DNA of 62,486 nt, counting the filler, from Hausera hauseri (lineage: Eukaryota): NCBI GenBank assembly GCA_046269625.1. It is 12 parts of 12 records of this genome, joined end to end, with 100 filler letters (N's around TTAATTAATTAA, not from the genome) between each part and the next. Parts side by side here need not be neighbours in the genome. Positions count along the whole stretch, not along the records: positions 10,233 to 18,065 come from JBJURY010901869.1; 11 more parts are not named here. One strand, given 5' to 3'. This document shows, piece by piece, positions 1 through 62,486 of this stretch. The notes under the pieces were generated by a model. The model did no database searches, was not told the origin of the DNA, and worked only from the letters and a program-made list of their open reading frames with translations. The translations under genes were made by a program, and so were the position numbers. Every line of letters begins with the position of its first letter. Positions within the stretch are counted from its first letter, which is position 1.

Positions 1-1292
1 TCCTCAAATGCAAGTATTCCGCTCTGGTCAACCGGAAACGGGTCGCTCGAACAACCAAGAAGAAAATCACAGGTGAGTAATTCTGGAAAGTGGAATTGTC
101 GAGAATATCTCTTCTTTTGCGCCGAACATTTTAATGACAACATACTTCAATTGATAACAGTTATAGCTTAATTTTAATTATTGAAAAATTGTAATTTATT
201 TTATTTAACATTGTTATTTGATTTTTTGCAGTTTTGCGTGTAAAAGTAAGTTAATTATAGCGATTTCTGTGAGTTGTGGATAAATCATCCTAACTGACAA
301 TTTCCAAAAAGCATGGTGGACTATAACATTATATTATTGAAAGGGTTTACGAAGTGGTTTAGTGCAATTCTATACTAGTACTATGAACAAAAATAAAATA
401 TTTAAAGTTGACCTTTACGTAAACTAGGATCCACTAAATAGAAAAAATGCAAGATAGCAATTATATCAGTCAGTATATATATCACTTGTAGTCTCGGTAG
501 CTGCTACTTCAGAGATCATTGCCGGTCGCATTGTTCATTTTTAGTTACATCAGTTTTGAATATCAAAACCAAATTCTCACTGAGGCCTATGCAAAACACT
601 GTACATTACCTCACCCGGAGAAACTGATATATTATCCTTTGAATCCAAAAATGTACTTTGCTGATTTTTTAAAAATTCCAAACACTGTTGCTTCAAGAGT
701 ATATAAAAGAAATGAATACTCCTGCGACGATCTATCAGCCGAGCATCAACGATTCTCAACACGCCTCTATTCCAAGCACACTCACGATCAAACCACTTCA
801 ACAACTCCATTATGCAAAGACTATCCATCACTGATGATCATTTGCCGAAATGAACGTGAAAAATAATTCCTTCTGATGCCAACCAGGAACCTGGCTGGAA
901 TAACAGCTCTCCTGAACATTGAATTTTGCGAGTTGGAGAAGAAATGGAAAACCACAACCCCAATAAATTCTGCATATTACGAGGTCTGATGACTCTAGAT
1001 TAGTCATAAAAATAAAAGACTTTTACCCCTTTGGTTGACCACTGAAATGTTACAAAAATCTGTTCCATTGGCAAACACATCATTATGTTGATGAAACGCC
1101 GGTAAGACGGAAATGCATATGGAACATCAAGAAACAAAAAGTTGACTAAATTTGTAAAAACAACTATATCATATTTCAGTTTTGTTTGTACGTCATGGTA
1201 AAATACAGCTTTTTGAACAGCCTCAGTACTTTGAATTTAATTCAAAAAAATAAACTCAATCTAATGATAAAATATGCAGCCATTAAACTTAC

Positions 1293-1523
1293 TTTGAGTC
1301 CTTTGCAATTGGGAAAAGGAAGAGTCGTATCTTCTCTATTTGGATAATAACACTGGCACAAATACCTTTGAATACCAGTAAAAGGTACGCACTTATTATT
1401 CTCAACAATTGAACATGCCTCATTTCCGGACAATGATGAGCCTTCTGGAGCTCTAATACATGCATTATACTGCTCCTTACAATCAGTATCAGACTCATAA
1501 CCTCGTCTACATCTACATCTAAC
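1293..1523 (-). CDS. Internal exon encoding tandem EGF-like repeats
   Basis: 231-nt phase-0 exon between TTCAG| and |GTAAG. Translates stop-free as VRCRCRRGYESDTDCKEQYNACIRAPEGSSLSGNEACSIVENNKCVPFTGIQRYLCQCYYPNREDTTLPFPNCKGLK, with the CxCxxGY...C EGF pattern. Other exons not resolved. Confidence 0.7.
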
Positions 1524-2664
1524 CTGAATATATTATGTAAATTTGATACTGTTAATAATAAATCACTGAAAATATTTCAGAATTCGAATTACTCTATTAC
1601 AGTAACCCAAAAGTCATGACCACTGTACTTCAAAAGCTTAATTACAGCTTTGTTAGCAATTAATATATTTAATGATGTTCAGATGCAACAGATAAAAGGA
1701 ACATAAAATAATTTATTAAAACGATGATTGCTACGTCAGTCGTGTATGACTGACACGACTAGTTTCTTGGTGCGCCGCATCAGATATATGTTTGACACTC
1801 GCCGTTTCAACCAAGGCTGTGTCAGTAGGTAGAAGTGTCCTCTCCACCCCAAATCTCAAAAGTGCTCTGATCTACCTGGGACCAAGTTTTCCCCATCTAT
1901 CTCGAAATTCTGAGCATTTCATGTCTCATTGTCGGAAGCACATGTCATATGTCATATGTCGCACATGTCACGGACTGAAATCGGTAAAGTTCGATAAGTC
2001 GAGAAAAATTTTATAGCGCGGCGACAGTCAAAAATTTTACTGGACGGCGCTAGAAGCGAAAGAAGCAAAACAGGAAATGTTTTATGAGAAACAATACACG
2101 AGTTACAAATTGCGAAATGTTCGATGCAAATGTCAAATCAATGTCGGTGAATCGAATACGCACAATTTCAACGTTGTCTGACCATGGGAACATGGGGAAA
2201 TTTGATGGGAAAATTTCGAACTCTAAAAATTTCCCATTGTTCAAGTCTGTTGGATGTGAAAATGGGTTGAGCACGTAGCCCATCAATAGTTGAGCATTTC
2301 ATATTATAACCGCCTCACGATCAGACCAATGGATACGGGTGGAACATGCAACCGACCGAAAAAACGCATTGCTAAAAAGTCAAAATCATCATCATTATCG
2401 TTGTAAATGAGTTCGTTTTGTAAAAATCGTGAATTTTAATTCGCACGACGACGACGACGACGAACGCACAAATTACCACGAGCACATAATTGAGTACTAC
2501 TACTACTCACAAGCAGAATGATTGTGGTGGTGACAGTCTGCCGAAGGACTATTGATTACCACCAAATGTGAAGCTAACATTAATGAAAATATCATATTAT
2601 TTCTCGAGATTTGTTCTATGTTCGGTTCACAAAAACGACAGCAATAAAATAATACATATATTTC

Positions 2665-3025
2665 ACAAACGTGATTGTAATATAAGCCACAATAAGCATT
2701 AATATCCACACACTAGAGTCATTGGATGTTGAAAATGAACTCGATTATATTCAAAACGGTATGATGATGGTGACTGCCGTTCAATTTGAGAAATTTTAAC
2801 AATGACGGATAGTAAAATCCAAGAGGATTGAATACTCTGACGACGGTCGGATGGACGTACACTGCAATTCAATGTTCGCCCGGCAAAGATGAAGTTTGTG
2901 TATTGACAATAAAGCCGCCAGTTTGTCGTAAATCACGCGGCACAATCCAGTGGAAACACGCCACGAAATTTCACGCCCAAGAGTAGTTTTCCGTAATGAC
3001 TGAGCTCAGTGGAGCTAAATGCAAA
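2665..3025 (-). pseudogene. Maverick adenain-type cysteine protease, disrupted
   Basis: Manual translation across frameshifts: FRGVFPLD..GGFIVNTQTSSLPGEH*IAVY..FNPLG..YNRVHFQHPMTLVCGY*CLLWL. Catalytic H and Q-x5-C motifs are present; in-frame stops. Confidence 0.85.
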
Positions 3026-3102
3026 ATGTGATTTAAGTATAATAGTAATCAAATAAATTACTTTATAGTACGACGAAAAGGTGAGACACAGCGGATTTTA
3101 TT

Positions 3103-4250
3103 TATACAATGACGGTTCCGTTTTTCGTTATTTCAACATCGGCGTCAATTACACCGAAAATATACATCACGGTAGATTACTCCAACGCTTTAGTAAAGTG
3201 AACCTCCAGTCGTAGGTTTGCCTACTGAGTAGTTGAGTCTGCTCAATGTCATAGTCCGGAGCCAAGACAAATGTGTAGAATGGATAGGTGGACTTGAACA
3301 AATCCATCGATATGCGATTGTTGATGTTTTTGTTCAACAAACCCATGTTGCACACGATAGATTGCATATATGTTCAAACGTAATCGCCGGTCTCGAAATT
3401 CTGCTTGTAAAACTCAACGAAATCCGCATTCTTACCCAAACTGATGTAATTCACATTGCTATGGGTAAACGTTATCGAATCGGTGGTATAACTGCCCGTT
3501 TGTTGAGCAGTCGTTTGAAATATAGCAAACACAAATTTCAGCAATCGCATGTCGCCAAACAGTGCACCTTTGTAAAGCGTAGTTCAACCTTTGGGTATGG
3601 TGTAAAACACGAGTTCTGTACGTTGTAATGGGTAACAGGCATTTTGTGTTTCCAAGCCCAATAGACGTCCCATGAGCACAGATGGTTCTACCTTTACTCC
3701 ATGTACGTATAATCGTGTCTCGGTAATTTTCAGTATGGGTTTGAGATTTTCAATAACGGTATTCAAACAAAAGACACGGTCGCTGCGTTTGAGCCGAATC
3801 ATGGCTTTAACACAGGACAGTAGGTATTTCGGCTGATCGAAAAAGTGAAAGTACAGCGGTCCACACATGGTAAGCGCTTTTGATTCTGCCACCCATGAGT
3901 GATGGTTTGCTGCAGTGGCGTCATATCCGATGGTTTTCGTCAAATGAGTCGTTTTCGTATCTGTACTGTAATTCAGAGCCTTTTCAATAAGTGCTTTGAT
4001 ACTGTACAGACTGATGTTCTCTTCAATTTTGACGCCGTTTAGAGTCAGTGACGCCTTCTGGAACAATGTGAGGAAAAGGTAAGTGGCCGGTGTGACAGTG
4101 TCTGTTGCCCCGAAAACTGTTGATGCATCCTTTTTAGCAGTGACTTGTACATAGAGTAGCACGATAGATTTCTTTAAATGCTGCATTGTCAATAACAACT
4201 TTTAGTGAAGCTTTGTCAAATACACACAATTCAGATTTTGCAGATGCCAT
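3103..4250 (-). pseudogene. Maverick double-jelly-roll major capsid protein, disrupted
   Basis: Starts MASAKSELCVFD. ORF 3584-4198 has LFQKASLTLNG, IEKALNYSTDTK, FFDQPKYLL, RLKRSDRVFCL, YPLQRTELVFYTIPKG; the C-terminus has NLRLEVHFTKAL. Stops, frameshifts and an internal deletion. Confidence 0.9.
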
Positions 4251-4265
4251 TTGTCTGTCTGTCTG

Positions 4266-4588
4266 TCAATCGAAAATCGTACGACAACGGCGTTTGTTTA
4301 AAGTTGATGAGCTCGATGATGCTCTACGACGTTTTTTCAAGCCACTGCCAGCGAATTGTTTTTTGACTGATTCAACGACTCCCTGTGCAGCGTTTTTTAT
4401 TTCTGTCAAGGCGTGTTCCTTCAGTGATGGTAAAATAGATTTGTTTTCATATGTACATCCTTTCCTGTTTTTGCTGCCACGGTTTCAATACATTTCAACA
4501 CCGGAAATGGTAAACGTGCTAATGTTTGCAACCATCCAGAGCCATACTGTTTACCAACGAAATACGGCAATTCACCACCCTGCTGGAG
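4266..4588 (-). pseudogene. Maverick small core-type protein (PW-like) upstream of MCP
   Basis: LQQGGELPYFVGKQYGSGWLQTLARL...GKDV, then after a frameshift QFAGSGLKKRRR...TIFD*. QxGG/QxGxG motifs and a basic tail are typical of this Maverick gene. Confidence 0.75.
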
Positions 4589-4589
4589 T

Positions 4590-4689
4590 NNNNNNNNNNN
4601 NNNNNNNNNNNNNNNNNNNNNNNNNNNNNNNNNTTAATTAATTAANNNNNNNNNNNNNNNNNNNNNNNNNNNNNNNNNNNNNNNNNNNN
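4590..4689. other. Artificial contig-joining spacer (one of 11)
   Basis: 44N-TTAATTAATTAA-44N, stops in all six frames. Identical copies at 10133, 18066, 22995, 28383, 32729, 39366, 44419, 49157, 53278 and 57553. Confidence 0.99.
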
Positions 4690-7200
4690 CCACGAACTGG
4701 ACAATTTCGACATTAAGGAATTGCAAGTGTGCTATTGATGGTATACTTTTCCTATTAAGGATCCCACGTAAATATACAAATCTAAATTATATTAGTTTTT
4801 CCAAATTTTGTAAAGAATAAATTTTGAAATTTATAAAAGATTCTTTCGTTGGTAGGTTATGTTCGATATCGTCGTTTTTTAAATTCTGACACTTTAGCTT
4901 ATTTTTGTTCTCGTCGACCGTGGCCATACCTCAGTTGAATTTAGTACACTCTTACTCCCGCTACTGGTATTTACTCCAATGTTTTCCAGCTGTTCTTCAA
5001 ACGTTGGAACTAGTATGTCTAGAAGTGACTGTAGAACGAAAAAAAAAACCAAACACGCAACGAATCTGTTACATCAACAAAGAACACTCGATATCTCTTC
5101 ACATTCAACATTTTACATACATTCACAACAATTTCGATATACAATCCTGTTGATATAATATAAATTTAACAAATTGTAGCGACGAGTATAGCTAACAGAT
5201 ATTATAATTAAATTTTTTGGAATCATCGATGTCCATAGTCTAGAGCCTGTAATGACAGAACAGTCCGAAATTTGCAGATGGAAAGTTTAATACCCGATGA
5301 ACTCGATTATATTTAATACATAGTCTCTGATAATGTCATCTTGATTCGCCGGTAGACGTAGAATTATCCATCTTTTATTTTCTTGAAGGATGTCCCAACA
5401 TCCCATCTCGTTCTGTCAAAAAGAAACTGTTCATAAATTCATTTGATTTACAATTCTTTAAGAGATTATCTTCATATAGGATTTGTGGTGTTATTAATTC
5501 TTTAGGAATCAAGTTTGTTGAATATTCATTTAGTTGAAAAACCCAAATGTCATGTATCGTTAATGATTTAAGTTCATCTGTAATTCTGTCACTGAGTTTT
5601 TTACATCCATTTCAAATGAGCGTAGTTAAGGCGGTTGAAATTGTAGCTAAAGCGACTATAGAATTCAGTCGTTTCCTTTTCAAGTTAAATTTTTGAAATT
5701 ATTCAATTTTATTGATTCCATTATTCTATCTGGTATTTCCTTTTTAAGAAAACTATAATGAAAATTCCCAATTAGATCAAATTTAATTCATCTTTTTCAA
5801 CGTCTTTCCTCTGTAATCTCTGATTCTATTTTTCGCATAATTTTAAACTAACATCGCAAAACCCCCGATAGATTTGGAATAGAAACAAATGACAATATGA
5901 TCGATCAAATGAGCGACTAAATCGTTTGAATGAAAGCAATTCGAAAATAGTTCGAAATACAATTGGAAAGTATTTAAATTTAGCAACTTCAGATATCCTT
6001 TTATAATTATAATAATTGTAATGGACAATTATAATAATAACAATGTTCTTTCTGAGAAAATTGATTTTTGACATGTTGACTAACATTTATAACATTTGTA
6101 AAGTTTTTAAATCACTTTTCAAAGATATTCGAATTCAATTGTTAATTTAAGATTGATAGCTTCTATTTTTGTTCTGATTTCTAATTTTTTCATAGAAATT
6201 GTAATGTCTCGTCTGTTCCACGCATTAATTCAGGTGTACATATTTTTCTCAACATTATGTAAAGGTCGATCAAGACTGTAAAGGTGACTCCGGAGATCGT
6301 CGAAGGAGTGATATAAACAAATGAATTTATATAAATGAGACATGTCGTAATGTTACGCCGTAAAGAAGCACATGTATTTATACTGAAATGTAACAAGAAA
6401 GACATGCGAAATAAATTATATTGATTCACAAAAACAAACATATCAAAATATCATATATATTTATGATTAAATACGGCCAATCAAATTTTTCATTACAATA
6501 CAAAGCGAAGCAGAAAATACAAGTCCAATAGGAAAATTAATCCGCCGTTATTGTTGCCGTTTGCATCTCATTTCATCCTCGATACGTTCTACGAAGAGAG
6601 ATATGATCATAAATTCAATATATTCTTGTTTCTGTGAGTTCACATAAAAACCGTACGTCAAACACATGTCCAGTCATTACATCATCGGTCAATTTCTGAA
6701 TTTCACTTTCAATGTACTGTTCCATTTGATTAGTAGTAATAGTAAAAGAAGTATGGGATATAAATGTTTATAACAGAGTAAGGAAAAATTTCACAGACCA
6801 TTGGGGTTATGTTTAATATTTAATTTTACTAGTTTATGTATTTTAATTTATTTTATTTATAATTTTAATCTATTTTGAATGCTAATTTGTTTAAATTTAG
6901 AAATGTAAGCGATATCCCATGTATTGCGTCTCGAGCATACGTGTGACGCAGGAGCAGTGCCATCAGCAGATGGCTAAATATTACTCCGTTGGCACGGACT
7001 CATATTTGCGCCAAACATGCGGTAGTATTTCGGCCTCTTGTCCATACCCCAACTTTTATGTGATGCACAAGCATCATCTTGGACGGTTTACGCGTGCAAA
7101 GAAGATGATGGTTACGCATTACCCCAGATACCCGCGATACTGTAGTAGTAGTAATAGAGTGAATGACGTTGATGTTGCCATATTGTAATTGAGCAGTGCT

Positions 7201-9739
7201 ATGGCGCCACAACGATTCACGGTAAACGGGTGTACGTTTGTCCTAGTTGTTCTGTAGTTGATGAAATCAACTATGAACAATTTTATAACGAGCACAAGGA
7301 CCACTTAAACCAGTTTCAGCGGTGCAAAAAGGAAATAGTGAATGCGAAAAGAAAAACCTGTGTCCCCTCAACAAGTAGGAAACGTCAGGCCTCAATAAGT
7401 CTTGATGACTTAATCCGAAACAGCACCGAACAGCAGCAGCAGGAGCAGATGTAACAGCAGGAACCTTCCATTACTGTCAAGTACGATCTAGTTTGAATTA
7501 GAGTTGGAGAAATTCAAACTCAACAACTGCAAAGTGCAACTTGCAGAATTTGAAAACAGTGAAGGTGACAGGAAGCAATGGCGTCGAGTCCTACCATATT
7601 CGGAAGATTTTATTTCCGATGTAGGTGAAAAGTTGAATAAGAATTTCGCCAGATATACAGAAAAGGGTAGTGGATGGCAAATTATACGAATTGTCACACT
7701 CCGCTTTATCATGAAAAAGTCGAGTGATGTGGTATATTTGTCTCGATGATCATTCATAACGACACCTGCAGCTCTGAAGCAGTCTCTGGATATAGTGAAT
7801 GTAAAAAATACTAACGATTAATACTGTTTTCTTTACAGTATTCTGGCTGTATTGAAGTACAGCGAAGTGAACAGATATCATGCCAATCGTCCAAATCAGG
7901 ATCGGAAGTACTTTTTGAATCGCAAGTTGGTGAATGCTGGATGCCGATGAAACTGAAAACCATTCACGCTTTTGAACGGCGTAATCCAACGCTGTCAATC
8001 AACGTTTTCCGGTACAACACAATAGTTGAAATACTGGAAGACGAAGAAATTTATAAGAACCCACATGTGTACATAATTTATCGCAGTCGGAACCCGAATG
8101 GACGCTAGGTAAATTTGTTGCTGTTGAAGCAGGCCGAAAATTTTCATTATGTGGCAGTGACCAATATGGATAGACTGTTGAACATGAAGCATGACTAGGT
8201 CATCAAAAAGCGAATTCGATGCAAATGGTGTCCTGCATGTCTTCATGGATTCATATCGGGAACACCGTGGAGAAACATTTCACGCTATGAAGGCAAAATG
8301 CATCAGGGACAACAATGTACAACATGTCCGTCAAAAAAGAGCTCAGATTCTGTAACTGATCTAAAAGGAACAGTCCGGCATATATGATGTATGCTGATAT
8401 CGAAGCAATTCTACCACGCCACAATGTATACAATCAAAAGCATGTTCCAATTGACGTCGGTATGTTGCTAGTACCAATAAAAGCTGCCGAAAAACCGTAG
8501 TTTTACGTTTTCCATGGTTGGAACTGTGTATGTAATTTCCTGCAGCAGTTGGAAGCCATAGTAGAAACGGAAATCGCGCCGTTGTATCCCAATAATTGCA
8601 ATAAGCCATTGATTTGAACAGACGAATATCAAGCGTTGCTTTTCGCTGTCACCGATGAATGCTATCTGTGTCACAAAATATTGCCCTTTGATGCACAGGA
8701 ACGGCTCGTACCGGATCACGATCATTCCACCGGTAGATACTTGGGAGCAGCATGCAATTCATGCAATTTAGCAAGGCAAGTGCGACCATTACTGCCGGTG
8801 GTCTTTCATAATTTCCGAGGTTAAGACTGTCACCATATTCTCAAATAAGCCATTAACGGCTTTCGCACTGGAAACTGTCCATAATCCCAACAACTATGGA
8901 GAAATACCTATCGCTGTCGGCACGAGTAAACCGATTCCAGGTACGCATCCTCGATTCATTGAAATTTCTCAAAGAATCATTGGCAGTGTTGGTAAATGCT
9001 TTGCCAAATGTGCTGATAGTACTGACACAGTTCCCTACACATATTGCACGCAGCAAAGGCAGAGGAATTACCGTGCGATGTACAGGTATCTCAGAAGATG
9101 AATATCGGAGAGCACAAGAATCTTGGACAGAACTGGGCTGTAGAAACATGTTGGATTACATGCTCCAGTATCTTAAACTGGACGTGTACTTATTAGCCTA
9201 TGTGTTCCAGGCGTTTCGAGCAAAATTGTTGGCGCAAGATAGGCTGGAGCCACTCAACTTTTACTCAATGCCCGGAATGAGTTGGGCATCAGCTCTAATG
9301 TCATTGGATCGGGATATCGAGCTATTGCAAGACCCGGAAATGTACAGAATGTTTGATGTTGGTATTCGTGGTTGCATGACATTTGTCAACATATATCACG
9401 TAACCAGTGATGATAACACATCACTGTTGTATATAGACATTAATAATCTGTACGGCTGGGCACTTTCATAACCCTTGCCGTACGGTTCATTCGAATGGGT
9501 AGTCGACAAACAGGACCTGGACACAATACTGGAAAATGTGTCGAAATCAGACACGACAACAGCATAAAACAGCTCAATTTGATACCTGATGGATGTCAAT
9601 CTCGTGTTATCAGACAAGCTGCATGACTTTTTGGATTAACTGCCGGTCGCACCAATTAGCCAATGTCCACCGGGCTAGAAGGTAAAGAAGCTGCTTATGA
9701 TGCATTAAGCCTAGCAAAATTACATAGCTCATTGGCGTC
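7201..9739 (+). pseudogene. Maverick protein-primed family B DNA polymerase (pPolB), disrupted and 3'-truncated
   Basis: YTEKGSGW; KNTND*YCFLYSIL; ExoI YADIEAIL; inserted CYLC..DHDHSTGRYLGAACNSCNL (endonuclease VII/HNH-like); ExoII FHNFRG*D; ILDSLKFL; ExoIII YLKLDVYLL; motif A LLYIDINNLYGWALS*PLPYG. Ends at NYIAHWR, before motifs B and C. Confidence 0.93.
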
Positions 9740-10132
9740 AGTAGTAAAAAAATTCCGGTACTGGTTCACCTCCCGCCCCCCATGCTGCCAATCCGAAGCG
9801 TGCTTGATGCGCAAACCCGCCCGGTCGGATACATTCGGCGACGTAGATTTCAAAACACACTGTGCGCGGTGCACGGTGCACCCAGGAAGCAGGGGAAGTG
9901 CACGAAAAAAAGCGGATGTAAGAAGGAAGTGGTGCACGGAGGTGTGTGGCATATAGAAATGATGGGAAATCAAAGGCGCATCGAAAGCCAAAGGACCGAC
10001 GTAGATGGGATGTCGGGCGGCAGCAAGAGGCTCGGGCAAAAGAGTGAGCCAGGACCGACATATGGTTTATGGGGAATTGGAAAACGTTATCGGTGAGCGG
10101 GCATCGGTCCCGCGGCAATTGGGCAGCGACTA
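9740..10132 (+). mobile_element. GC-rich segment starting AGTAGT, possible Maverick terminal inverted repeat
   Basis: Abrupt loss of pPolB homology and a GC rise exactly at AGTAGTAAAAAAATTCC. The partner TIR is not visible. Confidence 0.35.
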
Positions 10133-10776
10133 NNNNNNNNNNNNNNNNNNNNNNNNNNNNNNNNNNNNNNNNNNNNTTAATTAATTAANNNNNNNNNNNN
10201 NNNNNNNNNNNNNNNNNNNNNNNNNNNNNNNNACCAAAGCAATCCCCTAGCAGTTTATGATTATGTTAATCGTGAATTAAAAAGTCATTACTATAAATGG
10301 AAAATAATACTTTTGAGCATCATTTACATCGCTGAGTATCAACAGTTCGAATGCTGTTTAATTTGCGATCACGTTGTCCTTCAAGTTTATTTTGGCAAAC
10401 ACAAACCTGTGAGGGTAGCTATGTCAAGTATGCTACAAACAATTACTTGCTTTTTTATTACACGAGTTACCCACCATGTTCTTCGAATAAACGCCTGCAG
10501 TCAGTTCAAGGCTCCACACTCTAGTTTCATTCTGGTAAGGATTACATTATACGAACTTCATAAAACATTTCCAGTACACACATAGGCTGTACAGTAGAAA
10601 AATCTATCAGTAAATTCCACGCTGTTTTACTTCATACCAAAAATCAGATCCACATTTTGTGACGAAGTCAGTTGGTATTGGGACACATATTTTGTTCTTC
10701 ATTCCCCGATCAATATATTACTGTAACTCGGCGACGTATCTGGACAGAACCTATTTCTAACTTTCGGACATTATAA

Positions 10777-11682
10777 GTGACTGTTTCTTTGGTGATTAAA
10801 GCAATTTATACCATTTGGGGTGCATGTTTTTGGAACGAAATTTTGTCGTATAAAATACAGGATATTTCTTCTTTTATGTTTAGGTTTTTCTTTTGGTCTC
10901 TAGTAAATACATTATTAAACTTTATTCCTAATATTTGGCCAAACGACGAATCTATATTAAATATTATTAATGTTGTACTTTTTTCAACCGAGGAGGTTCC
11001 GTGCATGGAGGTTCGTTGTCCTATGGCCCCAGAAACTTACATAGAGTATTTGATAAGTCCACCCTATAAGCCGATTTCCCTGTTAGATACGTACTCTGAA
11101 CGGAAAGGTCGTCGCGAATTTCTCATTACGTATCATGAACCTCTTGACGATAGGTTAGTCGTCATCTCTATTGAATTATTTTTAGTGAAGGAGTATACCT
11201 TCAGTGAAAGAGCCATGTTAATTGATTCACGACATAAACATTGGACATCATTAACTGATAAACTGTGCAGTGTTCTTGATGAATACGAAGTGAGTCCCAT
11301 GTATTCTTCCGTTACAATGAATATTCTGCTCGATGACAATTGTTGGTACAATTTTGTTGAACTTAGTCTACACAATAATCCAATTTACTACTTTATGCGA
11401 CGTTTCGTTCTACCGATTCCACTGAAACTCAATTTCAGACGAAATAGGTTTCTTACTTTCCCGCCCTCGGTACAGTTTTCAAATTTAAATCCCATTGAAC
11501 TTGATTTCAACGTTTGTCGGACGTTTAACACAAAAAGTCTGCCAAAAATTCTGTCATGTTTCTATCCGGAATTGATGTGCATTATCGACGATAAATTTAC
11601 CAATTATTTTTCGGTCGTATCAAATTTCTTATTCGTGGTAGCTAAGATACTTATGCGAAATGTAGCCCAGAGTCACTGGTAG
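10777..11682 (+). CDS. Orphan ORF (about 300 aa; same frame resumes after one stop at 11695)
   Basis: 906-nt stop-free frame in AT-rich DNA; no domain recognised; start uncertain. Confidence 0.45.
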   Translation: MTVSLVIKAIYTIWGACFWNEILSYKIQDISSFMFRFFFWSLVNTLLNFIPNIWPNDESILNIINVVLFSTEEVPCMEVRCPMAPETYIEYLISPPYKPISLLDTYSERKGRREFLITYHEPLDDRLVVISIELFLVKEYTFSERAMLIDSRHKHWTSLTDKLCSVLDEYEVSPMYSSVTMNILLDDNCWYNFVELSLHNNPIYYFMRRFVLPIPLKLNFRRNRFLTFPPSVQFSNLNPIELDFNVCRTFNTKSLPKILSCFYPELMCIIDDKFTNYFSVVSNFLFVVAKILMRNVAQSHW

Positions 11683-12152
11683 GAAGAACTGAAAATGAAT
11701 TTTAAAGAGAATGTTGAAATGCTCTTTCTTAATTCTCAACTACAGAAATTGATCATTGAAGAAATATACTTAAATTTTCAGGGCATTTCTCGGCGCATCA
11801 CTGGGTCTTTCTTGAACTCCTTCTTAATGAATGCCGACAAAGAATCTACACTTCAGTACGTCGATCCCACCACGGAAATTACTGTCATCTCTACGGTTAA
11901 TTCGCCCGACCGAGGTTTTTTTGCTCCGGTAATTCGGCGCTGTCGTGGTGGAACTACGACTCCTGTTGCTCGCACGGCGACCGTGGGGCTCGGGGTGGAA
12001 TGCGCTAGGGTGCTGCACTACCACCATTTTCCATTTTCTGTTTTTACATAATACTTTGTGCATTCCCTATACTTAACAAAACATATAAACATTACTCACT
12101 TACACGACCGCATTCGCACAATAACTCATATCCGATTTTTATCTGACTCACA

Positions 12153-13337
12153 ATGGCTTCACTTTTGCTAGTCTTCAAGATATCACTTTTTCTCCATCTC
12201 CCCTCCGCCTTCACATCAACCTCAGAATCCGTGATGGAATGCTATCTTCGCCAACAAACGACACCACAGATAAGGCCATTGCAAAATCTAAATCCGTTGT
12301 CTATTATCCAAAATCAACCAACAAAACCTCTTCACCTGATCTTATCTTTTCGCCTAAAACCACTCCTACTACACCCTCACATTGTACCGAATATTTTATA
12401 AACGACGAAAATTCTAGCACGACACGCCTTAACTTCCAGCAACTCTGGTTACAATCCAATGGCATCACTGATTCGCTAGCCAAAGCTCATAACCTACTTT
12501 GTCTTTTACAGACTACAGTAAAAACGTCCATTCNNNNNNNNNNCATGACTTTCTAGACATATTCCAGCAACCTAATCCATACACCTATCTTTACAATGAC
12601 GTTTTAAAACTTACCGAACCATCTATGGACTCCATAATTCATAGGTTCTTTAACCACAATGCTATGGGAAAGCAAAAACCGTCAGATTTCCTTAGAACTT
12701 CGCTCGCTCAACTTCAAACACTTGGTATAACTAAACAACACAATGCCGATCTTTTGCGACGCTACTTCTTGAACACATTGCCCATACAAATTAGGGCCTT
12801 ACTTACCGTCGTCGAAGAATCGACGATGCTTGAAAAATTGGCCAAACTGTCAGACAAAACATACGAGATTTGGCATGTACATACTCAACCAGTCATTTCC
12901 GCAGCCGTTACTACCAATAACATTACATTCAAACAGCAGTTAAATCAACTACGAGCCGAAAATGCGGCCTTACAAACAACAATAAGTAAAATCAACAATA
13001 AACTTAACGAGATTTCATTGACTCGACGGGTGGGTTTTGTTTCTGACCGTACTTGTTCCGTATCTGGAGGCCGGTCACGATTGCCTGGGCGATCACTGAT
13101 TTGCTATTATCACGGTTGACTCGATAAGAAAGCACAAAGTGCCATATTGGGTGCAAATTTTACACCCAGAAGCACCATACTAACAACATTGTTTGCATAT
13201 ACCGTGCAAAATTTAGGCATAATGCGCACAAATGCATCTCAGGTTGTACTTTTAACAGCAACACACAGTATTCAAACGACGGATATGCTAGCTTCATTTC
13301 TAACAGCCGTTCAGGTTCCCCTCTTTCAAAAAACTAA
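12153..13337 (+). pseudogene. gag with two CHCC-type motifs
   Basis: MGKQKPSDFLR..LLRRYFLNTLPIQIRALL..LAKLSDK capsid region, then CYYHG*LDKKAQ(K)CHIGC and CIYRAKFRHNAHKCISGC. Ends TCA AAA AAC TAA. Confidence 0.85.
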
Positions 13338-13361
13338 CTCCGTCGCCAGAGTTTACGGCGA
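13328..13361 (+). promoter_or_regulatory. Candidate -1 ribosomal frameshift site (gag-pol)
   Basis: A AAA AAC heptamer at 13328-13334, directly before the gag stop. The -1 frame is open into protease ORF 13382-13636. TCGCC/GGCGA stem 8 nt downstream. Confidence 0.75.
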
Positions 13362-16300
13362 GCACAGGCAACGGCCATTCTTTGCTTTTTGATAGCAGAA
13401 AAATTTCTTTCGCTGTACTCACGTTGAGAGCTTCTACCATAACACCACCATTTCAATACATAAACTTTATTATCAACACAGGTGCAGTGATATCGCTATT
13501 ACCGCTCACCTTTCCAGTTCAAACCGTACCATCTAAAACAAAATGTCTTTTTACAGCTTCCGGACAGTCGTTACACGCTTCCGGCACCACTAGACTCTCT
13601 TTCACTTTGCCAAACTTTAATTCAAAGTTTCGTTAAACATTTACCGTTGCAAATGTCCAGACAACCATTCTAGGGTCTGATTTTCTATCTCATTGCAATC
13701 TTCTGGTGGACTGTAAACAACATTGTTTACAAATGGCCGCAGGAATCAAATTGGCCAGATAAATGGCGTTTCAGCTTTCTCGCAAATGAGGGTCACACGG
13801 AAGCCAACATTAAAAACGTCTTCGAATAAACAGATTTTTTTCAAATAATCATAACTTATTTCATAAATTTTTAAAATGAGATATTTATACGGAATCGACA
13901 TTGGACGTTGACAACTATGATTTTTTCGCGACCGTGAAAACACTCAATAAAATTACTGCCTCAAATACAATATTCAACACGACCATACTGCAACAAATAC
14001 ATCTCGATCTTAAGCCACCAAGTAAGTTCCATATTTTAACTGTTAATGATAAAACTATCTCGCCTTTACCCGATCTTCCACAATTACATAAAAGTCTGCA
14101 ACAGTACGTTAATACATCATGTACTAGCGTAATTTAAAAAGATAGGTCTTTTATACCAACAAACAGCAATTTTCACAACATAGTAACACAACACCAAAGA
14201 CCTCTTCGCCAAAATGTACGTCCATTATCTCCGCGCCGCTGACAGACCATTGAAACCGAATTCCTAGATCTTGAACGCTCTGGCATAGTATATCGATCCA
14301 AGTCTCCATGGTCTTCGCCTTTACATGTTGTTCAAAAAAGGACGGATCGTTTCGACCATGCGGTGACTATCGGCAACAAAACTCTTTGACCATAATGGAT
14401 GCGTACCCATTACCATTGATAAAATACATATCACATCGTCTCAACGACACCAAAATCTATTCTACTACTGATCTAACCCAGGCTTATCACCAAATCCCGG
14501 TGGCACCCGCAGATATCGAAAAAACCACCGTTACTACACCATTCGGCTTTTACGTATATTTATATATGCCTTTTGGTCTAAGGAATGCGGCACAAACCTT
14601 CCAACGTCACATAGATGCAATACTTTCTGATCTTCCTTACGCTCATCCCTACATTGATGACATTCTAGTTGCTTCTTTATCCAGTAAACAGCATGAGAAA
14701 CATATACGATCTACCTTTCACTGTTTACACCAACACAACCTCCAGATAAACTTTACAAAATGTCATTTCTTTCAACGACGCATAAATTTCCTCGAACATG
14801 TTATCTCTTCTGAAGGGCATTCTCCTCAGCCTGACCGAATTGAAACCCTCAAAAACGTTCAATTACCGCGAACAACCACTGGAATGAGGAGCTTACTCGG
14901 CACATTGCATTTTGTACACAAGTATGTCCCATATTTCTCAGAGCTAACCGCACCCTTTGCTCATTTAAGTGGCGGAAAAAAGCATCAGCCAATACTGTGG
15001 ATGCCAGAACTGCAAGATAAGTTTGATAAATTACGGGAGGGCCTAAAAAACAGTTGAAATATTAGCACCTCCTCAGCCACACACTGAGCTTATTCTTACT
15101 ACAGACGCCTCTACTACTGCCGTAGGCGCTGTACTGCACCAGATTTATGAAGGCGAAAATCAACCGCTGGAGTTCTTTTCACGCAAAGTAACACCTCCTG
15201 AAACCAGATACTCCACTTTCCACGAGAACTACTGGTGATAGTTCTCGCTTTAAAACACTTCGCATTTACTCACTGCCCGCCGTTTCACAATACAAATTGA
15301 TCATAAACCTCTCATAAATGTCAGGACGATGAAACAACCATCTACTCGGCAAAAACGACAGATATCGTACTTGTCGACATTTAATTTCGAAATTAATCAT
15401 ATTAATGGCGTTAACAACTTAGTCGCGGATTTTTTGTCTAAGTCAATTGGCTCAATTAATTTTAAACACATTTTCACTCAAAATCAACTTCAGGAAAACC
15501 AGCCACCTCAAGACATTCTTAAATCCTGTAAATCGTGGAACATCGTTAATGGCGTGGCCTTAGACACGTCTAAACCAAAACAGTCTAAAATAATCTTAGC
15601 ACCTGCTTTGCAAACACAGGCTTTCAACAGTGTGCATTCTCTACGCCATCCTGGTGCTAAGGCCACTTTTCACTTACTTCAATGAAAGGTAGTTTGGCCG
15701 TTAATACGTTCCGCTGTGCAAGCGTGGATTAAGGACTGCGTGTCTTGCCAGAAATTTAAAACCACCAAGCATTTGAAGCCACCATTATATCATTTCCCTT
15801 GCACATCGCGTTTCAAGTCCGTTCATATAGATCTTGTCGGTCCTCTTACTCCAGACAATGGCCATCAATTCATCTTGATCATGATGGACCGTTCCTCTAG
15901 ATGGCCAGACGCCGTCCCACTGAGAAGCTCAAACACGGACACGATAGCTGAAGTTTTTATCCGCACTTGGCTCAGCAGGTTTGGATCTCCTAGATTTATC
16001 ATTTCGGACCAAGATCCCTAATTCAAATCCAACCTGTTCAAATCACTCGTTAACCGATTGGGAATCAGCCATAAACACACAACGCCTTATCATCCCAAAT
16101 AGAATGGTCTTACTGATAGATTCCACAGAACACTGAAAACGTGGTTAAAATTCTCGCTGAATCCAACAGTAGTTGGACAGTTCTTCTTCCGTTGGTCTTG
16201 CTTGGCTGGCGGAACACCCCATCCACTTCTACAAGATGCTCACCTACCGAAGCCTTGTTTGGAGCGCCTGTACGTTCTTTGAGCTAACAGCCCTAGAGGA

Positions 16301-17037
16301 TACGCCTACAGATGAAACGATCCGAGCAGCACAGGACCACTTCGTCGCAGTCAGTAAAGACTCGTTCTGTAGAATACTACATAACGATAAAACATATTTA
16401 CCCGATAATTTATATTCTGCAAAGTTTGTTTGGCTAAGGAATCAAACGCCGTGTGGTTTTCAACCGCAGTATCTAGGGCCATATAAGCTAACTCAACTAC
16501 ATTCTCACAACACTGACATTCTTAAAGACGGCAAGTAACTGGTAGTCCATATAAATAAGGTAAAACCTGCTTTTTTGTAAACAACACCTCTCCAACCGAA
16601 ACTTCGACAGACTTTCTCACTCCTGCATCTCCTTCTGTTCCTGCTTCTGCCTCCATTTTCATTTCATCTTCTATTCCTGTTTCTGTTTCCACATCTATTT
16701 CACCTTCTACTCCTATCCCTATTCCTACTACGGTTTCTCCTTCCGCTCCTTCACCTGTTACTACTTCTCCTTTCAACTTCTTATCTTTGGGAACTCTCTT
16801 CAACAATTTCAATTATTCACTTTCAGTTACTTCTTTTTCTTCTTCTGTTTTACCTCCAAAGGACACTACACTCAACACGACAAAATATAACATCGTTTCT
16901 CCCCAAGAATTTCAGCAAACAGAGGCAAAAGCAAAAACATGTCGCAAAACTGTCACTTTGTGCAAGTACAGTAAGGAGAGAAACATCGAAGGTGTTGAGG
17001 TGTATTATATCCTGCAACCTCAAACTAAAATATTTGA

Positions 17038-18018
17038 TTATACATTCACTTTGACAATTTTGACTTTGATATATTGTCAGTAACCAGTGGATTTATGATT
17101 GGAAGCAGTCTAGTACCCATGGTTAAAGCCAGAACATGTAATAAAGAGGCGTATGCCTATAATCGAACGATGGATGTAATATTAGTAATGTTGCTGATAT
17201 CATTTGTCATTGCATTAATTAGTTACATCGTCATATTGATTAAGAAGTCTTATAGAATACGGAATGAAGCGCGAAGAAGAGAACAGTTAATATTGGACGT
17301 GGAAACAGCAAATAAGGAACCACCTCCAAAGTATGACGACGTCTCGATTAAGTCAGCACGTATTTATAAACAAATAGCAATACCTATGGCCTTGTCAGCA
17401 CTCAACGTAACTTCAGCTGAAGCAAGCCAATATAAATATGCAGTTATTCCTGACCTACCAGTTGTAGATTATAAATCATTTTTATTACTAATGTTCCTAA
17501 TCGTGTTAGCTAGTAGTACAGTAGTCGCATTAATAGTGTTAGCATTTTATAAATTTTGTCGAGCGGTAAAATTCTATCAAAGGCTAACCAAACAATCACC
17601 CCCTCCTGATTATGAAGAAAACCAAGGAAATTATGGTAGGCCAAATCCAATACTTCTGTCTACCCTAGTAATGTGTTGTCTAATTGGAAACAGTACTGCC
17701 CAACCAATCCACTCAGATGAACAGGATTACTCGAAATATGTAAAATTTATATCATACGTATTAGCGATATATTCAGTCGAGCAATTAATGGAGTTAGTTC
17801 GATTTGCGAGGCAACAGTGGGAAGAGCAAAAACAATTCAGTAGAGAGAAATTCATGGGGAAATTTTCTGACATATTAGTTCCTAGAATAGTACTAAATTA
17901 CATGATACCTAGAGTAGAAATAACTGAAAACTCATGGACAAAAAATCCTTATATACAATGTTTGTCAAAAGAGTCGTCTACCATCCCTGCAAAAGAAGTG
18001 GTTAAAAGCCGTACATGA
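17038..18018 (+). CDS. Multi-membrane ORF with repeated signal-TM-PPxY units, origin unknown
   Basis: About 980-nt open frame. TMs VILVMLLISFVIALISYIVILI and FLLLMFLIVLASSTVVALIVLAFY are each followed by basic residues and PPPKY (17320-17334) or PPPDY (17599-17613). Confidence 0.7.
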   Translation, partial: LYIHFDNFDFDILSVTSGFMIGSSLVPMVKARTCNKEAYAYNRTMDVILVMLLISFVIALISYIVILIKKSYRIRNEARRREQLILDVETANKEPPPKYDDVSIKSARIYKQIAIPMALSALNVTSAEASQYKYAVIPDLPVVDYKSFLLLMFLIVLASSTVVALIVLAFYKFCRAVKFYQRLTKQSPPPDYEENQGNYGRPNPILLSTLVMCCLIGNSTAQPIHSDEQDYSKYVKFISYVLAIYSVEQLMELVRFARQQWEEQKQFSREKFMGKFSDILVPRIVLNYMIPRVEITENSWTKNPYIQCLSKESSTIPAKEVVKSRT

Positions 18019-18165
18019 TCAAGAGCGGAGTTATACGACATACCCTGGATGGAAGATGAAGAAATNNNNNNNNNNNNNNNNNNNNNNNNNNNNNNNNNNN
18101 NNNNNNNNNTTAATTAATTAANNNNNNNNNNNNNNNNNNNNNNNNNNNNNNNNNNNNNNNNNNNN

Positions 18166-21100
18166 GCAATCACCGCTCCTACAATGCAATCCGTTGATTT
18201 CTTCATTGATACAGGTGCAGCAATTTCTTTATTACCACAAACCTTTCCTGACAAAATTCACCATTCAGAATTAAGCCATTATACACCGTTCCAGGTTAAC
18301 CGCTGCACATTTCTGGCATGGCTAAACTATCTTTTATCTTACCAAAATTTCCTTCACCTTTCCACTGGATGTTCACAGTTGCTAACGTCCAGACCGCAAT
18401 TCTATGGTCCGATTTTCTATCGCATTATAATTTATTGGTTGACTGTATTTAAAGATGTCTGAGGAGTGGCATCACTGGCAGCATTACTAAGCATATAAAT
18501 AGCATTTCGAGTACCGCGCAATCGATCGAAACACCGAGGTAAATTTTGAGAAAATCAATAAATAATTTGAATTTCCATAACAATAATTCAATTCGTAAAT
18601 TTTTATATCATAGTATTGACATTCAGTCGAGGTTCGATGTCGTTAATTGTGGTATTGTCACTAACGTTAATTCACTCGACGAAATCGCTTCATCCAACAA
18701 CATTTTCAATTAGACCATCTTACACCAAATACCCATAGACTTTACATCAGCAAACAATTTACAAATTGCATCCGCTACTACTCAAGCTGTTTCACCATAA
18801 TCACCGAATCTCTCACACTGCCTACAACTCTACAGCAATTCGTCAACACATCATGTCTACAAATACTCAAAAAAGATCGTACGTTTACTCCTACAAACAT
18901 CACTGTATATCACATAATTACACAGCATCGACTACCAACACGCCAAAAGGTACGACCACTGTCAACTCGTCGTAGGCAGGCCGCAGAAGCCGAATTTCTC
19001 GAACTAGAACGCTCCGACATTGTACGCCATTCCAAATCTCCTTGGTCGTCACCTTTACATGTCGTACAAAAGAGGACGGAACTTTTAGACTATGCGGTGA
19101 TTACGGACAGTTGAACAACGTGACAATTACGGATGCGTACCCCCTGCAACTCATCTAGTATATCTTGCATCACCTTAATTCAACCACCAATTATTCGACC
19201 ATCGGTTTAGCCAAAGCATACCACCAAATACCGGTGGCACCCGAAGACATAGAGAAAACTGCTGCAACTACTCCTTTTTGCCTCCACGAGTACCTGTTTA
19301 TTCCATTCGATTTCCGAAATGCCTCACAGACTTTTCAGCGACATATGGTCTCAGTTCTCTTAGATTTTCCGTTTGCGCACCCTTACATGGATGATATTCT
19401 GATAATTTCGTCTTCAACCCAACAACACGAGGAACACATTCACGTCATTTTCCAACGCCTTAACCACCATAATCTCCAAGTCAGTTTTGAAAAATGCCAT
19501 TCCTTGAAAAAACGCTTCAAATTTTTGGGCTACATAATTTCACCAAACGGACACTCTCCCCAACCAGACCGAGTTGAAGCACTTAAGAATATCAATTTAC
19601 CACGTACGACCATCGAAATGCGCAGCTTCCTTGGTACACTACACTTTGTACATAAATATGTAGCATATTTCTCTGAATTGACAGCACCATTTGCACACTT
19701 AAGCGGTAACAAAAAACACCAGCCAATCCAGTGGACACCTAAATTGGTTGAAAAATTTGATAAGCTACGCGAAGGAATTAAGACCGTCGACATTCTTGCC
19801 TTCCCCAAGCCTGACGCGGAACTAATCCTTACTACAGACACTTCAACCACTGCAGTAGGTGCTGTACTCCACCAAATCCACAAAGGAGAAAATCAACCGC
19901 TAGAATTTTTTTCTCGTAAGCTAACATCCCCTAAAACTATATATTCAAGATTCGATCGAGAATTATTGGCCATCGTTCTCGCTTTAAAGCATTTCTCCCA
20001 CCTACTTGTCGCTCGACATTTTACTACACAGGCCGATCACAAACCATTACTCAACATCCACACGCCAAGAACGACAGATATCATATTTGTCGACACTTAA
20101 CGTCGACATAAAACATATTAATGGGGTTAATAATTTGGTTGCCGATTTTTTATCTAGGTCGGTTAGTTCGATTTATTTTCACAGATTTTTACACAAGCTC
20201 AACTTCAACAGAACCACATACCTCAGGACATGCTTAATTCTTTCAAGTCTTGCACAATCGTTGACGGCGTTGCTCTTGACACTTCCAAACCAGGTCATTC
20301 CATAATAATTCTTGCACCACCTTTGCAAAGGCAATTATTCAACAGCGAACATTCGCTACACCACCTGGTGCTAAAGCCACTTTTCGTTTACGCTACCGAC
20401 AAGTAGTTTGGCCGTTAATGCGTTCCGATGTGCAGGCATGGGTAAGGAGTGTGTGGCTTGCCAAAAATACAAAATAACTAAGCATTTAAAGACACCACTA
20501 TTCCACTTCCACTGCACATCGCGTTTTGAATCCGTGCATATCGACATCGTTGGCCCTCTTCTTCCAGAAAACGGCCATCAATTCATTTTCACCATGATGG
20601 GCCGTTCCTCGTAATGGACAGAAGCCATTCTTCTGCGGAGCACAAACACCGACACTATAGCTGACGTTTTCATTCGAACATGGATTAGCAGGTTTGGATC
20701 ACCTCACTTCATCATCAAGGAGCAGGGTCCACAGTTTCAATCCAACGTGTTCAAATTTCTTGTTAACCGATTGGGGATCCATCACATACATACTACATCT
20801 TACCATTCCGTTGGTCGATCCTTTTTCCGTTTTTTCTGCTCGGTTGGCGGAATATTCCATCCACTTCTACGGGATGCTCACCTACTGAAGCCTTATTTGG
20901 AGCTTCTGTACGATAACTATTCGAACTAACTGCCCCAGATGACACTCCTACAAATGAAACCATACGATCGGCGCAAAATCACTTCGCTACGGTCAGCAAA
21001 GATTCGTTCTGCAGGCTACTTCACAAAGAAAACATATTTACCCAAAGATTTGTATTTGGCAAAATTCGTATGACTAAAGAATCAAACGCCATGCGGTTTC

Positions 21101-21834
21101 CAACCGCGGTATCTGGGGCCCTATAAACTGGTACAACTATATTCGCACAACGCTATTATTTCTAAAGACAGCAAAGAACTTACAGTACATATTATCAACT
21201 TAAAGCCCGCTTTCTTTGTCGACGACACTTCACCAATAAACAAGTCAACCTCTTTTCTCACTCCTACATTTCCTGCTATCCATGTATCTGTTCCTACATC
21301 TGTTCCACCTCCTCCTTCTGCTCTTAATTCTGTTTCATCATTTTCCACATCTTTTGCTTCTATTCCTATTTCTACCACTATCTGTATTTCATTTTCTACT
21401 TCTACTCTTCCGTCTTATACACTTCCAATTCCTACCTCAACTTTCGCCTCTCCTTTTTCATCCGTTATTACGTCTTTTACCGCTCTCTAGTCTCCCGAAA
21501 TTCTCTTGAACACCTTCAACTATTCAACTTTAACAATCTCTCACCCTCTTTCATCTCCTTCTTCTCCTTATTTTGACTCGTCTTTGCACGACACAACACT
21601 CACAATAAAATCTGACAGTTTTATCCCCAACTTCAAACTCTGCAAACAAACACATCACATACATCCAAAACACGCAGAGTTACATTTTTATCATGTATAG
21701 CAGAAAAAAATCAGTATAAGGCACCCAACGTCTTGTTCACACTAAGACCAACTGACACAGACACTTTTTTGTTTGGCGATTTTTTCTTTCCGTCTATTTT
21801 TCTCTTTATAGTTTCAACATTGTTACGGGGGTGA
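18166..21834 (+). mobile_element. Ty3/gypsy family A copy 2 (pol to PPT), decayed
   Basis: PR FFIDTGAAISLLP, RT YMDD, RNase H TTDTS..RELLAI..DHKPL, integrase VHIDIVGP. PPT-like ACGGGGGTGA at 21825-21834 is followed by LTR start TGTGGTGCCC at 21835. Confidence 0.95.
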
Positions 21835-22119
21835 TGTGGTGCCCACCGCGTCCGGTGCCCTTTGGCCCATTTGGTTGGGCACGGCCTGGCGTTCGCTATC
21901 GCCGCGTCGGACCCATAGTCGGGCCCGAACTTCCGCCTCGAAAATTCCACAATTCCTCCTATCTTATTCAGAAATTCCACAGTAAAAAGCTGTTAAAGCA
22001 AAACCTTTGAACCTCGACCACTCCTCAGACAAATCGAAATACTCTACTTAGCAGACGCACAATTTCTCAAACGGATGAACAAATCGAAAAAACAAAGTTA
22101 TTCACGTGAAACTGCTGAC

Positions 22120-22994
22120 TCAATCATATAATTCCTCAGGAAACTCCTGTAGAGCAATCATTCTCTTTAGTAGAGTTGGTCCTTTCGTTATTCCTTCATC
22201 TATTTCTTCATCTGGAAATTTGTCGAGATGGATCATGTCCAAATCATATTCGTTGAAGTCGGTAATATTTATGTCGTCCCCGCAGCTGTAATCGGTCGTG
22301 TCACAAAGACCATCTTGCACCACATCGACTGGTGTTTGAGTTTTCTCTTTGTTTATTTTGACATCTCCAGGTCGGTATAAACGTATTTTCCTCGTAGTAG
22401 GTTTCCTTTTGATTTTGGATGGTATTCCTCCAACCGTTTCAGGTGAATTAATTTAGGTTTCTTCTGAGTAAGTTACGTTTTTGCATGTTGTGTCTTTTCT
22501 ACTTGTTTTTGAGGTGGTCCTTTCAATTTGTTCATTCTTTGTTTCAGATCTATTTCTTTGTTATTTTCTGTTTCATCAATTATCAGTGGAGGTTCATAAT
22601 CTGAAAGGGGTTCATTTCCTTCCTTTCTTCTTATTTTATTTATAAATATCTTGCAGCCTGGAGAAAATTTAATTCCTTTTAATCGTTTTAAAAAATCATC
22701 AGTGGTTTCCACTCCTTCGGTAAGTTCCTCGATGGTTACTGGAGGTACCATAAGAGGATATTCATCGTTAATATATTTTTCAGAAATCAAAGTTAGTTTA
22801 TCCTCAATTTCTTGCTCTTACTTATCCAAATCTGTCTCATTGGATACGCATTGATACAATTCATTGCTTTCCTTAAGAATTTTGGTTAGCTTTTTCTCAT
22901 TATCTTCGGTACTTTTTATACCAAGATTTCTCAATCTTTCGATAAGTAAATTAATTCTCTTTTTGAGATTTACTGATTTATCTATAACCGAATT
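22120..22994 (-). pseudogene. Unidentified decayed, charged/coiled-coil coding fragment
   Basis: Consecutive ORFs (22473-22790, 22120-22323) with strong A-rich coding bias, interrupted by stops. No motif recognised. Confidence 0.4.
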
Positions 22995-23094
22995 NNNNNN
23001 NNNNNNNNNNNNNNNNNNNNNNNNNNNNNNNNNNNNNNTTAATTAATTAANNNNNNNNNNNNNNNNNNNNNNNNNNNNNNNNNNNNNNNNNNNN

Positions 23095-26000
23095 TTCATC
23101 ACTAGTATAACATGAATTGCTAGTTGTTTCATAGCTTGACACAACCAAATCGATGGATCCCGTAGACATATTTGATCCATCTGAGCTGACAACTGAAATG
23201 AGACCAACAATTGAGGGATTTATCCAAATTTTATTTGATTCGCCATTAGTTCCAATCCAATAGATTATACCCTTTTTATCAAAATCGTTAGTATACTTAA
23301 ATTCCAATTTTTCATGAGTTGTCTCTGCACACAGTTTGAAAAAGTGATACGTACTTCTTGGATAATCAAACCATTGTTTTAGAGTCTTTTCCAATATGTA
23401 TTTTTCCAATTGTTCAACTGTCACAAGAGGTTTAACTTTCATCGTTTTATCAGTTCGGTCATAAAGTGCATCTTCGTCGGCACCCTTCAGTAATGTCAGC
23501 TTAAAGGGACGTGATAATAGTTGTCCATTGGTCGAAATAACAGCTGGTGAGATACCAAGACTGTTATTTGTACCAGATCCAATGTTGTTGTAACAAAATA
23601 TCGGGAAACGTTCTAAATGTTCCAATGATTGGATGCATTTCTTTACCAAATTAGCTCCCGTCAAATTAAAACATTTCTTGAATACATTAACACGGCGTTC
23701 TAAATGGATACAAGAGAAACAATTTGTTTTGCATTGCGAATAACCTAGACTGATGAGCAGTGAAGACAGAACATTACTCACGATTAACTCATACGCAGTA
23801 ATGTTCATTTCATCCAAAAGTAACTCGCTAAGTTTATTGAAACAATCTTCGATGTCAATAAGATTGTCGTCTTGATGAGCTTTTAACAACCGATCCGACA
23901 AACTTCGTAAGTTTCCAAGATTTTCATTCAATTCTAATTCTTTTTCTGGTGTCAATTCACGATTTTTGGAACCAACCGACGGTGCTTGTCGGACCAACTT
24001 TTCATACACAATCTGCGCTAATTGGTGGATTTTACTACGAATAAATTCCGAATGAGACTTCATTTTTTTGAAAACTTGCTTTGTGTGCCAGAATGGTGTA
24101 TCCGATTTATGCTCTACGTGCTCCAGCAATTCTCCACTTGAATATTGACATGATACACTTTTAGCTTCTTCGGCACTTACCATTTGAGATATTTTCTTCG
24201 TTAGTTTAATCCCTCTACTGTAATCACCAAGGATTAAATATTCGGACAAAAGAGAATTTGATGCATCATCATTAGTCACAGTAATAACAAGAATGTCATT
24301 CTCAGCAGTGTGACTAAACAAAATACCTTTGAATATACGACTAGTACTCCGATTAGATATGGAAAACAAATTCTTGGACACACTTTTTGACTGAATATTT
24401 AAAAGTTCAGTGGAGAACACTTTAAACAGATCTTCCCGAGATGATTTATCTAAATTTCCAAAGAAACTATTTGGTTTGTTTTGAACGGCAATTGATAGCT
24501 TTAATTCATTATTTTTCAATGATTCAGAAGATAAATCGGTTTCGATCAAGGCTTTAGAATTGAATAAGAACACGGAATTATTTGTGAAGAAACTGCTCCA
24601 TTCACGCCAATAGTACTGATTATATATAATGAGATTGTCTGCAATTGGCATCACTGACATTTGGAAATCGATGAAACACTGGCCTTCGGCCTGCAAGTTC
24701 CTGAACGGTGCCAAAGTGTTCTCTATAACAGCATGAATTCTCGGAACGACACCCAATCTGGCGAACGGTTTCATATACTTTTCCGAACATTTACTCAGAA
24801 ATTCTTTACTCATTTCCAATGCAAGTAACATTTTCCTCGTCGCTATCGGTAAGAATAGAGAACACCACTTGTGTGATGCAATACGAAAATAGAACGTGAT
24901 TTAATCTCATGTCGGAAATTTTATCTAGCAAACTCTTATTCGTATACTGGCCCATCTTTTTTAATAGAGACAATGAATTACGTTTGACATTGCTATTCAG
25001 TGTCTCTTTGAAATTATTCAGAATAACTTGCATTAACTTTTCAAGAAAGATCATTTGAATTTCGGGATCTAACAGTTCTTCGGAATTTTTCGACTCTGTT
25101 TCTTCGAACGCAGATTGGTAACATTCTGCAACAGAAAGTATCTGTATAACTTCTTGGTGATTGCTATCATTAGCTTTCTCTCGAGCTTTGTCAATCGGTG
25201 GTTTACCTTCTTCGTCTTGCAAATGCGGATTAGCGTTGTATCGAAGCAGCACTTTAACAATATCTGGTTTACCAAAACAGGCTGCATAATGCAAAGATGA
25301 TGAACGAACACTTTTATCGACATCTGCACCACGTGCACAAAGATACTCTACCATTTCAGTCGTTCCAAAGACACAAGCCCAATTTAAAGGAGATTGTCCC
25401 ATTTCATCGCTGCAATCAATATGGAAGTTTCCATTTTCGAAAGTGTCAATAAAAACGTTTGTATCTTTGCTTCGGATTGCTTCAACAAGACTTCTTAAAG
25501 CCAAATCTTTCTTCCAAGCCGACGATGATATCGGGGAAATATCAATTGTTTTCGATGACTGCAATTTATCCGACAGTTGTTTGCTCGAATCGGACAATTT
25601 CGAATCAGAATTGTCCTCAGTTCGTTGTTCAACTAAAGTCTCCTTTCTATCCTTGACCGACAAAGCCCGGTGGCCTTGAAACAGCAACATCAAAAACGTA
25701 TCAATCAATCGCGGCAACACATCGCCAATCATTAAATCGGGCTGGGTAGAAATCATATCGGCTAACGTCGATGCTAAATCTTCCGAAATCAAAAACCAGC
25801 ACATCAGTTGTTTAAAACCCCGACAAAACGCCAAAATTAGATTGCTGAGACTCTCAACTTGACTACTGTTATTTTGTAAACCATTTGTTGAATCGCGTTG
25901 ATTGTTGACTTTCTTTACGTATTCTATCAATTCACCGGCGTATATCTCCGAACCAGTTTTGCAAGAATGTAGCAAAATTTCTGAAGGTTTTCTGATAGTA

Positions 26001-27466
26001 ATTTGTTCTTCATTCTTGCAGATTACGTTTGTAGATTGTGAGACTGTGTCATTGTTTGATGAGACATTTGCAAAAAGGATTTTTATAACATCCAATGCCA
26101 TATAATTGACGTCACATTCATGTGCCAACCCTTCAGTTAATTTCTCATAATTCTTCACGTTTTGAAGAACCATCGATAGCAGTTCAAAATTGTTACCAAT
26201 TTCACTAAATAAGTCCATTATCAGCCACAATGTGAACAAAACTTTTCGATGTTTAAGTCGAATTTCTGATTTCGTTTTGTTATTTATTTCATTTTGTAAC
26301 TGAAATATGTCCGACTGGATTACGTCCCATTCACCGTTTTGGAGTTTTTGTTTGAACACATCCAATTTTGCTTGTTCTGATTTGCTATCGAATTCCGCCC
26401 TTAAGACATTTTTACTAATCGTAACAATATTTTCAAATTCGTTTATGCACTCGACGACTTTCGTTACATAATATTCACATTTTACAGTTAAACGTAACAA
26501 ATCTAATTCGTCCATGTCAAGAATTTTTTGATTTTTGTCTTGTACATGCAACCACAATCGTTTGTCAAATGGACATGGAGTTGAACCGTCATTCAGAAAA
26601 TTGAAACAACGTTTGCATAGAGCATGTTTACACGGATTTAGTATGACATAATCGACAGTTTGATAAGATTCAAAACAAATTCCACATTCGGTTTGATTGT
26701 AGTACATAATTTGTCTGTTTTGGATAATGTTGACTCCAACAGCTTTCTGCAAACGATTGACTAACTGGCTCAGTAATTCATCACTGGCAACTTTCGTTGG
26801 ATCATGGCCTTGTCGATTGAATCTTTCAACTAAGTTGGAAAAGTATTTTAATGTTAAATCGCTGATTGACGAATTTTTATGTTCGAGAAAACGACTTAAA
26901 CACTTCACCCAACCGGTTAAATCGATATCTGTGGCCGATGCCTTGCTGCATAACTTCGTTGTAGACTCCATCGCAGATGAAATTATGTCACCGTGCAATT
27001 TTCTACTGTAATTATAAACAAAATTTAGTATATATGTCAATTCACCGAGTTCATAAACTAACGATGATTCTCTGTTGCAAATTGTCTGTAATAATTTAAT
27101 AATCTGCTGTCCTAATTCATTGCTTTTCTCGTCCTTCATTTCAACGACGTCCAATCGTGCTGCTATTGCTTTTACGGCACCAGGAGCTTGAACAACTCTC
27201 CGAGCACATTCATTTGATAAATCCAAATAATACGTTATTGCTCGAGCATCAGCTTTTAATACCAAATCCGGGGCAGTCTCATCAAGAAATATTTTACATA
27301 ATGCCGGTAAAAATGTTAACGGTTGATATCGTTCGAAAAACGTATCAACATTGTCCGAAAAAAGTACGTCATTACAAAGTTGTTCTAAAGCCATTAGTTG
27401 AATTTCTCGTGACTCACTACCGTCCATTTGTAACCATTCTAACACTGTTACTGGATCAGCTTCCAT
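23095..27466 (-). CDS. HECTD1: HECTD1-like E3 ubiquitin ligase, N-terminal half, with RING insertion and one frameshift
   Basis: MEADPVTVLEWLQM..IQLMALEQLC..FLPALCKIFLDETAPD N-terminus; ankyrin repeats (GQSPLNWACVFGT, SSSLHYAACFG); LYDRTDKTMKVKPL..KQWFD..DFDKKGIIYWIGTN. Frameshift near 24830; no introns seen. The HECT domain would lie beyond the contig end. Confidence 0.93.
26564..26686 (-). other. RING finger (C3HC3D type) inside the HECTD1 frame
   Basis: CGIC-x14-CKH-x2-CKRC-x10-CPFD. Confidence 0.88.
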
Positions 27467-29774
27467 CTGCAACGGTAAATAGGCAATAAAAATTATGACT
27501 TTCAGAAATAAGTTTTTTAAAAATTTAAATTTATTGAACAATATTCGAAAATAATGAACGCAGTTAAACAATCAAATTATTCATAAATGCGGAATTAACT
27601 GTGGCACATAAAATGATCATTCGGTACTTCTCATTACTAATGTCATATATAACATGTATATTATTCAGAGTTATCAGCAAAAAACGGATCTAGTGTCGGC
27701 TATTTACACTGATATACTATTTTTTGCTGATCACCAAATTTTCGGGAACCGATTCTGTGAAGACGGATAGTCCTGTGAAATATATTCTGCCTGGTTCTTT
27801 TCAATCTAAAAGTAAAACAAATCACTTATATACAGAGTTGCAATGGTACTCTAACACTTGGATTGAGAATTCTTATTCGATATTGGTGATTTAGAATTTT
27901 AAATTTATTTTCTGTTATAGCAGTAAATTATATTATCTTAAATAATTCAACAATGAGATTGTAAGCCTTTGTCGTTTCTCATTAGTCGATGCAAATTTGT
28001 AGGATCGCAGTACTTCATGCACACAGTACTTTTTATTGTGTTCCAAATTACTTTTAGGCACATGCACTTATGAAGTATACCACAATTTATCTGTGTATGC
28101 ATGCATAGATAATTTTGAATTTTTGTCTACATTTTCAGTTGCGAATTCTGAACCATATTGGACACTTAAAATAAAACCGTGCTTTATCTATTTATCATAA
28201 AGGCCATCTTTAACGTTATTTTGTAAAATTTCAGAAAATATTACTAAAATAATAGTATAAGTAAGAGAACTAGAAGATTTCATATCAATTTATACTTCGA
28301 ATATATAATTGACATTATTCAAACAAATTATCATATTTTCTAACTTCCCTCTCCCGCCGTTTTGTTGTTTAACGTCACTCTTNNNNNNNNNNNNNNNNNN
28401 NNNNNNNNNNNNNNNNNNNNNNNNNNTTAATTAATTAANNNNNNNNNNNNNNNNNNNNNNNNNNNNNNNNNNNNNNNNNNNNTATTGTCTGATTATAGTA
28501 TTATTTGACCTGTTTTACAACATTTACAATCTGAATTATTTGATGCCATATTTAATGCATATTTTATAATTAAAGTGTTGGGAGTCGTTGTATTATGGTT
28601 GCAATGGGTTGGGTTTTCAAATTTTTATTATTATTTTATTTTTATTATTTGCGAACGAATGAAATTTAAAAAAAATTAAGACGCTAACCCGTACCAGCCA
28701 TTATACCATTTTTAATGCCGGAAATTGTATTAACGTAAAAAATTTCGGATTAATACCATGTAAAAAAGGGAGTTTTTCGAATATTAAAACAACAAAATAA
28801 AAATAAAAGTATGTCGGGTGAATCAGACTATCATGCACTAACCCTTCACAACTTCGTTATTTTGATGTTCTACGCCGTTTCGAAGAATTTTGAGAATAAG
28901 ACATTTTCCAAATTTGAAAAAATATTCTTTTTTATTTTGAATGTACAAATTTATTAAATAATTCGGGTTCAGTGATACTGAAAAATTTACATCAATCTCT
29001 GTTACTTCCCATCTTAAATTATTTGTAAAATAATACTAAATCCTAACGGAAACTGTACAAAAATATATTCAATGAAAATTAATTGCCTTTTACTATTTGT
29101 TTATTCACAGGCGTTTATTCCGTCATTGTATACATCGACTTTCTGACTTAAATAATTTATTCTTGTTTGATGATCTTCGAGGCAAATTTGACATTTGATG
29201 TATCCGGCATTTTTACTACGATTTAATTGAAATGTACAAGATTCATCATGATATCCACAATATTTTAGATTAAATTCCAAATTAGAAAGTAATTCTTTCT
29301 AAAGTTATGTTGTTGAGATATGTTTGACATCAGATCGATAATTGGTGATGAGCATTAAGATATTGTGGTAATGAAATCGTGATAATGACACATGTTAATC
29401 CCCTTCCATAAAAGTCCAGAAATTTTACGGAACCGAAATTTTACGGAACCGATAAATTCAGTGGGTATTTTTATGTGCTCAACATGCTTTAGTTGGGCTT
29501 GTATTGTCATTCATTACTTCCAACTTCAATCCAGGCTTTTCAACGACGATTATAAAACAAACGGTAAAAATGAAAAGATAAAATAATTGGTAACCTGCTA
29601 AACAATCAAATAAGAATATTGATTTTATTTGACACTGATATGTTCTGTTCGGTTGCCAAACAAACACAGGCCAAAAGGTAAAAAGGCAGGACGAAAACCG
29701 TGCCGGCCTAGCTGCACCGAACTGTGACCCGATTGCCAAAAATAGAGGGCCATGTCCTAAACCGTGGCACTATA

Positions 29775-32728
29775 TCACCTTCCCCCCGTGGAAGAAAAGA
29801 AACTGTAAAGCAAAACAGAAAGAGAGCAAAACGCAAAAAATGTTTAGTGCCTATTTGGTTTTGGTGTGTATTATGCGTTGTCTTCCGTCTACGGATTTTT
29901 TCCTACTATAGGTACTAAATGTCACTGCATGCCTTATTTGATTGATTTGTGCTTGAATGTTGAACGATATTTTGTGGTAGACGTTTTATAAGGTATTCTG
30001 ATTCAATGTGCTGTGTTGCTTGTGGTGAAGACGTTGAAGACAGTGAAAAGAATAAATCAAGCAATAGAGATGAAGAAACTGAAGGCCGTGGAGATTATGA
30101 AAGAGAGGGAAGAGAGGTGGGCGGAGAAAACAAAATAAGCGATATTGGTACGGTAAGCGGTGCGGAAGATGAGGATGATTTAGTGTGAGAGAAAAGTGGT
30201 TGCTGCAACGGAGCGAAGTCGTGGAGAAAGTTTGAGGAAGGAATAGAAGTAGTGAGAGTTGAGTTAGGGTTGGAAGTAGAATCGGTATCCAGATTGTCGT
30301 CAACGAAGAAAGTGGGCTTAAGATTCGAAATGTGGACGTTTTAGGGTTTGTCTTGGCATAAGATGGCAACTGTATGAGATGAGAGGTGAAGCAGTTTGTA
30401 TGGGTCAATATACTGAGGTCGAAAACCCAAAGGTGATTGATCCTTCAGCCATACAAACTTGGCTTAGTATAAATCCTTCGAAATGTACGATTTGTTATTG
30501 TTAAATAGGCGGCAGAACGAGTCTGTGCTGATCTTAACGAAGTGAGACTGTGCCGCGCGAATGTTTTCGTCTGTCGGATTGTAATCGAGGTCGGAAAGTT
30601 CGAACAGAGCCCTATTGAAGTCCCAAGAAGTGTCTCGGCTGGAGCACAACCCGTGGTGGTGGAAGGAGTGTTGCCCCAACCGAGTAGAACAAATGGTAGG
30701 ATGGACGTCCAATTGCGTTGATTGTCTGCCAATATTTTTAAAGAAATTTTTATTGTTCGATGGAACCTTTCAAAAAAGCCATTTGATTGTGGATGGTACG
30801 GCATTGTATGGAAATGTGATATCCCCAAGCGTTTAACGAGCGATTTAAAGAGTTCCGATTCGAACTGCGGACCTTGGTCCTTTATGATTTGCCATGGGAA
30901 TCCAAAACGACCGATTCAGATTTTAATGAAGGCATCTGCTACTGAATCAGTGTTTGTTGAACGGAAAGGAATAGCTCCATGCTAGCAAGAAGCACGATCG
31001 ATCAGAGTGAGAATATGTTGATACCCGTTGTCAGAATGTAAGGGTCCAACGAGATCAAGATGGACGGTATGAAAACGTGACGTACAGGGGAAATGGTAAA
31101 GCGGCGGTTCAAAATGTTTCTTGACTTTGTATTTTTGACAGGCTATGCATTCCTTAACCCAACCTTGTACATCTGTGCGCATTGATGGCCAAACTACATG
31201 ACGTTGGAGCAAGCGAAATGTGGCTTTCGAGCCTGGATGATGAAGTGAATGCGTGTGAAGGAAAGCTAGTTTCTGCAAGGAAGGAGCAAGAATGATTTTT
31301 TATTACCGGGTTAGATGTGTAGTATGCAATGCCATCAATGATTTGGAAGGCTCTGAAAGAGCTAAGAATATCAGCAGACGGCTGACTAAGCTTTAGAATT
31401 TCTGTAGAAAGTATTAGTTAAACCGTAATTGAGCCGATCGACCGCGACAGGAAATCCGCGACCAAATTCTCAGTACCTGAAATATACTTTATCACAAAAC
31501 TAAATGTAGATAGATACGATATCTGTCGTTTCTGCCTCGGTGATGGCTATTTTAGTAACATGATGTGCAGCAGAGGCCTTCACGTAAGTAATCGAATTTT
31601 GTGACTAAATAAGGAGTCCACTGGATTAACTGTCGTTTCTTTCCAGATGAGAGGTGTGCGAAAGGTGCTGTAAGCTCAGAGCAATGCGATACGTATTTAT
31701 GGACGAAATGTAGTGTGCCAAGCAAACTCCTCATATCTGTAGTGGTCGTTGGTAGTATTACATTTTTCAATTGCTGTAGTCGATCAGGTTGTGGAAAGTG
31801 GCCATGAGGACTGATGACGTGGCCTAAGAAATTGAGACGTTTCTGAAAGAAGTTGCAGTTGGAAAAGTTAACTTGTAAGTTGCTATGATGTGGTCTGTGA
31901 AAAATAATTTACAGATGTTCATGGTGATGTTTGACGGAGTTGAACGCAACTAATATGTCATCGATGTACGGATGAACAAAATCAAGGTCTGAGAAAAAGG
32001 TGTCGATGTGGCGTTGAAAGGTTTGGGCTGCGTTACGTAAACTGAATGTCATAAAGATGTATTTGCAAAGGCGAAATGGAGTGATGACAGCATTCTTTGT
32101 AATGTCATTGGGTGCAAGGGAATTTGATGGTAGGCTTTGTGCAGATCTATTTTGGAATAGGTATTGGTGTTGTTAAGACTGTGCAGGATGTACTTTATGA
32201 GTGGTAATGGGTAAGCATCCATGATGGTTAGATTGTTTATTTGACGGTAGTCGCCACATGGTTGAAAGGTACCGTCTATTGTGCTACTACATGTAGTGGT
32301 GAATCCCGTGGTGATTTTGACCTCCGAATGATACCAGATTTTTTGAGCTTGTTAAACTCTAATTTTACGGCTTTTCATATACGAGGAGATAATGGTCTCA
32401 TCTTTTGTCTGATAGGTCCTTGGTGTTGGGTGACAATGTGATGATAAATTGTTGATGGGGCTTAAAACTAGAGTCCATTTTGAGTATGCGAAAACAAGAG
32501 GAAATGATGTAGGATTTGAGATTGGAATCTAGTGATAAAAATGATTGAGGCATATTATCATGGAAGCGGTGACTGTGATTGGCGAATAACGAACGATATC
32601 GCCGCCATCAACATTCGGTTTAACCGATTGTTTTAAAATCGACTTCGATACTTGAGATGTAATTGAGAAAATAGATAAACTACTAAATGTATCGTTATCA
32701 ACCGACGAGCAATTTGCCAAATTCACAT
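29775..32728 (-). mobile_element. Ty3/gypsy family A copy 3, decayed; most of RNase H deleted
   Basis: Minus strand: PCGDYR, HPYIDD, MRSLLGTLHFVHKYV, HHPG..CIAC..VHLDLVGP, YHPQSNGFFERFHR. PPT-like ACGGGGGGAAGGTGA at 29789-29775, then TATAGTGCC (LTR start with a TG>TA change). Confidence 0.93.
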
Positions 32729-32828
32729 NNNNNNNNNNNNNNNNNNNNNNNNNNNNNNNNNNNNNNNNNNNNTTAATTAATTAANNNNNNNNNNNNNNNN
32801 NNNNNNNNNNNNNNNNNNNNNNNNNNNN

Positions 32829-34020
32829 TTCGATCAACCAACACTGACTCAGTGGTTGATGCATTTATCATGATATGGGTCAGTCGTTTTGGTTCACCAC
32901 GTCATATCATAACGGGCCAGAGTCCGCAATTTGAATCTGACCTCTTTAAATCTCTAATAAGGCACTTGGGGATAGCCCACTTCCGTATGATGCCGTACCA
33001 TCCCCAAGCAAATGGCCTTCTTGAGAGATTCCACCGCAACATGAAGATTTCTTTAAGAATTCTGGCAAACAACAATTGTAATTGGACCTCGATTGGACCT
33101 ACTTGGTTGGCGCAACACGCTATCCACTAACATAGTTTGTGCTCCGGTTAAAGCTCTCTTTGGGACGCCAATTCGTGCACTATTTGAGCTTTCCAATCTG
33201 GATGAAAGTCCATCAGATGACGTCATTCGTGCAGCACAGTCCCACTTTGTAGAGGTAAACTCAAATGCATTTTGCCATCTTATAAATAAAGACAAATCTT
33301 ATATTCCAGAGGACATATACTTAGCCAAATTTGTATGGCTGAAGGATCCTTCACCGTCTGGTTTTTGGCCTCAATACGTTGGCCCTTACAAACTACTAAA
33401 TCTTTGTTCGCACACCGCTACTATTTTACGCAAGGACAAACCTCAAAATGTACATATCTCTAATTTTAAGCCAGCATTCTTCGTTGATGATGACCAGGAT
33501 AACAGCCTTGTTTCAAATCCTGACTCTAGTTTCTCTACCTGTGAGCCATTATCTAATTTCTTCGATAATTTTGAGCCGTCGCAGCAATCGAGTCACAATC
33601 ACTCCTTTTCACTTCCGTAATCGTTCACTGTTCATTCACCACTCACATCGCCGTTATCGCCTGCACACCCACCACTCACTTCACCGTTATCGCACGATTT
33701 ACTTCCACCTCCAGTCTCGCCTCTTTCGCTTCGCCCACTTTACTCTTCAGTTTCTTCTCCATTTTCACCTCTTCATGAAACATCCTCCCGAAATATCACA
33801 AAATCCACAGATTCTTTTCCTCAAACAACCCCACAGGCACTAGAAACATCTAACAGATCACGTCATGTGACGTTTAGCACTTACAGCAGGGAGAATTTCA
33901 TAGATGGAGTCCAACGTCTAACACGTGCCAAAACCGAATAGGTATCAGCTCTTCCTTATGCCTCCTATAATTTCCATTTATTTTCTTCTCTTCATAGTCT
34001 TCGTCTTGCCACGGGGGTGA
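32829..34020 (+). mobile_element. Ty3/gypsy family A copy 4 (integrase 3' half, tail, PPT)
   Basis: WVSRFGSP, YHPQANGLLERFHR, YVGPY. ACGGGGGTGA at 34011-34020 is followed by TGTAGTGC. Confidence 0.92.
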
Positions 34021-34502
34021 TGTAGTGCAGAAATTAATATTTATTGAATTAATTATTAATATTGCAGTGTTTCATGTGATGAGTAGTAAGATACAAGATA
34101 AAGATTTTATGACTAAATGAGGAAATATTCATGTAAATGATTCAACGGAATACATCGACAATTGATGGACTGTGACGTGAATGCAGTGGCGGGGGGTTTT
34201 CATAGATGAGACCCAAATGTTACATTTAACGAAATGAGGTAGAATGTTATATATAATGAAATGACGTTGATTGTTTTAAATACGCGATATCACACTTACA
34301 TGCAAAAAGGTATTTTTAAATGTTGTAAAATAAATTTGATTTGTAAAATATCAACTTTTGATATTTGAAAATTTATGCGAACGACGAAACGAACGAAAGT
34401 AGCATTACTCACAATGTATTCCAAAGATTGGAAATTACCAAATTTCAAAAATGCATTGTTGGTGCATTGGAATGTACCGAAGGCTATTTCCGTGCACCTA
34501 CA
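34021..34502 (+). repeat. Candidate LTR
   Basis: Begins TGTAGTGC right after the PPT and ends GCACCTACA (near-inverted match), followed by AAA-TGGGGTGACA (PBS-like). Confidence 0.45.
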
Positions 34503-34659
34503 AAATGGGGTGACAAATCTGACTTTTTTTGTAGCTGCCAAAATTTTCTACAGGTCCGGTGTATGGGATGATATCAAAATCTTACGTCTACGGAAGAGAT
34601 TAGGAAGGAGGCTAACATTTTGGGTGACAGCCAAACCGTAGAAGAGTACACAAATGCAG

Positions 34660-35770
34660 TGAAGGCTCTTCCGGGATACGGTAAAGGCTACCAACATGAA
34701 TCTCGGAAAGACACAGTACATGAAACCAAAGGAATATGACAGAAGACCGGTTATACACAACTGTGGAACAGAGTATCCGAGAAAATAAAGGTTTAAAACT
34801 AGGTCAATGAACAACAATATTACTCAGGACAAGAAACCACCTTTCAGTTTGATTACAGATAGGAGAAGACAGGCTCCAACTCACTTTGCGTATAATGAAG
34901 CCAGTAAGCTCTACTGCCGCGTAAAACACCTACCAGCACTAAAAGTAAAAGTGCTATCTAAGGGTGATTGTTTTGCTGTAGAAAACATGGACACATTAAA
35001 ATAAACTGCCTGTGGTGCCCCGGGCGTGGCATTCCGTCCTCGTTATTTACAACTTCAAAATTAGAAAAACTGAAATCGACAAAATTCTACATTAACAGTC
35101 AACAATTTTCCTTCCAAATATTAAAACTAATGTGAACAGGCGCCGAAGACTGATGCATGCTCGATTCGCCCCACCTTGATAATTTCTTTTTGTGATTTTG
35201 CAAAACAAAAATCTCGTAAAAAAGTTTTTTAATTTGTTTAAATAATTCTCTTTTTGGTTCTCAGGAAGTTTCTCGTGTTTTTTACTGGAAGACATTTTTT
35301 GGTATTTTTAATTCGATGATCACCGTGACCCGCAGGATTCAAAGCTTATTCTCCGACGATGACAAAATTGGGGGTTTCAGTCAGGCTGCTATCATGACGC
35401 AATCAAACCCCCTGAAAGGTCTGGCAGTTTCTGTTCTAAAATTTGCTGTAAAATGATTCAGGGAAAATTTGTATTCCGTTGGGAGCTCACAAATGCTGTC
35501 ACAAATGAATTCACACACGAATTCACACTACCCTATGAACAACTAATGTTTGATTGTAGAACAGTGGGCACGGATTGAGAAACTGTTTCAAATTACGACA
35601 GGTAAATCCAATGTGTGTGCAAGAGATGTATGAAGACCATGGAGATGAAGTAGTGCCCTATGAAGATGACGTTCAGGAAACTTTAAACGCAAAAAACTCT
35701 GCTGTGAGCATTTTGTCAGTGGAGTTTGTTGATCTCGTCGCGACGTAGAGCAAATCTCAGGAATGTTATA
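34660..35770 (+). mobile_element. Gypsy family B gag remnant (CCHC knuckle), split by an insertion
   Basis: Aligns by eye with 55795-56300 on both sides of 35011-35530. Confidence 0.8.
35011..35531 (+). repeat. About 520-bp insertion, probable solo LTR
   Basis: Absent from the homologous site at about 56085. Starts TGTGGTGCCC (same as 21835) and ends CACTAC. TSD not cleanly resolved. Confidence 0.6.
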
Positions 35771-37786
35771 AATTGGTTCAAAATTAAGATAAGTCAAACA
35801 CACCTCAGGGTGCCATTCCCGGCCATAATCGGTCGGGTCAATCGGCACCACGAAGAATTTAACACCGACAACTACGTAGAAATTGGATCCATAATAGAAA
35901 ACATACCTCATCCAAAAGGGATATTTAATCCTGGTATGAAGTTTTCTTCAAAAAGTAACCGAAAAGCTTTAGAATGCAAAGGGCAGAAATCGTATAATTA
36001 GTTATTAAATAAAAAACCATTTATTAAAACAACTCGAAAGTAAAAGTGAAACTGTAAATATGAACATATAGTCTTTTTAAACAAGTTCATATAATTTTTA
36101 TGATAAAATCGAACAAATCCACCAAATGATGGTTCTGGCACTTGTTCGTTACATTCACAGATTAAAAAATTTTTATATATCAATCCCAGTTTTCTTTTAT
36201 GATTTTTCGGAATATAAAGTATCCTTTCAGTTTATGCATATAGCTAACTTCTGCCCCTTCGCTAATGGACATTTTTCCAACATTTGAGCAGTACATCCAA
36301 AACTGCCCACCTTTGCCTGATTTCCAATATTTAATAAAGCAAGGCCAAAAATGTTGTACATGTTAAAATTGTGGGTCATAATCTGATAGTTTGCTTAACA
36401 ATCCATGTTCATCAATTTTAAATTTTCGTGTTAAAGACGTTCGGTAGATAATATTTTCGTCGTAGGATAACATGTTTACTGGTAGTTGAATTTGACATGT
36501 TTTATATGTTGGAGTTGTCATATTTACTACAGTTAAATTGCAGCGCTTTGGACCCCTTTGTAATATGATATTATAGTCAGGTTAAATGATACTGCTGGAT
36601 TGTTGCTGGAAGATTTACATTGAATATATGAACGATTTCAGCGGTGCAGAGTGTTGGTGGTACAGGGGCTGCTATTATCAACCTTAAACGATACCTAACA
36701 TATAAAATCCACATTTTTACGTTTGCTGTAATCTCATCATAAAATTTATTTCTATAAACCTGGAGTCGATATGCATCGTTTCAAAATAATTCCTTTCTCA
36801 ACATTTACCGAGTACTATATAGGTTTTGAAAATACTCACATCTGACCAACGTATGCTTCCCTCTTTATTCAATCGAAATATTTCCATGAGCCTCAATAAT
36901 CTGAAGGTTTGAGAGTTCATTCTCTACTTGACTCCGTTTATATGTTTCCTTTTGTACCTTCCGTCACAAGGTCTCCTCGGGCTTCTTGTATAGTGTAATC
37001 TTCCTTCCCAGGCTTTTTCCATATCCTGCCAATTGTTTAATTAACATTTGCCCATCCTTTTCCTGAATATAGATCGGTTTGAATTCGGTGGTGGTGGGTC
37101 GTTATCAGACTTGATATTTGCAATTAAATATCTATTATGATGGTTGAGGACGGTGATCAAACAACTGTATTGTGACATCTTGCATAATTAATAGTGAACC
37201 ACCAATGTCAGAAAGTCAGCTCTGTTTCAGTCATATTACCAGTGAACATTTAAAATATGGATTACACAATATACCAGAGTAACTAATTACACCGCAAAGT
37301 TGTCAAATGAAATGATGATATCTAAAATATGGATTACGCAAAATACCAAGGTGACTAAATTCACCGCAACGAAATTAAATTAAATAAAAGTACCCATAAT
37401 ATTGATTATTAAATACGCTGCAATGAAATTGAATTCTATTTATATTTCGACAACAATTATTTAACCACATTCTAATTATATGTCAATTAAGCATCACAAA
37501 CTGGACCGTCTTTATTTATTCGATGTCGACCACGAATACATCCGTTGTTCAATGTCTGACGACTATATCGCATCTGTATAATACATCGGCCGCAAGAACG
37601 TATTCTACCCCAATTCTGGCACTCCACAGACCACAAGCTTGTTTATTCTTGATCCATCTGATACATACGAATTTTCCAAATGAGTTCATGATGGAATGGC
37701 CTGGGTCATTTATCCTACTTATCATTCTCTATGGGGTTGACGAAATCTCATTCTCTGGCAAACAAACTAAACTCGACCATCTTTGC

Positions 37787-37985
37787 ATTAAATTATATAA
37801 ATAAATCGGACATAATAAAGTCTATTATTACCGCAAATCGTTGAAATCTAATTACAGTAAACACCAAAATCAGTCTTTATATTAAATTATATAAATAAAT
37901 CGGGTATAATAAAATCTACTATTACTCGATCAATAACCGCAAAATCGTTGGAATTTAATTATAATAGACATCAAAATCACTTCTA
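37787..37985. repeat. Imperfect tandem duplication (about 95-105 bp unit)
   Basis: ATTAAATTATATAAATAAATCGG... at 37787 and 37881. Confidence 0.75.
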
Positions 37986-38580
37986 TTGTTAATGTATTTG
38001 TAATAAATGAATCGCCATCATATCAACGGATCATTTGGCATCTCGAATCTTCGTTGATCCCTCTCCGATTTTCGTACATCTTACATCGGTTATTATCGTC
38101 TGAATTTCATATAATTTTCGACTTTCTGATTCACATCGGCTTTCCGAATATCCTTCTATCTTCTGCCATCATCAGCTTTATTCATTGAATCTTTCTAACA
38201 AATTTCAGTTCTCTGGCATCTGATCTTCAGTTATTTGTAACAACTTGCCCATCGTCACACCATTTCAATTTAATTTTATAAATTTTTTATTAATATTACA
38301 AATTCATACAAGCAAAATAAAAACAAAAACAAAACATGAACATAAGTGAACTGAGAATATACGCACCTGATACTGTTTCCAGCGAATTAGAGTAAGCATT
38401 GCTATTGTTTACGGCCATGGTCCTAGCATAATAACAATCATTTTAAAATTCAGCGTAAGACCTAACCTGTAACAAAATCGAATTACTTCGAGTTCCAAGT
38501 GTTTGAGAATTGAAATAAGTTAAGGTTGTTTGTAAGAACTTCACAAAGGTATATATACTTACCTAGTTCTATTTTGGGAG

Positions 38581-38610
38581 TGACGTCATTTTATTTTTAA
38601 AATGACGTCA
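38581..38610. repeat. Perfect 13-bp inverted repeat containing two TGACGTCA
   Basis: TGACGTCATTTTA-TTTT-TAAAATGACGTCA. Confidence 0.85.
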
Positions 38611-38798
38611 TTCTATTTTTGGGTCAATATGGAAACCCCAAACGGATTATCAAATATTTTAGTACTATGATTCATATATGAAAGTTTCATATATCAAGAT
38701 TTAATATAATAATTCTAAATTCGTTACATAATAATTCTAAATTCGTTTTTTCTCTTAATCTATTGATATTTAATGATTCGTTTCAGTTTTTGTTATAA

Positions 38799-38935
38799 AT
38801 TTTAAAATTTAATATAATAATTCTCTCATGTCACTTACTGAAAAACGTATACTCCCAGGTCACTAGATTTTAAAATTTAATATAATAATTCTCTCAGGTC
38901 ACTTACTGAAGAACGTATACTCTCAGGTCACCTAC
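38799..38935. repeat. Tandem duplication (about 68 bp unit)
   Basis: TTTTAAAATTTAATATAATAATTCTCTCA.GTCACTTACTGAA.AACGTATACTC.CAGGTCAC occurs twice. Confidence 0.8.
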
Positions 38936-39006
38936 TCAAGGTCAGGGGTACATTAATTGTACAAAATACAGAGAAAATAGGAATGTCCATCATGTGGGAC
39001 TTGACA

Positions 39007-39197
39007 TGTTACAACAAAAGATAATGGGTAAAAGATAATGGTTTATTTCATTTCAAATGTACAAAAGGTTCAAAATCATTTAATCGTCATCAAAATTACT
39101 AATGTGAAGTGTAAATGTACATTTTTATCAATGAATTCATCACGGAGGGGTTTGTCCAAAATGTTGCTTAAGGAGTCGTAACAGTTCTCCCCCTTTT
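39007..39197 (-). mobile_element. Short 3' LTR (177 bp) with polypurine tract of another LTR element
   Basis: Minus strand AAAAGGGGGAGAAC (39197-39184), then TGTTAC...GTAACA (39183-39007) with an AATAAA inside. Confidence 0.75.
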
Positions 39198-41704
39198 GAG
39201 AAGGATTCGGTCCTCCGGATCACTCTGGGTACTGGCATCGATGAAACTGAGGTTTCTGGGTTTTATCGTCAAAGTCGCATCGTTCACAGGGTTCATCCAA
39301 TGGCATAGTCTATGGGTTCGGTTGTCGTAGGTGTAGGAGAAGTGGTAGTATACTGAAGGTTGCCGNNNNNNNNNNNNNNNNNNNNNNNNNNNNNNNNNNN
39401 NNNNNNNNNTTAATTAATTAANNNNNNNNNNNNNNNNNNNNNNNNNNNNNNNNNNNNNNNNNNNNCTGGATGATCCCTGGTATGGAGTAGTGGCGTTGAG
39501 CTTTTCTGCTGTCACGGCGGTGTCTAGGAAAGTGGACCGAGGTCCTCCAGGCTTTAATGCAATGCTTGGCCTCCTAGAAGTGATCCATCTCTCAACTGGG
39601 GACATCTCGAACCTCCGCCGGTTAGCCGACATATTTCCCTACCGTTGCCTGGGACGACGTCGGAGACGTCTGGCAGAGGATCATGGCTGACCACGGTTTG
39701 TCAGCCCTGGCACTGTGTATCTGGGTCTCCCACACAGTGCCTCAACTCCATGAAATCTAGTAAGCACCTCTACACTTTGTGAAGAGTTTACTTCGAGTGA
39801 TGGCCGCGGTTCCAAATGTTTTTTTTTTTATTTTCTCTTTCTAACAGGTATTCTTAGCGAGGGTATGTCACCCTGGTCAATCTGTTGATCAATTACTGAA
39901 AAGTTGTGTCATCATGAGCAACAAGGGGTGTTTCAGCTGCAACACTCTACTGGGGGCTTCGGTGGTTTTTGTTTTGGCAAACTTTAGGCTAAATAGCAAG
40001 GACATATATATATATATATAGAGAGAGAGAGTTAACAGCAGATAGTAAGAAGAAGCTGCGCTAAAAAAAGAAGTAAAGAAATAAGACAATAAAGGAAGTG
40101 GGAACAATGTGATTCGAACCCGTGATACTGAAACGCGCCTTCAAATTGTTCGTGTAAAGAGCCTGCATACAAAGAATTAACCAAATTTGTATCCCACCAC
40201 CCCTCTCCTCCCCCATTTTGATTTATCATTTTTATCTTTTACAAGTAGCCCACCTTTCCAGTTCCACGTACGTGATTTTGTTGTTTGCTAGAAATGAAGG
40301 CTGGGTGATCAAATTCCTTTTTATTTCCTGGTAAACATTTCCTTTGATATTTTATATCATTTTTTATATGGCAAACCTTTGATTCGAGTCTCTCCCACCT
40401 CCAGGGTATGTATAGAACGTAAAATTAAACTGATGAATCAGTAGAATAAAATACATTATAGTTAGCAACAAGAAGCATAGATACGCCTAAAAACTAATGT
40501 ATCTGTTCAAGAAAACTATACGTTCATAATGCGACTTAAAAGCTTTCCCCGAGCTACGAATAGGTCTGTTCCTGGGTCGGATTTCTACGTAAGTCGAAAT
40601 CGTTACATCTGAATCATAATCATCATGAGGTCCTTCTGTCTGCGCTTTAAAAAAACATTAGGGCACAGGAAAGGATGAATTGATGTTGATGCGCATTAAC
40701 TGGCCTTTTGTTATTGCGAACCATTGTATGTATAATTGACATTGTTAATAATTCTTTACACTTCAACTTGGTCGGCTGGCAAATTGAGTTGTACATAACT
40801 TAGAGTTCGTAATTTGAGACTGCCTGTAAAAAGACATTTTAAAATGTTTTGAAATTTTTATGAAATCAAATATTTAAACGTTGCGAAGTTTAACAAACAG
40901 CTGGGTGTGTTTGCACATAGAGAACGAGACAAAATAAATAATAAATATATAGGGAAAGACATCCGAGATGGCTATTACGAATGCAAAACTCACTCATAAA
41001 TATAAACTTACCTTTACAGTTAATATGTAAATTCAAGTTGATTTGAGGAAGGCAAATGTCAGTCTTAAAGCAGGACAATTCTTTCCCTAGAAAGTTTTAA
41101 TAATTTTTGCTCCATTGTCATAACTTTCAACAAATTATATTAATAATGTTCAAAATACACAAGGCAGCGTCGACAGCAAATCGGATTTCCAGAAAAGTTA
41201 ATGAATTACGTAAGTTCCCAGTTTTACTTTAAACAAGAACTACAAATTTCACACCCCAGTAAACTGAACAGTTGTCTTGTTACTTAAAGCCGTGTACAGC
41301 GTTGTGAATGTAAGATCACGCAGTTTATCGACTGATATTTTTTCGCCTGTTATCTGTCAAATTATCTGTATGTTTTCAGATATCGGGAACTGAAATTAAT
41401 GATAATTATTTATTGTAAGGGCACGCCGAGTTTTAAACGCGTTATTCGAGTCAGGTGATGTTTTATTTGGAAATTAGCCTTGATTGTGCTGCGTCCGATA
41501 AACATTTTTAAGCCCCAGCAGCTAATATGAATACAGCGGTTTACTGGTTTTTCAACAGCCAATGTTCGACTGTGCGGACTACCTTACATGGGAAGATAAT
41601 GGGCCCTTCGATTCAGTATTGTATTTAATGGTCATACAACTGGCGGAACACCAAACCATCGCTGTGGATTTCCAATGCTGACCACCCAATTCATTTATGT
41701 TTAT

Positions 41705-41935
41705 CTCGTTCCATGATGAAAAGTTGTATTGTATTGTGCTCTATTCGTATTGTGTATCCTATCCACCTTTTATGCTGTCAGTGATTGGGTCTGTCCTGTC
41801 CTCTCTAGTAAGCTTTCATTTGAAATGATGACTGGTCATCCTTTATTTGTCTCAGGTTTCTGTTTACAAATGTCTGTAGTTTGCTTCTTTGTTCTACAAC
41901 ATTTCCGAGCCATAAAGCAAGACTGATTTTACGCT
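41705..41935 (-). mobile_element. RTE-type LINE 3' fragment
   Basis: VKSVLLYGSE..KLQTFVNRNLR..ISNESLLERTGQ..RWIGYT, heavily decayed. Confidence 0.6.
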
Positions 41936-42735
41936 TGAGTTAAAAAATTCGATGCTGGGATCAATGTTCTGATATTGATGTAATATCATGTTTCTCGGTG
42001 AGTTAAACCCATGTCTTGCATTGTTAAGTCAAAACGATCAAACATTATGCCTTTCATTGTTAATTCATAACGATCAACAATTATTCACATGACCAGGTCA
42101 CTCGATAGACGGAAAGAAACTGGTTAAAAGCAAAAGGGTGCATTGTTAGTGTGGTTCGTAATCTGATTTCTTGTTTGAGTTGTAAAAGACGAGGTGATTT
42201 TATTGTTGCTGATTCGATCCCCATAGCAGCCAATTTTCTTTCTGTTTTATTTCTGTTTTCCAATAGGTTCTTCTCTGCTCATCAAATTTCTTGTTGCCAA
42301 TCGATTACCATGTTTTAGTACATAATGTTTGCTTGATATGTGTTTGTTCCTGAGCCTCTGCTTTTCCTCTCTATTCCATTGTTAATTCTTGTTATGTCCT
42401 CCACTATGCCCCTACTCTACCAGCACAGCTCCCGCAAGGCATGCAAATTTCTCAATTGGTTTTCCATTGAGAAAGACGGATACGTCTCGCCTACCGATTA
42501 CCTTCATTTATGTGGTAGGCAGGACAGTATGCATCTATGCCCTGCTCTTCTTCAAACTCCAAACGGTTCTGTTAGATCATTATTGTGAACCACGCTGCAT
42601 CTTATGTTAGAATAGAGATTTCCTAATATCTAACAATCTTCAAAATCGAAAGTATTTTTTCAAGTCGAATAAGTTATGTATAGAGATGCTTACCATACTA
42701 ATGACAAATATTATTAAGCGTAGTGTTATGATAAC

Positions 42736-44418
42736 TTGTGCATCACAAACATACTCTTCAAAGAACACCCCAGAAAGCTGTATACATGGATCTCACCAGA
42801 AGGCAACACCAGGAATCAAATAGACTACATCCTAATGCAAGCAAAGATGAGGGTCAAGTATCACAGCCACAAAGACATTACCAGGTGCAGCTTGCGACTC
42901 GGGCCACGAGTTGCTGATAGCAGATTTGAAAGTAAAGCTCAAAAGAATCGCAAAGGAAGCCCAACCAATTCGATATGATTTGAAGACCATACCACCAAAA
43001 TAGAACATTGAAGTCCAAAACAAATTTGAAATTCTAATTGCAATACAAGACTCCTGGTGAGTTAGCCACGCACGCAAGGGAGGTTTCATCTCAACAACAC
43101 AAAACATGTTACCAAGAAAAACTCAGAATAAACAGAACTACATCACAATCGAAACATTACAACTCATAGAAGAAAGAAGAAACGGGAAGGGGTGAAACGG
43201 AACAGAGACAACCATAGAATCTGCACAAGAAAAATCAGAAGAGAAGTCAGGAAAGACAAAAAACAGTACATAACAAATGCATGTAACAAAATAGAAGAAC
43301 TTCAAAAATCAGGAAAAGATGGAGATATGCTCAGAGAAATTAAAGCACTAACTAGAGTTTTTAAATTACAAGTAATAGATGACAAAGAAGGAAAGACACT
43401 ACCAGAGAACAAAGACGTAGCAAGATGGAAAGAATACTGCTGGGGAATGTACAAAGACACCAAAAATAGTACAAAAGCAGTAATGAAAGACGATAATAAA
43501 TACCCAAAACCGATTTTAGATCAAGGGATTTCGGAAATAAATAGTCTTAAAAAAGGGAAACCATCCGGTTGTGATGACATAACCGCTGAATTAATTCAAG
43601 CAGGAGGGGAAGCCAGCACAGGAGTCTATCATGCACTATGTATAAAGATCTGGAATAGTGATGACTGGCCCAAAGTATGGAAAAGATCAGTATATGGTCC
43701 CATACCAAAGAAGATAATATAAAACTGTGCACAAATTACCGCACCATCGCTCTAATAAGTCATGCCAGCAAAATCCTCTTACACGTTATAATGAAAAGAA
43801 TGAAAAAGAAACTAGAAGAAGAAATACACGAAGTGCAAGCTGGTTTCCGACAAGGTAGGGGTATACTGGAACCATAATTTCAACATGAGAAACATCTTCG
43901 AGACGTGCAGAGAGTACAACATGGAAATTCACACTTGTCTTTTTGATTACACCAAGGCTTTTGACCTTGTGCAGCATAACAAGTAATGGAACATCACGAG
44001 AGACACATAGTACACCTAAATGAATCACTGTATCAAGAACAACAAGCAGCTGTAAGGATATCGGGAGAAACATCAAAATGGTTTGAGTTACTAAAAGGCG
44101 TAAGACAAGGATATATACTCTCCCCATGTCTGTTCAACATCTATGACGAGAATACAATGAGAAATGCCAGGAAAGATGAAAACAGTTCAAACTATGATCC
44201 TTTCACAAGGTGGTAACACCCTTCTAGAACTCAGATGATACAGTCCTACTTTCAAATAGTCCTGAAATTCTAGAACAACTGATTCTGACGGTTAAAAAAC
44301 AAAGCGAAGAACATAACCTTTTCCTGAACACAAAACAAAAGCAAAAATAATGACAACTGACAAAACGAATCGCCTGCCCGAAATCACAATCGACAATGAA
44401 GAAATAGAAAATGTTACA
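42736..44418 (+). mobile_element. RTE-clade LINE (APE endonuclease end + RT), decayed
   Basis: LYTWISPEGNTRNQIDYIL; GCDDITAELIQ; NYRTIALISHASKILL; QAGFRQGRG; DYTKAFD; GVRQGYILSPCLFNIY. Confidence 0.95.
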
Positions 44419-44518
44419 NNNNNNNNNNNNNNNNNNNNNNNNNNNNNNNNNNNNNNNNNNNNTTAATTAATTAANNNNNNNNNNNNNNNNNNNNNNNNNN
44501 NNNNNNNNNNNNNNNNNN

Positions 44519-45770
44519 TCCTTTTATAATCGTTGGTCGAGTTGAGTTTGCTAGTAAAACTCTAGTAATTTAAGTCGCAAATCTTGGCATATTCTGGTAT
44601 AATACTGGAAGATTTTGGATGCATCTCTTTAACATTTACAGGTACCTCTCTTTTTTCGCATTCGTAAGTTAGTAAAATTTCATCCGTAACTGCACTAAAG
44701 ACATCTTTCTTCACTGGAATTATTGGTGATGCTAACTATAGATTAGCACAAATTAGAGCCAGTTTAGTTCTCATAATTTCCGAATCTAATTTGCAATCTT
44801 TGGTTATCATTTCTGTGCCCTTTGTAACAAAAGTATTCATCTCTATTTATTAAGTAATCGTCGATTCGTATGTCTTGTGTTTCGAGTTTAAATGTCTTAG
44901 TATCTATTTCCATTTCGTATACAAAAAATGCTTCTTAATTAGTGGCATACATTACCACATCGCAACGTGTGAATACGTCTTTTTTCACGAATTGTAACCC
45001 GTGAGTATCGGAAACTAATGTGGTTAGCGTAGGTTGTACTGCTACGTCTTCTTGCATTTCCGAACCGGTATCAATAATGTTTATATCACGTTTTCCCGAC
45101 GTTTCATTTAACTTTAGTTCTTTAATTTTGATTAAATTATAATCGGTTTAAGTTGGGGATTCCAAAATTACGACTGAACTGCTAAAAGCACAAGTGTCGT
45201 CTTGTATATGACACTTTTGATTTTCACTATAGAGTTTAGTAACTCTGTGAAAAATTGCTTTTTGTGTCCGCATTTCGTTTCATAAAAGTCAACAACCAAT
45301 ATCTTTTTTTATTCGGCTTCACTACATACTTCGGTATGCATATCTAAGTTTCCAACTGTTACTTTGAATGACCTAATTATTTTCCTTGTATTTCTAGCTC
45401 CGTATCATCCCATTTCAATCTACCAGTTTCTCTAATCCGCTTACATTGTTGTCTTTCTAGGTTCATTGGGATTGGTGGAATTGTTGGTTTTATTATCGAG
45501 GAATGTCCATGCATTTGCCCACAGTGGAAAATACTACGAGATATACGTAACATACATTCTATTCCGTCTAACCAAATTAGCTTAAGCATATGATATAATA
45601 CGTAGTCCTTTTCTTTAGTTTGTACTTTATGTGGCCTTGCGTCTTCGCACGTTTCTAAATCCATCAGTGAGTATTTTTGGCCAAGTTTCAATTTTTCGAA
45701 GTCATACACCGTAATAGCCCCCATTTGATTTACTAAAATCATCAAGATTAGGAAGTTAATTAGCCACTTT
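44519..45770 (-). pseudogene. Chuvirus-type (class III fusogen-like) glycoprotein ectodomain, decayed
   Basis: Signal-like KWLINFLILMILVNQMGA, then ITVYDF..YSLMDLETC..IECMLRISRSIFHCGQMHGHSSII..QCKRIRETG. Further on: CHIQDDTC, RCDVVMYATN, DCKLDSEIMRTKLAL..EILLTYEC..MHPKSSSII..ICD. Motif order matches chuviral G as I recall it. Confidence 0.75.
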
Positions 45771-48700
45771 GATTCGTTTTCTTGGTTATTACCTGTTCGT
45801 TTCGTACCACATTTTGAAGTTTGTTATTGCCATTGCTAGAGGATGCTCTATTCTGATGTTCTTCTTTTTCAAATAGTTTGGACCAATTTACTTCTAGAGG
45901 CAATTTTCTAGAAGTTTTTTGGGCTGGACTAGTGGCTCTGTTAAATTCATTTTCTCGCGTTGGATTTGTTTTAATAGCCAAATATAGTAATACCTTTCTC
46001 AATTCTTTTATTGTATTTTCTACCATGACCTTTTCATTCACTATTTCACCGGTTAAGGTGCTTTTTGATAATCTGAAATGAGAGTTTCTCATTGATAGGA
46101 TTGCATTACATATAGATTTTTCTTTCTCGTCTAGTACATCGCCGCACAGACTCGATTAATTTACGAGAAGCATTAAATTCTTCATGATTTCTTTGAACTT
46201 TTCATTATCTGCGTTTAAAGTAGGTATCGATATTTGTCTGAATTCTCCAATCAAGTGTCCATTATAGTCAGTCTCTTCTCGTATTTTCCTTGGTCTACCA
46301 ATAGGGTGTTTCTGTCTTGCTGAAACCAACACAACCTTGCTTGGTGGTACTAAATTTTTATTATATTGTTTCTTGTTTTCGTCTCTTTGAAAGTATTGGA
46401 AATACATTGCCACATCTCGAACTCCCATGATCCGCCCTACACATTAGTTAGTTTTTGCCTTCCGTGTGGCTTCTTTTTTGTCTCCTCAATAGCGACCATG
46501 GCCACTATACGATTCTTTCCTTCTGGAATAATACCAACGTATATTAGTTGTTCTAATTCATCTAATATTCTGCTTTTAAAATGAAGTCAATATCAGAGTT
46601 CGGTTCCACCACCATTATTTATTAACCATTGTTTTATGTCTCTCACAGAGGAATGTGTTGTAAACTCACATTCTTTTTCGTCCATCCATTCAGACGACAC
46701 TTTTACATTTATCATCACATAGGGTTTAGCCCTTAAGATTTTATCATATTTTTGGCATAGCACTATAAATCGTGTTTTCGCTAGATAATTTAGTTGGAGT
46801 AGCTATAAGTTGTCTTAACCTATTTTCAGTAATATTTACGTTAATTAGTTCAATTAAATCTCTTTCCGCTAGCGCAGAATCCAGAAGAATTTCCACATTG
46901 AATGTCTGATTCTGTGGGTACATCGTCGTTCCATACATGTGCAGAGGAGTTTTCAGATTTTCGACACCACGCATCCCATTCTGGGTCGTTTTCATTTTCT
47001 GGAGGTCCGTAGTCAATTATTGGCATACCTGGTTGTCAGATTGTATTTGCACTTCGTTCCGTTACTCTTACTTCGCGTAAGTTTTGTTGCATTTTCACTA
47101 ATCGTGTCGTCCGAAAACAACGTCCATTGCAGGAGAAGTAATGTAACAATGCTAACCGCTGACAGAGTCTGCCTGCATGAATCAATCCTTTTCCTTGGTT
47201 ATGGGTTAGTTCGGAGGTTACATCTCGTTGACATCGTACGATTTCCCATTCGGTAAGAATTTACTTCTGTAAACTTCCAACTCTTTAGTTATCTTATTTA
47301 CTTCTGCTTTTCCTTGGTCTATACGAATTTGGGTTTTTCAAGTGTGACGTATTCGACTCTAGTTTTGTCATTTCCTTATCGCTGATTTCGGCCATTTCAA
47401 ATAATAACAGCGTTAATTTGTACACCTCTTCTAAAATTTCAGAGTCGGAATCGATTCCTTCTTTTACTTTCTTTACGAAGCTTGTCTTCTCGACAGTCAG
47501 TTGATGATCTTCCATTATCTCTATTAATTTGGCATGCCAATTTTGATTTGCTCCGGGAATCCAATAAGATGGATTCTGCAGGAATCTTAATACATAGGCA
47601 TTAGTAGTATCGTAGTCTGAACATATCTCTGATATCTTCATTTCTTGTGATTTCGTTTATGGGTTTCTCCGTTAAATACCGGATCTCTTCTAAGCGAATA
47701 TTTCTAATTCTCGGGTAGAGGTCACATCATATTTTGTTTCGACTTGAAATCCGTTTTCTTGTTCATTTTGTATATTTTGTTTAATATTGTCAGTTCTTCA
47801 TTTTATTCATAAATAATAGTTGTCTTAATTCGTTAAAATGTGTTAGAATATCTGCTTCTGCTGTCAGTATTCAGATATTGCGTAATTTCACTCATCTCTC
47901 CTTAACTCGAGCTGGACGTACTGGTATTTTTGGATACGTTTTGCATTCTGGTGTTTAACTCCATTAGTAAATCGGACCATTCTTATAACTGATTGGATAT
48001 TAACTGGTTTAGCCACTTTTGCTCTCTCCTGTATTTTATAGCTATCTACCATTTTGTCGTCTGGGTCTCGTAAAAATCCTATGATATACTTCGCGTAGTT
48101 AAATTCGTTTTCATATTCGTCAAGTTCTAAAATACAGGCTTTGATTAAATTTTTCGTTTCTTCGCTACTTAGATTTAATATTGGATTTTTCAATTTATAA
48201 ATTTCTGACTGTTTATCATTTTCTCCTTTAACTCGGCATTCGATATCTTCATTTTGTCTACGCTCAATAAATGAAATTCTAATTATTACCACCAGAGGGG
48301 GAATATCTACACAGTCGACGCCCATTATTTCTAAATCAATTTCATTACGTAAATTGAATGGTTTTTCCTTCAGGTAACTGGCAATATTATGTCTAATTTT
48401 ACTCATCAATCCCTGCAAATTGCGGCTCCATCGCTTTTGTTTTGGATTGGCTTACTGAGGTAATTCTTCCGGTTCATCTTAATCGACTATCTTTTCCACT
48501 TTTCCTTCATAGTACAACATTAGCTTTTTATACATTCACTCGGCGAACTGTTGATCTTTATCAGAAATACCTATTTGTTCGGCTATGAGATGGAGTTTTT
48601 CAGAGTTTTTCCTAGTTTATGGGGGCGTCTCTGATTTCTTTTAATTCTTCAGAATTTTTTTCATGACTTTCAAAATTTCCATGTCTTTTTATCAAACTTT

Positions 48701-49156
48701 TCCGTTTGATCGTTTTCATCTCCACTTATAGGTAGTGGACATATATCATTTATTTCGTTAATAGATTCAATTGATCCTTCCGCATCATCGCCGACCACTT
48801 CCTGCAGCGATTTCAGTCTCTTGTTTTCTCTAACTAGGGACCTCGAACGGTCTTTATGTTTCCGTTTTATCGATGGGTTACGACATCTATTTTTCGTAAT
48901 TTTAAGTATTAGCGGCTCCATAAATTCCCTTTCATCATCAACTTCTGTAATTTTGTTCACCTTTTCGACCGTATATTGAGGCTCTGCATCTAAGTCCACT
49001 TCAGTTGAACATTCTTCTTTCGTGCCATATCGGTCCGTTTTGGGGGGCTATTGAGTGCTTATTTTCGGTTTGAAGCTCACGCAGGCCACGATAAACTTTA
49101 GTAGCCGTAGCGTATGCTCATTCATTTCTAGCCATTAGAACTTTCGAGTTATTGGT
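45760..49156 (-). pseudogene. Decayed long polyprotein-like coding region upstream of the glycoprotein, with a ubiquitin-like segment
   Basis: Six same-strand ORF pieces with uniform A-rich coding bias and no obvious intergenic gaps; UBL-like stretch at 46494-46718. Confidence 0.55.
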
Positions 49157-49663
49157 NNNNNNNNNNNNNNNNNNNNNNNNNNNNNNNNNNNNNNNNNNNN
49201 TTAATTAATTAANNNNNNNNNNNNNNNNNNNNNNNNNNNNNNNNNNNNNNNNNNNNTTTATCGCAAAAAGTTACTTTGGAATTTAGTGAGTAATGTCTCA
49301 AGGACAAAACCCTTTGTTAGATGATTTTATTAACTTTAGAAACACGAAAATTGGTCAGTAATGTCACTAGGACAAAACTGTTGTATCCGACGATTTTAAA
49401 ACTTTGATTGTTAGGCTGTGCACACGGAATTATTTTCAAAATTAAAATTGGGACTCGTCTAAGAACAATTTAAGCCGCAATGCATCAACATAAAAACAAA
49501 ACAGCGAACCAATATACTTACTCATTTTCATAAAAAAAACATAACTTTTCTTTTTATTATTTATTTTTTTGTCGCTTCTACATGTACACATATATATATA
49601 AATGGTGGTTAGACCACCCATGCACAAAAATGCAGTCAGCATAATGTCTTGCCGCTGCCATTT

Positions 49664-49800
49664 TTATAAAATGTCAAATCTGTCAATATGGTGAAATACA
49701 GTGGAGCCGTGCAGCAAAGTGATACGTTTAGCTTCTCGTTTAGGCGCTGAATCCTGATGAAAATAATAATTATCATTTAAGTACATTATTCGGATGTTTG
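49664..49800 (-). mobile_element. Possible Tc1/mariner transposase scrap
   Basis: YYFHQDSAPKREAK resembles the FQQDxAPxHxA motif around the second catalytic D; very short. Confidence 0.35.
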
Positions 49801-50139
49801 ATAACAGATGAGCTTTTAAACGTCCCGTCACGTTGTACTTGGAGTTGTTTTTATTACCAGAATAAATACTCAAATAATTTGGTTTTTCTGGAGCATGTTC
49901 TACGATGATAAAAACAATAATTTTGGTACAGTTTATTTCGGAACTTCACACCATTTTTGAATAGCATTTCAATAATTTGTTTAATCTCAAAATTGAAATG
50001 CTTTTGCACGGTGAAAGTCGTCTTATTCTAGTCTCAATAAGTGTTTACGAGATAACGATGTTTTATTACAAAATGTATCCAAACGTTTGGTTAAAATACT
50101 ATTACTTAGTATTTGCTGCAATAAAAGTATTATTTGTAG

Positions 50140-50556
50140 ACCTGGCAGCAAGTACGTTTACTCTGGAAAAGCAATGCATCTGGACATCTGTCATTTCGAC
50201 GCAGATCGCAGCGAAATATTTAATAGACAATGGGTGCTTAGTTCTCACTGGTGCCAAAGCCGCTGTAGATCCCACACCCGGTACATTATTTGAAAAATGT
50301 CATTTATCATGCTCTAAAGGAATGCTTGGTTATGGAATGGTAAAGGCAGCTGTGCATCAGCTGACAAAATCACTAGCAGCTCCAAATAGCGGTTTACCTT
50401 CATCTTCTTGGGTCGGTGCAATATTACCGTAATGTCTAACAACTTTTATTCTATTTCTTGTTACTTGTTCAGAGTTACATTGGATACTGAAATGAACAGA
50501 AAATTTATGCCCAAAGGCGATTTTACTACTTGGACCCCTTTGGAATTCGTTGCAAA
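50140..50556 (+). CDS. QDPR: Dihydropteridine reductase, three internal exons (50140-50280, 50320-50428, 50473-50556)
   Basis: [24 protein letters not shown]|[24 protein letters not shown]|[27 protein letters not shown], with the YxxxK motif. GT-AG introns of 39 and 44 nt, then a GTGAGT donor. Confidence 0.93.
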
Positions 50557-51024
50557 GTGAGTTTTGTTAATAAAATGGATTAAACGAGCAGGAAGTTTCA
50601 TTGAGTTTAAATGTTGTAGTATTCGGCTCGGATTGATGTATTTGTTTGATTAAAAACCTCTGATAAGTCGCAGTAAATAATTAATATTGTAACGATCAAT
50701 ATCAAAACTTGTTCGTTGTATGCATTCACATATCACAAATTAATGCCTGGCGCTTTGTCATAGGTACGTCGCCAAATTTCACACGAATGTGAATGACTGT
50801 ATTTACCGGAAATCGATAGCAAGTTGTTATTATGAACCTTGATATTGATTTGTTATATCATGCTGTATGTTATGGAAAATTCTCCAGACCGATCTTTGAT
50901 CAATGACCTACAAATGTTTTAAAAAACTGCCACAAACCAAATTGACTGAAAGTTTGCCTTAACGCTCGAGAAAAACTGGATGTAGGGATAATCTGTGCCG
51001 GCATAAGTGGGTATCACTGTATAT

Positions 51025-53277
51025 TAGGGTGTAGTGAAGTGGGCGATTTTGAGTCACATCTGGGGATTTAGTAACTTAACCATGTTGATTTTAAAAATTA
51101 ATTATAGTTTTTGATAAAACAAACGGAACACCATCTGTTTGACTTCGAAAATATCAAAAATTGCCGTTTTTCATGATTTTTCAAAAAATTCGCTCCCGCT
51201 TTTTATTATGAGTTTTACTGGAAATAGAACAAGAATTTTGCTTAAAATGAATTGATCAATATTTATTTAAAACTCCATAACGTATTACACTACAAGAAAA
51301 GTTATTTACAATGTTTACATACCAATTGCAAACAGTTCACAACGTCCATTTAAACGTGAAAGTCCGGCTTAAACTTAAAAGAAAGTATCCGTTCTCTGGA
51401 CTTCAGTCTTGCTCTAATATAACCGTCTCTCGACTCCATACAATAAACGTGAGAAGACGCCTCTTTACCATCTTCACACAACGTTCAACACCCTGTGAAT
51501 GGCATGGTATCTCGACGATAATGTGTTGTTCAGCGAATCTTCCCAGCTGTTCAATAGAAAACTTTATGGTGAGCGGAGGTTCACAGACACCTTCTGGTAG
51601 AAGTATACTTTGTAGTGTATCGACAAATTCGTTGACCTTAGGAGACCCGAACCGTCTAACTTGTTGCCAACTGGATGACTGAGGTTGTCGGATTGACTTG
51701 AGTCTGTCGATGGCGGCTTGACGAGTCGACAAGTTTCCATCCGCCAACATTGCCAACAGAACGTTCTCTTCGTGGGCCCAGTAGGCATTTTTCTGAATGA
51801 TAGGCCAAACGATGTTCTTGATGTCATCAGGGTGCGTTCTCTGTAACTTGACACGGACCATTTGTGCATCATGGACGACATTTGATATCGAACCATATTG
51901 GTCCATAATGACAGACGACGAAGTTCTGGACTCGGTTCTTCTGTCGACACATACAGACGGCAAACTCTGCTGGCTGTTGTCATCCATCTTGCTTGTGACA
52001 GTGGTCTTGGCTTTTCACGTAGGAGACCGTTACTGATGGTGCCATTACGCATTGCTGAAATCATTCTGTACAGGTAGACTTTATGACAGCTGATGTCATC
52101 GTAGTCGATGTCTGGTAGGGTAATATCGTCGGTAGTGGCTAGAAATCCCATCTTTGACACTGGCTAAAGCTTACACGAAGACAGCAACTTGCCGACAGAA
52201 CTCTTCCACAGACTCGGGCTTTGAGATGGACCAATGAGTCTCTGGCACGTGTCGGAAATGGAACTCAGTTAAATGCAGACTGCAGACAGAACCGTGCAAA
52301 GGACGCTGCCACCCTCTTCCGTCGTGATCTTCGTCTTTCCTTCAATGCAGTCACCTTTTTGTGAACTCCACCGATCTGCATCAAACGGGTCGATCTTAGA
52401 TAAGTCAAAAAGCACGTTTTCGTCGTGGACCTTTCATGTCTTTCTCACACTAACATTCCAACAAGTCCTCACACTGATATCCAACAATATCGAACAGACT
52501 GTTGCGACTTTCTGTGAACTTCTTCGTCTTTCCTGTCCCTCTGCCGTGTCTTGCTAATATTGACTCTTCTATTAGTCCATTTAACTTCGTTTTCACGTTA
52601 TTCAGCAATTGCGTTGGAATGCCTGATCGATTCCATATGTGAATAACGGCCTCGGCTTATTGAGGAATAACTGTTTTGTTACTGGCGTACTTGATTTCCT
52701 TTAAGAAAAGGAAATGTTTCACAACTTGAGAGCGTTTCGGTAGTTTAGTACGCGGAAGTTCAAGTAAAGGGCTTCCGTAGACGCTATGCCTTCGGTTTAC
52801 TGTTACTCGTTCGTGAATCTGATCTGAATACCGGATTATGTTATTACAGTCTACAAAATAATATAATTATAAGAATAATGAGGGAATCTAGTCAATGTGG
52901 AACTATTTAAAATCAATTTAAATTGAAATATCTGGTGTTTCAATAATTGTTTACTTTGTACATTACGCAATTCCCATATTTGTGAAGTGGGTGATTTTGA
53001 GGCACATCTGAGGGTTTGTTAACTTAACCATGCTGATTTCCAAAATGAATTTTATTTCTTTGGTAAAACAAATGGAACAAACGGAACTTTTGTTTGCTAA
53101 ATTTTAATTAAGGCGCCACTTAGTGAGTATATAAAAAGCCATTCAACGAAAACTACGCATACAATTCATATTTTTTGATTTTCAAGTAAAAACGGGGGGG
53201 GCGTCCCGCTTGTCACGGAAAATCAGCGTGGTTGACTGTACAAAACCTTAAACGCGCCTCAAAATCGAAGAAAATGT
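51025..53277 (-). mobile_element. hAT-superfamily (hATx/hATm-like) DNA transposon, decayed transposase at about 51330-52830
   Basis: IWNRSGIP; CSLHLTEFHFRH (CxxH); LSQARWMTTASRVCRLY; NAYWAHEENVLLAML; IPCHSQGVERCVK; candidate terminus TAGGG at 51025. Subfamily name is from memory. Confidence 0.8.
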
Positions 53278-53450
53278 NNNNNNNNNNNNNNNNNNNNNNN
53301 NNNNNNNNNNNNNNNNNNNNNTTAATTAATTAANNNNNNNNNNNNNNNNNNNNNNNNNNNNNNNNNNNNNNNNNNNNTGTTGGCAGAATTGATATTTTGT
53401 TTTGTTCTGAATATTTTACCAATTGAAATTATTTGAAAAATGTGTAGACT

Positions 53451-55183
53451 ATGACAGATTCTTTACATTGCCGTCAATCAAATATCGACGATCATTTCGT
53501 CGTTAAATAAAAAAATTACAAACAATCTGTTACTGAAATAAATCAGCTGATTGAACAACACAAAAATGATGCCGAGCAACATTTATTTCGCGTGTTATTT
53601 TCATCCGTTGATTTTTCCGGCAGTGAAAAGTAACTGAAAATTTTCAGAAGTGCCAATTGTTACTTAACGATGTCAACACAAAAATCACCAAATCGAATTC
53701 TCCGTCGTTGTTATGCCAATCGGTGGAATTTCTCCATTCTACACAGTACCGGAAAAGTCTGAAACCGTCCAATCAACTGTTTTGCCGTTATCCAAAGCGC
53801 TGAAGTTGAATAAAGTTCAGGAAGTTGTCGTGGGTATTTATTTAACGAAATCGTCCAACAAAGAAATAGTTGCTATTGATAATCAGTGGTTGAGACAGAA
53901 ATTTCCAGATTTGATTCGATCGTATGTTGACGGTGATAATGGAGGAAAAGAACGTGCAGGATTGAAGGACTTGAATGTCGAGATGCTCCAGTTGATTTTC
54001 ATTCATTTGAACATGGATAGGGACAATTTTGGAATTGGAGATGAGATGACAGACTTTTTGGATACTTTGCGCAAAGATTTCCTTAAAGACAGTGTTCCAG
54101 TTGTTTGGTCAGGTTTGTTATATAAGGAGGATGATTCACTATTAAAAAACGAATAAGGATCATGTTTCATTTAAATTTCAATCTAATTATATTGCCAATA
54201 TTCTAGAAGAATTTGGTTCCATTTCTAAATACAGCATGGAGGAATTGCATAATTTACTTCATTACTTCGATGGAACATCGCATTTAACTACAACAGCAAT
54301 TGCTGCTTTTATTTGCATTTTTATGCGATCATCCGTTCAGTCATGCAGCGGCAATGGTTTTGGCTGGGATTCTTCTTCATCGAATGGATCGTTTCCACAC
54401 AATGCTGATTCACTTCCATGGAATTTTGATACGTTTTTCAGTTTTGTTTTTGAAAAAAACGCCACAATCCACAAACGTCAAATAATTGAAGAACGCGTTT
54501 GTCCGAATTTTGACGCATCTCGACGGCAGTCGTTGTCGATGTTGCATACATGCGTTATCAAATGTATCAGTCCGTTTCCAATTGCATTTTTCTATTCGAA
54601 ATGCAAAAATTCCACTGCACACTCGTCTTTTCTTAAGGGTTGTTTGAGTAACCCTGACGTCATATTTCTTCCGTCGTATCCGCACAAATTATAAGACGTT
54701 GGTTTGTTTAATTCAAAATCAGATAATGATTTTCTGACAGATGTAACAGATGCTTTTGATTCTCCAATTGGGTTGTATCCCCATATAATGCTATGTTCAT
54801 TGACTCTGTCAACTGTCAATAATGGATTAAAATTACGACTATTCCATCAATTATTTGCCGCATTTGTACGAAATGTCAACTTCCCTGCTGCGATATTTGC
54901 TGTGTGCAATAAAATGAAAGTAGATTGTCTCAGTGTTATAGTCAATGTTCTATTTGACTATTACAAGGAATGTGTGAATAATTATCAAAATCTCTCATGT
55001 ATCCACCAAATTTCGAAAGTTGTTTCGGAATTTCAAGTTGTCTACTACATTCTACCAAGTAAAGATCAACCGAATATCTTCAAGGCCAATTCGTCATTCC
55101 GATACGAAGTCGTCCATTTGGCATTGAACATTGTGATATTCTGTACGAAAAAAATGACGAATTTCTTAATAGTGGACAATTAA
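53451..55183 (+). pseudogene. CNOT1: CCR4-NOT subunit 1 N-terminal region, disrupted copy
   Basis: QISTIISSLNKKNYKQSVTEI..HLFRVLFSSVDFSG; LSKALKLNKVQEV..QKFPDLIRSYVD..FLDTLRKDF; PWNFDTF. Stops, frameshifts and deletions; no introns seen. Confidence 0.88.
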
Positions 55184-55369
55184 TTGTTGTAAAATTGGTG
55201 TTTCGTATTACAGGAGAATTATATGCAAGAGTAACAATAATGCAGCACAAAAATAAGTAATAAATAATAATATTATTTATTTCCAATTTGTTTAAATATT
55301 AAATATAAAAGAAATCCATTTTAAAAACTGATTAGACTTCAATTTGAATTATGTGCGACAATAACCTAG

Positions 55370-56439
55370 GTGATCTTCATGATTTCGATCCGCCGACTTG
55401 CCGACCAATGTCTTCTTTACTGGCGATCCAACCAGGACAATGGGAACGGAAATCAACCGTCGGACGAAGAAGCCATAATATGGTATAAAGCGACGTTCAT
55501 GAGGAAGGTAAACCCTCTCGATGAGGTAATCGAATTGGCCAACATGTACCAGAAAGAAGGAGAAAAGTTTCTGACATTTGAAATCAGAGTGCGTCAAGCA
55601 ACTGACAACATTTTTGAGTTGAACAAAGATTTTGTTCAAAAAGTGCTAAAAAAACATCAGCTCAAAAGTGCTAAGAGAGCGGTATGTTTTCAAACGAAAA
55701 ATGACGGTAGAAGAGATGAGGGAAGAAGTTAAAATTTTGGAAGATAGCCAAGCTTTAGAAGAGTTCAGAGAAGTGGCATCAGTGAAGAAATCACTCCGCG
55801 ATACGGTAAAGTCTCCCAAACAAAATTTCGGAAAGACAACATACGTGAAACCAAAATAAAATGACAGAAGACCGTACATACACAATAGCGAAAGAGAATA
55901 TTCAAAAAAGAAAGGTTTGAAACAAGGTCGTTAAATAACAACATGGCTCAGGACAATAAACTGCATTCCAGGTTGATCGCATATAGGAGAAGAGTGAAAC
56001 ACCTACCAGCACCGAAAGAGGAAGTGCCATCTAAGGGTGATTGTTTTTGCTGTGGAAAACATGGACACATTAGAAGAAATTGCCCTTTAAACAATTAATG
56101 TTTGATATGTAGAAAAGTGGATACGGATTTAGAAACTGTATCAAATTACGACAGGTAATCCCTATTTGTGTAGGAAAGATGTATGAAGACCATGGAGACG
56201 AAATGGTGCTCTGTGAAGACGACGTGCAGGAAACTTTAAACACAAGAAACTCTGCTGTGAGCATTTCGTCAGTGGAGTTGGCGTAGAAAATCTACAAAAC
56301 CGAGATGCAACAATGGTAGTGGGGAAAGACAGGCGGTGGTGGAGTAAAGTCATGCTAAACAAGTGTGGAATAGAAATGTTGTTGGATAGTGAAACCAGTG
56401 TGTCATTAATCAGTGAAAAAATTTGGAAAGCGATAGGAC
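55370..56439 (+). mobile_element. Gypsy family B gag-protease remnant
   Basis: QKEGEKFLTFEIRVR capsid motif; DCFCCGKHGHIRRNC knuckle; EMLLDSETSVSLISEKIWK protease-like. Confidence 0.82.
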
Positions 56440-56610
56440 TGTGGTGCCCACATTCGCCCAATGGGTGATTTGTTCAATAAACTATTTTTTGTTTTAATAT
56501 TTAAAAAAAATAAAACTTTTATGTTTGCCGTTCGACGGTCTTTACAAAAAACTACTGTCTTATACTTGCATGAATTTCTATTAGAGTTTTGATGCATTTA
56601 CTTAGTTTTA

Positions 56611-57552
56611 ATGGATTTATTAATGATAACATGCCAGAATATGGAATTTATTGGTGATCGGTTAGATACGATACGACATGGATTTACTGAAATTCCAGTT
56701 GAGACAAACACAAACCATTTGAATGATGCTAAATCGGAAGTTTTAACAACGAATCATGCTCGAACACCGATCGTAAGCCGAACCGCTCTTTGGAAAAATG
56801 TCCCCGTTTACATGTATTGCCGATCGAATAACGATGAAAATACCAATGCGGCTTTTAATCAATCTAAAAGTGTCGGAGTTTTAAATTCTGTCATTGACAA
56901 CAAATCGTCGTTTACACAGAACTGGATATCTTGTCAGAATTCATTAAATTACTCTCCCGAAGTGAAACTGAATGCGGATATTATTTTTGAGGAAAAATTG
57001 CGGAATGATGATGACATTGAAAACTCATACTATTCAGACAGATTTGCCTCTCCAGATAACAGTTCATCGAGTAATGACAGCAGTAATATTAGTTCGATTA
57101 GTCTAAACAAAACATCATATGCTACGGAAAATATTAAGCTTCCTTTTGAAAATTCACAACACGTCGTATCCTGTTAGACCGGTTCACACCAACCACATAA
57201 TGGAGTTCCAACCGTTTCTCTGTGATAATTCTGATGAAGAAATGGTGAACAGACGTTACCATCAGCTTCCAAAAACCATAGATCGCAAAGCAGCTAAACG
57301 ACTCACAAGGCGATTATACGAATGTGACGGGTTCAGAATCACCGATCTTGCAAAGCATTCATTAAAAAATGATTTCAGCCAAATCGTTGGGGAAAAATTT
57401 ACCAATTATTTTGACTTCACAAATCCAAGTCTTGATAAAGAATTACGGTTATTCTTGAGAAAGTTCACTTTAACGGGTAAAACCCAGGAAAGAGAACGAA
57501 TCATGCATTATTTAAACCAAACTCCGGATTTATCAGATTACAAAAAAAATAT
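56611..57552 (+). pseudogene. EFA6/PSD-family Arf6 GEF fragment (Sec7 domain)
   Basis: AAKRLTRRLYECDGFRITDLAKH..NDFSQIVGEKFTNYFDFT..LDKELRLFLRKFTLTGKTQERERIMH. Frameshift near 57170; truncated at the contig end. Confidence 0.85.
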
Positions 57553-57652
57553 NNNNNNNNNNNNNNNNNNNNNNNNNNNNNNNNNNNNNNNNNNNNTTAA
57601 TTAATTAANNNNNNNNNNNNNNNNNNNNNNNNNNNNNNNNNNNNNNNNNNNN

Positions 57653-57853
57653 ATCGTCGTGAGTCACGTTGACATTGGTAATGGAAGGCGGAATTTACTA
57701 AAGTATCGAAAACGACTCATTGGCCTTGCCAACACCCGCAGTAAACGTCTGAAACGATAGGTTATGTACCAGCAAAACGGTGGGTTCCTTGGCACAATTC
57801 TACCGATTGTCGCGTCATTAGTGGGTGGACTCATTGATTATGCAACAACATGA
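57653..57853 (+). pseudogene. Maverick small basic protein with QxGGFL motif
   Basis: LLKYRKRLIGLANTRSKRLKR*VMYQQNGGFLGTILPIVASLVGGLI, directly upstream of the integrase. Confidence 0.7.
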
Positions 57854-57967
57854 TAGTATAAACAATGACGGTAAGTATATGATGATTCGGCAATATGGAT
57901 GCATGGTTTTCATCATTTTGACCCCGTTTACCGAATCTTTCATTTACGATTCGTTCTAATTGTTGTA

Positions 57968-58975
57968 ATGCAAGCAGCAGCAGCAGCAAAACGGACACCA
58001 TCGACAGCAAAAACGATGGGCGATGTGTGGTTCGACCCGCGTCATTCCGTCGGCTATACTGGTGTTGACAAACTGGCAAAGGCTGTCAAACAGAATCGGC
58101 AACAGACCCAACATTGGCTCGGGAAACAGTTAGCATACAGCCTAAACAAACTGATAAGGAGGCGGTTCCCAACTCGTGCATACCGTGCTGCCTGTGTAAA
58201 TAACGTATGGCAAATGGATCTGATGGAAGTGATTCCGTACGCCTGCATGAACGATGGGTATATATTGATGTGTTTAGTCGTTTTGCACGTTCAATTGCTG
58301 TGAAATCTAAATCGGATAGAGATTGCCGACGCTGTTCAGACACTGATACAACAACAGCCGAAGCAATTACAAACAGATTTGGGTAAGGAATTGTACAACA
58401 CCCACGTTGCAGCGGTCTTGAAACCTTTCGACGTTATCCACTACTGGCTGTTTTCCCAATACAAGGCTGCACTTGTTGAACGATTTAATCGAACATTGCG
58501 CGGCCGCCGAAACAAATTCTTTACGAAGCAAGCAACAAACGCTGGGTAGATGTACTTCCGGATATTTTTCATGCATACAATCATTCGACACACCTTGGAA
58601 TCAACGGAATGCGCCCGGTTGACGTAATCGATGATTTGGACATGTGGCTTTATCAAAACACCGACGAGGTCGACAGGGAAATTAAACGCCCAAAATATAA
58701 AATCGGTGCTTACGTACGTATTTCGAAAATATGTACTACGCCATTCATTAAGAATATCAATCAGAACTGGAGCGACGGGGTTTTCCGCATTTCGGCAATC
58801 CACACGAAACAAACAACTGTCATATACGTTTTAGAGGATGAAAACGGTGAGGAAATATGCTGTGAATTCTTCGGACAGGAACTGCAGGTACTACCCGAGA
58901 AAGCCGATGTATATCGTATTCATGAAATTCTACGTTCACGTGGCAAAGGTTGAAATATACAATATCTCGTCAAGT
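57968..58975 (+). pseudogene. Maverick c-integrase with start of a C-terminal chromodomain, disrupted
   Basis: WFDPRHSVGYTG; VWQMDL; IDVFSRFA; LQTDLGKELYN; KAALVERFNRTL; YKIGAYVRISK; QNWSDGVF; VYRIHEILRSR..QYLVK. Confidence 0.92.
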
Positions 58976-59055
58976 GCAGCGAGTTGGATTTTTGCATCAC
59001 AAATTTAGTGAGCAGCAGCAGCAGCATTTACTTGGTACTTGATAGTAACAGATCA

Positions 59056-60313
59056 TTATCGCAACATGGTGACGACGACTGATGAATCTATATAGAAATT
59101 ATATAACGTAGGTGCTATGTACTGTACAAAGGAGGACACTTTATATATGTTATTCAACACAGATATTTTAAGACTTAACATATTCATTGTCAGACAAATT
59201 TCACCCTTCATAAAACTCCTTTTCTTACAAATCCTTAGAGCATCATTGATAATTTCTCTGAACTCATGTACCCCTGAACCTATCTCGAATTCCATAAGAC
59301 TCAATTCCCCGGTTTGTTTCTCTTTTATTACCGTATTAATTCTTAACACAGACCCTATAAAATACAGTTTGCGAATTTTATTACCTTCAAAACCTTTTAT
59401 GACTATATAATAATATAAAAATACATTTATTTTACACAGAAAAAACATTTAAGTTACTTTTTTCACCATACCTGGCCATTTTTAACGGAGTGCCCCTCTC
59501 CGGGGAAATATATCCACCATTATTCGTTAGTATCCCCACAAGCATACTGATTTTTTCAGGCATACATTCAGTCAGACAGCTCGAGTCGCCAATCACAAAA
59601 TCAAAAAGATAAACATAACGAGTAACTATATAATCTAATCTACTTCTCATCCATCTCAACCATAAATTAATCATAATCGACCCACTACGAGCCGGAGCAA
59701 CGTTATTTCTTTTCTCAAACGATAGGAAGTCCCGTTGTGAAATCATTTCGGTCTTCAATTTATGACGATCTCTTCTTTCTTCAACACTTCCTCTGCTCTC
59801 TTCATAGTCGAGATATGCATGCATCCTCCAGCACCCATTTCTATCCATTTCTCTCTTAAGAAATACAGTCAAATATATGAAGAGAAATGGTGCATTATTT
59901 ATAAAACTATTACTAACATTGATCTTTACAATTTCGCCACCAAGATTAGATCTCATTCTTAGATTTCGTACATCTGGATATCTTGCATCAATTTGCATCT
60001 TTAATCCTCTTTGATTCATATCTTTATTCCTTGCGATATCTTTCCTACATTCATTACTTAAGAACTCATCTCCACGAAATTCATAATTGTATAATTGCAA
60101 ACTGTAATTAAGCATTTTGGACAATAAATGCATCTCTGAGTTTCTTCGTCTTTTTTGGCTCGAATTTTTTATATTTTTCGGTGAGAGGCCATAGGCGTGG
60201 TCTCTGAGTCTTTCTGTATCTTTGTATATCTTAACTTTCTCAGAATTCCTTCTATTTCTCATAAAATTAACCTCAGTCGAATTTGTCCGTAACAGGACTA
60301 TATAATCATACAT
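59056..60313 (-). CDS. Orphan two-exon gene, about 400 aa (intron 59403-59457)
   Basis: Removing a 55-nt GTAACT...TATAG phase-1 intron joins ORF 59432-60313 in frame to ORF 59056-59448 (..GEK-IIKGFEG..). No domain recognised. Confidence 0.6.
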
Positions 60314-60449
60314 TTGAAAATTTCTAATTGTAAATTCAATTTTCTAATTTCTATCCATTGATATTGCTATATATACCAAATATGAATTATATATATGCCA
60401 ATATGGTTATCAATTTATTATGCTGATCTTATGTTATATTTATTAGACC

Positions 60450-60930
60450 GCATGTAGTTGGTTCTTGAGATTGGTCTTCAGCGGAAAGCATAGGCGCATA
60501 TGCCATTATCGGAAATGTATTCTAGGGCATGGCACTAAATTTATTAACAATTCAGTTGCACCAGCATGTGAACCGAAAAGGCTGATATAACTTTCAATTT
60601 CGTTAACGCTATTTCTTTTTCTTATATATATATATATATATACACAGATTCATTATCAAAACTTATTGTACAATTTTCGTAATTCAAATTAATGTGCGTG
60701 TGAAAAACTGTATTATACGACTCCACCGTTATCTCAGACATTCTAGGTGATGGGAAAACTCCAAGACCAAATTTATACTTTCTATCGTAAAGATCTCTGA
60801 TTCTTTTAATTAACAGTTTGCCAAACTCAGAACTTGTTCCTCCACTAAAGGAATTTAACAAACTAAAGGTATTCAACCATCGCATCTTTCTAGTTCCTTT
60901 GAAATTCTATCAAGGATTTCTTTGTTTTGT
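60450..60930 (-). pseudogene. Divergent alpha-tubulin-like fragment
   Basis: NSFSGGTSSEFG..VFPSPRMSEITVESYNTVFHTH..FDNESVY, then NLVPCPRIHF..AYAPMLSAE; frameshifted. Confidence 0.8.
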
Positions 60931-60949
60931 TTTTCGATGAATGGTCTGC

Positions 60950-61820
60950 TTTTTGTATAACAAATCATCTCATCGTCACATATTCGCCTTCGGAAAACTT
61001 CTTCAGCCTCACCCAACATTGACGAGTCATACAACTAATCATTATTTTCAAGTGTTGGCGGTGCACCACCAGTAGCTTTTACTATTTGTTTTAAATCAAC
61101 CTTTTTGCATCGTCGAACCGTAATGGCCTTAGCTTCAACAAACAATTCATACATAAATCATCTACTTCCCCAGTTGTTAAAACAACATTTGCACCTGCTT
61201 TAAATACTTTCTCAATTCGTTCTTTGGTGATATCACATCCACTCTTTCTGATTTCATCCAGTTTATCTGGTTCTGTCACTAAAATTTGAACACCAAACTT
61301 GAGTCTTGTTTTTTTTGCAAATTAAATTCCAACAGTGCAATTTTTGCATCTCTAATACTCTTAGGCTTCAGTAAACTGGTAACGGTGCAATTTAATGGGT
61401 AACCTATCAACATTTCATTGTCTCGCTTTGATTAACCATGACCCTTTAAAACGTTAATTGAATTAACAGGATAAGAAAAATCCCGTCGTCATTTTACGTA
61501 CGTACGGCCATTGCTGCTTCCACTGCAATATTGGCAAAAAATCAGCATCAACGCCGATAAGTTTACTTGACCTTACTGTCTCTGCTGCATTAACAATACA
61601 TTCTTTTCCCAAATCATCAAAGTTTAGAGTTAACTTGTTTATCAAATACTTGTATTCTTCTTTACATGCTGTTCTGTAACCGCTTATTAAAATTGTTGGA
61701 TGTATTTTGGCTGAAACTTGTTCATCGACATTTTTCAATAATTCGTCAGCAAGTAAAACGACCGAAGTCGTTCCATCACCCACTTCCTCATCTTGCAATA
61801 AGCAAGTTCAACCAGCCGAA
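60950..61820 (-). pseudogene. TCP1: T-complex protein 1 alpha (CCT1) internal fragment, disrupted
   Basis: [25 protein letters not shown]; [12 protein letters not shown]; GYPLNC; EPDKLDEIR..DITKERIEKVFKAGANVVLTTG. Frameshifts and stops; no introns seen. Confidence 0.9.
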
Positions 61821-62486
61821 CGAGAATCCGCAGGCGAAGATCGGGGCGAATGGCACGCCGGTCTAACTGCACCGAACGATGAACCGGTTGCCAAAAGTGG
61901 TGGTGACGTCCGCAACTGCGCACCACAAAAGTAAAAGAAATGAAGTTATTAAATGTAAATTTACGTTTCATTAGAATTAGAAATTATTAGTAATATCTTC
62001 TCTAATAATGAATGATCTATCTTTAGACAAAATCCATTTCAATGTTGAAAAAACCTTTCTACTGAAACTTTGCTAGCACGTACTACCAACACGATTCTGT
62101 TAAGTTTTCAATTAAAAGACTTTTATTTTTCAAAACTCGAACAAGTTAGTATTTACCGGCATAATTTTCATGTCATCAATATTGCCGAATAATGCAGAAA
62201 TATTTGCTATATTCTTAGTAATTGGTTGTTTCGATTTGGATGCCATATACTGAATTAAAATAGCAGTACCTGAATTATCTTCAACTATCTCATTTTTAAT
62301 TATTTGAGTATCTCGATTTTTATTTTCAAGTATTAGTAAATGTTGATATAAAAGTTCCAGATGTGATTTGGCAAATTTCTTTTCATCAAGACAGTAACTT
62401 TTGATGACTCGGATCTAAGAATACTGCAGAAACCATGGACCCGCATATTGCCAATAAGATGCTTTCTCTTTTTTCCATTGAAATAT

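Follow-up and report, generated by a model that had tools for sequence, protein, structure and literature searches.

An orphan reading frame with two transmembrane, basic and PPxY modules and signs of amplification, next to a decayed Ty3/gypsy element of Hausera hauseri

The window analysed here is a stretch of 62,486 nucleotides (filler included) of the Hausera hauseri genome (GCA_046269625.1), one contig of which (JBJURY010901869.1) carries an open reading frame, ORF P0001, downstream of a decayed Ty3/gypsy element (Table 1). The product, of 307 to 326 amino acids, includes two strong transmembrane (TM) segments, and the frame is an orphan with striking motifs and signs of amplification. The other five frames over positions 17038-18065 contain 14 to 35 stops, and the chance of a stop-free run as long as ORF P0001 at the local composition is approximately 1e-11. 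The best Kozak-like start context in the frame is found at M45 (17170). A previous sequence-only reading had given 17038-18065 as the span, but the frame ends at a TGA codon (18016-18018), and 18065 is merely the end of the contig. The T-rich leader of the family appears to close with an acceptor-like AG at 17079-17080.

Table 1. Features of the contig carrying ORF P0001 (positions along the window)
Feature	Position	Strand	Basis or remark
ORF-bearing contig	10233..18065	.	one of 12 contigs joined by artificial N44-linker-N44 spacer
Decayed gag-like region of gypsy	12153..13119	+	position and ORF pieces; no Pfam match
gypsy reverse transcriptase fragment	14275..15057	+	Pfam RVT_1, E 1.7e-27
gypsy integrase fragments, broken	15686..16538	+	Integrase_H2C2, E 5.6e-05, rve, E 0.0014 (15686-16018); ORF pieces
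gypsy 3' UTR; PPT and 3' LTR absent	16540..17030	+	patchy likeness to three sister copies
T-rich leader of ORF family, tandem repeat in another copy	17030..17080	+	contig joint 17067 to 17044
ORF P0001, 326 codons stop to stop	17038..18018	+	first ATG 17095 (M20)
S1, weak hydrophobic leader, ends VKA	17071..17130	+	hydropathy
TM1, residues 47-68	17176..17241	+	strong; KD 19-mer ~3.0
Basic patch 1, net +5	17242..17286	+	charge count
PY motif 1, PPPKY (residues 95-99), then DDV	17320..17334	+	sequence
S2, weak putative internal signal, ends AEA, NVT sequon inside	17374..17424	+	hydropathy
TM2, residues 148-170	17479..17547	+	strong; KD 19-mer ~2.8
Basic amphipathic patch 2, net +5, juxtamembrane Cys	17548..17592	+	charge count
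PY motif 2, PPPDY (residues 188-192), then EE	17599..17613	+	sequence
S3, best putative internal signal, ends STA, NST sequon inside	17650..17700	+	hydropathy
H3, amphipathic helix with two Glu, doubtful TM	17737..17799	+	hydropathy
C-terminal soluble part, without family match	17800..18015	+	profile search
Continued open frame past the stop, 15 codons to contig end	18019..18065	+	~30 % by chance

The charge distribution around both TM segments shows a positive-inside bias: the net charge is +5 over the 15 residues downstream of each, and +1 and 0, respectively, upstream. Two or more PPxY (PY) motifs occur in 0.085 % of 100,000 shuffles of ORF P0001, and among all stop-to-stop frames of at least 50 amino acids in the window, a TM segment followed by [LP]PxY was found solely in the two cases of this frame. 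Units 1 and 2 are weakly alike (shuffle p 0.0055); unit 3 shows no significant likeness to either (shuffle p 0.38 and 0.93) and has no PPxY, and no likeness between the units was found at the DNA level. The AlphaFold2 single-sequence model has a mean pLDDT of 49.8, and is confident (10-residue blocks of pLDDT 65 to 82) only at the two TM-plus-basic helices; both PY motifs fall in non-helical loops of this low-scoring model. The repeating architecture of three units that had been proposed is thus retained for units 1 and 2, which each combine a TM segment, a basic patch and a PPPxY motif with acidic residues, but not for unit 3, which lacks the motif. Likewise, the reading of the units as TM-basic-PY adaptors is borne out by the anatomy of two units and not of three. 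For these two the adaptor anatomy is well supported, while their function is predicted.

No relative of ORF P0001 was recovered at E 0.1 among 1502 candidates in a word-indexed search of proteins of 179 to 571 amino acids, or at E 0.001 using phmmer against 1.84 billion representatives. None of the six pattern matches in IMG/VR and none of 75 in the JGI metagenomes was confirmed, the whole protein had no usable match in the ESM Atlas, and PDB sequences gave a match attributable to TM bias only (E 0.015). Foldseek comparison against BFVD, uninformative with a query model of pLDDT ~50, returned nothing at E 0.001. The Pfam models WBP-1 (E 0.11) and TMEM9 (E 0.06) both fell below the cut-off, and the look-alikes by ESM features (MLANA, TMEM207 and WBP1-like) scored between 0.78 and 0.82, all under 0.9. 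These sub-threshold PY-adaptor look-alikes reflect architecture, not kinship, and are leads only. The earlier statement that the frame fits no described family is upheld: none of the libraries searched contained a relative, and no ordinary host family matched.

Introns of the host, an animal, are very short (~40 nt); its QDPR gene has GT-AG introns of 39 nt (50282-50320) and 44 nt (50431-50474). Intron sizes of this order, together with the env type described below, tentatively suggest a parasitic flatworm. The best identity of QDPR, among the 120 of 558 matches listed (arthropods, flatworms and others), is 56 %, indicating that there is no close sequenced relative. Elsewhere in the window, two long overlapping intron-free frames (921 and ~600 amino acids; 23097-27571, minus strand) include an internal RING finger and have Pfam matches to ankyrin, ARM-like and RING families. 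We take this gene to be HECTD1-like; intron-free frames of this kind are odd in a short-intron genome, and may have arisen by retrocopying or by capture into a large element. Polinton-like pieces are present at 3584-4201, 8857-9471 and 57875-58953, with a protein-primed PolB (PF03175, E 5.9e-06) and, by eye, capsid-like and integrase-like ORFs, and ORFs of 130 and 303 amino acids (59056-60343, minus strand) adjoin the integrase-like piece.

Evidence for further copies of ORF P0001 comes from one public run (X1), in which 0.49 of the sampled words are present and whose contigs were aligned at 80 % likeness on 15700-18065 (4598 pieces); details are drawn from the 40 of 689 variant rows, six of 572 loose ends and eight of ~4,600 pieces listed. 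No RNA data set was listed as containing the sequence, a result that speaks neither for nor against expression. Between 17 and 87 X1 contigs cover the 11 listed ORF sites, and the summed depth over the ORF is 622 to 7740 per bin, compared to 4.6 to 13 for the single contigs listed, a depth which does not equate to copy number; in the low-complexity UTR it is ~300. At 17132-17463, a 329-nt contig carries 55 differences and three gaps (~83 % identical), while another matches 16470-16940 exactly. As a divergence of ~17 % is beyond the allelic range, ORF P0001 belongs to a multi-copy family. The many diverged copies expected of an env-bearing LTR element are thus seen, as many diverged X1 contigs in this one run. 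A joint from 17336 to 17594 in one contig, which would remove unit 2, was left unused, its short side comprising only 20 letters. Among the nine listed indel rows, one lies in the ORF and five in the 500-nt UTR (p 0.019, overstated since these five come from about two contigs). Non-synonymous changes make up ten of the 11 listed sites at which the window copy differs from nearly all other contigs, with 78 % expected at random; none of the 11 makes a stop or touches a PY motif, and one is the -3 position of S2. The predominance of non-synonymous copy-specific changes suggests neutral decay, in a dead copy of a family that has kept its frame, and the window copy of ORF P0001 is thus probably dead and drifting.

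Three sister copies of the gypsy element in the window run from the 3' UTR into a polypurine tract (PPT) and LTR, with no extra ORF. Comparison of 60-nt windows against dinucleotide shuffles gave successive z values of 3.1, 1.2, -0.9, 2.6, 2.3 and 1.2 between 16850 and 17059, with the likeness to the sister UTRs fading at ~17000-17030. From 17030 on there is no gypsy likeness (z -0.6 to -1.9), whereas a PPT window of a sister copy reaches a z of 11.2, and the ORF family therefore occupies the expected place of the PPT and LTR. Its placement at the gypsy 3' end represents a nested insertion, a recombination or an added gene. A candidate LTR start ('TGTTG', ~16993) was dropped, as gypsy UTR likeness continues slightly past it, and UTR homology up to 17103 in free-gap alignments failed the shuffle test. 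The gypsy copies at 21827, 34013 and ~29790 (minus strand) have a common G-rich PPT, followed by LTRs that start with TG or TA and show little mutual likeness. Their 3' UTRs also contain a conserved TACAG/TATAG-like block. The gypsy element adjoining the ORF is itself closely preceded by a decayed C-terminal fragment of an XPB/ERCC3 helicase (10777-11682, plus strand; PF16203, E 2.1e-09).

The fourfold sites of ORF P0001 (n 123) have an A fraction of 0.50 and a C fraction of 0.13. Such a composition sets the ORF apart from the genes of its own gypsy element (p 0.0003), from five fragments of host ORFs (p 0.0004), from a second gypsy reverse transcriptase (p 0.012) and from the Polinton pieces (p 0.022). 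It is alike in the broken ORFs of a contig carrying a gB-type env (44519-49156; p 0.38), in those at 22120-22994 (p 0.42) and in a LINE-like fragment (p 0.49). On its minus strand, the gB-env contig encodes a broken fusion glycoprotein of the gB type (Monjiviricetes; PF24664, E 1.7e-11), for which searching found no relatives, preceded by ~3.3 kb of broken A-rich ORFs without family match. The contig probably represents either an errantivirus-like element with env or the fossil of a virus. Neither sequence similarity nor a physical link between it and ORF P0001 was found, and no reverse transcriptase, RdRp, gag or env is linked downstream of the ORF within the 47 nt to the contig end. Next to the second gypsy copy, directly at its 3' LTR (21950-22994, minus strand), there are also broken acidic A-rich ORFs, which have no Pfam match and resemble neither the gB contig nor ORF P0001. 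The errantiviruses of Platyhelminthes are reported to have only gB-type env, in the order GAG-ENV-POL (PMC13524379), and the window gB fragment resembles, by eye, the planarian env row given there; planarian Burro elements have an in-frame env and ubiquitin-related accessory domains (PMC6431247, in part). On the basis of the A-rich silent sites shared with the gB-env contig and of these flatworm reports, the likeliest carrier is an A-rich element with env. A mobile-element or viral origin, as the sequence-only reading had it, is supported by the multiple copies, the foreign silent-site composition and the adjoining gypsy element.

The spacers of 15 and 18 amino acids and the small residues at -3 and -1 (VKA, AEA and STA) that had been described before the TM segments are present. 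Three signal peptides had been postulated; judging by the best 8-residue core on a Hessa-type scale (S1 +0.5, S2 +1.4 and S3 -1.85, with the TMs at -3.6), S3 appears to be a fair and plausible signal, but S1 and S2 appear poor, with weak cores. If translation starts at M20, S1 retains just 12 residues. The NRT sequon noted in the first spacer exists, but ends two residues before TM1. Since a sequon this near the membrane is too close for glycosylation, it is unlikely to be used. Sequons (N42, N123 and N218) account for three of the four Asn in the predicted lumenal or signal-end segments and for none of the nine other Asn (Fisher p 0.014, post hoc), a confinement which backs the alternating topology. 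Cutting at AEA and STA would leave N123 and N218 on cleaved-off signals, so that any cleavage may instead take place a few residues upstream.

Our preferred reading, which we place slightly short of an even chance, is that ORF P0001 serves an A-rich endogenous LTR element of virus-like type as an accessory gene, and encodes a predicted signal-cleaved polyprotein with two tandem PY adaptor modules. Each module would consist of a short lumenal stub, a TM segment, a basic patch and, in a flexible loop on the cytosolic side, a PPPxY motif with acidic residues. As a reverse signal-anchor, TM1 would insert N-out and leave PY1 cytosolic; S2 would return the chain to the ER lumen, TM2 would stop transfer such that PY2 is also cytosolic, and S3 would re-enter the ER lumen. 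Signal peptidase may then cut after S2 and S3, releasing two small adaptors, each with a single TM pass, along with a third product of a different kind. The PY modules are predicted to recruit NEDD4-family HECT ligases to membranes by binding to their WW domains, in the manner of Commissureless, PRRG4 and the herpesvirus proteins UL56, UL42 and U24, where they may down-regulate host surface proteins or help particle budding. The carrier element, topology, cleavage, WW binding and purpose of the product are those that we infer from the features above. Against this reading, the silent-site composition fits the LINE fragment equally well, and there is no homolog to align for conservation of the motifs or cleavage sites. 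That the family is a selected cassette of dozens to hundreds of copies, making several tiny type-I proteins by chained internal signals, two of them Commissureless-like NEDD4 adaptors, is possible though doubtful.

The weakness of S1 and S2 also suits an alternative with the same origin and PY function, which we consider unlikely but worth serious weight, namely that the product is an uncleaved multi-pass protein, or that leaky scanning, re-initiation or splicing (from M45, M117 and M212) yields each module on its own, as a signal-less type III protein. The best start context, at M45, lies directly on TM1, a start at M117 would put the NVT sequon at a usable distance of 25 residues from TM2, and the acceptor-like AG at 17080 resembles the ends of short host introns. 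However, in an uncleaved protein S2 must still cross the membrane for PY2 to be cytosolic, and small -3/-1 residues end all three segments of a frame that is kept continuous.

Quite unlikely is a third view, in which the ORF is an extra env-position gene of the adjacent gypsy subfamily, between its 3' UTR and a downstream PPT and LTR, and possibly a FAST-like spreader of the sORF2 type. The ORF directly follows the UTR on the same strand, and the depth at 16887-16961 (650 to 1500) is near that at the ORF 5' end (1300 to 2000); nor is there a loose end at the junction among the six of 572 listed. However, the depth falls to 421 in the junction bin, and no bridging contig is present among the eight of ~4,600 X1 pieces listed. 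The three sister copies pass from UTR to PPT and LTR without the ORF, and its silent sites are unlike those of its own gypsy genes. Precedent exists in the sORF2 genes found downstream of pol in seven of 22 lepidopteran consensus sequences (bioRxiv 10.1101/2025.03.14.642691, in part). Each ORF module resembles FAST/sORF2 proteins, as described in the available part of that source, in its small ectodomain, single TM, polybasic patch and amphipathic helix, and both occur in or beside gypsy elements. The stubs, of 15 and 18 amino acids if cleaved, fall within the 10 to 50 amino acids of the FAST/sORF2 ectodomain, and a polybasic patch (net +5) is present. In contrast, the ORF has no MGxxxS/T start for myristoylation: only M273 of its ten Met, in the C-terminal part, precedes Gly, and the predicted cleaved N-termini of the units (R, S and Q) include no MGxxxS/T. 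With 307 to 326 amino acids and several hydrophobic segments, the product also departs from the 60 to 210 amino acids and one TM given for FAST/sORF2, and PPxY is absent from the available text of the source.

Capture of an accessory gene from a rhabdo-, nyami- or chu-like negative-strand RNA virus, by template switching onto a retroelement and with later amplification, would account for the A-rich coding strand and the abrupt replacement of the gypsy 3' end, yet is improbable. Dozens of diverged copies with few indels, as seen here, are unusual for a passive viral fossil; furthermore, 16801-18065 holds no rhabdovirus-like A7 stop signal and neither IMG/VR nor BFVD provided a viral match. A putative viroporin gene between G and L in flatworm rhabdoviruses (bioRxiv 10.1101/2025.10.22.683923, in part) serves as precedent, while no accessory gene of this type occurs in the available parts of PMC9241645 or bioRxiv 10.1101/803247. 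It is highly improbable that the ORF represents one exon of a host gene, from a lineage-specific and expanded family of PY-motif membrane proteins, that lies beside gypsy by chance, for although the acceptor-like site at 17080 and the host nature of the look-alikes agree with this, and a host without close sequenced relative could alone explain the absent homologs, the composition is unlike the five host ORF fragments (p 0.0004), the 1-kb frame has no introns, the copy-specific differences look neutral and there is no cysteine-rich Shisa ectodomain.

Among known systems, units 1 and 2 are most comparable to Commissureless, PRRG1-4 and Shisa-like proteins (STMC6: WBP1, CYYR1 and VOPP1), with their short lumenal part, one TM and cytosolic L/PPxY with acidic residues. 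In the extended motif of Comm and PRRG4, the Tyr is followed by acidic and hydrophobic residues (PMC5578492, in part), and a hydrophobic residue likewise occurs after that of PY motif 1. However, these are single-module host genes, whereas ORF P0001 combines two modules and a third unit in one frame of a repeat family. It has no PRRG Gla domain and no significant match to Comm-, PRRG- or WBP1-type models, and its stubs contain one (stub 1) and no (stub 2) Cys, unlike the six-Cys STMC6 ectodomain. The herpesvirus proteins UL56, ORF0 and U24 are tail-anchored, with the PY motif before a C-terminal TM. UL42 is reported with the same arrangement, while in ORF P0001 the PY motifs follow the TM, in tandem and with putative internal signals. 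UL56, ORF0, UL42 and U24 are small membrane PPxY proteins that bind Itch despite low homology (PMC5849660, in part). They share with ORF P0001 a membrane protein with a cytosolic PPxY, the latter being predicted for the ORF. Internal signal peptides split the alphavirus E2-6K-E1 and flavivirid structural polyproteins, which have a similar alternating layout of signal, ectodomain and stop-transfer segments. Those polyproteins release large glycoproteins and viroporins, in contrast to the repeated PY adaptors predicted here. Flatworm errantiviruses and Burro elements are env-bearing LTR elements with accessory, often ubiquitin-related, domains in their polyproteins, and the available parts of the two sources make no mention of a TM-PY module (PMC13524379, PMC6431247). 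Searches of open-licence PMC and bioRxiv main texts turned up no repeat family with a tandem PY-module layout and, for any transposon, neither an accessory-protein class nor a mode of expression like those predicted here. The parts of the ORF P0001 product are of known kinds, and what appears to be new is their tandem arrangement in a repeat family.

If the preferred reading, that of a polyprotein of tandem PY adaptors carried by an A-rich LTR element, is right, a template of features (TM, basic patch and PPxY, repeated) would find genes that homology searches miss. NEDD4-recruiting membrane adaptors would have arisen within a selfish element, convergent with Commissureless and with herpesvirus UL56, UL42 and U24, and would be packed in tandem in one signal-processed frame. 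The ubiquitin-meddling kit of the giant flatworm retroelements would thereby extend to the control of membrane proteins or to budding.

Follow-up and report, generated by a model that had tools for sequence, protein, structure and literature searches.

The locus described here raises the question of whether a HECTD1 gene has acquired a second catalytic module, an earlier note on this DNA having read it as a RING/HECT hybrid E3 ligase. The window (the whole stretch of DNA that was analysed, 62,486 nucleotides from the Hausera hauseri assembly GCA_046269625.1) is composed of several small N-spaced contigs, one of which, the 5,288-bp contig JBJURY010289725.1 (23095-28382), carries the RING-bearing HECTD1 copy. 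Comparison of this copy with its paralogous fragments and homologues indicates that it is probably a decaying HECTD1 locus which took up a 3'-truncated piece of a RING gene, and not a working hybrid ligase. The features on which this reading rests are the following.

27467..27496, minus strand: splice-acceptor-like pyrimidine tract ending in CAG, directly 5' of the HECTD1 ATG (from the sequence)
26736..27466, minus strand: N-terminal armadillo-type region of HECTD1, aa 1-244, intronless (50% over 241 aa against oyster HECTD1)
26728..26735, minus strand: left copy of the 8-bp direct repeat AGTCAACA, resembling a target-site duplication
25903..26727, minus strand: in-frame insert of 825 bp (275 codons), made up of a leader of 20 nt, a RING-family gene truncated at its 3' end (about 266 codons) and the right repeat copy
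26564..26686, minus strand: RING finger with a C3HC3D ligand pattern, the eighth ligand being Asp as in most of the RING-plus-helical family
25911..26563, minus strand: helical module of the RING family, ending at about two-thirds of donor length
25903..25910, minus strand: right copy of the 8-bp direct repeat AGTCAACA
24832..25902, minus strand: remainder of the HECTD1 linker, helical repeat and ankyrin repeats, in the frame shared with the insert (homology, Pfam)
24829..24831, minus strand: 2-bp deletion in an AT repeat, a frameshift private to the RING-bearing copy (from paralogous fragments)
24806..24808, minus strand: TAA ending the RING-bearing frame, 886 aa from the ATG at 27466
23095..24826, minus strand: HECTD1 middle region in another frame, with no stop before the contig ends where the SUN-like region starts (homology)

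The minus-strand frame is open from the ATG at 27466 to the TAA stop at 24806 (886 aa), and both armadillo-type and ankyrin homology to HECTD1 are present in it. The armadillo-type region, the ankyrin repeats (42% over 271 aa, with a Pfam Ank_2 match at about 25214-25426) and the middle region (26% over 592 columns to oyster residues 600-1142) align with oyster HECTD1 in order, while a Pfam search of the middle region (23095..24826) returned no match. The pyrimidine tract at 27467..27496 may represent the end of a 5' UTR intron. Except for a short repeat, the DNA upstream of the ATG occurs once in the assembly, and the only other near copy of the 5' region is in L002 (203 bp at 92%). The contig end itself (28260-28345) consists of a very high-copy short repeat, with a summed depth of >40,000 in the public sequencing run X1, which was also observed beside a RING family member (L008). 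Compared with the HECTD1/Ufd4-like HECT E3 family (available portion of Grau-Bove et al. 2013, PMC3673628), the locus differs in being intronless over 4.4 kb, in its divergence, in its RING insert and in a frameshift ahead of the SUN, MIB-HERC2 and HECT domains. The RING pattern was found in none of the 120 HECTD1 homologues listed of 1,228 matches, in agreement with the statement of the earlier note that canonical HECTD1 carries no RING at this linker, and no RING-bearing HECTD1 was found in the titles and opening parts of abstracts that were searched.

The RING finger scored above the cut-off against Pfam zf-RING_2 (E 6.8e-7; 29.9 bits, cut-off 27.3), with all eight zinc ligands (C8-C11-C26-H28-C31-C34-C45-D48, numbered from the ATG at 26707) retained in RING spacing. 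Thus, a RING finger does lie in the HECTD1 frame as the earlier note had proposed, and the ATG at 26707, which it had assigned to the RING gene itself, aligns with the start codon of related genes. These constitute an intronless family of the RING-plus-helical type, in which the insert has 34 other matches in the assembly (22-45% identity), and the 20 best of these 34 contain no stop inside the match. Members start with Met, which precedes the first Cys by a few residues, and have the C3HC3D RING in common; seven closed members are 325-525 aa in length and a few are shorter, compared with about 266 codons in the insert. Since similarity to one member (L007) extends to residue 273 of 278, the insert is, as read from these alignments, a family gene cut at about two-thirds of its length, comprising the 5' two-thirds. 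The donor gene envisaged by the earlier note was not recovered, as a DNA search of the assembly yielded no near-identical copy, the best relatives being those at 22-45%. In a tree of 11 family rows (three rows of <190 aa omitted), the insert had no supported sister.

C3HC3D denotes the RING pattern of the Roquin-1 and TRAF6 type. The family resembles these two proteins in having a RING with Asp as its last ligand, with PDB profile matches (E 0.001-0.002) confined to the RING, and differs from them in its helical module, for which neither a sequence nor a Foldseek match was obtained. The predicted model of L007 (pLDDT 81, pTM 0.83) consists of a RING followed by long helices, and a Foldseek search with this model gave no match at E 0.001 in the PDB or viral libraries, RING-sized matches excepted. 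Searches with residues 240-600 against proteins of 487-1551 aa (3,293 candidates) and with the family alignment against proteins of 70-765 aa (3,467 candidates) were also without a match, although such word-seeded searches missed even other RING proteins and so are no proof that the family is unique. A viral origin of the insert was considered and is unsupported: the best atlas likeness (0.92, to a giant-virus RING cluster) was accompanied by low recognition and 149 shared features, and that of the helical part reached 0.77 at best, both being leads only. A mixed alignment for folding the whole chimera was dropped, as HECTD1 residues were forced into the insert. Loci L007-L025 represent an expanded intronless family of C3HC3D RING and all-helical proteins, with a confident model and nothing matched beyond the RING, and are possibly lineage-specific E3 ligases.

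The boundaries of the insert were defined by the two copies of AGTCAACA, for which the chance of a flanking 8-bp repeat is about 3e-4 with nine offsets allowed. The approximately 285 stop-free codons between QKAVG and NNSSQ reported by the earlier note were counted as 287, of which 275 belong to the insert and 12 to the native HECTD1 linker; the insertion point is the start of this variable linker. The site was examined in X1, possibly the source run of the assembly, and in X2, a run from another study, so that only X2, and only for the right junction, is independent of the assembly. A RING-less version is seen in X1 contigs, one with 96% likeness to the locus, which join 25902 to 26728 by an exact 825-bp skip with eight letters fitting both sides; DNA with the empty site is therefore present, and the behaviour of the repeat is that of a target-site duplication. 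A separately assembled 891-bp X1 contig contains the filled site; it has no differences and reaches beyond the left repeat by 34 bases and beyond the right by 24, and an X2 contig extends 45 bases beyond the right repeat with three differences in 241 bp. Contigs thus bridge both junctions in X1 and the right junction in X2. In X1, contig depth was 14.1 for the insert, 13 for the 5' exon, 5-7 for the unique ends and 7.6 for the empty site, a hint that two versions carry the insert, one of them partial; this hint was not relied on, as depth does not equal copy number.

An assembly chimera, with the insert joined on at the 8-bp repeat, could be proposed on the grounds that the assembly mixes several animals and that X1 may be its source run. 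However, this is extremely unlikely in view of the 891-bp X1 contig and the X2 contig, by which the misassembly that the earlier note had allowed for is largely refuted, and of the third-position GC content of the insert (GC3, 0.33), which is close to that of the host frame (0.34) and unlike that of conserved foreign exons (0.36-0.89). It is also very unlikely that splicing removes the insert as an intron, with ordinary HECTD1 as the product of the locus. The repeat does contain GT and AG, six formal in-frame GT/GC-AG pairs lie near the ends, and short GT-AG introns occur in this organism (44 bp in L116); yet GT..AG is obtained in no register of the exact 825-bp skip, pyrimidines make up only 3-6 of 14 bases at the candidate acceptors, and the frameshift would remain.

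This frameshift, which together with the 8-bp repeat at both ends of the insert had been missed by the earlier note, lies at 24829-31. The two deleted bases are present in all four paralogous fragments spanning the position (L028, L029, L030 and L032), and HECTD1 homology switches frame near 24830 without an alignment gap. In X1, the two bases are present at depth 71/116, and no deleted version was displayed in X1 contigs, so the deletion is confirmed by the assembly only. Private substitutions about 30 bp to either side (24860 and 24799) make an assembler mosaic at this site unlikely. The RING-bearing frame ends at approximately residue 596 of the 2,380-residue oyster protein, about 360 codons past the insert, and the stop at 24806 precedes the SUN, MIB-HERC2 and HECT domains; the contig itself ends at 23095, also before the HECT domain, which, as the earlier note had stated, would lie beyond it. 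The predicted product, if translated, would be an 886-aa ARM-RING-helical-ankyrin protein without a HECT domain. Of the earlier interpretation, the RING gene with its own ATG, in frame in the HECTD1 linker, therefore stands; the hybrid E3 is not supported, as the frame stops short of SUN, MIB and HECT, the captured gene is 3'-truncated and the changes in the copy are neutral-like (see below). This applies to the allele as assembled, and an allele free of the frameshift may exist. Rescue of the frame by a cryptic intron was rejected, as all 21 formal GT-AG pairs cut HECTD1 coding sequence and none has a clear consensus.

No contig in the assembly was found to continue the gene into an intact SUN-MIB or HECT region, and an intact HECT half of this HECTD1 type was not found in assembly searches that included 30 of 93 Pfam HECT matches. 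The SUN-MIB locus L039 has five stops in the matched frame, the HECT N-lobe locus L094 has four, the C-lobe locus L053 has a broken end, and L115, in which a HECTD1 fragment is fused to what we take to be ATP-citrate lyase, is likewise a broken fragment. L116, with about 75 open codons and a 44-bp GT-AG intron, looks like an intron-bearing genomic HECT piece. This intron and a further donor of L116, taken as two introns, are absent from L094, which ends at a donor-like site and looks like a partly processed copy.

Selection on the RING-bearing copy was assessed from its private changes relative to the majority codons of paralogous fragments. Over 426 codons, 40 nonsynonymous and 19 synonymous changes were counted (13 and 6, respectively, by hand where at least three copies overlap), with the caveat that sites covered by two related fragments only may be wrongly polarised. 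The nonsynonymous fraction (0.68) is close to the neutral value obtained by simulation with the observed transition bias (0.70), and an omega of 0.3 or less was rejected (P 2e-5 for the 426-codon set; 0.014 for the set with at least three copies). Strong purifying selection as in HECTD1 was thus not detected on these 426 codons, a set that leaves aa 68-244 and most of the middle region outside the test. Among columns invariant in 23 HECTD1 homologues, the RING-bearing copy lost six that L028, a fragment containing stops, kept, and L028 lost four that the RING-bearing copy kept. The neutral-like changes, which lie in the ankyrin and middle parts, and the lost invariant residues are indicative of relaxed selection on the RING-bearing copy. 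Nonsense codons were absent from its 1,179 HECTD1-derived codons, an outcome with a simulated neutral chance of 0.3 at 1% divergence, 0.06 at 2%, 0.015 at 3.3% and 0.003 at 4.6%, the divergence rate being taken from the 426 codons only.

A decaying locus is the probable reading of these data, but several observations argue against it. The absence of nonsense codons is one, though the HECTD1 fragments also contain few stops (six over about 1,400 codons); others are that the insert keeps its eight zinc ligands and 275 open codons, that aa 1-67 lost none of 35 invariant residues where L002 lost four, that X1 contigs did not show the deleted version of the frameshift site, and that no near-identical donor was found, which is odd for a recent insertion. 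Moreover, this is the only long copy of its HECTD1 type that was found and may be the species' own gene. Some of the same evidence would suit a working 886-aa protein, in which the front half of HECTD1 lost its HECT domain and gained a RING, so that the scaffold recruits an E2 directly. In its favour are the 886 open codons behind an acceptor-like upstream intron end, the intact RING ligands, the placement of the insert in a variable linker without a nonsense codon, and the presence of the right junction in a second study; however, the changes in the ankyrin part fit neutrality and strike invariant residues, the last helices of the donor are missing, and the frame past the frameshift is equally stop-free, meaning that openness is not confined to the proposed product. 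We therefore regard a working truncated protein as unlikely. A true RING-plus-HECT protein, with the frameshift belonging to one allele or to an assembly mosaic and another allele holding the insert in full-length HECTD1, appears quite improbable. It is favoured by X1 contigs over the 5' exon that differ from the assembled contig at three sites (including Gly at aa 142, indicative of a second version), by the two frames being otherwise open, by the open stretch of about 75 codons in L116 and by the extreme fragmentation of the assembly (909,086 contigs), and it is opposed by the position of the deletion among private alleles, by the neutral-like decay in the same stretch, by the lack of a contig continuing into intact SUN-MIB or HECT and by the absence of the RING pattern from the 120 homologues listed. 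The broader claim, i.e. that the only HECTD1 locus of this animal has switched catalytic class (a RING on the ARM/ankyrin scaffold with HECT cut off) or possesses a frameshift-free allele with both RING and HECT, is doubtful.

No other long HECTD1 copy of this type was found in assembly searches with the 5' region, the insert region, the middle region and the upstream DNA, and an intact full-length HECTD1 of this type was not recovered from the assembly. The locus may represent the species' own HECTD1 in decay; alternatively, it may be a duplicate, with its parent absent from the fragmented assembly. At aa 142, the X1 contig encodes Gly, as does oyster HECTD1, and the assembled contig encodes Glu, so that a second version exists. 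The assembly (869 Mb) is very fragmented and contains at least seven distinct animal COX1 types, indicative of mixed organisms (loci L103-L113, where two bacterial-like pieces were also noted; several of these loci are on contigs of at least 14 kb). In one COX1 type, we find AAA to be best read as Asn, as in the flatworm/echinoderm code. Conserved, intron-bounded HECTD1 exons (51-91% identity to oyster) also occur in the assembly, and we take them to be DNA of other animals. Assignment of the 5,288-bp contig to the main organism of the assembly is tentative.

As for how the insert arose, the RING-gene piece would have entered at a staggered DNA break with duplication of 8 bp, and this would probably have been a side effect of the retroelement or repair processes by which HECTD1 pieces were scattered through the genome. 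Eleven HECTD1 fragments at 83-99% identity are present, several of them joined to unrelated coding sequence, which indicates that gene pieces move often in this assembly. Relaxed selection already acting on the copy may explain why the insert was tolerated, and the fit of the insert to the frame would be due to chance or to weak selection for an open frame. As the coding regions of the family are intronless, they do not discriminate between an RNA and a DNA template.

DNA elements of the hAT or Pack type produce an 8-bp duplication, but the terminal inverted repeats of such elements were not seen in the first and last 30-40 bases of the insert, inspected by eye, and the insert has no poly(A). 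Among retrocopies, both LTR-mediated and L1-type events and their chimeras have been described (available portion of Tan et al. 2016, PMC5131818). The insert is like those described there in being a partial, 3'-truncated gene piece without poly(A), found in multi-gene chimeras that are often in frame when young, and the other HECTD1 fragments of the assembly resemble such retrocopy chimeras as that text presents them. LTR flanks are lacking: both flanks of the insert are HECTD1, and the far flanks lie off the contig. A perfect target-site duplication, listed as an L1 hallmark in the same text (PMC5131818), is present (8 bp, with an empty site), whereas poly(A) and 5' truncation are not, as the insert starts 20 nt before the ATG and ends within the coding region. 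On these sequence features, it matches neither the LTR nor the L1 pattern fully.

Pairing of a RING-like finger with HECT in one polypeptide is not without precedent, since G2E3 combines RING/PHD-like fingers, which are active, with a HECT domain described as non-functional (in the portion of PMC3673628 available). G2E3 is an old conserved gene of another HECT class, whereas here the RING is an insert, and the assembled allele does not combine finger and HECT in the G2E3 manner. RBR ligases are composed of RING1-IBR-RING2, with the catalytic cysteine in RING2. The term 'RING/HECT hybrid' usually refers to these ligases (as used in the available portion of PMC3305615), to which the locus is comparable only by name and in having a RING: it has a single RING and no IBR match (E 0.1), and so lacks the triad.

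As most likely read, the locus represents a clean case of domain shuffling in frame, in which the filled site, the empty site and the duplication can all be seen, in an apparently dying gene, and it cautions against the assumption that in-frame chimeras in this genome are functional. Were its product expressed and conserved, it would instead be a HECT ligase scaffold rewired to a RING; were the class swap or a dual RING/HECT allele true, a single insertion would have provided an E3 ligase with a second or different catalytic module, in a natural case of recent date. Two side leads emerge, namely the uncharacterised RING-plus-helical family and a possible lineage-specific loss of HECTD1, the latter tempered by the fragmentation of the assembly. 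HECTD1 pieces of 42-1,000 bp were observed joined, often in frame, to unrelated coding sequence (L028:215-2431, L038, L002, L034 and L115), with an open frame of 739 aa in L028 and one of 914 aa in L038, where the partner is presumably a dynein heavy chain. Finally, the assembly contains another HECTD1-like N-terminal type, which is more divergent (28-37% to oyster) and is represented by fragments only (L003 and L004/L041).
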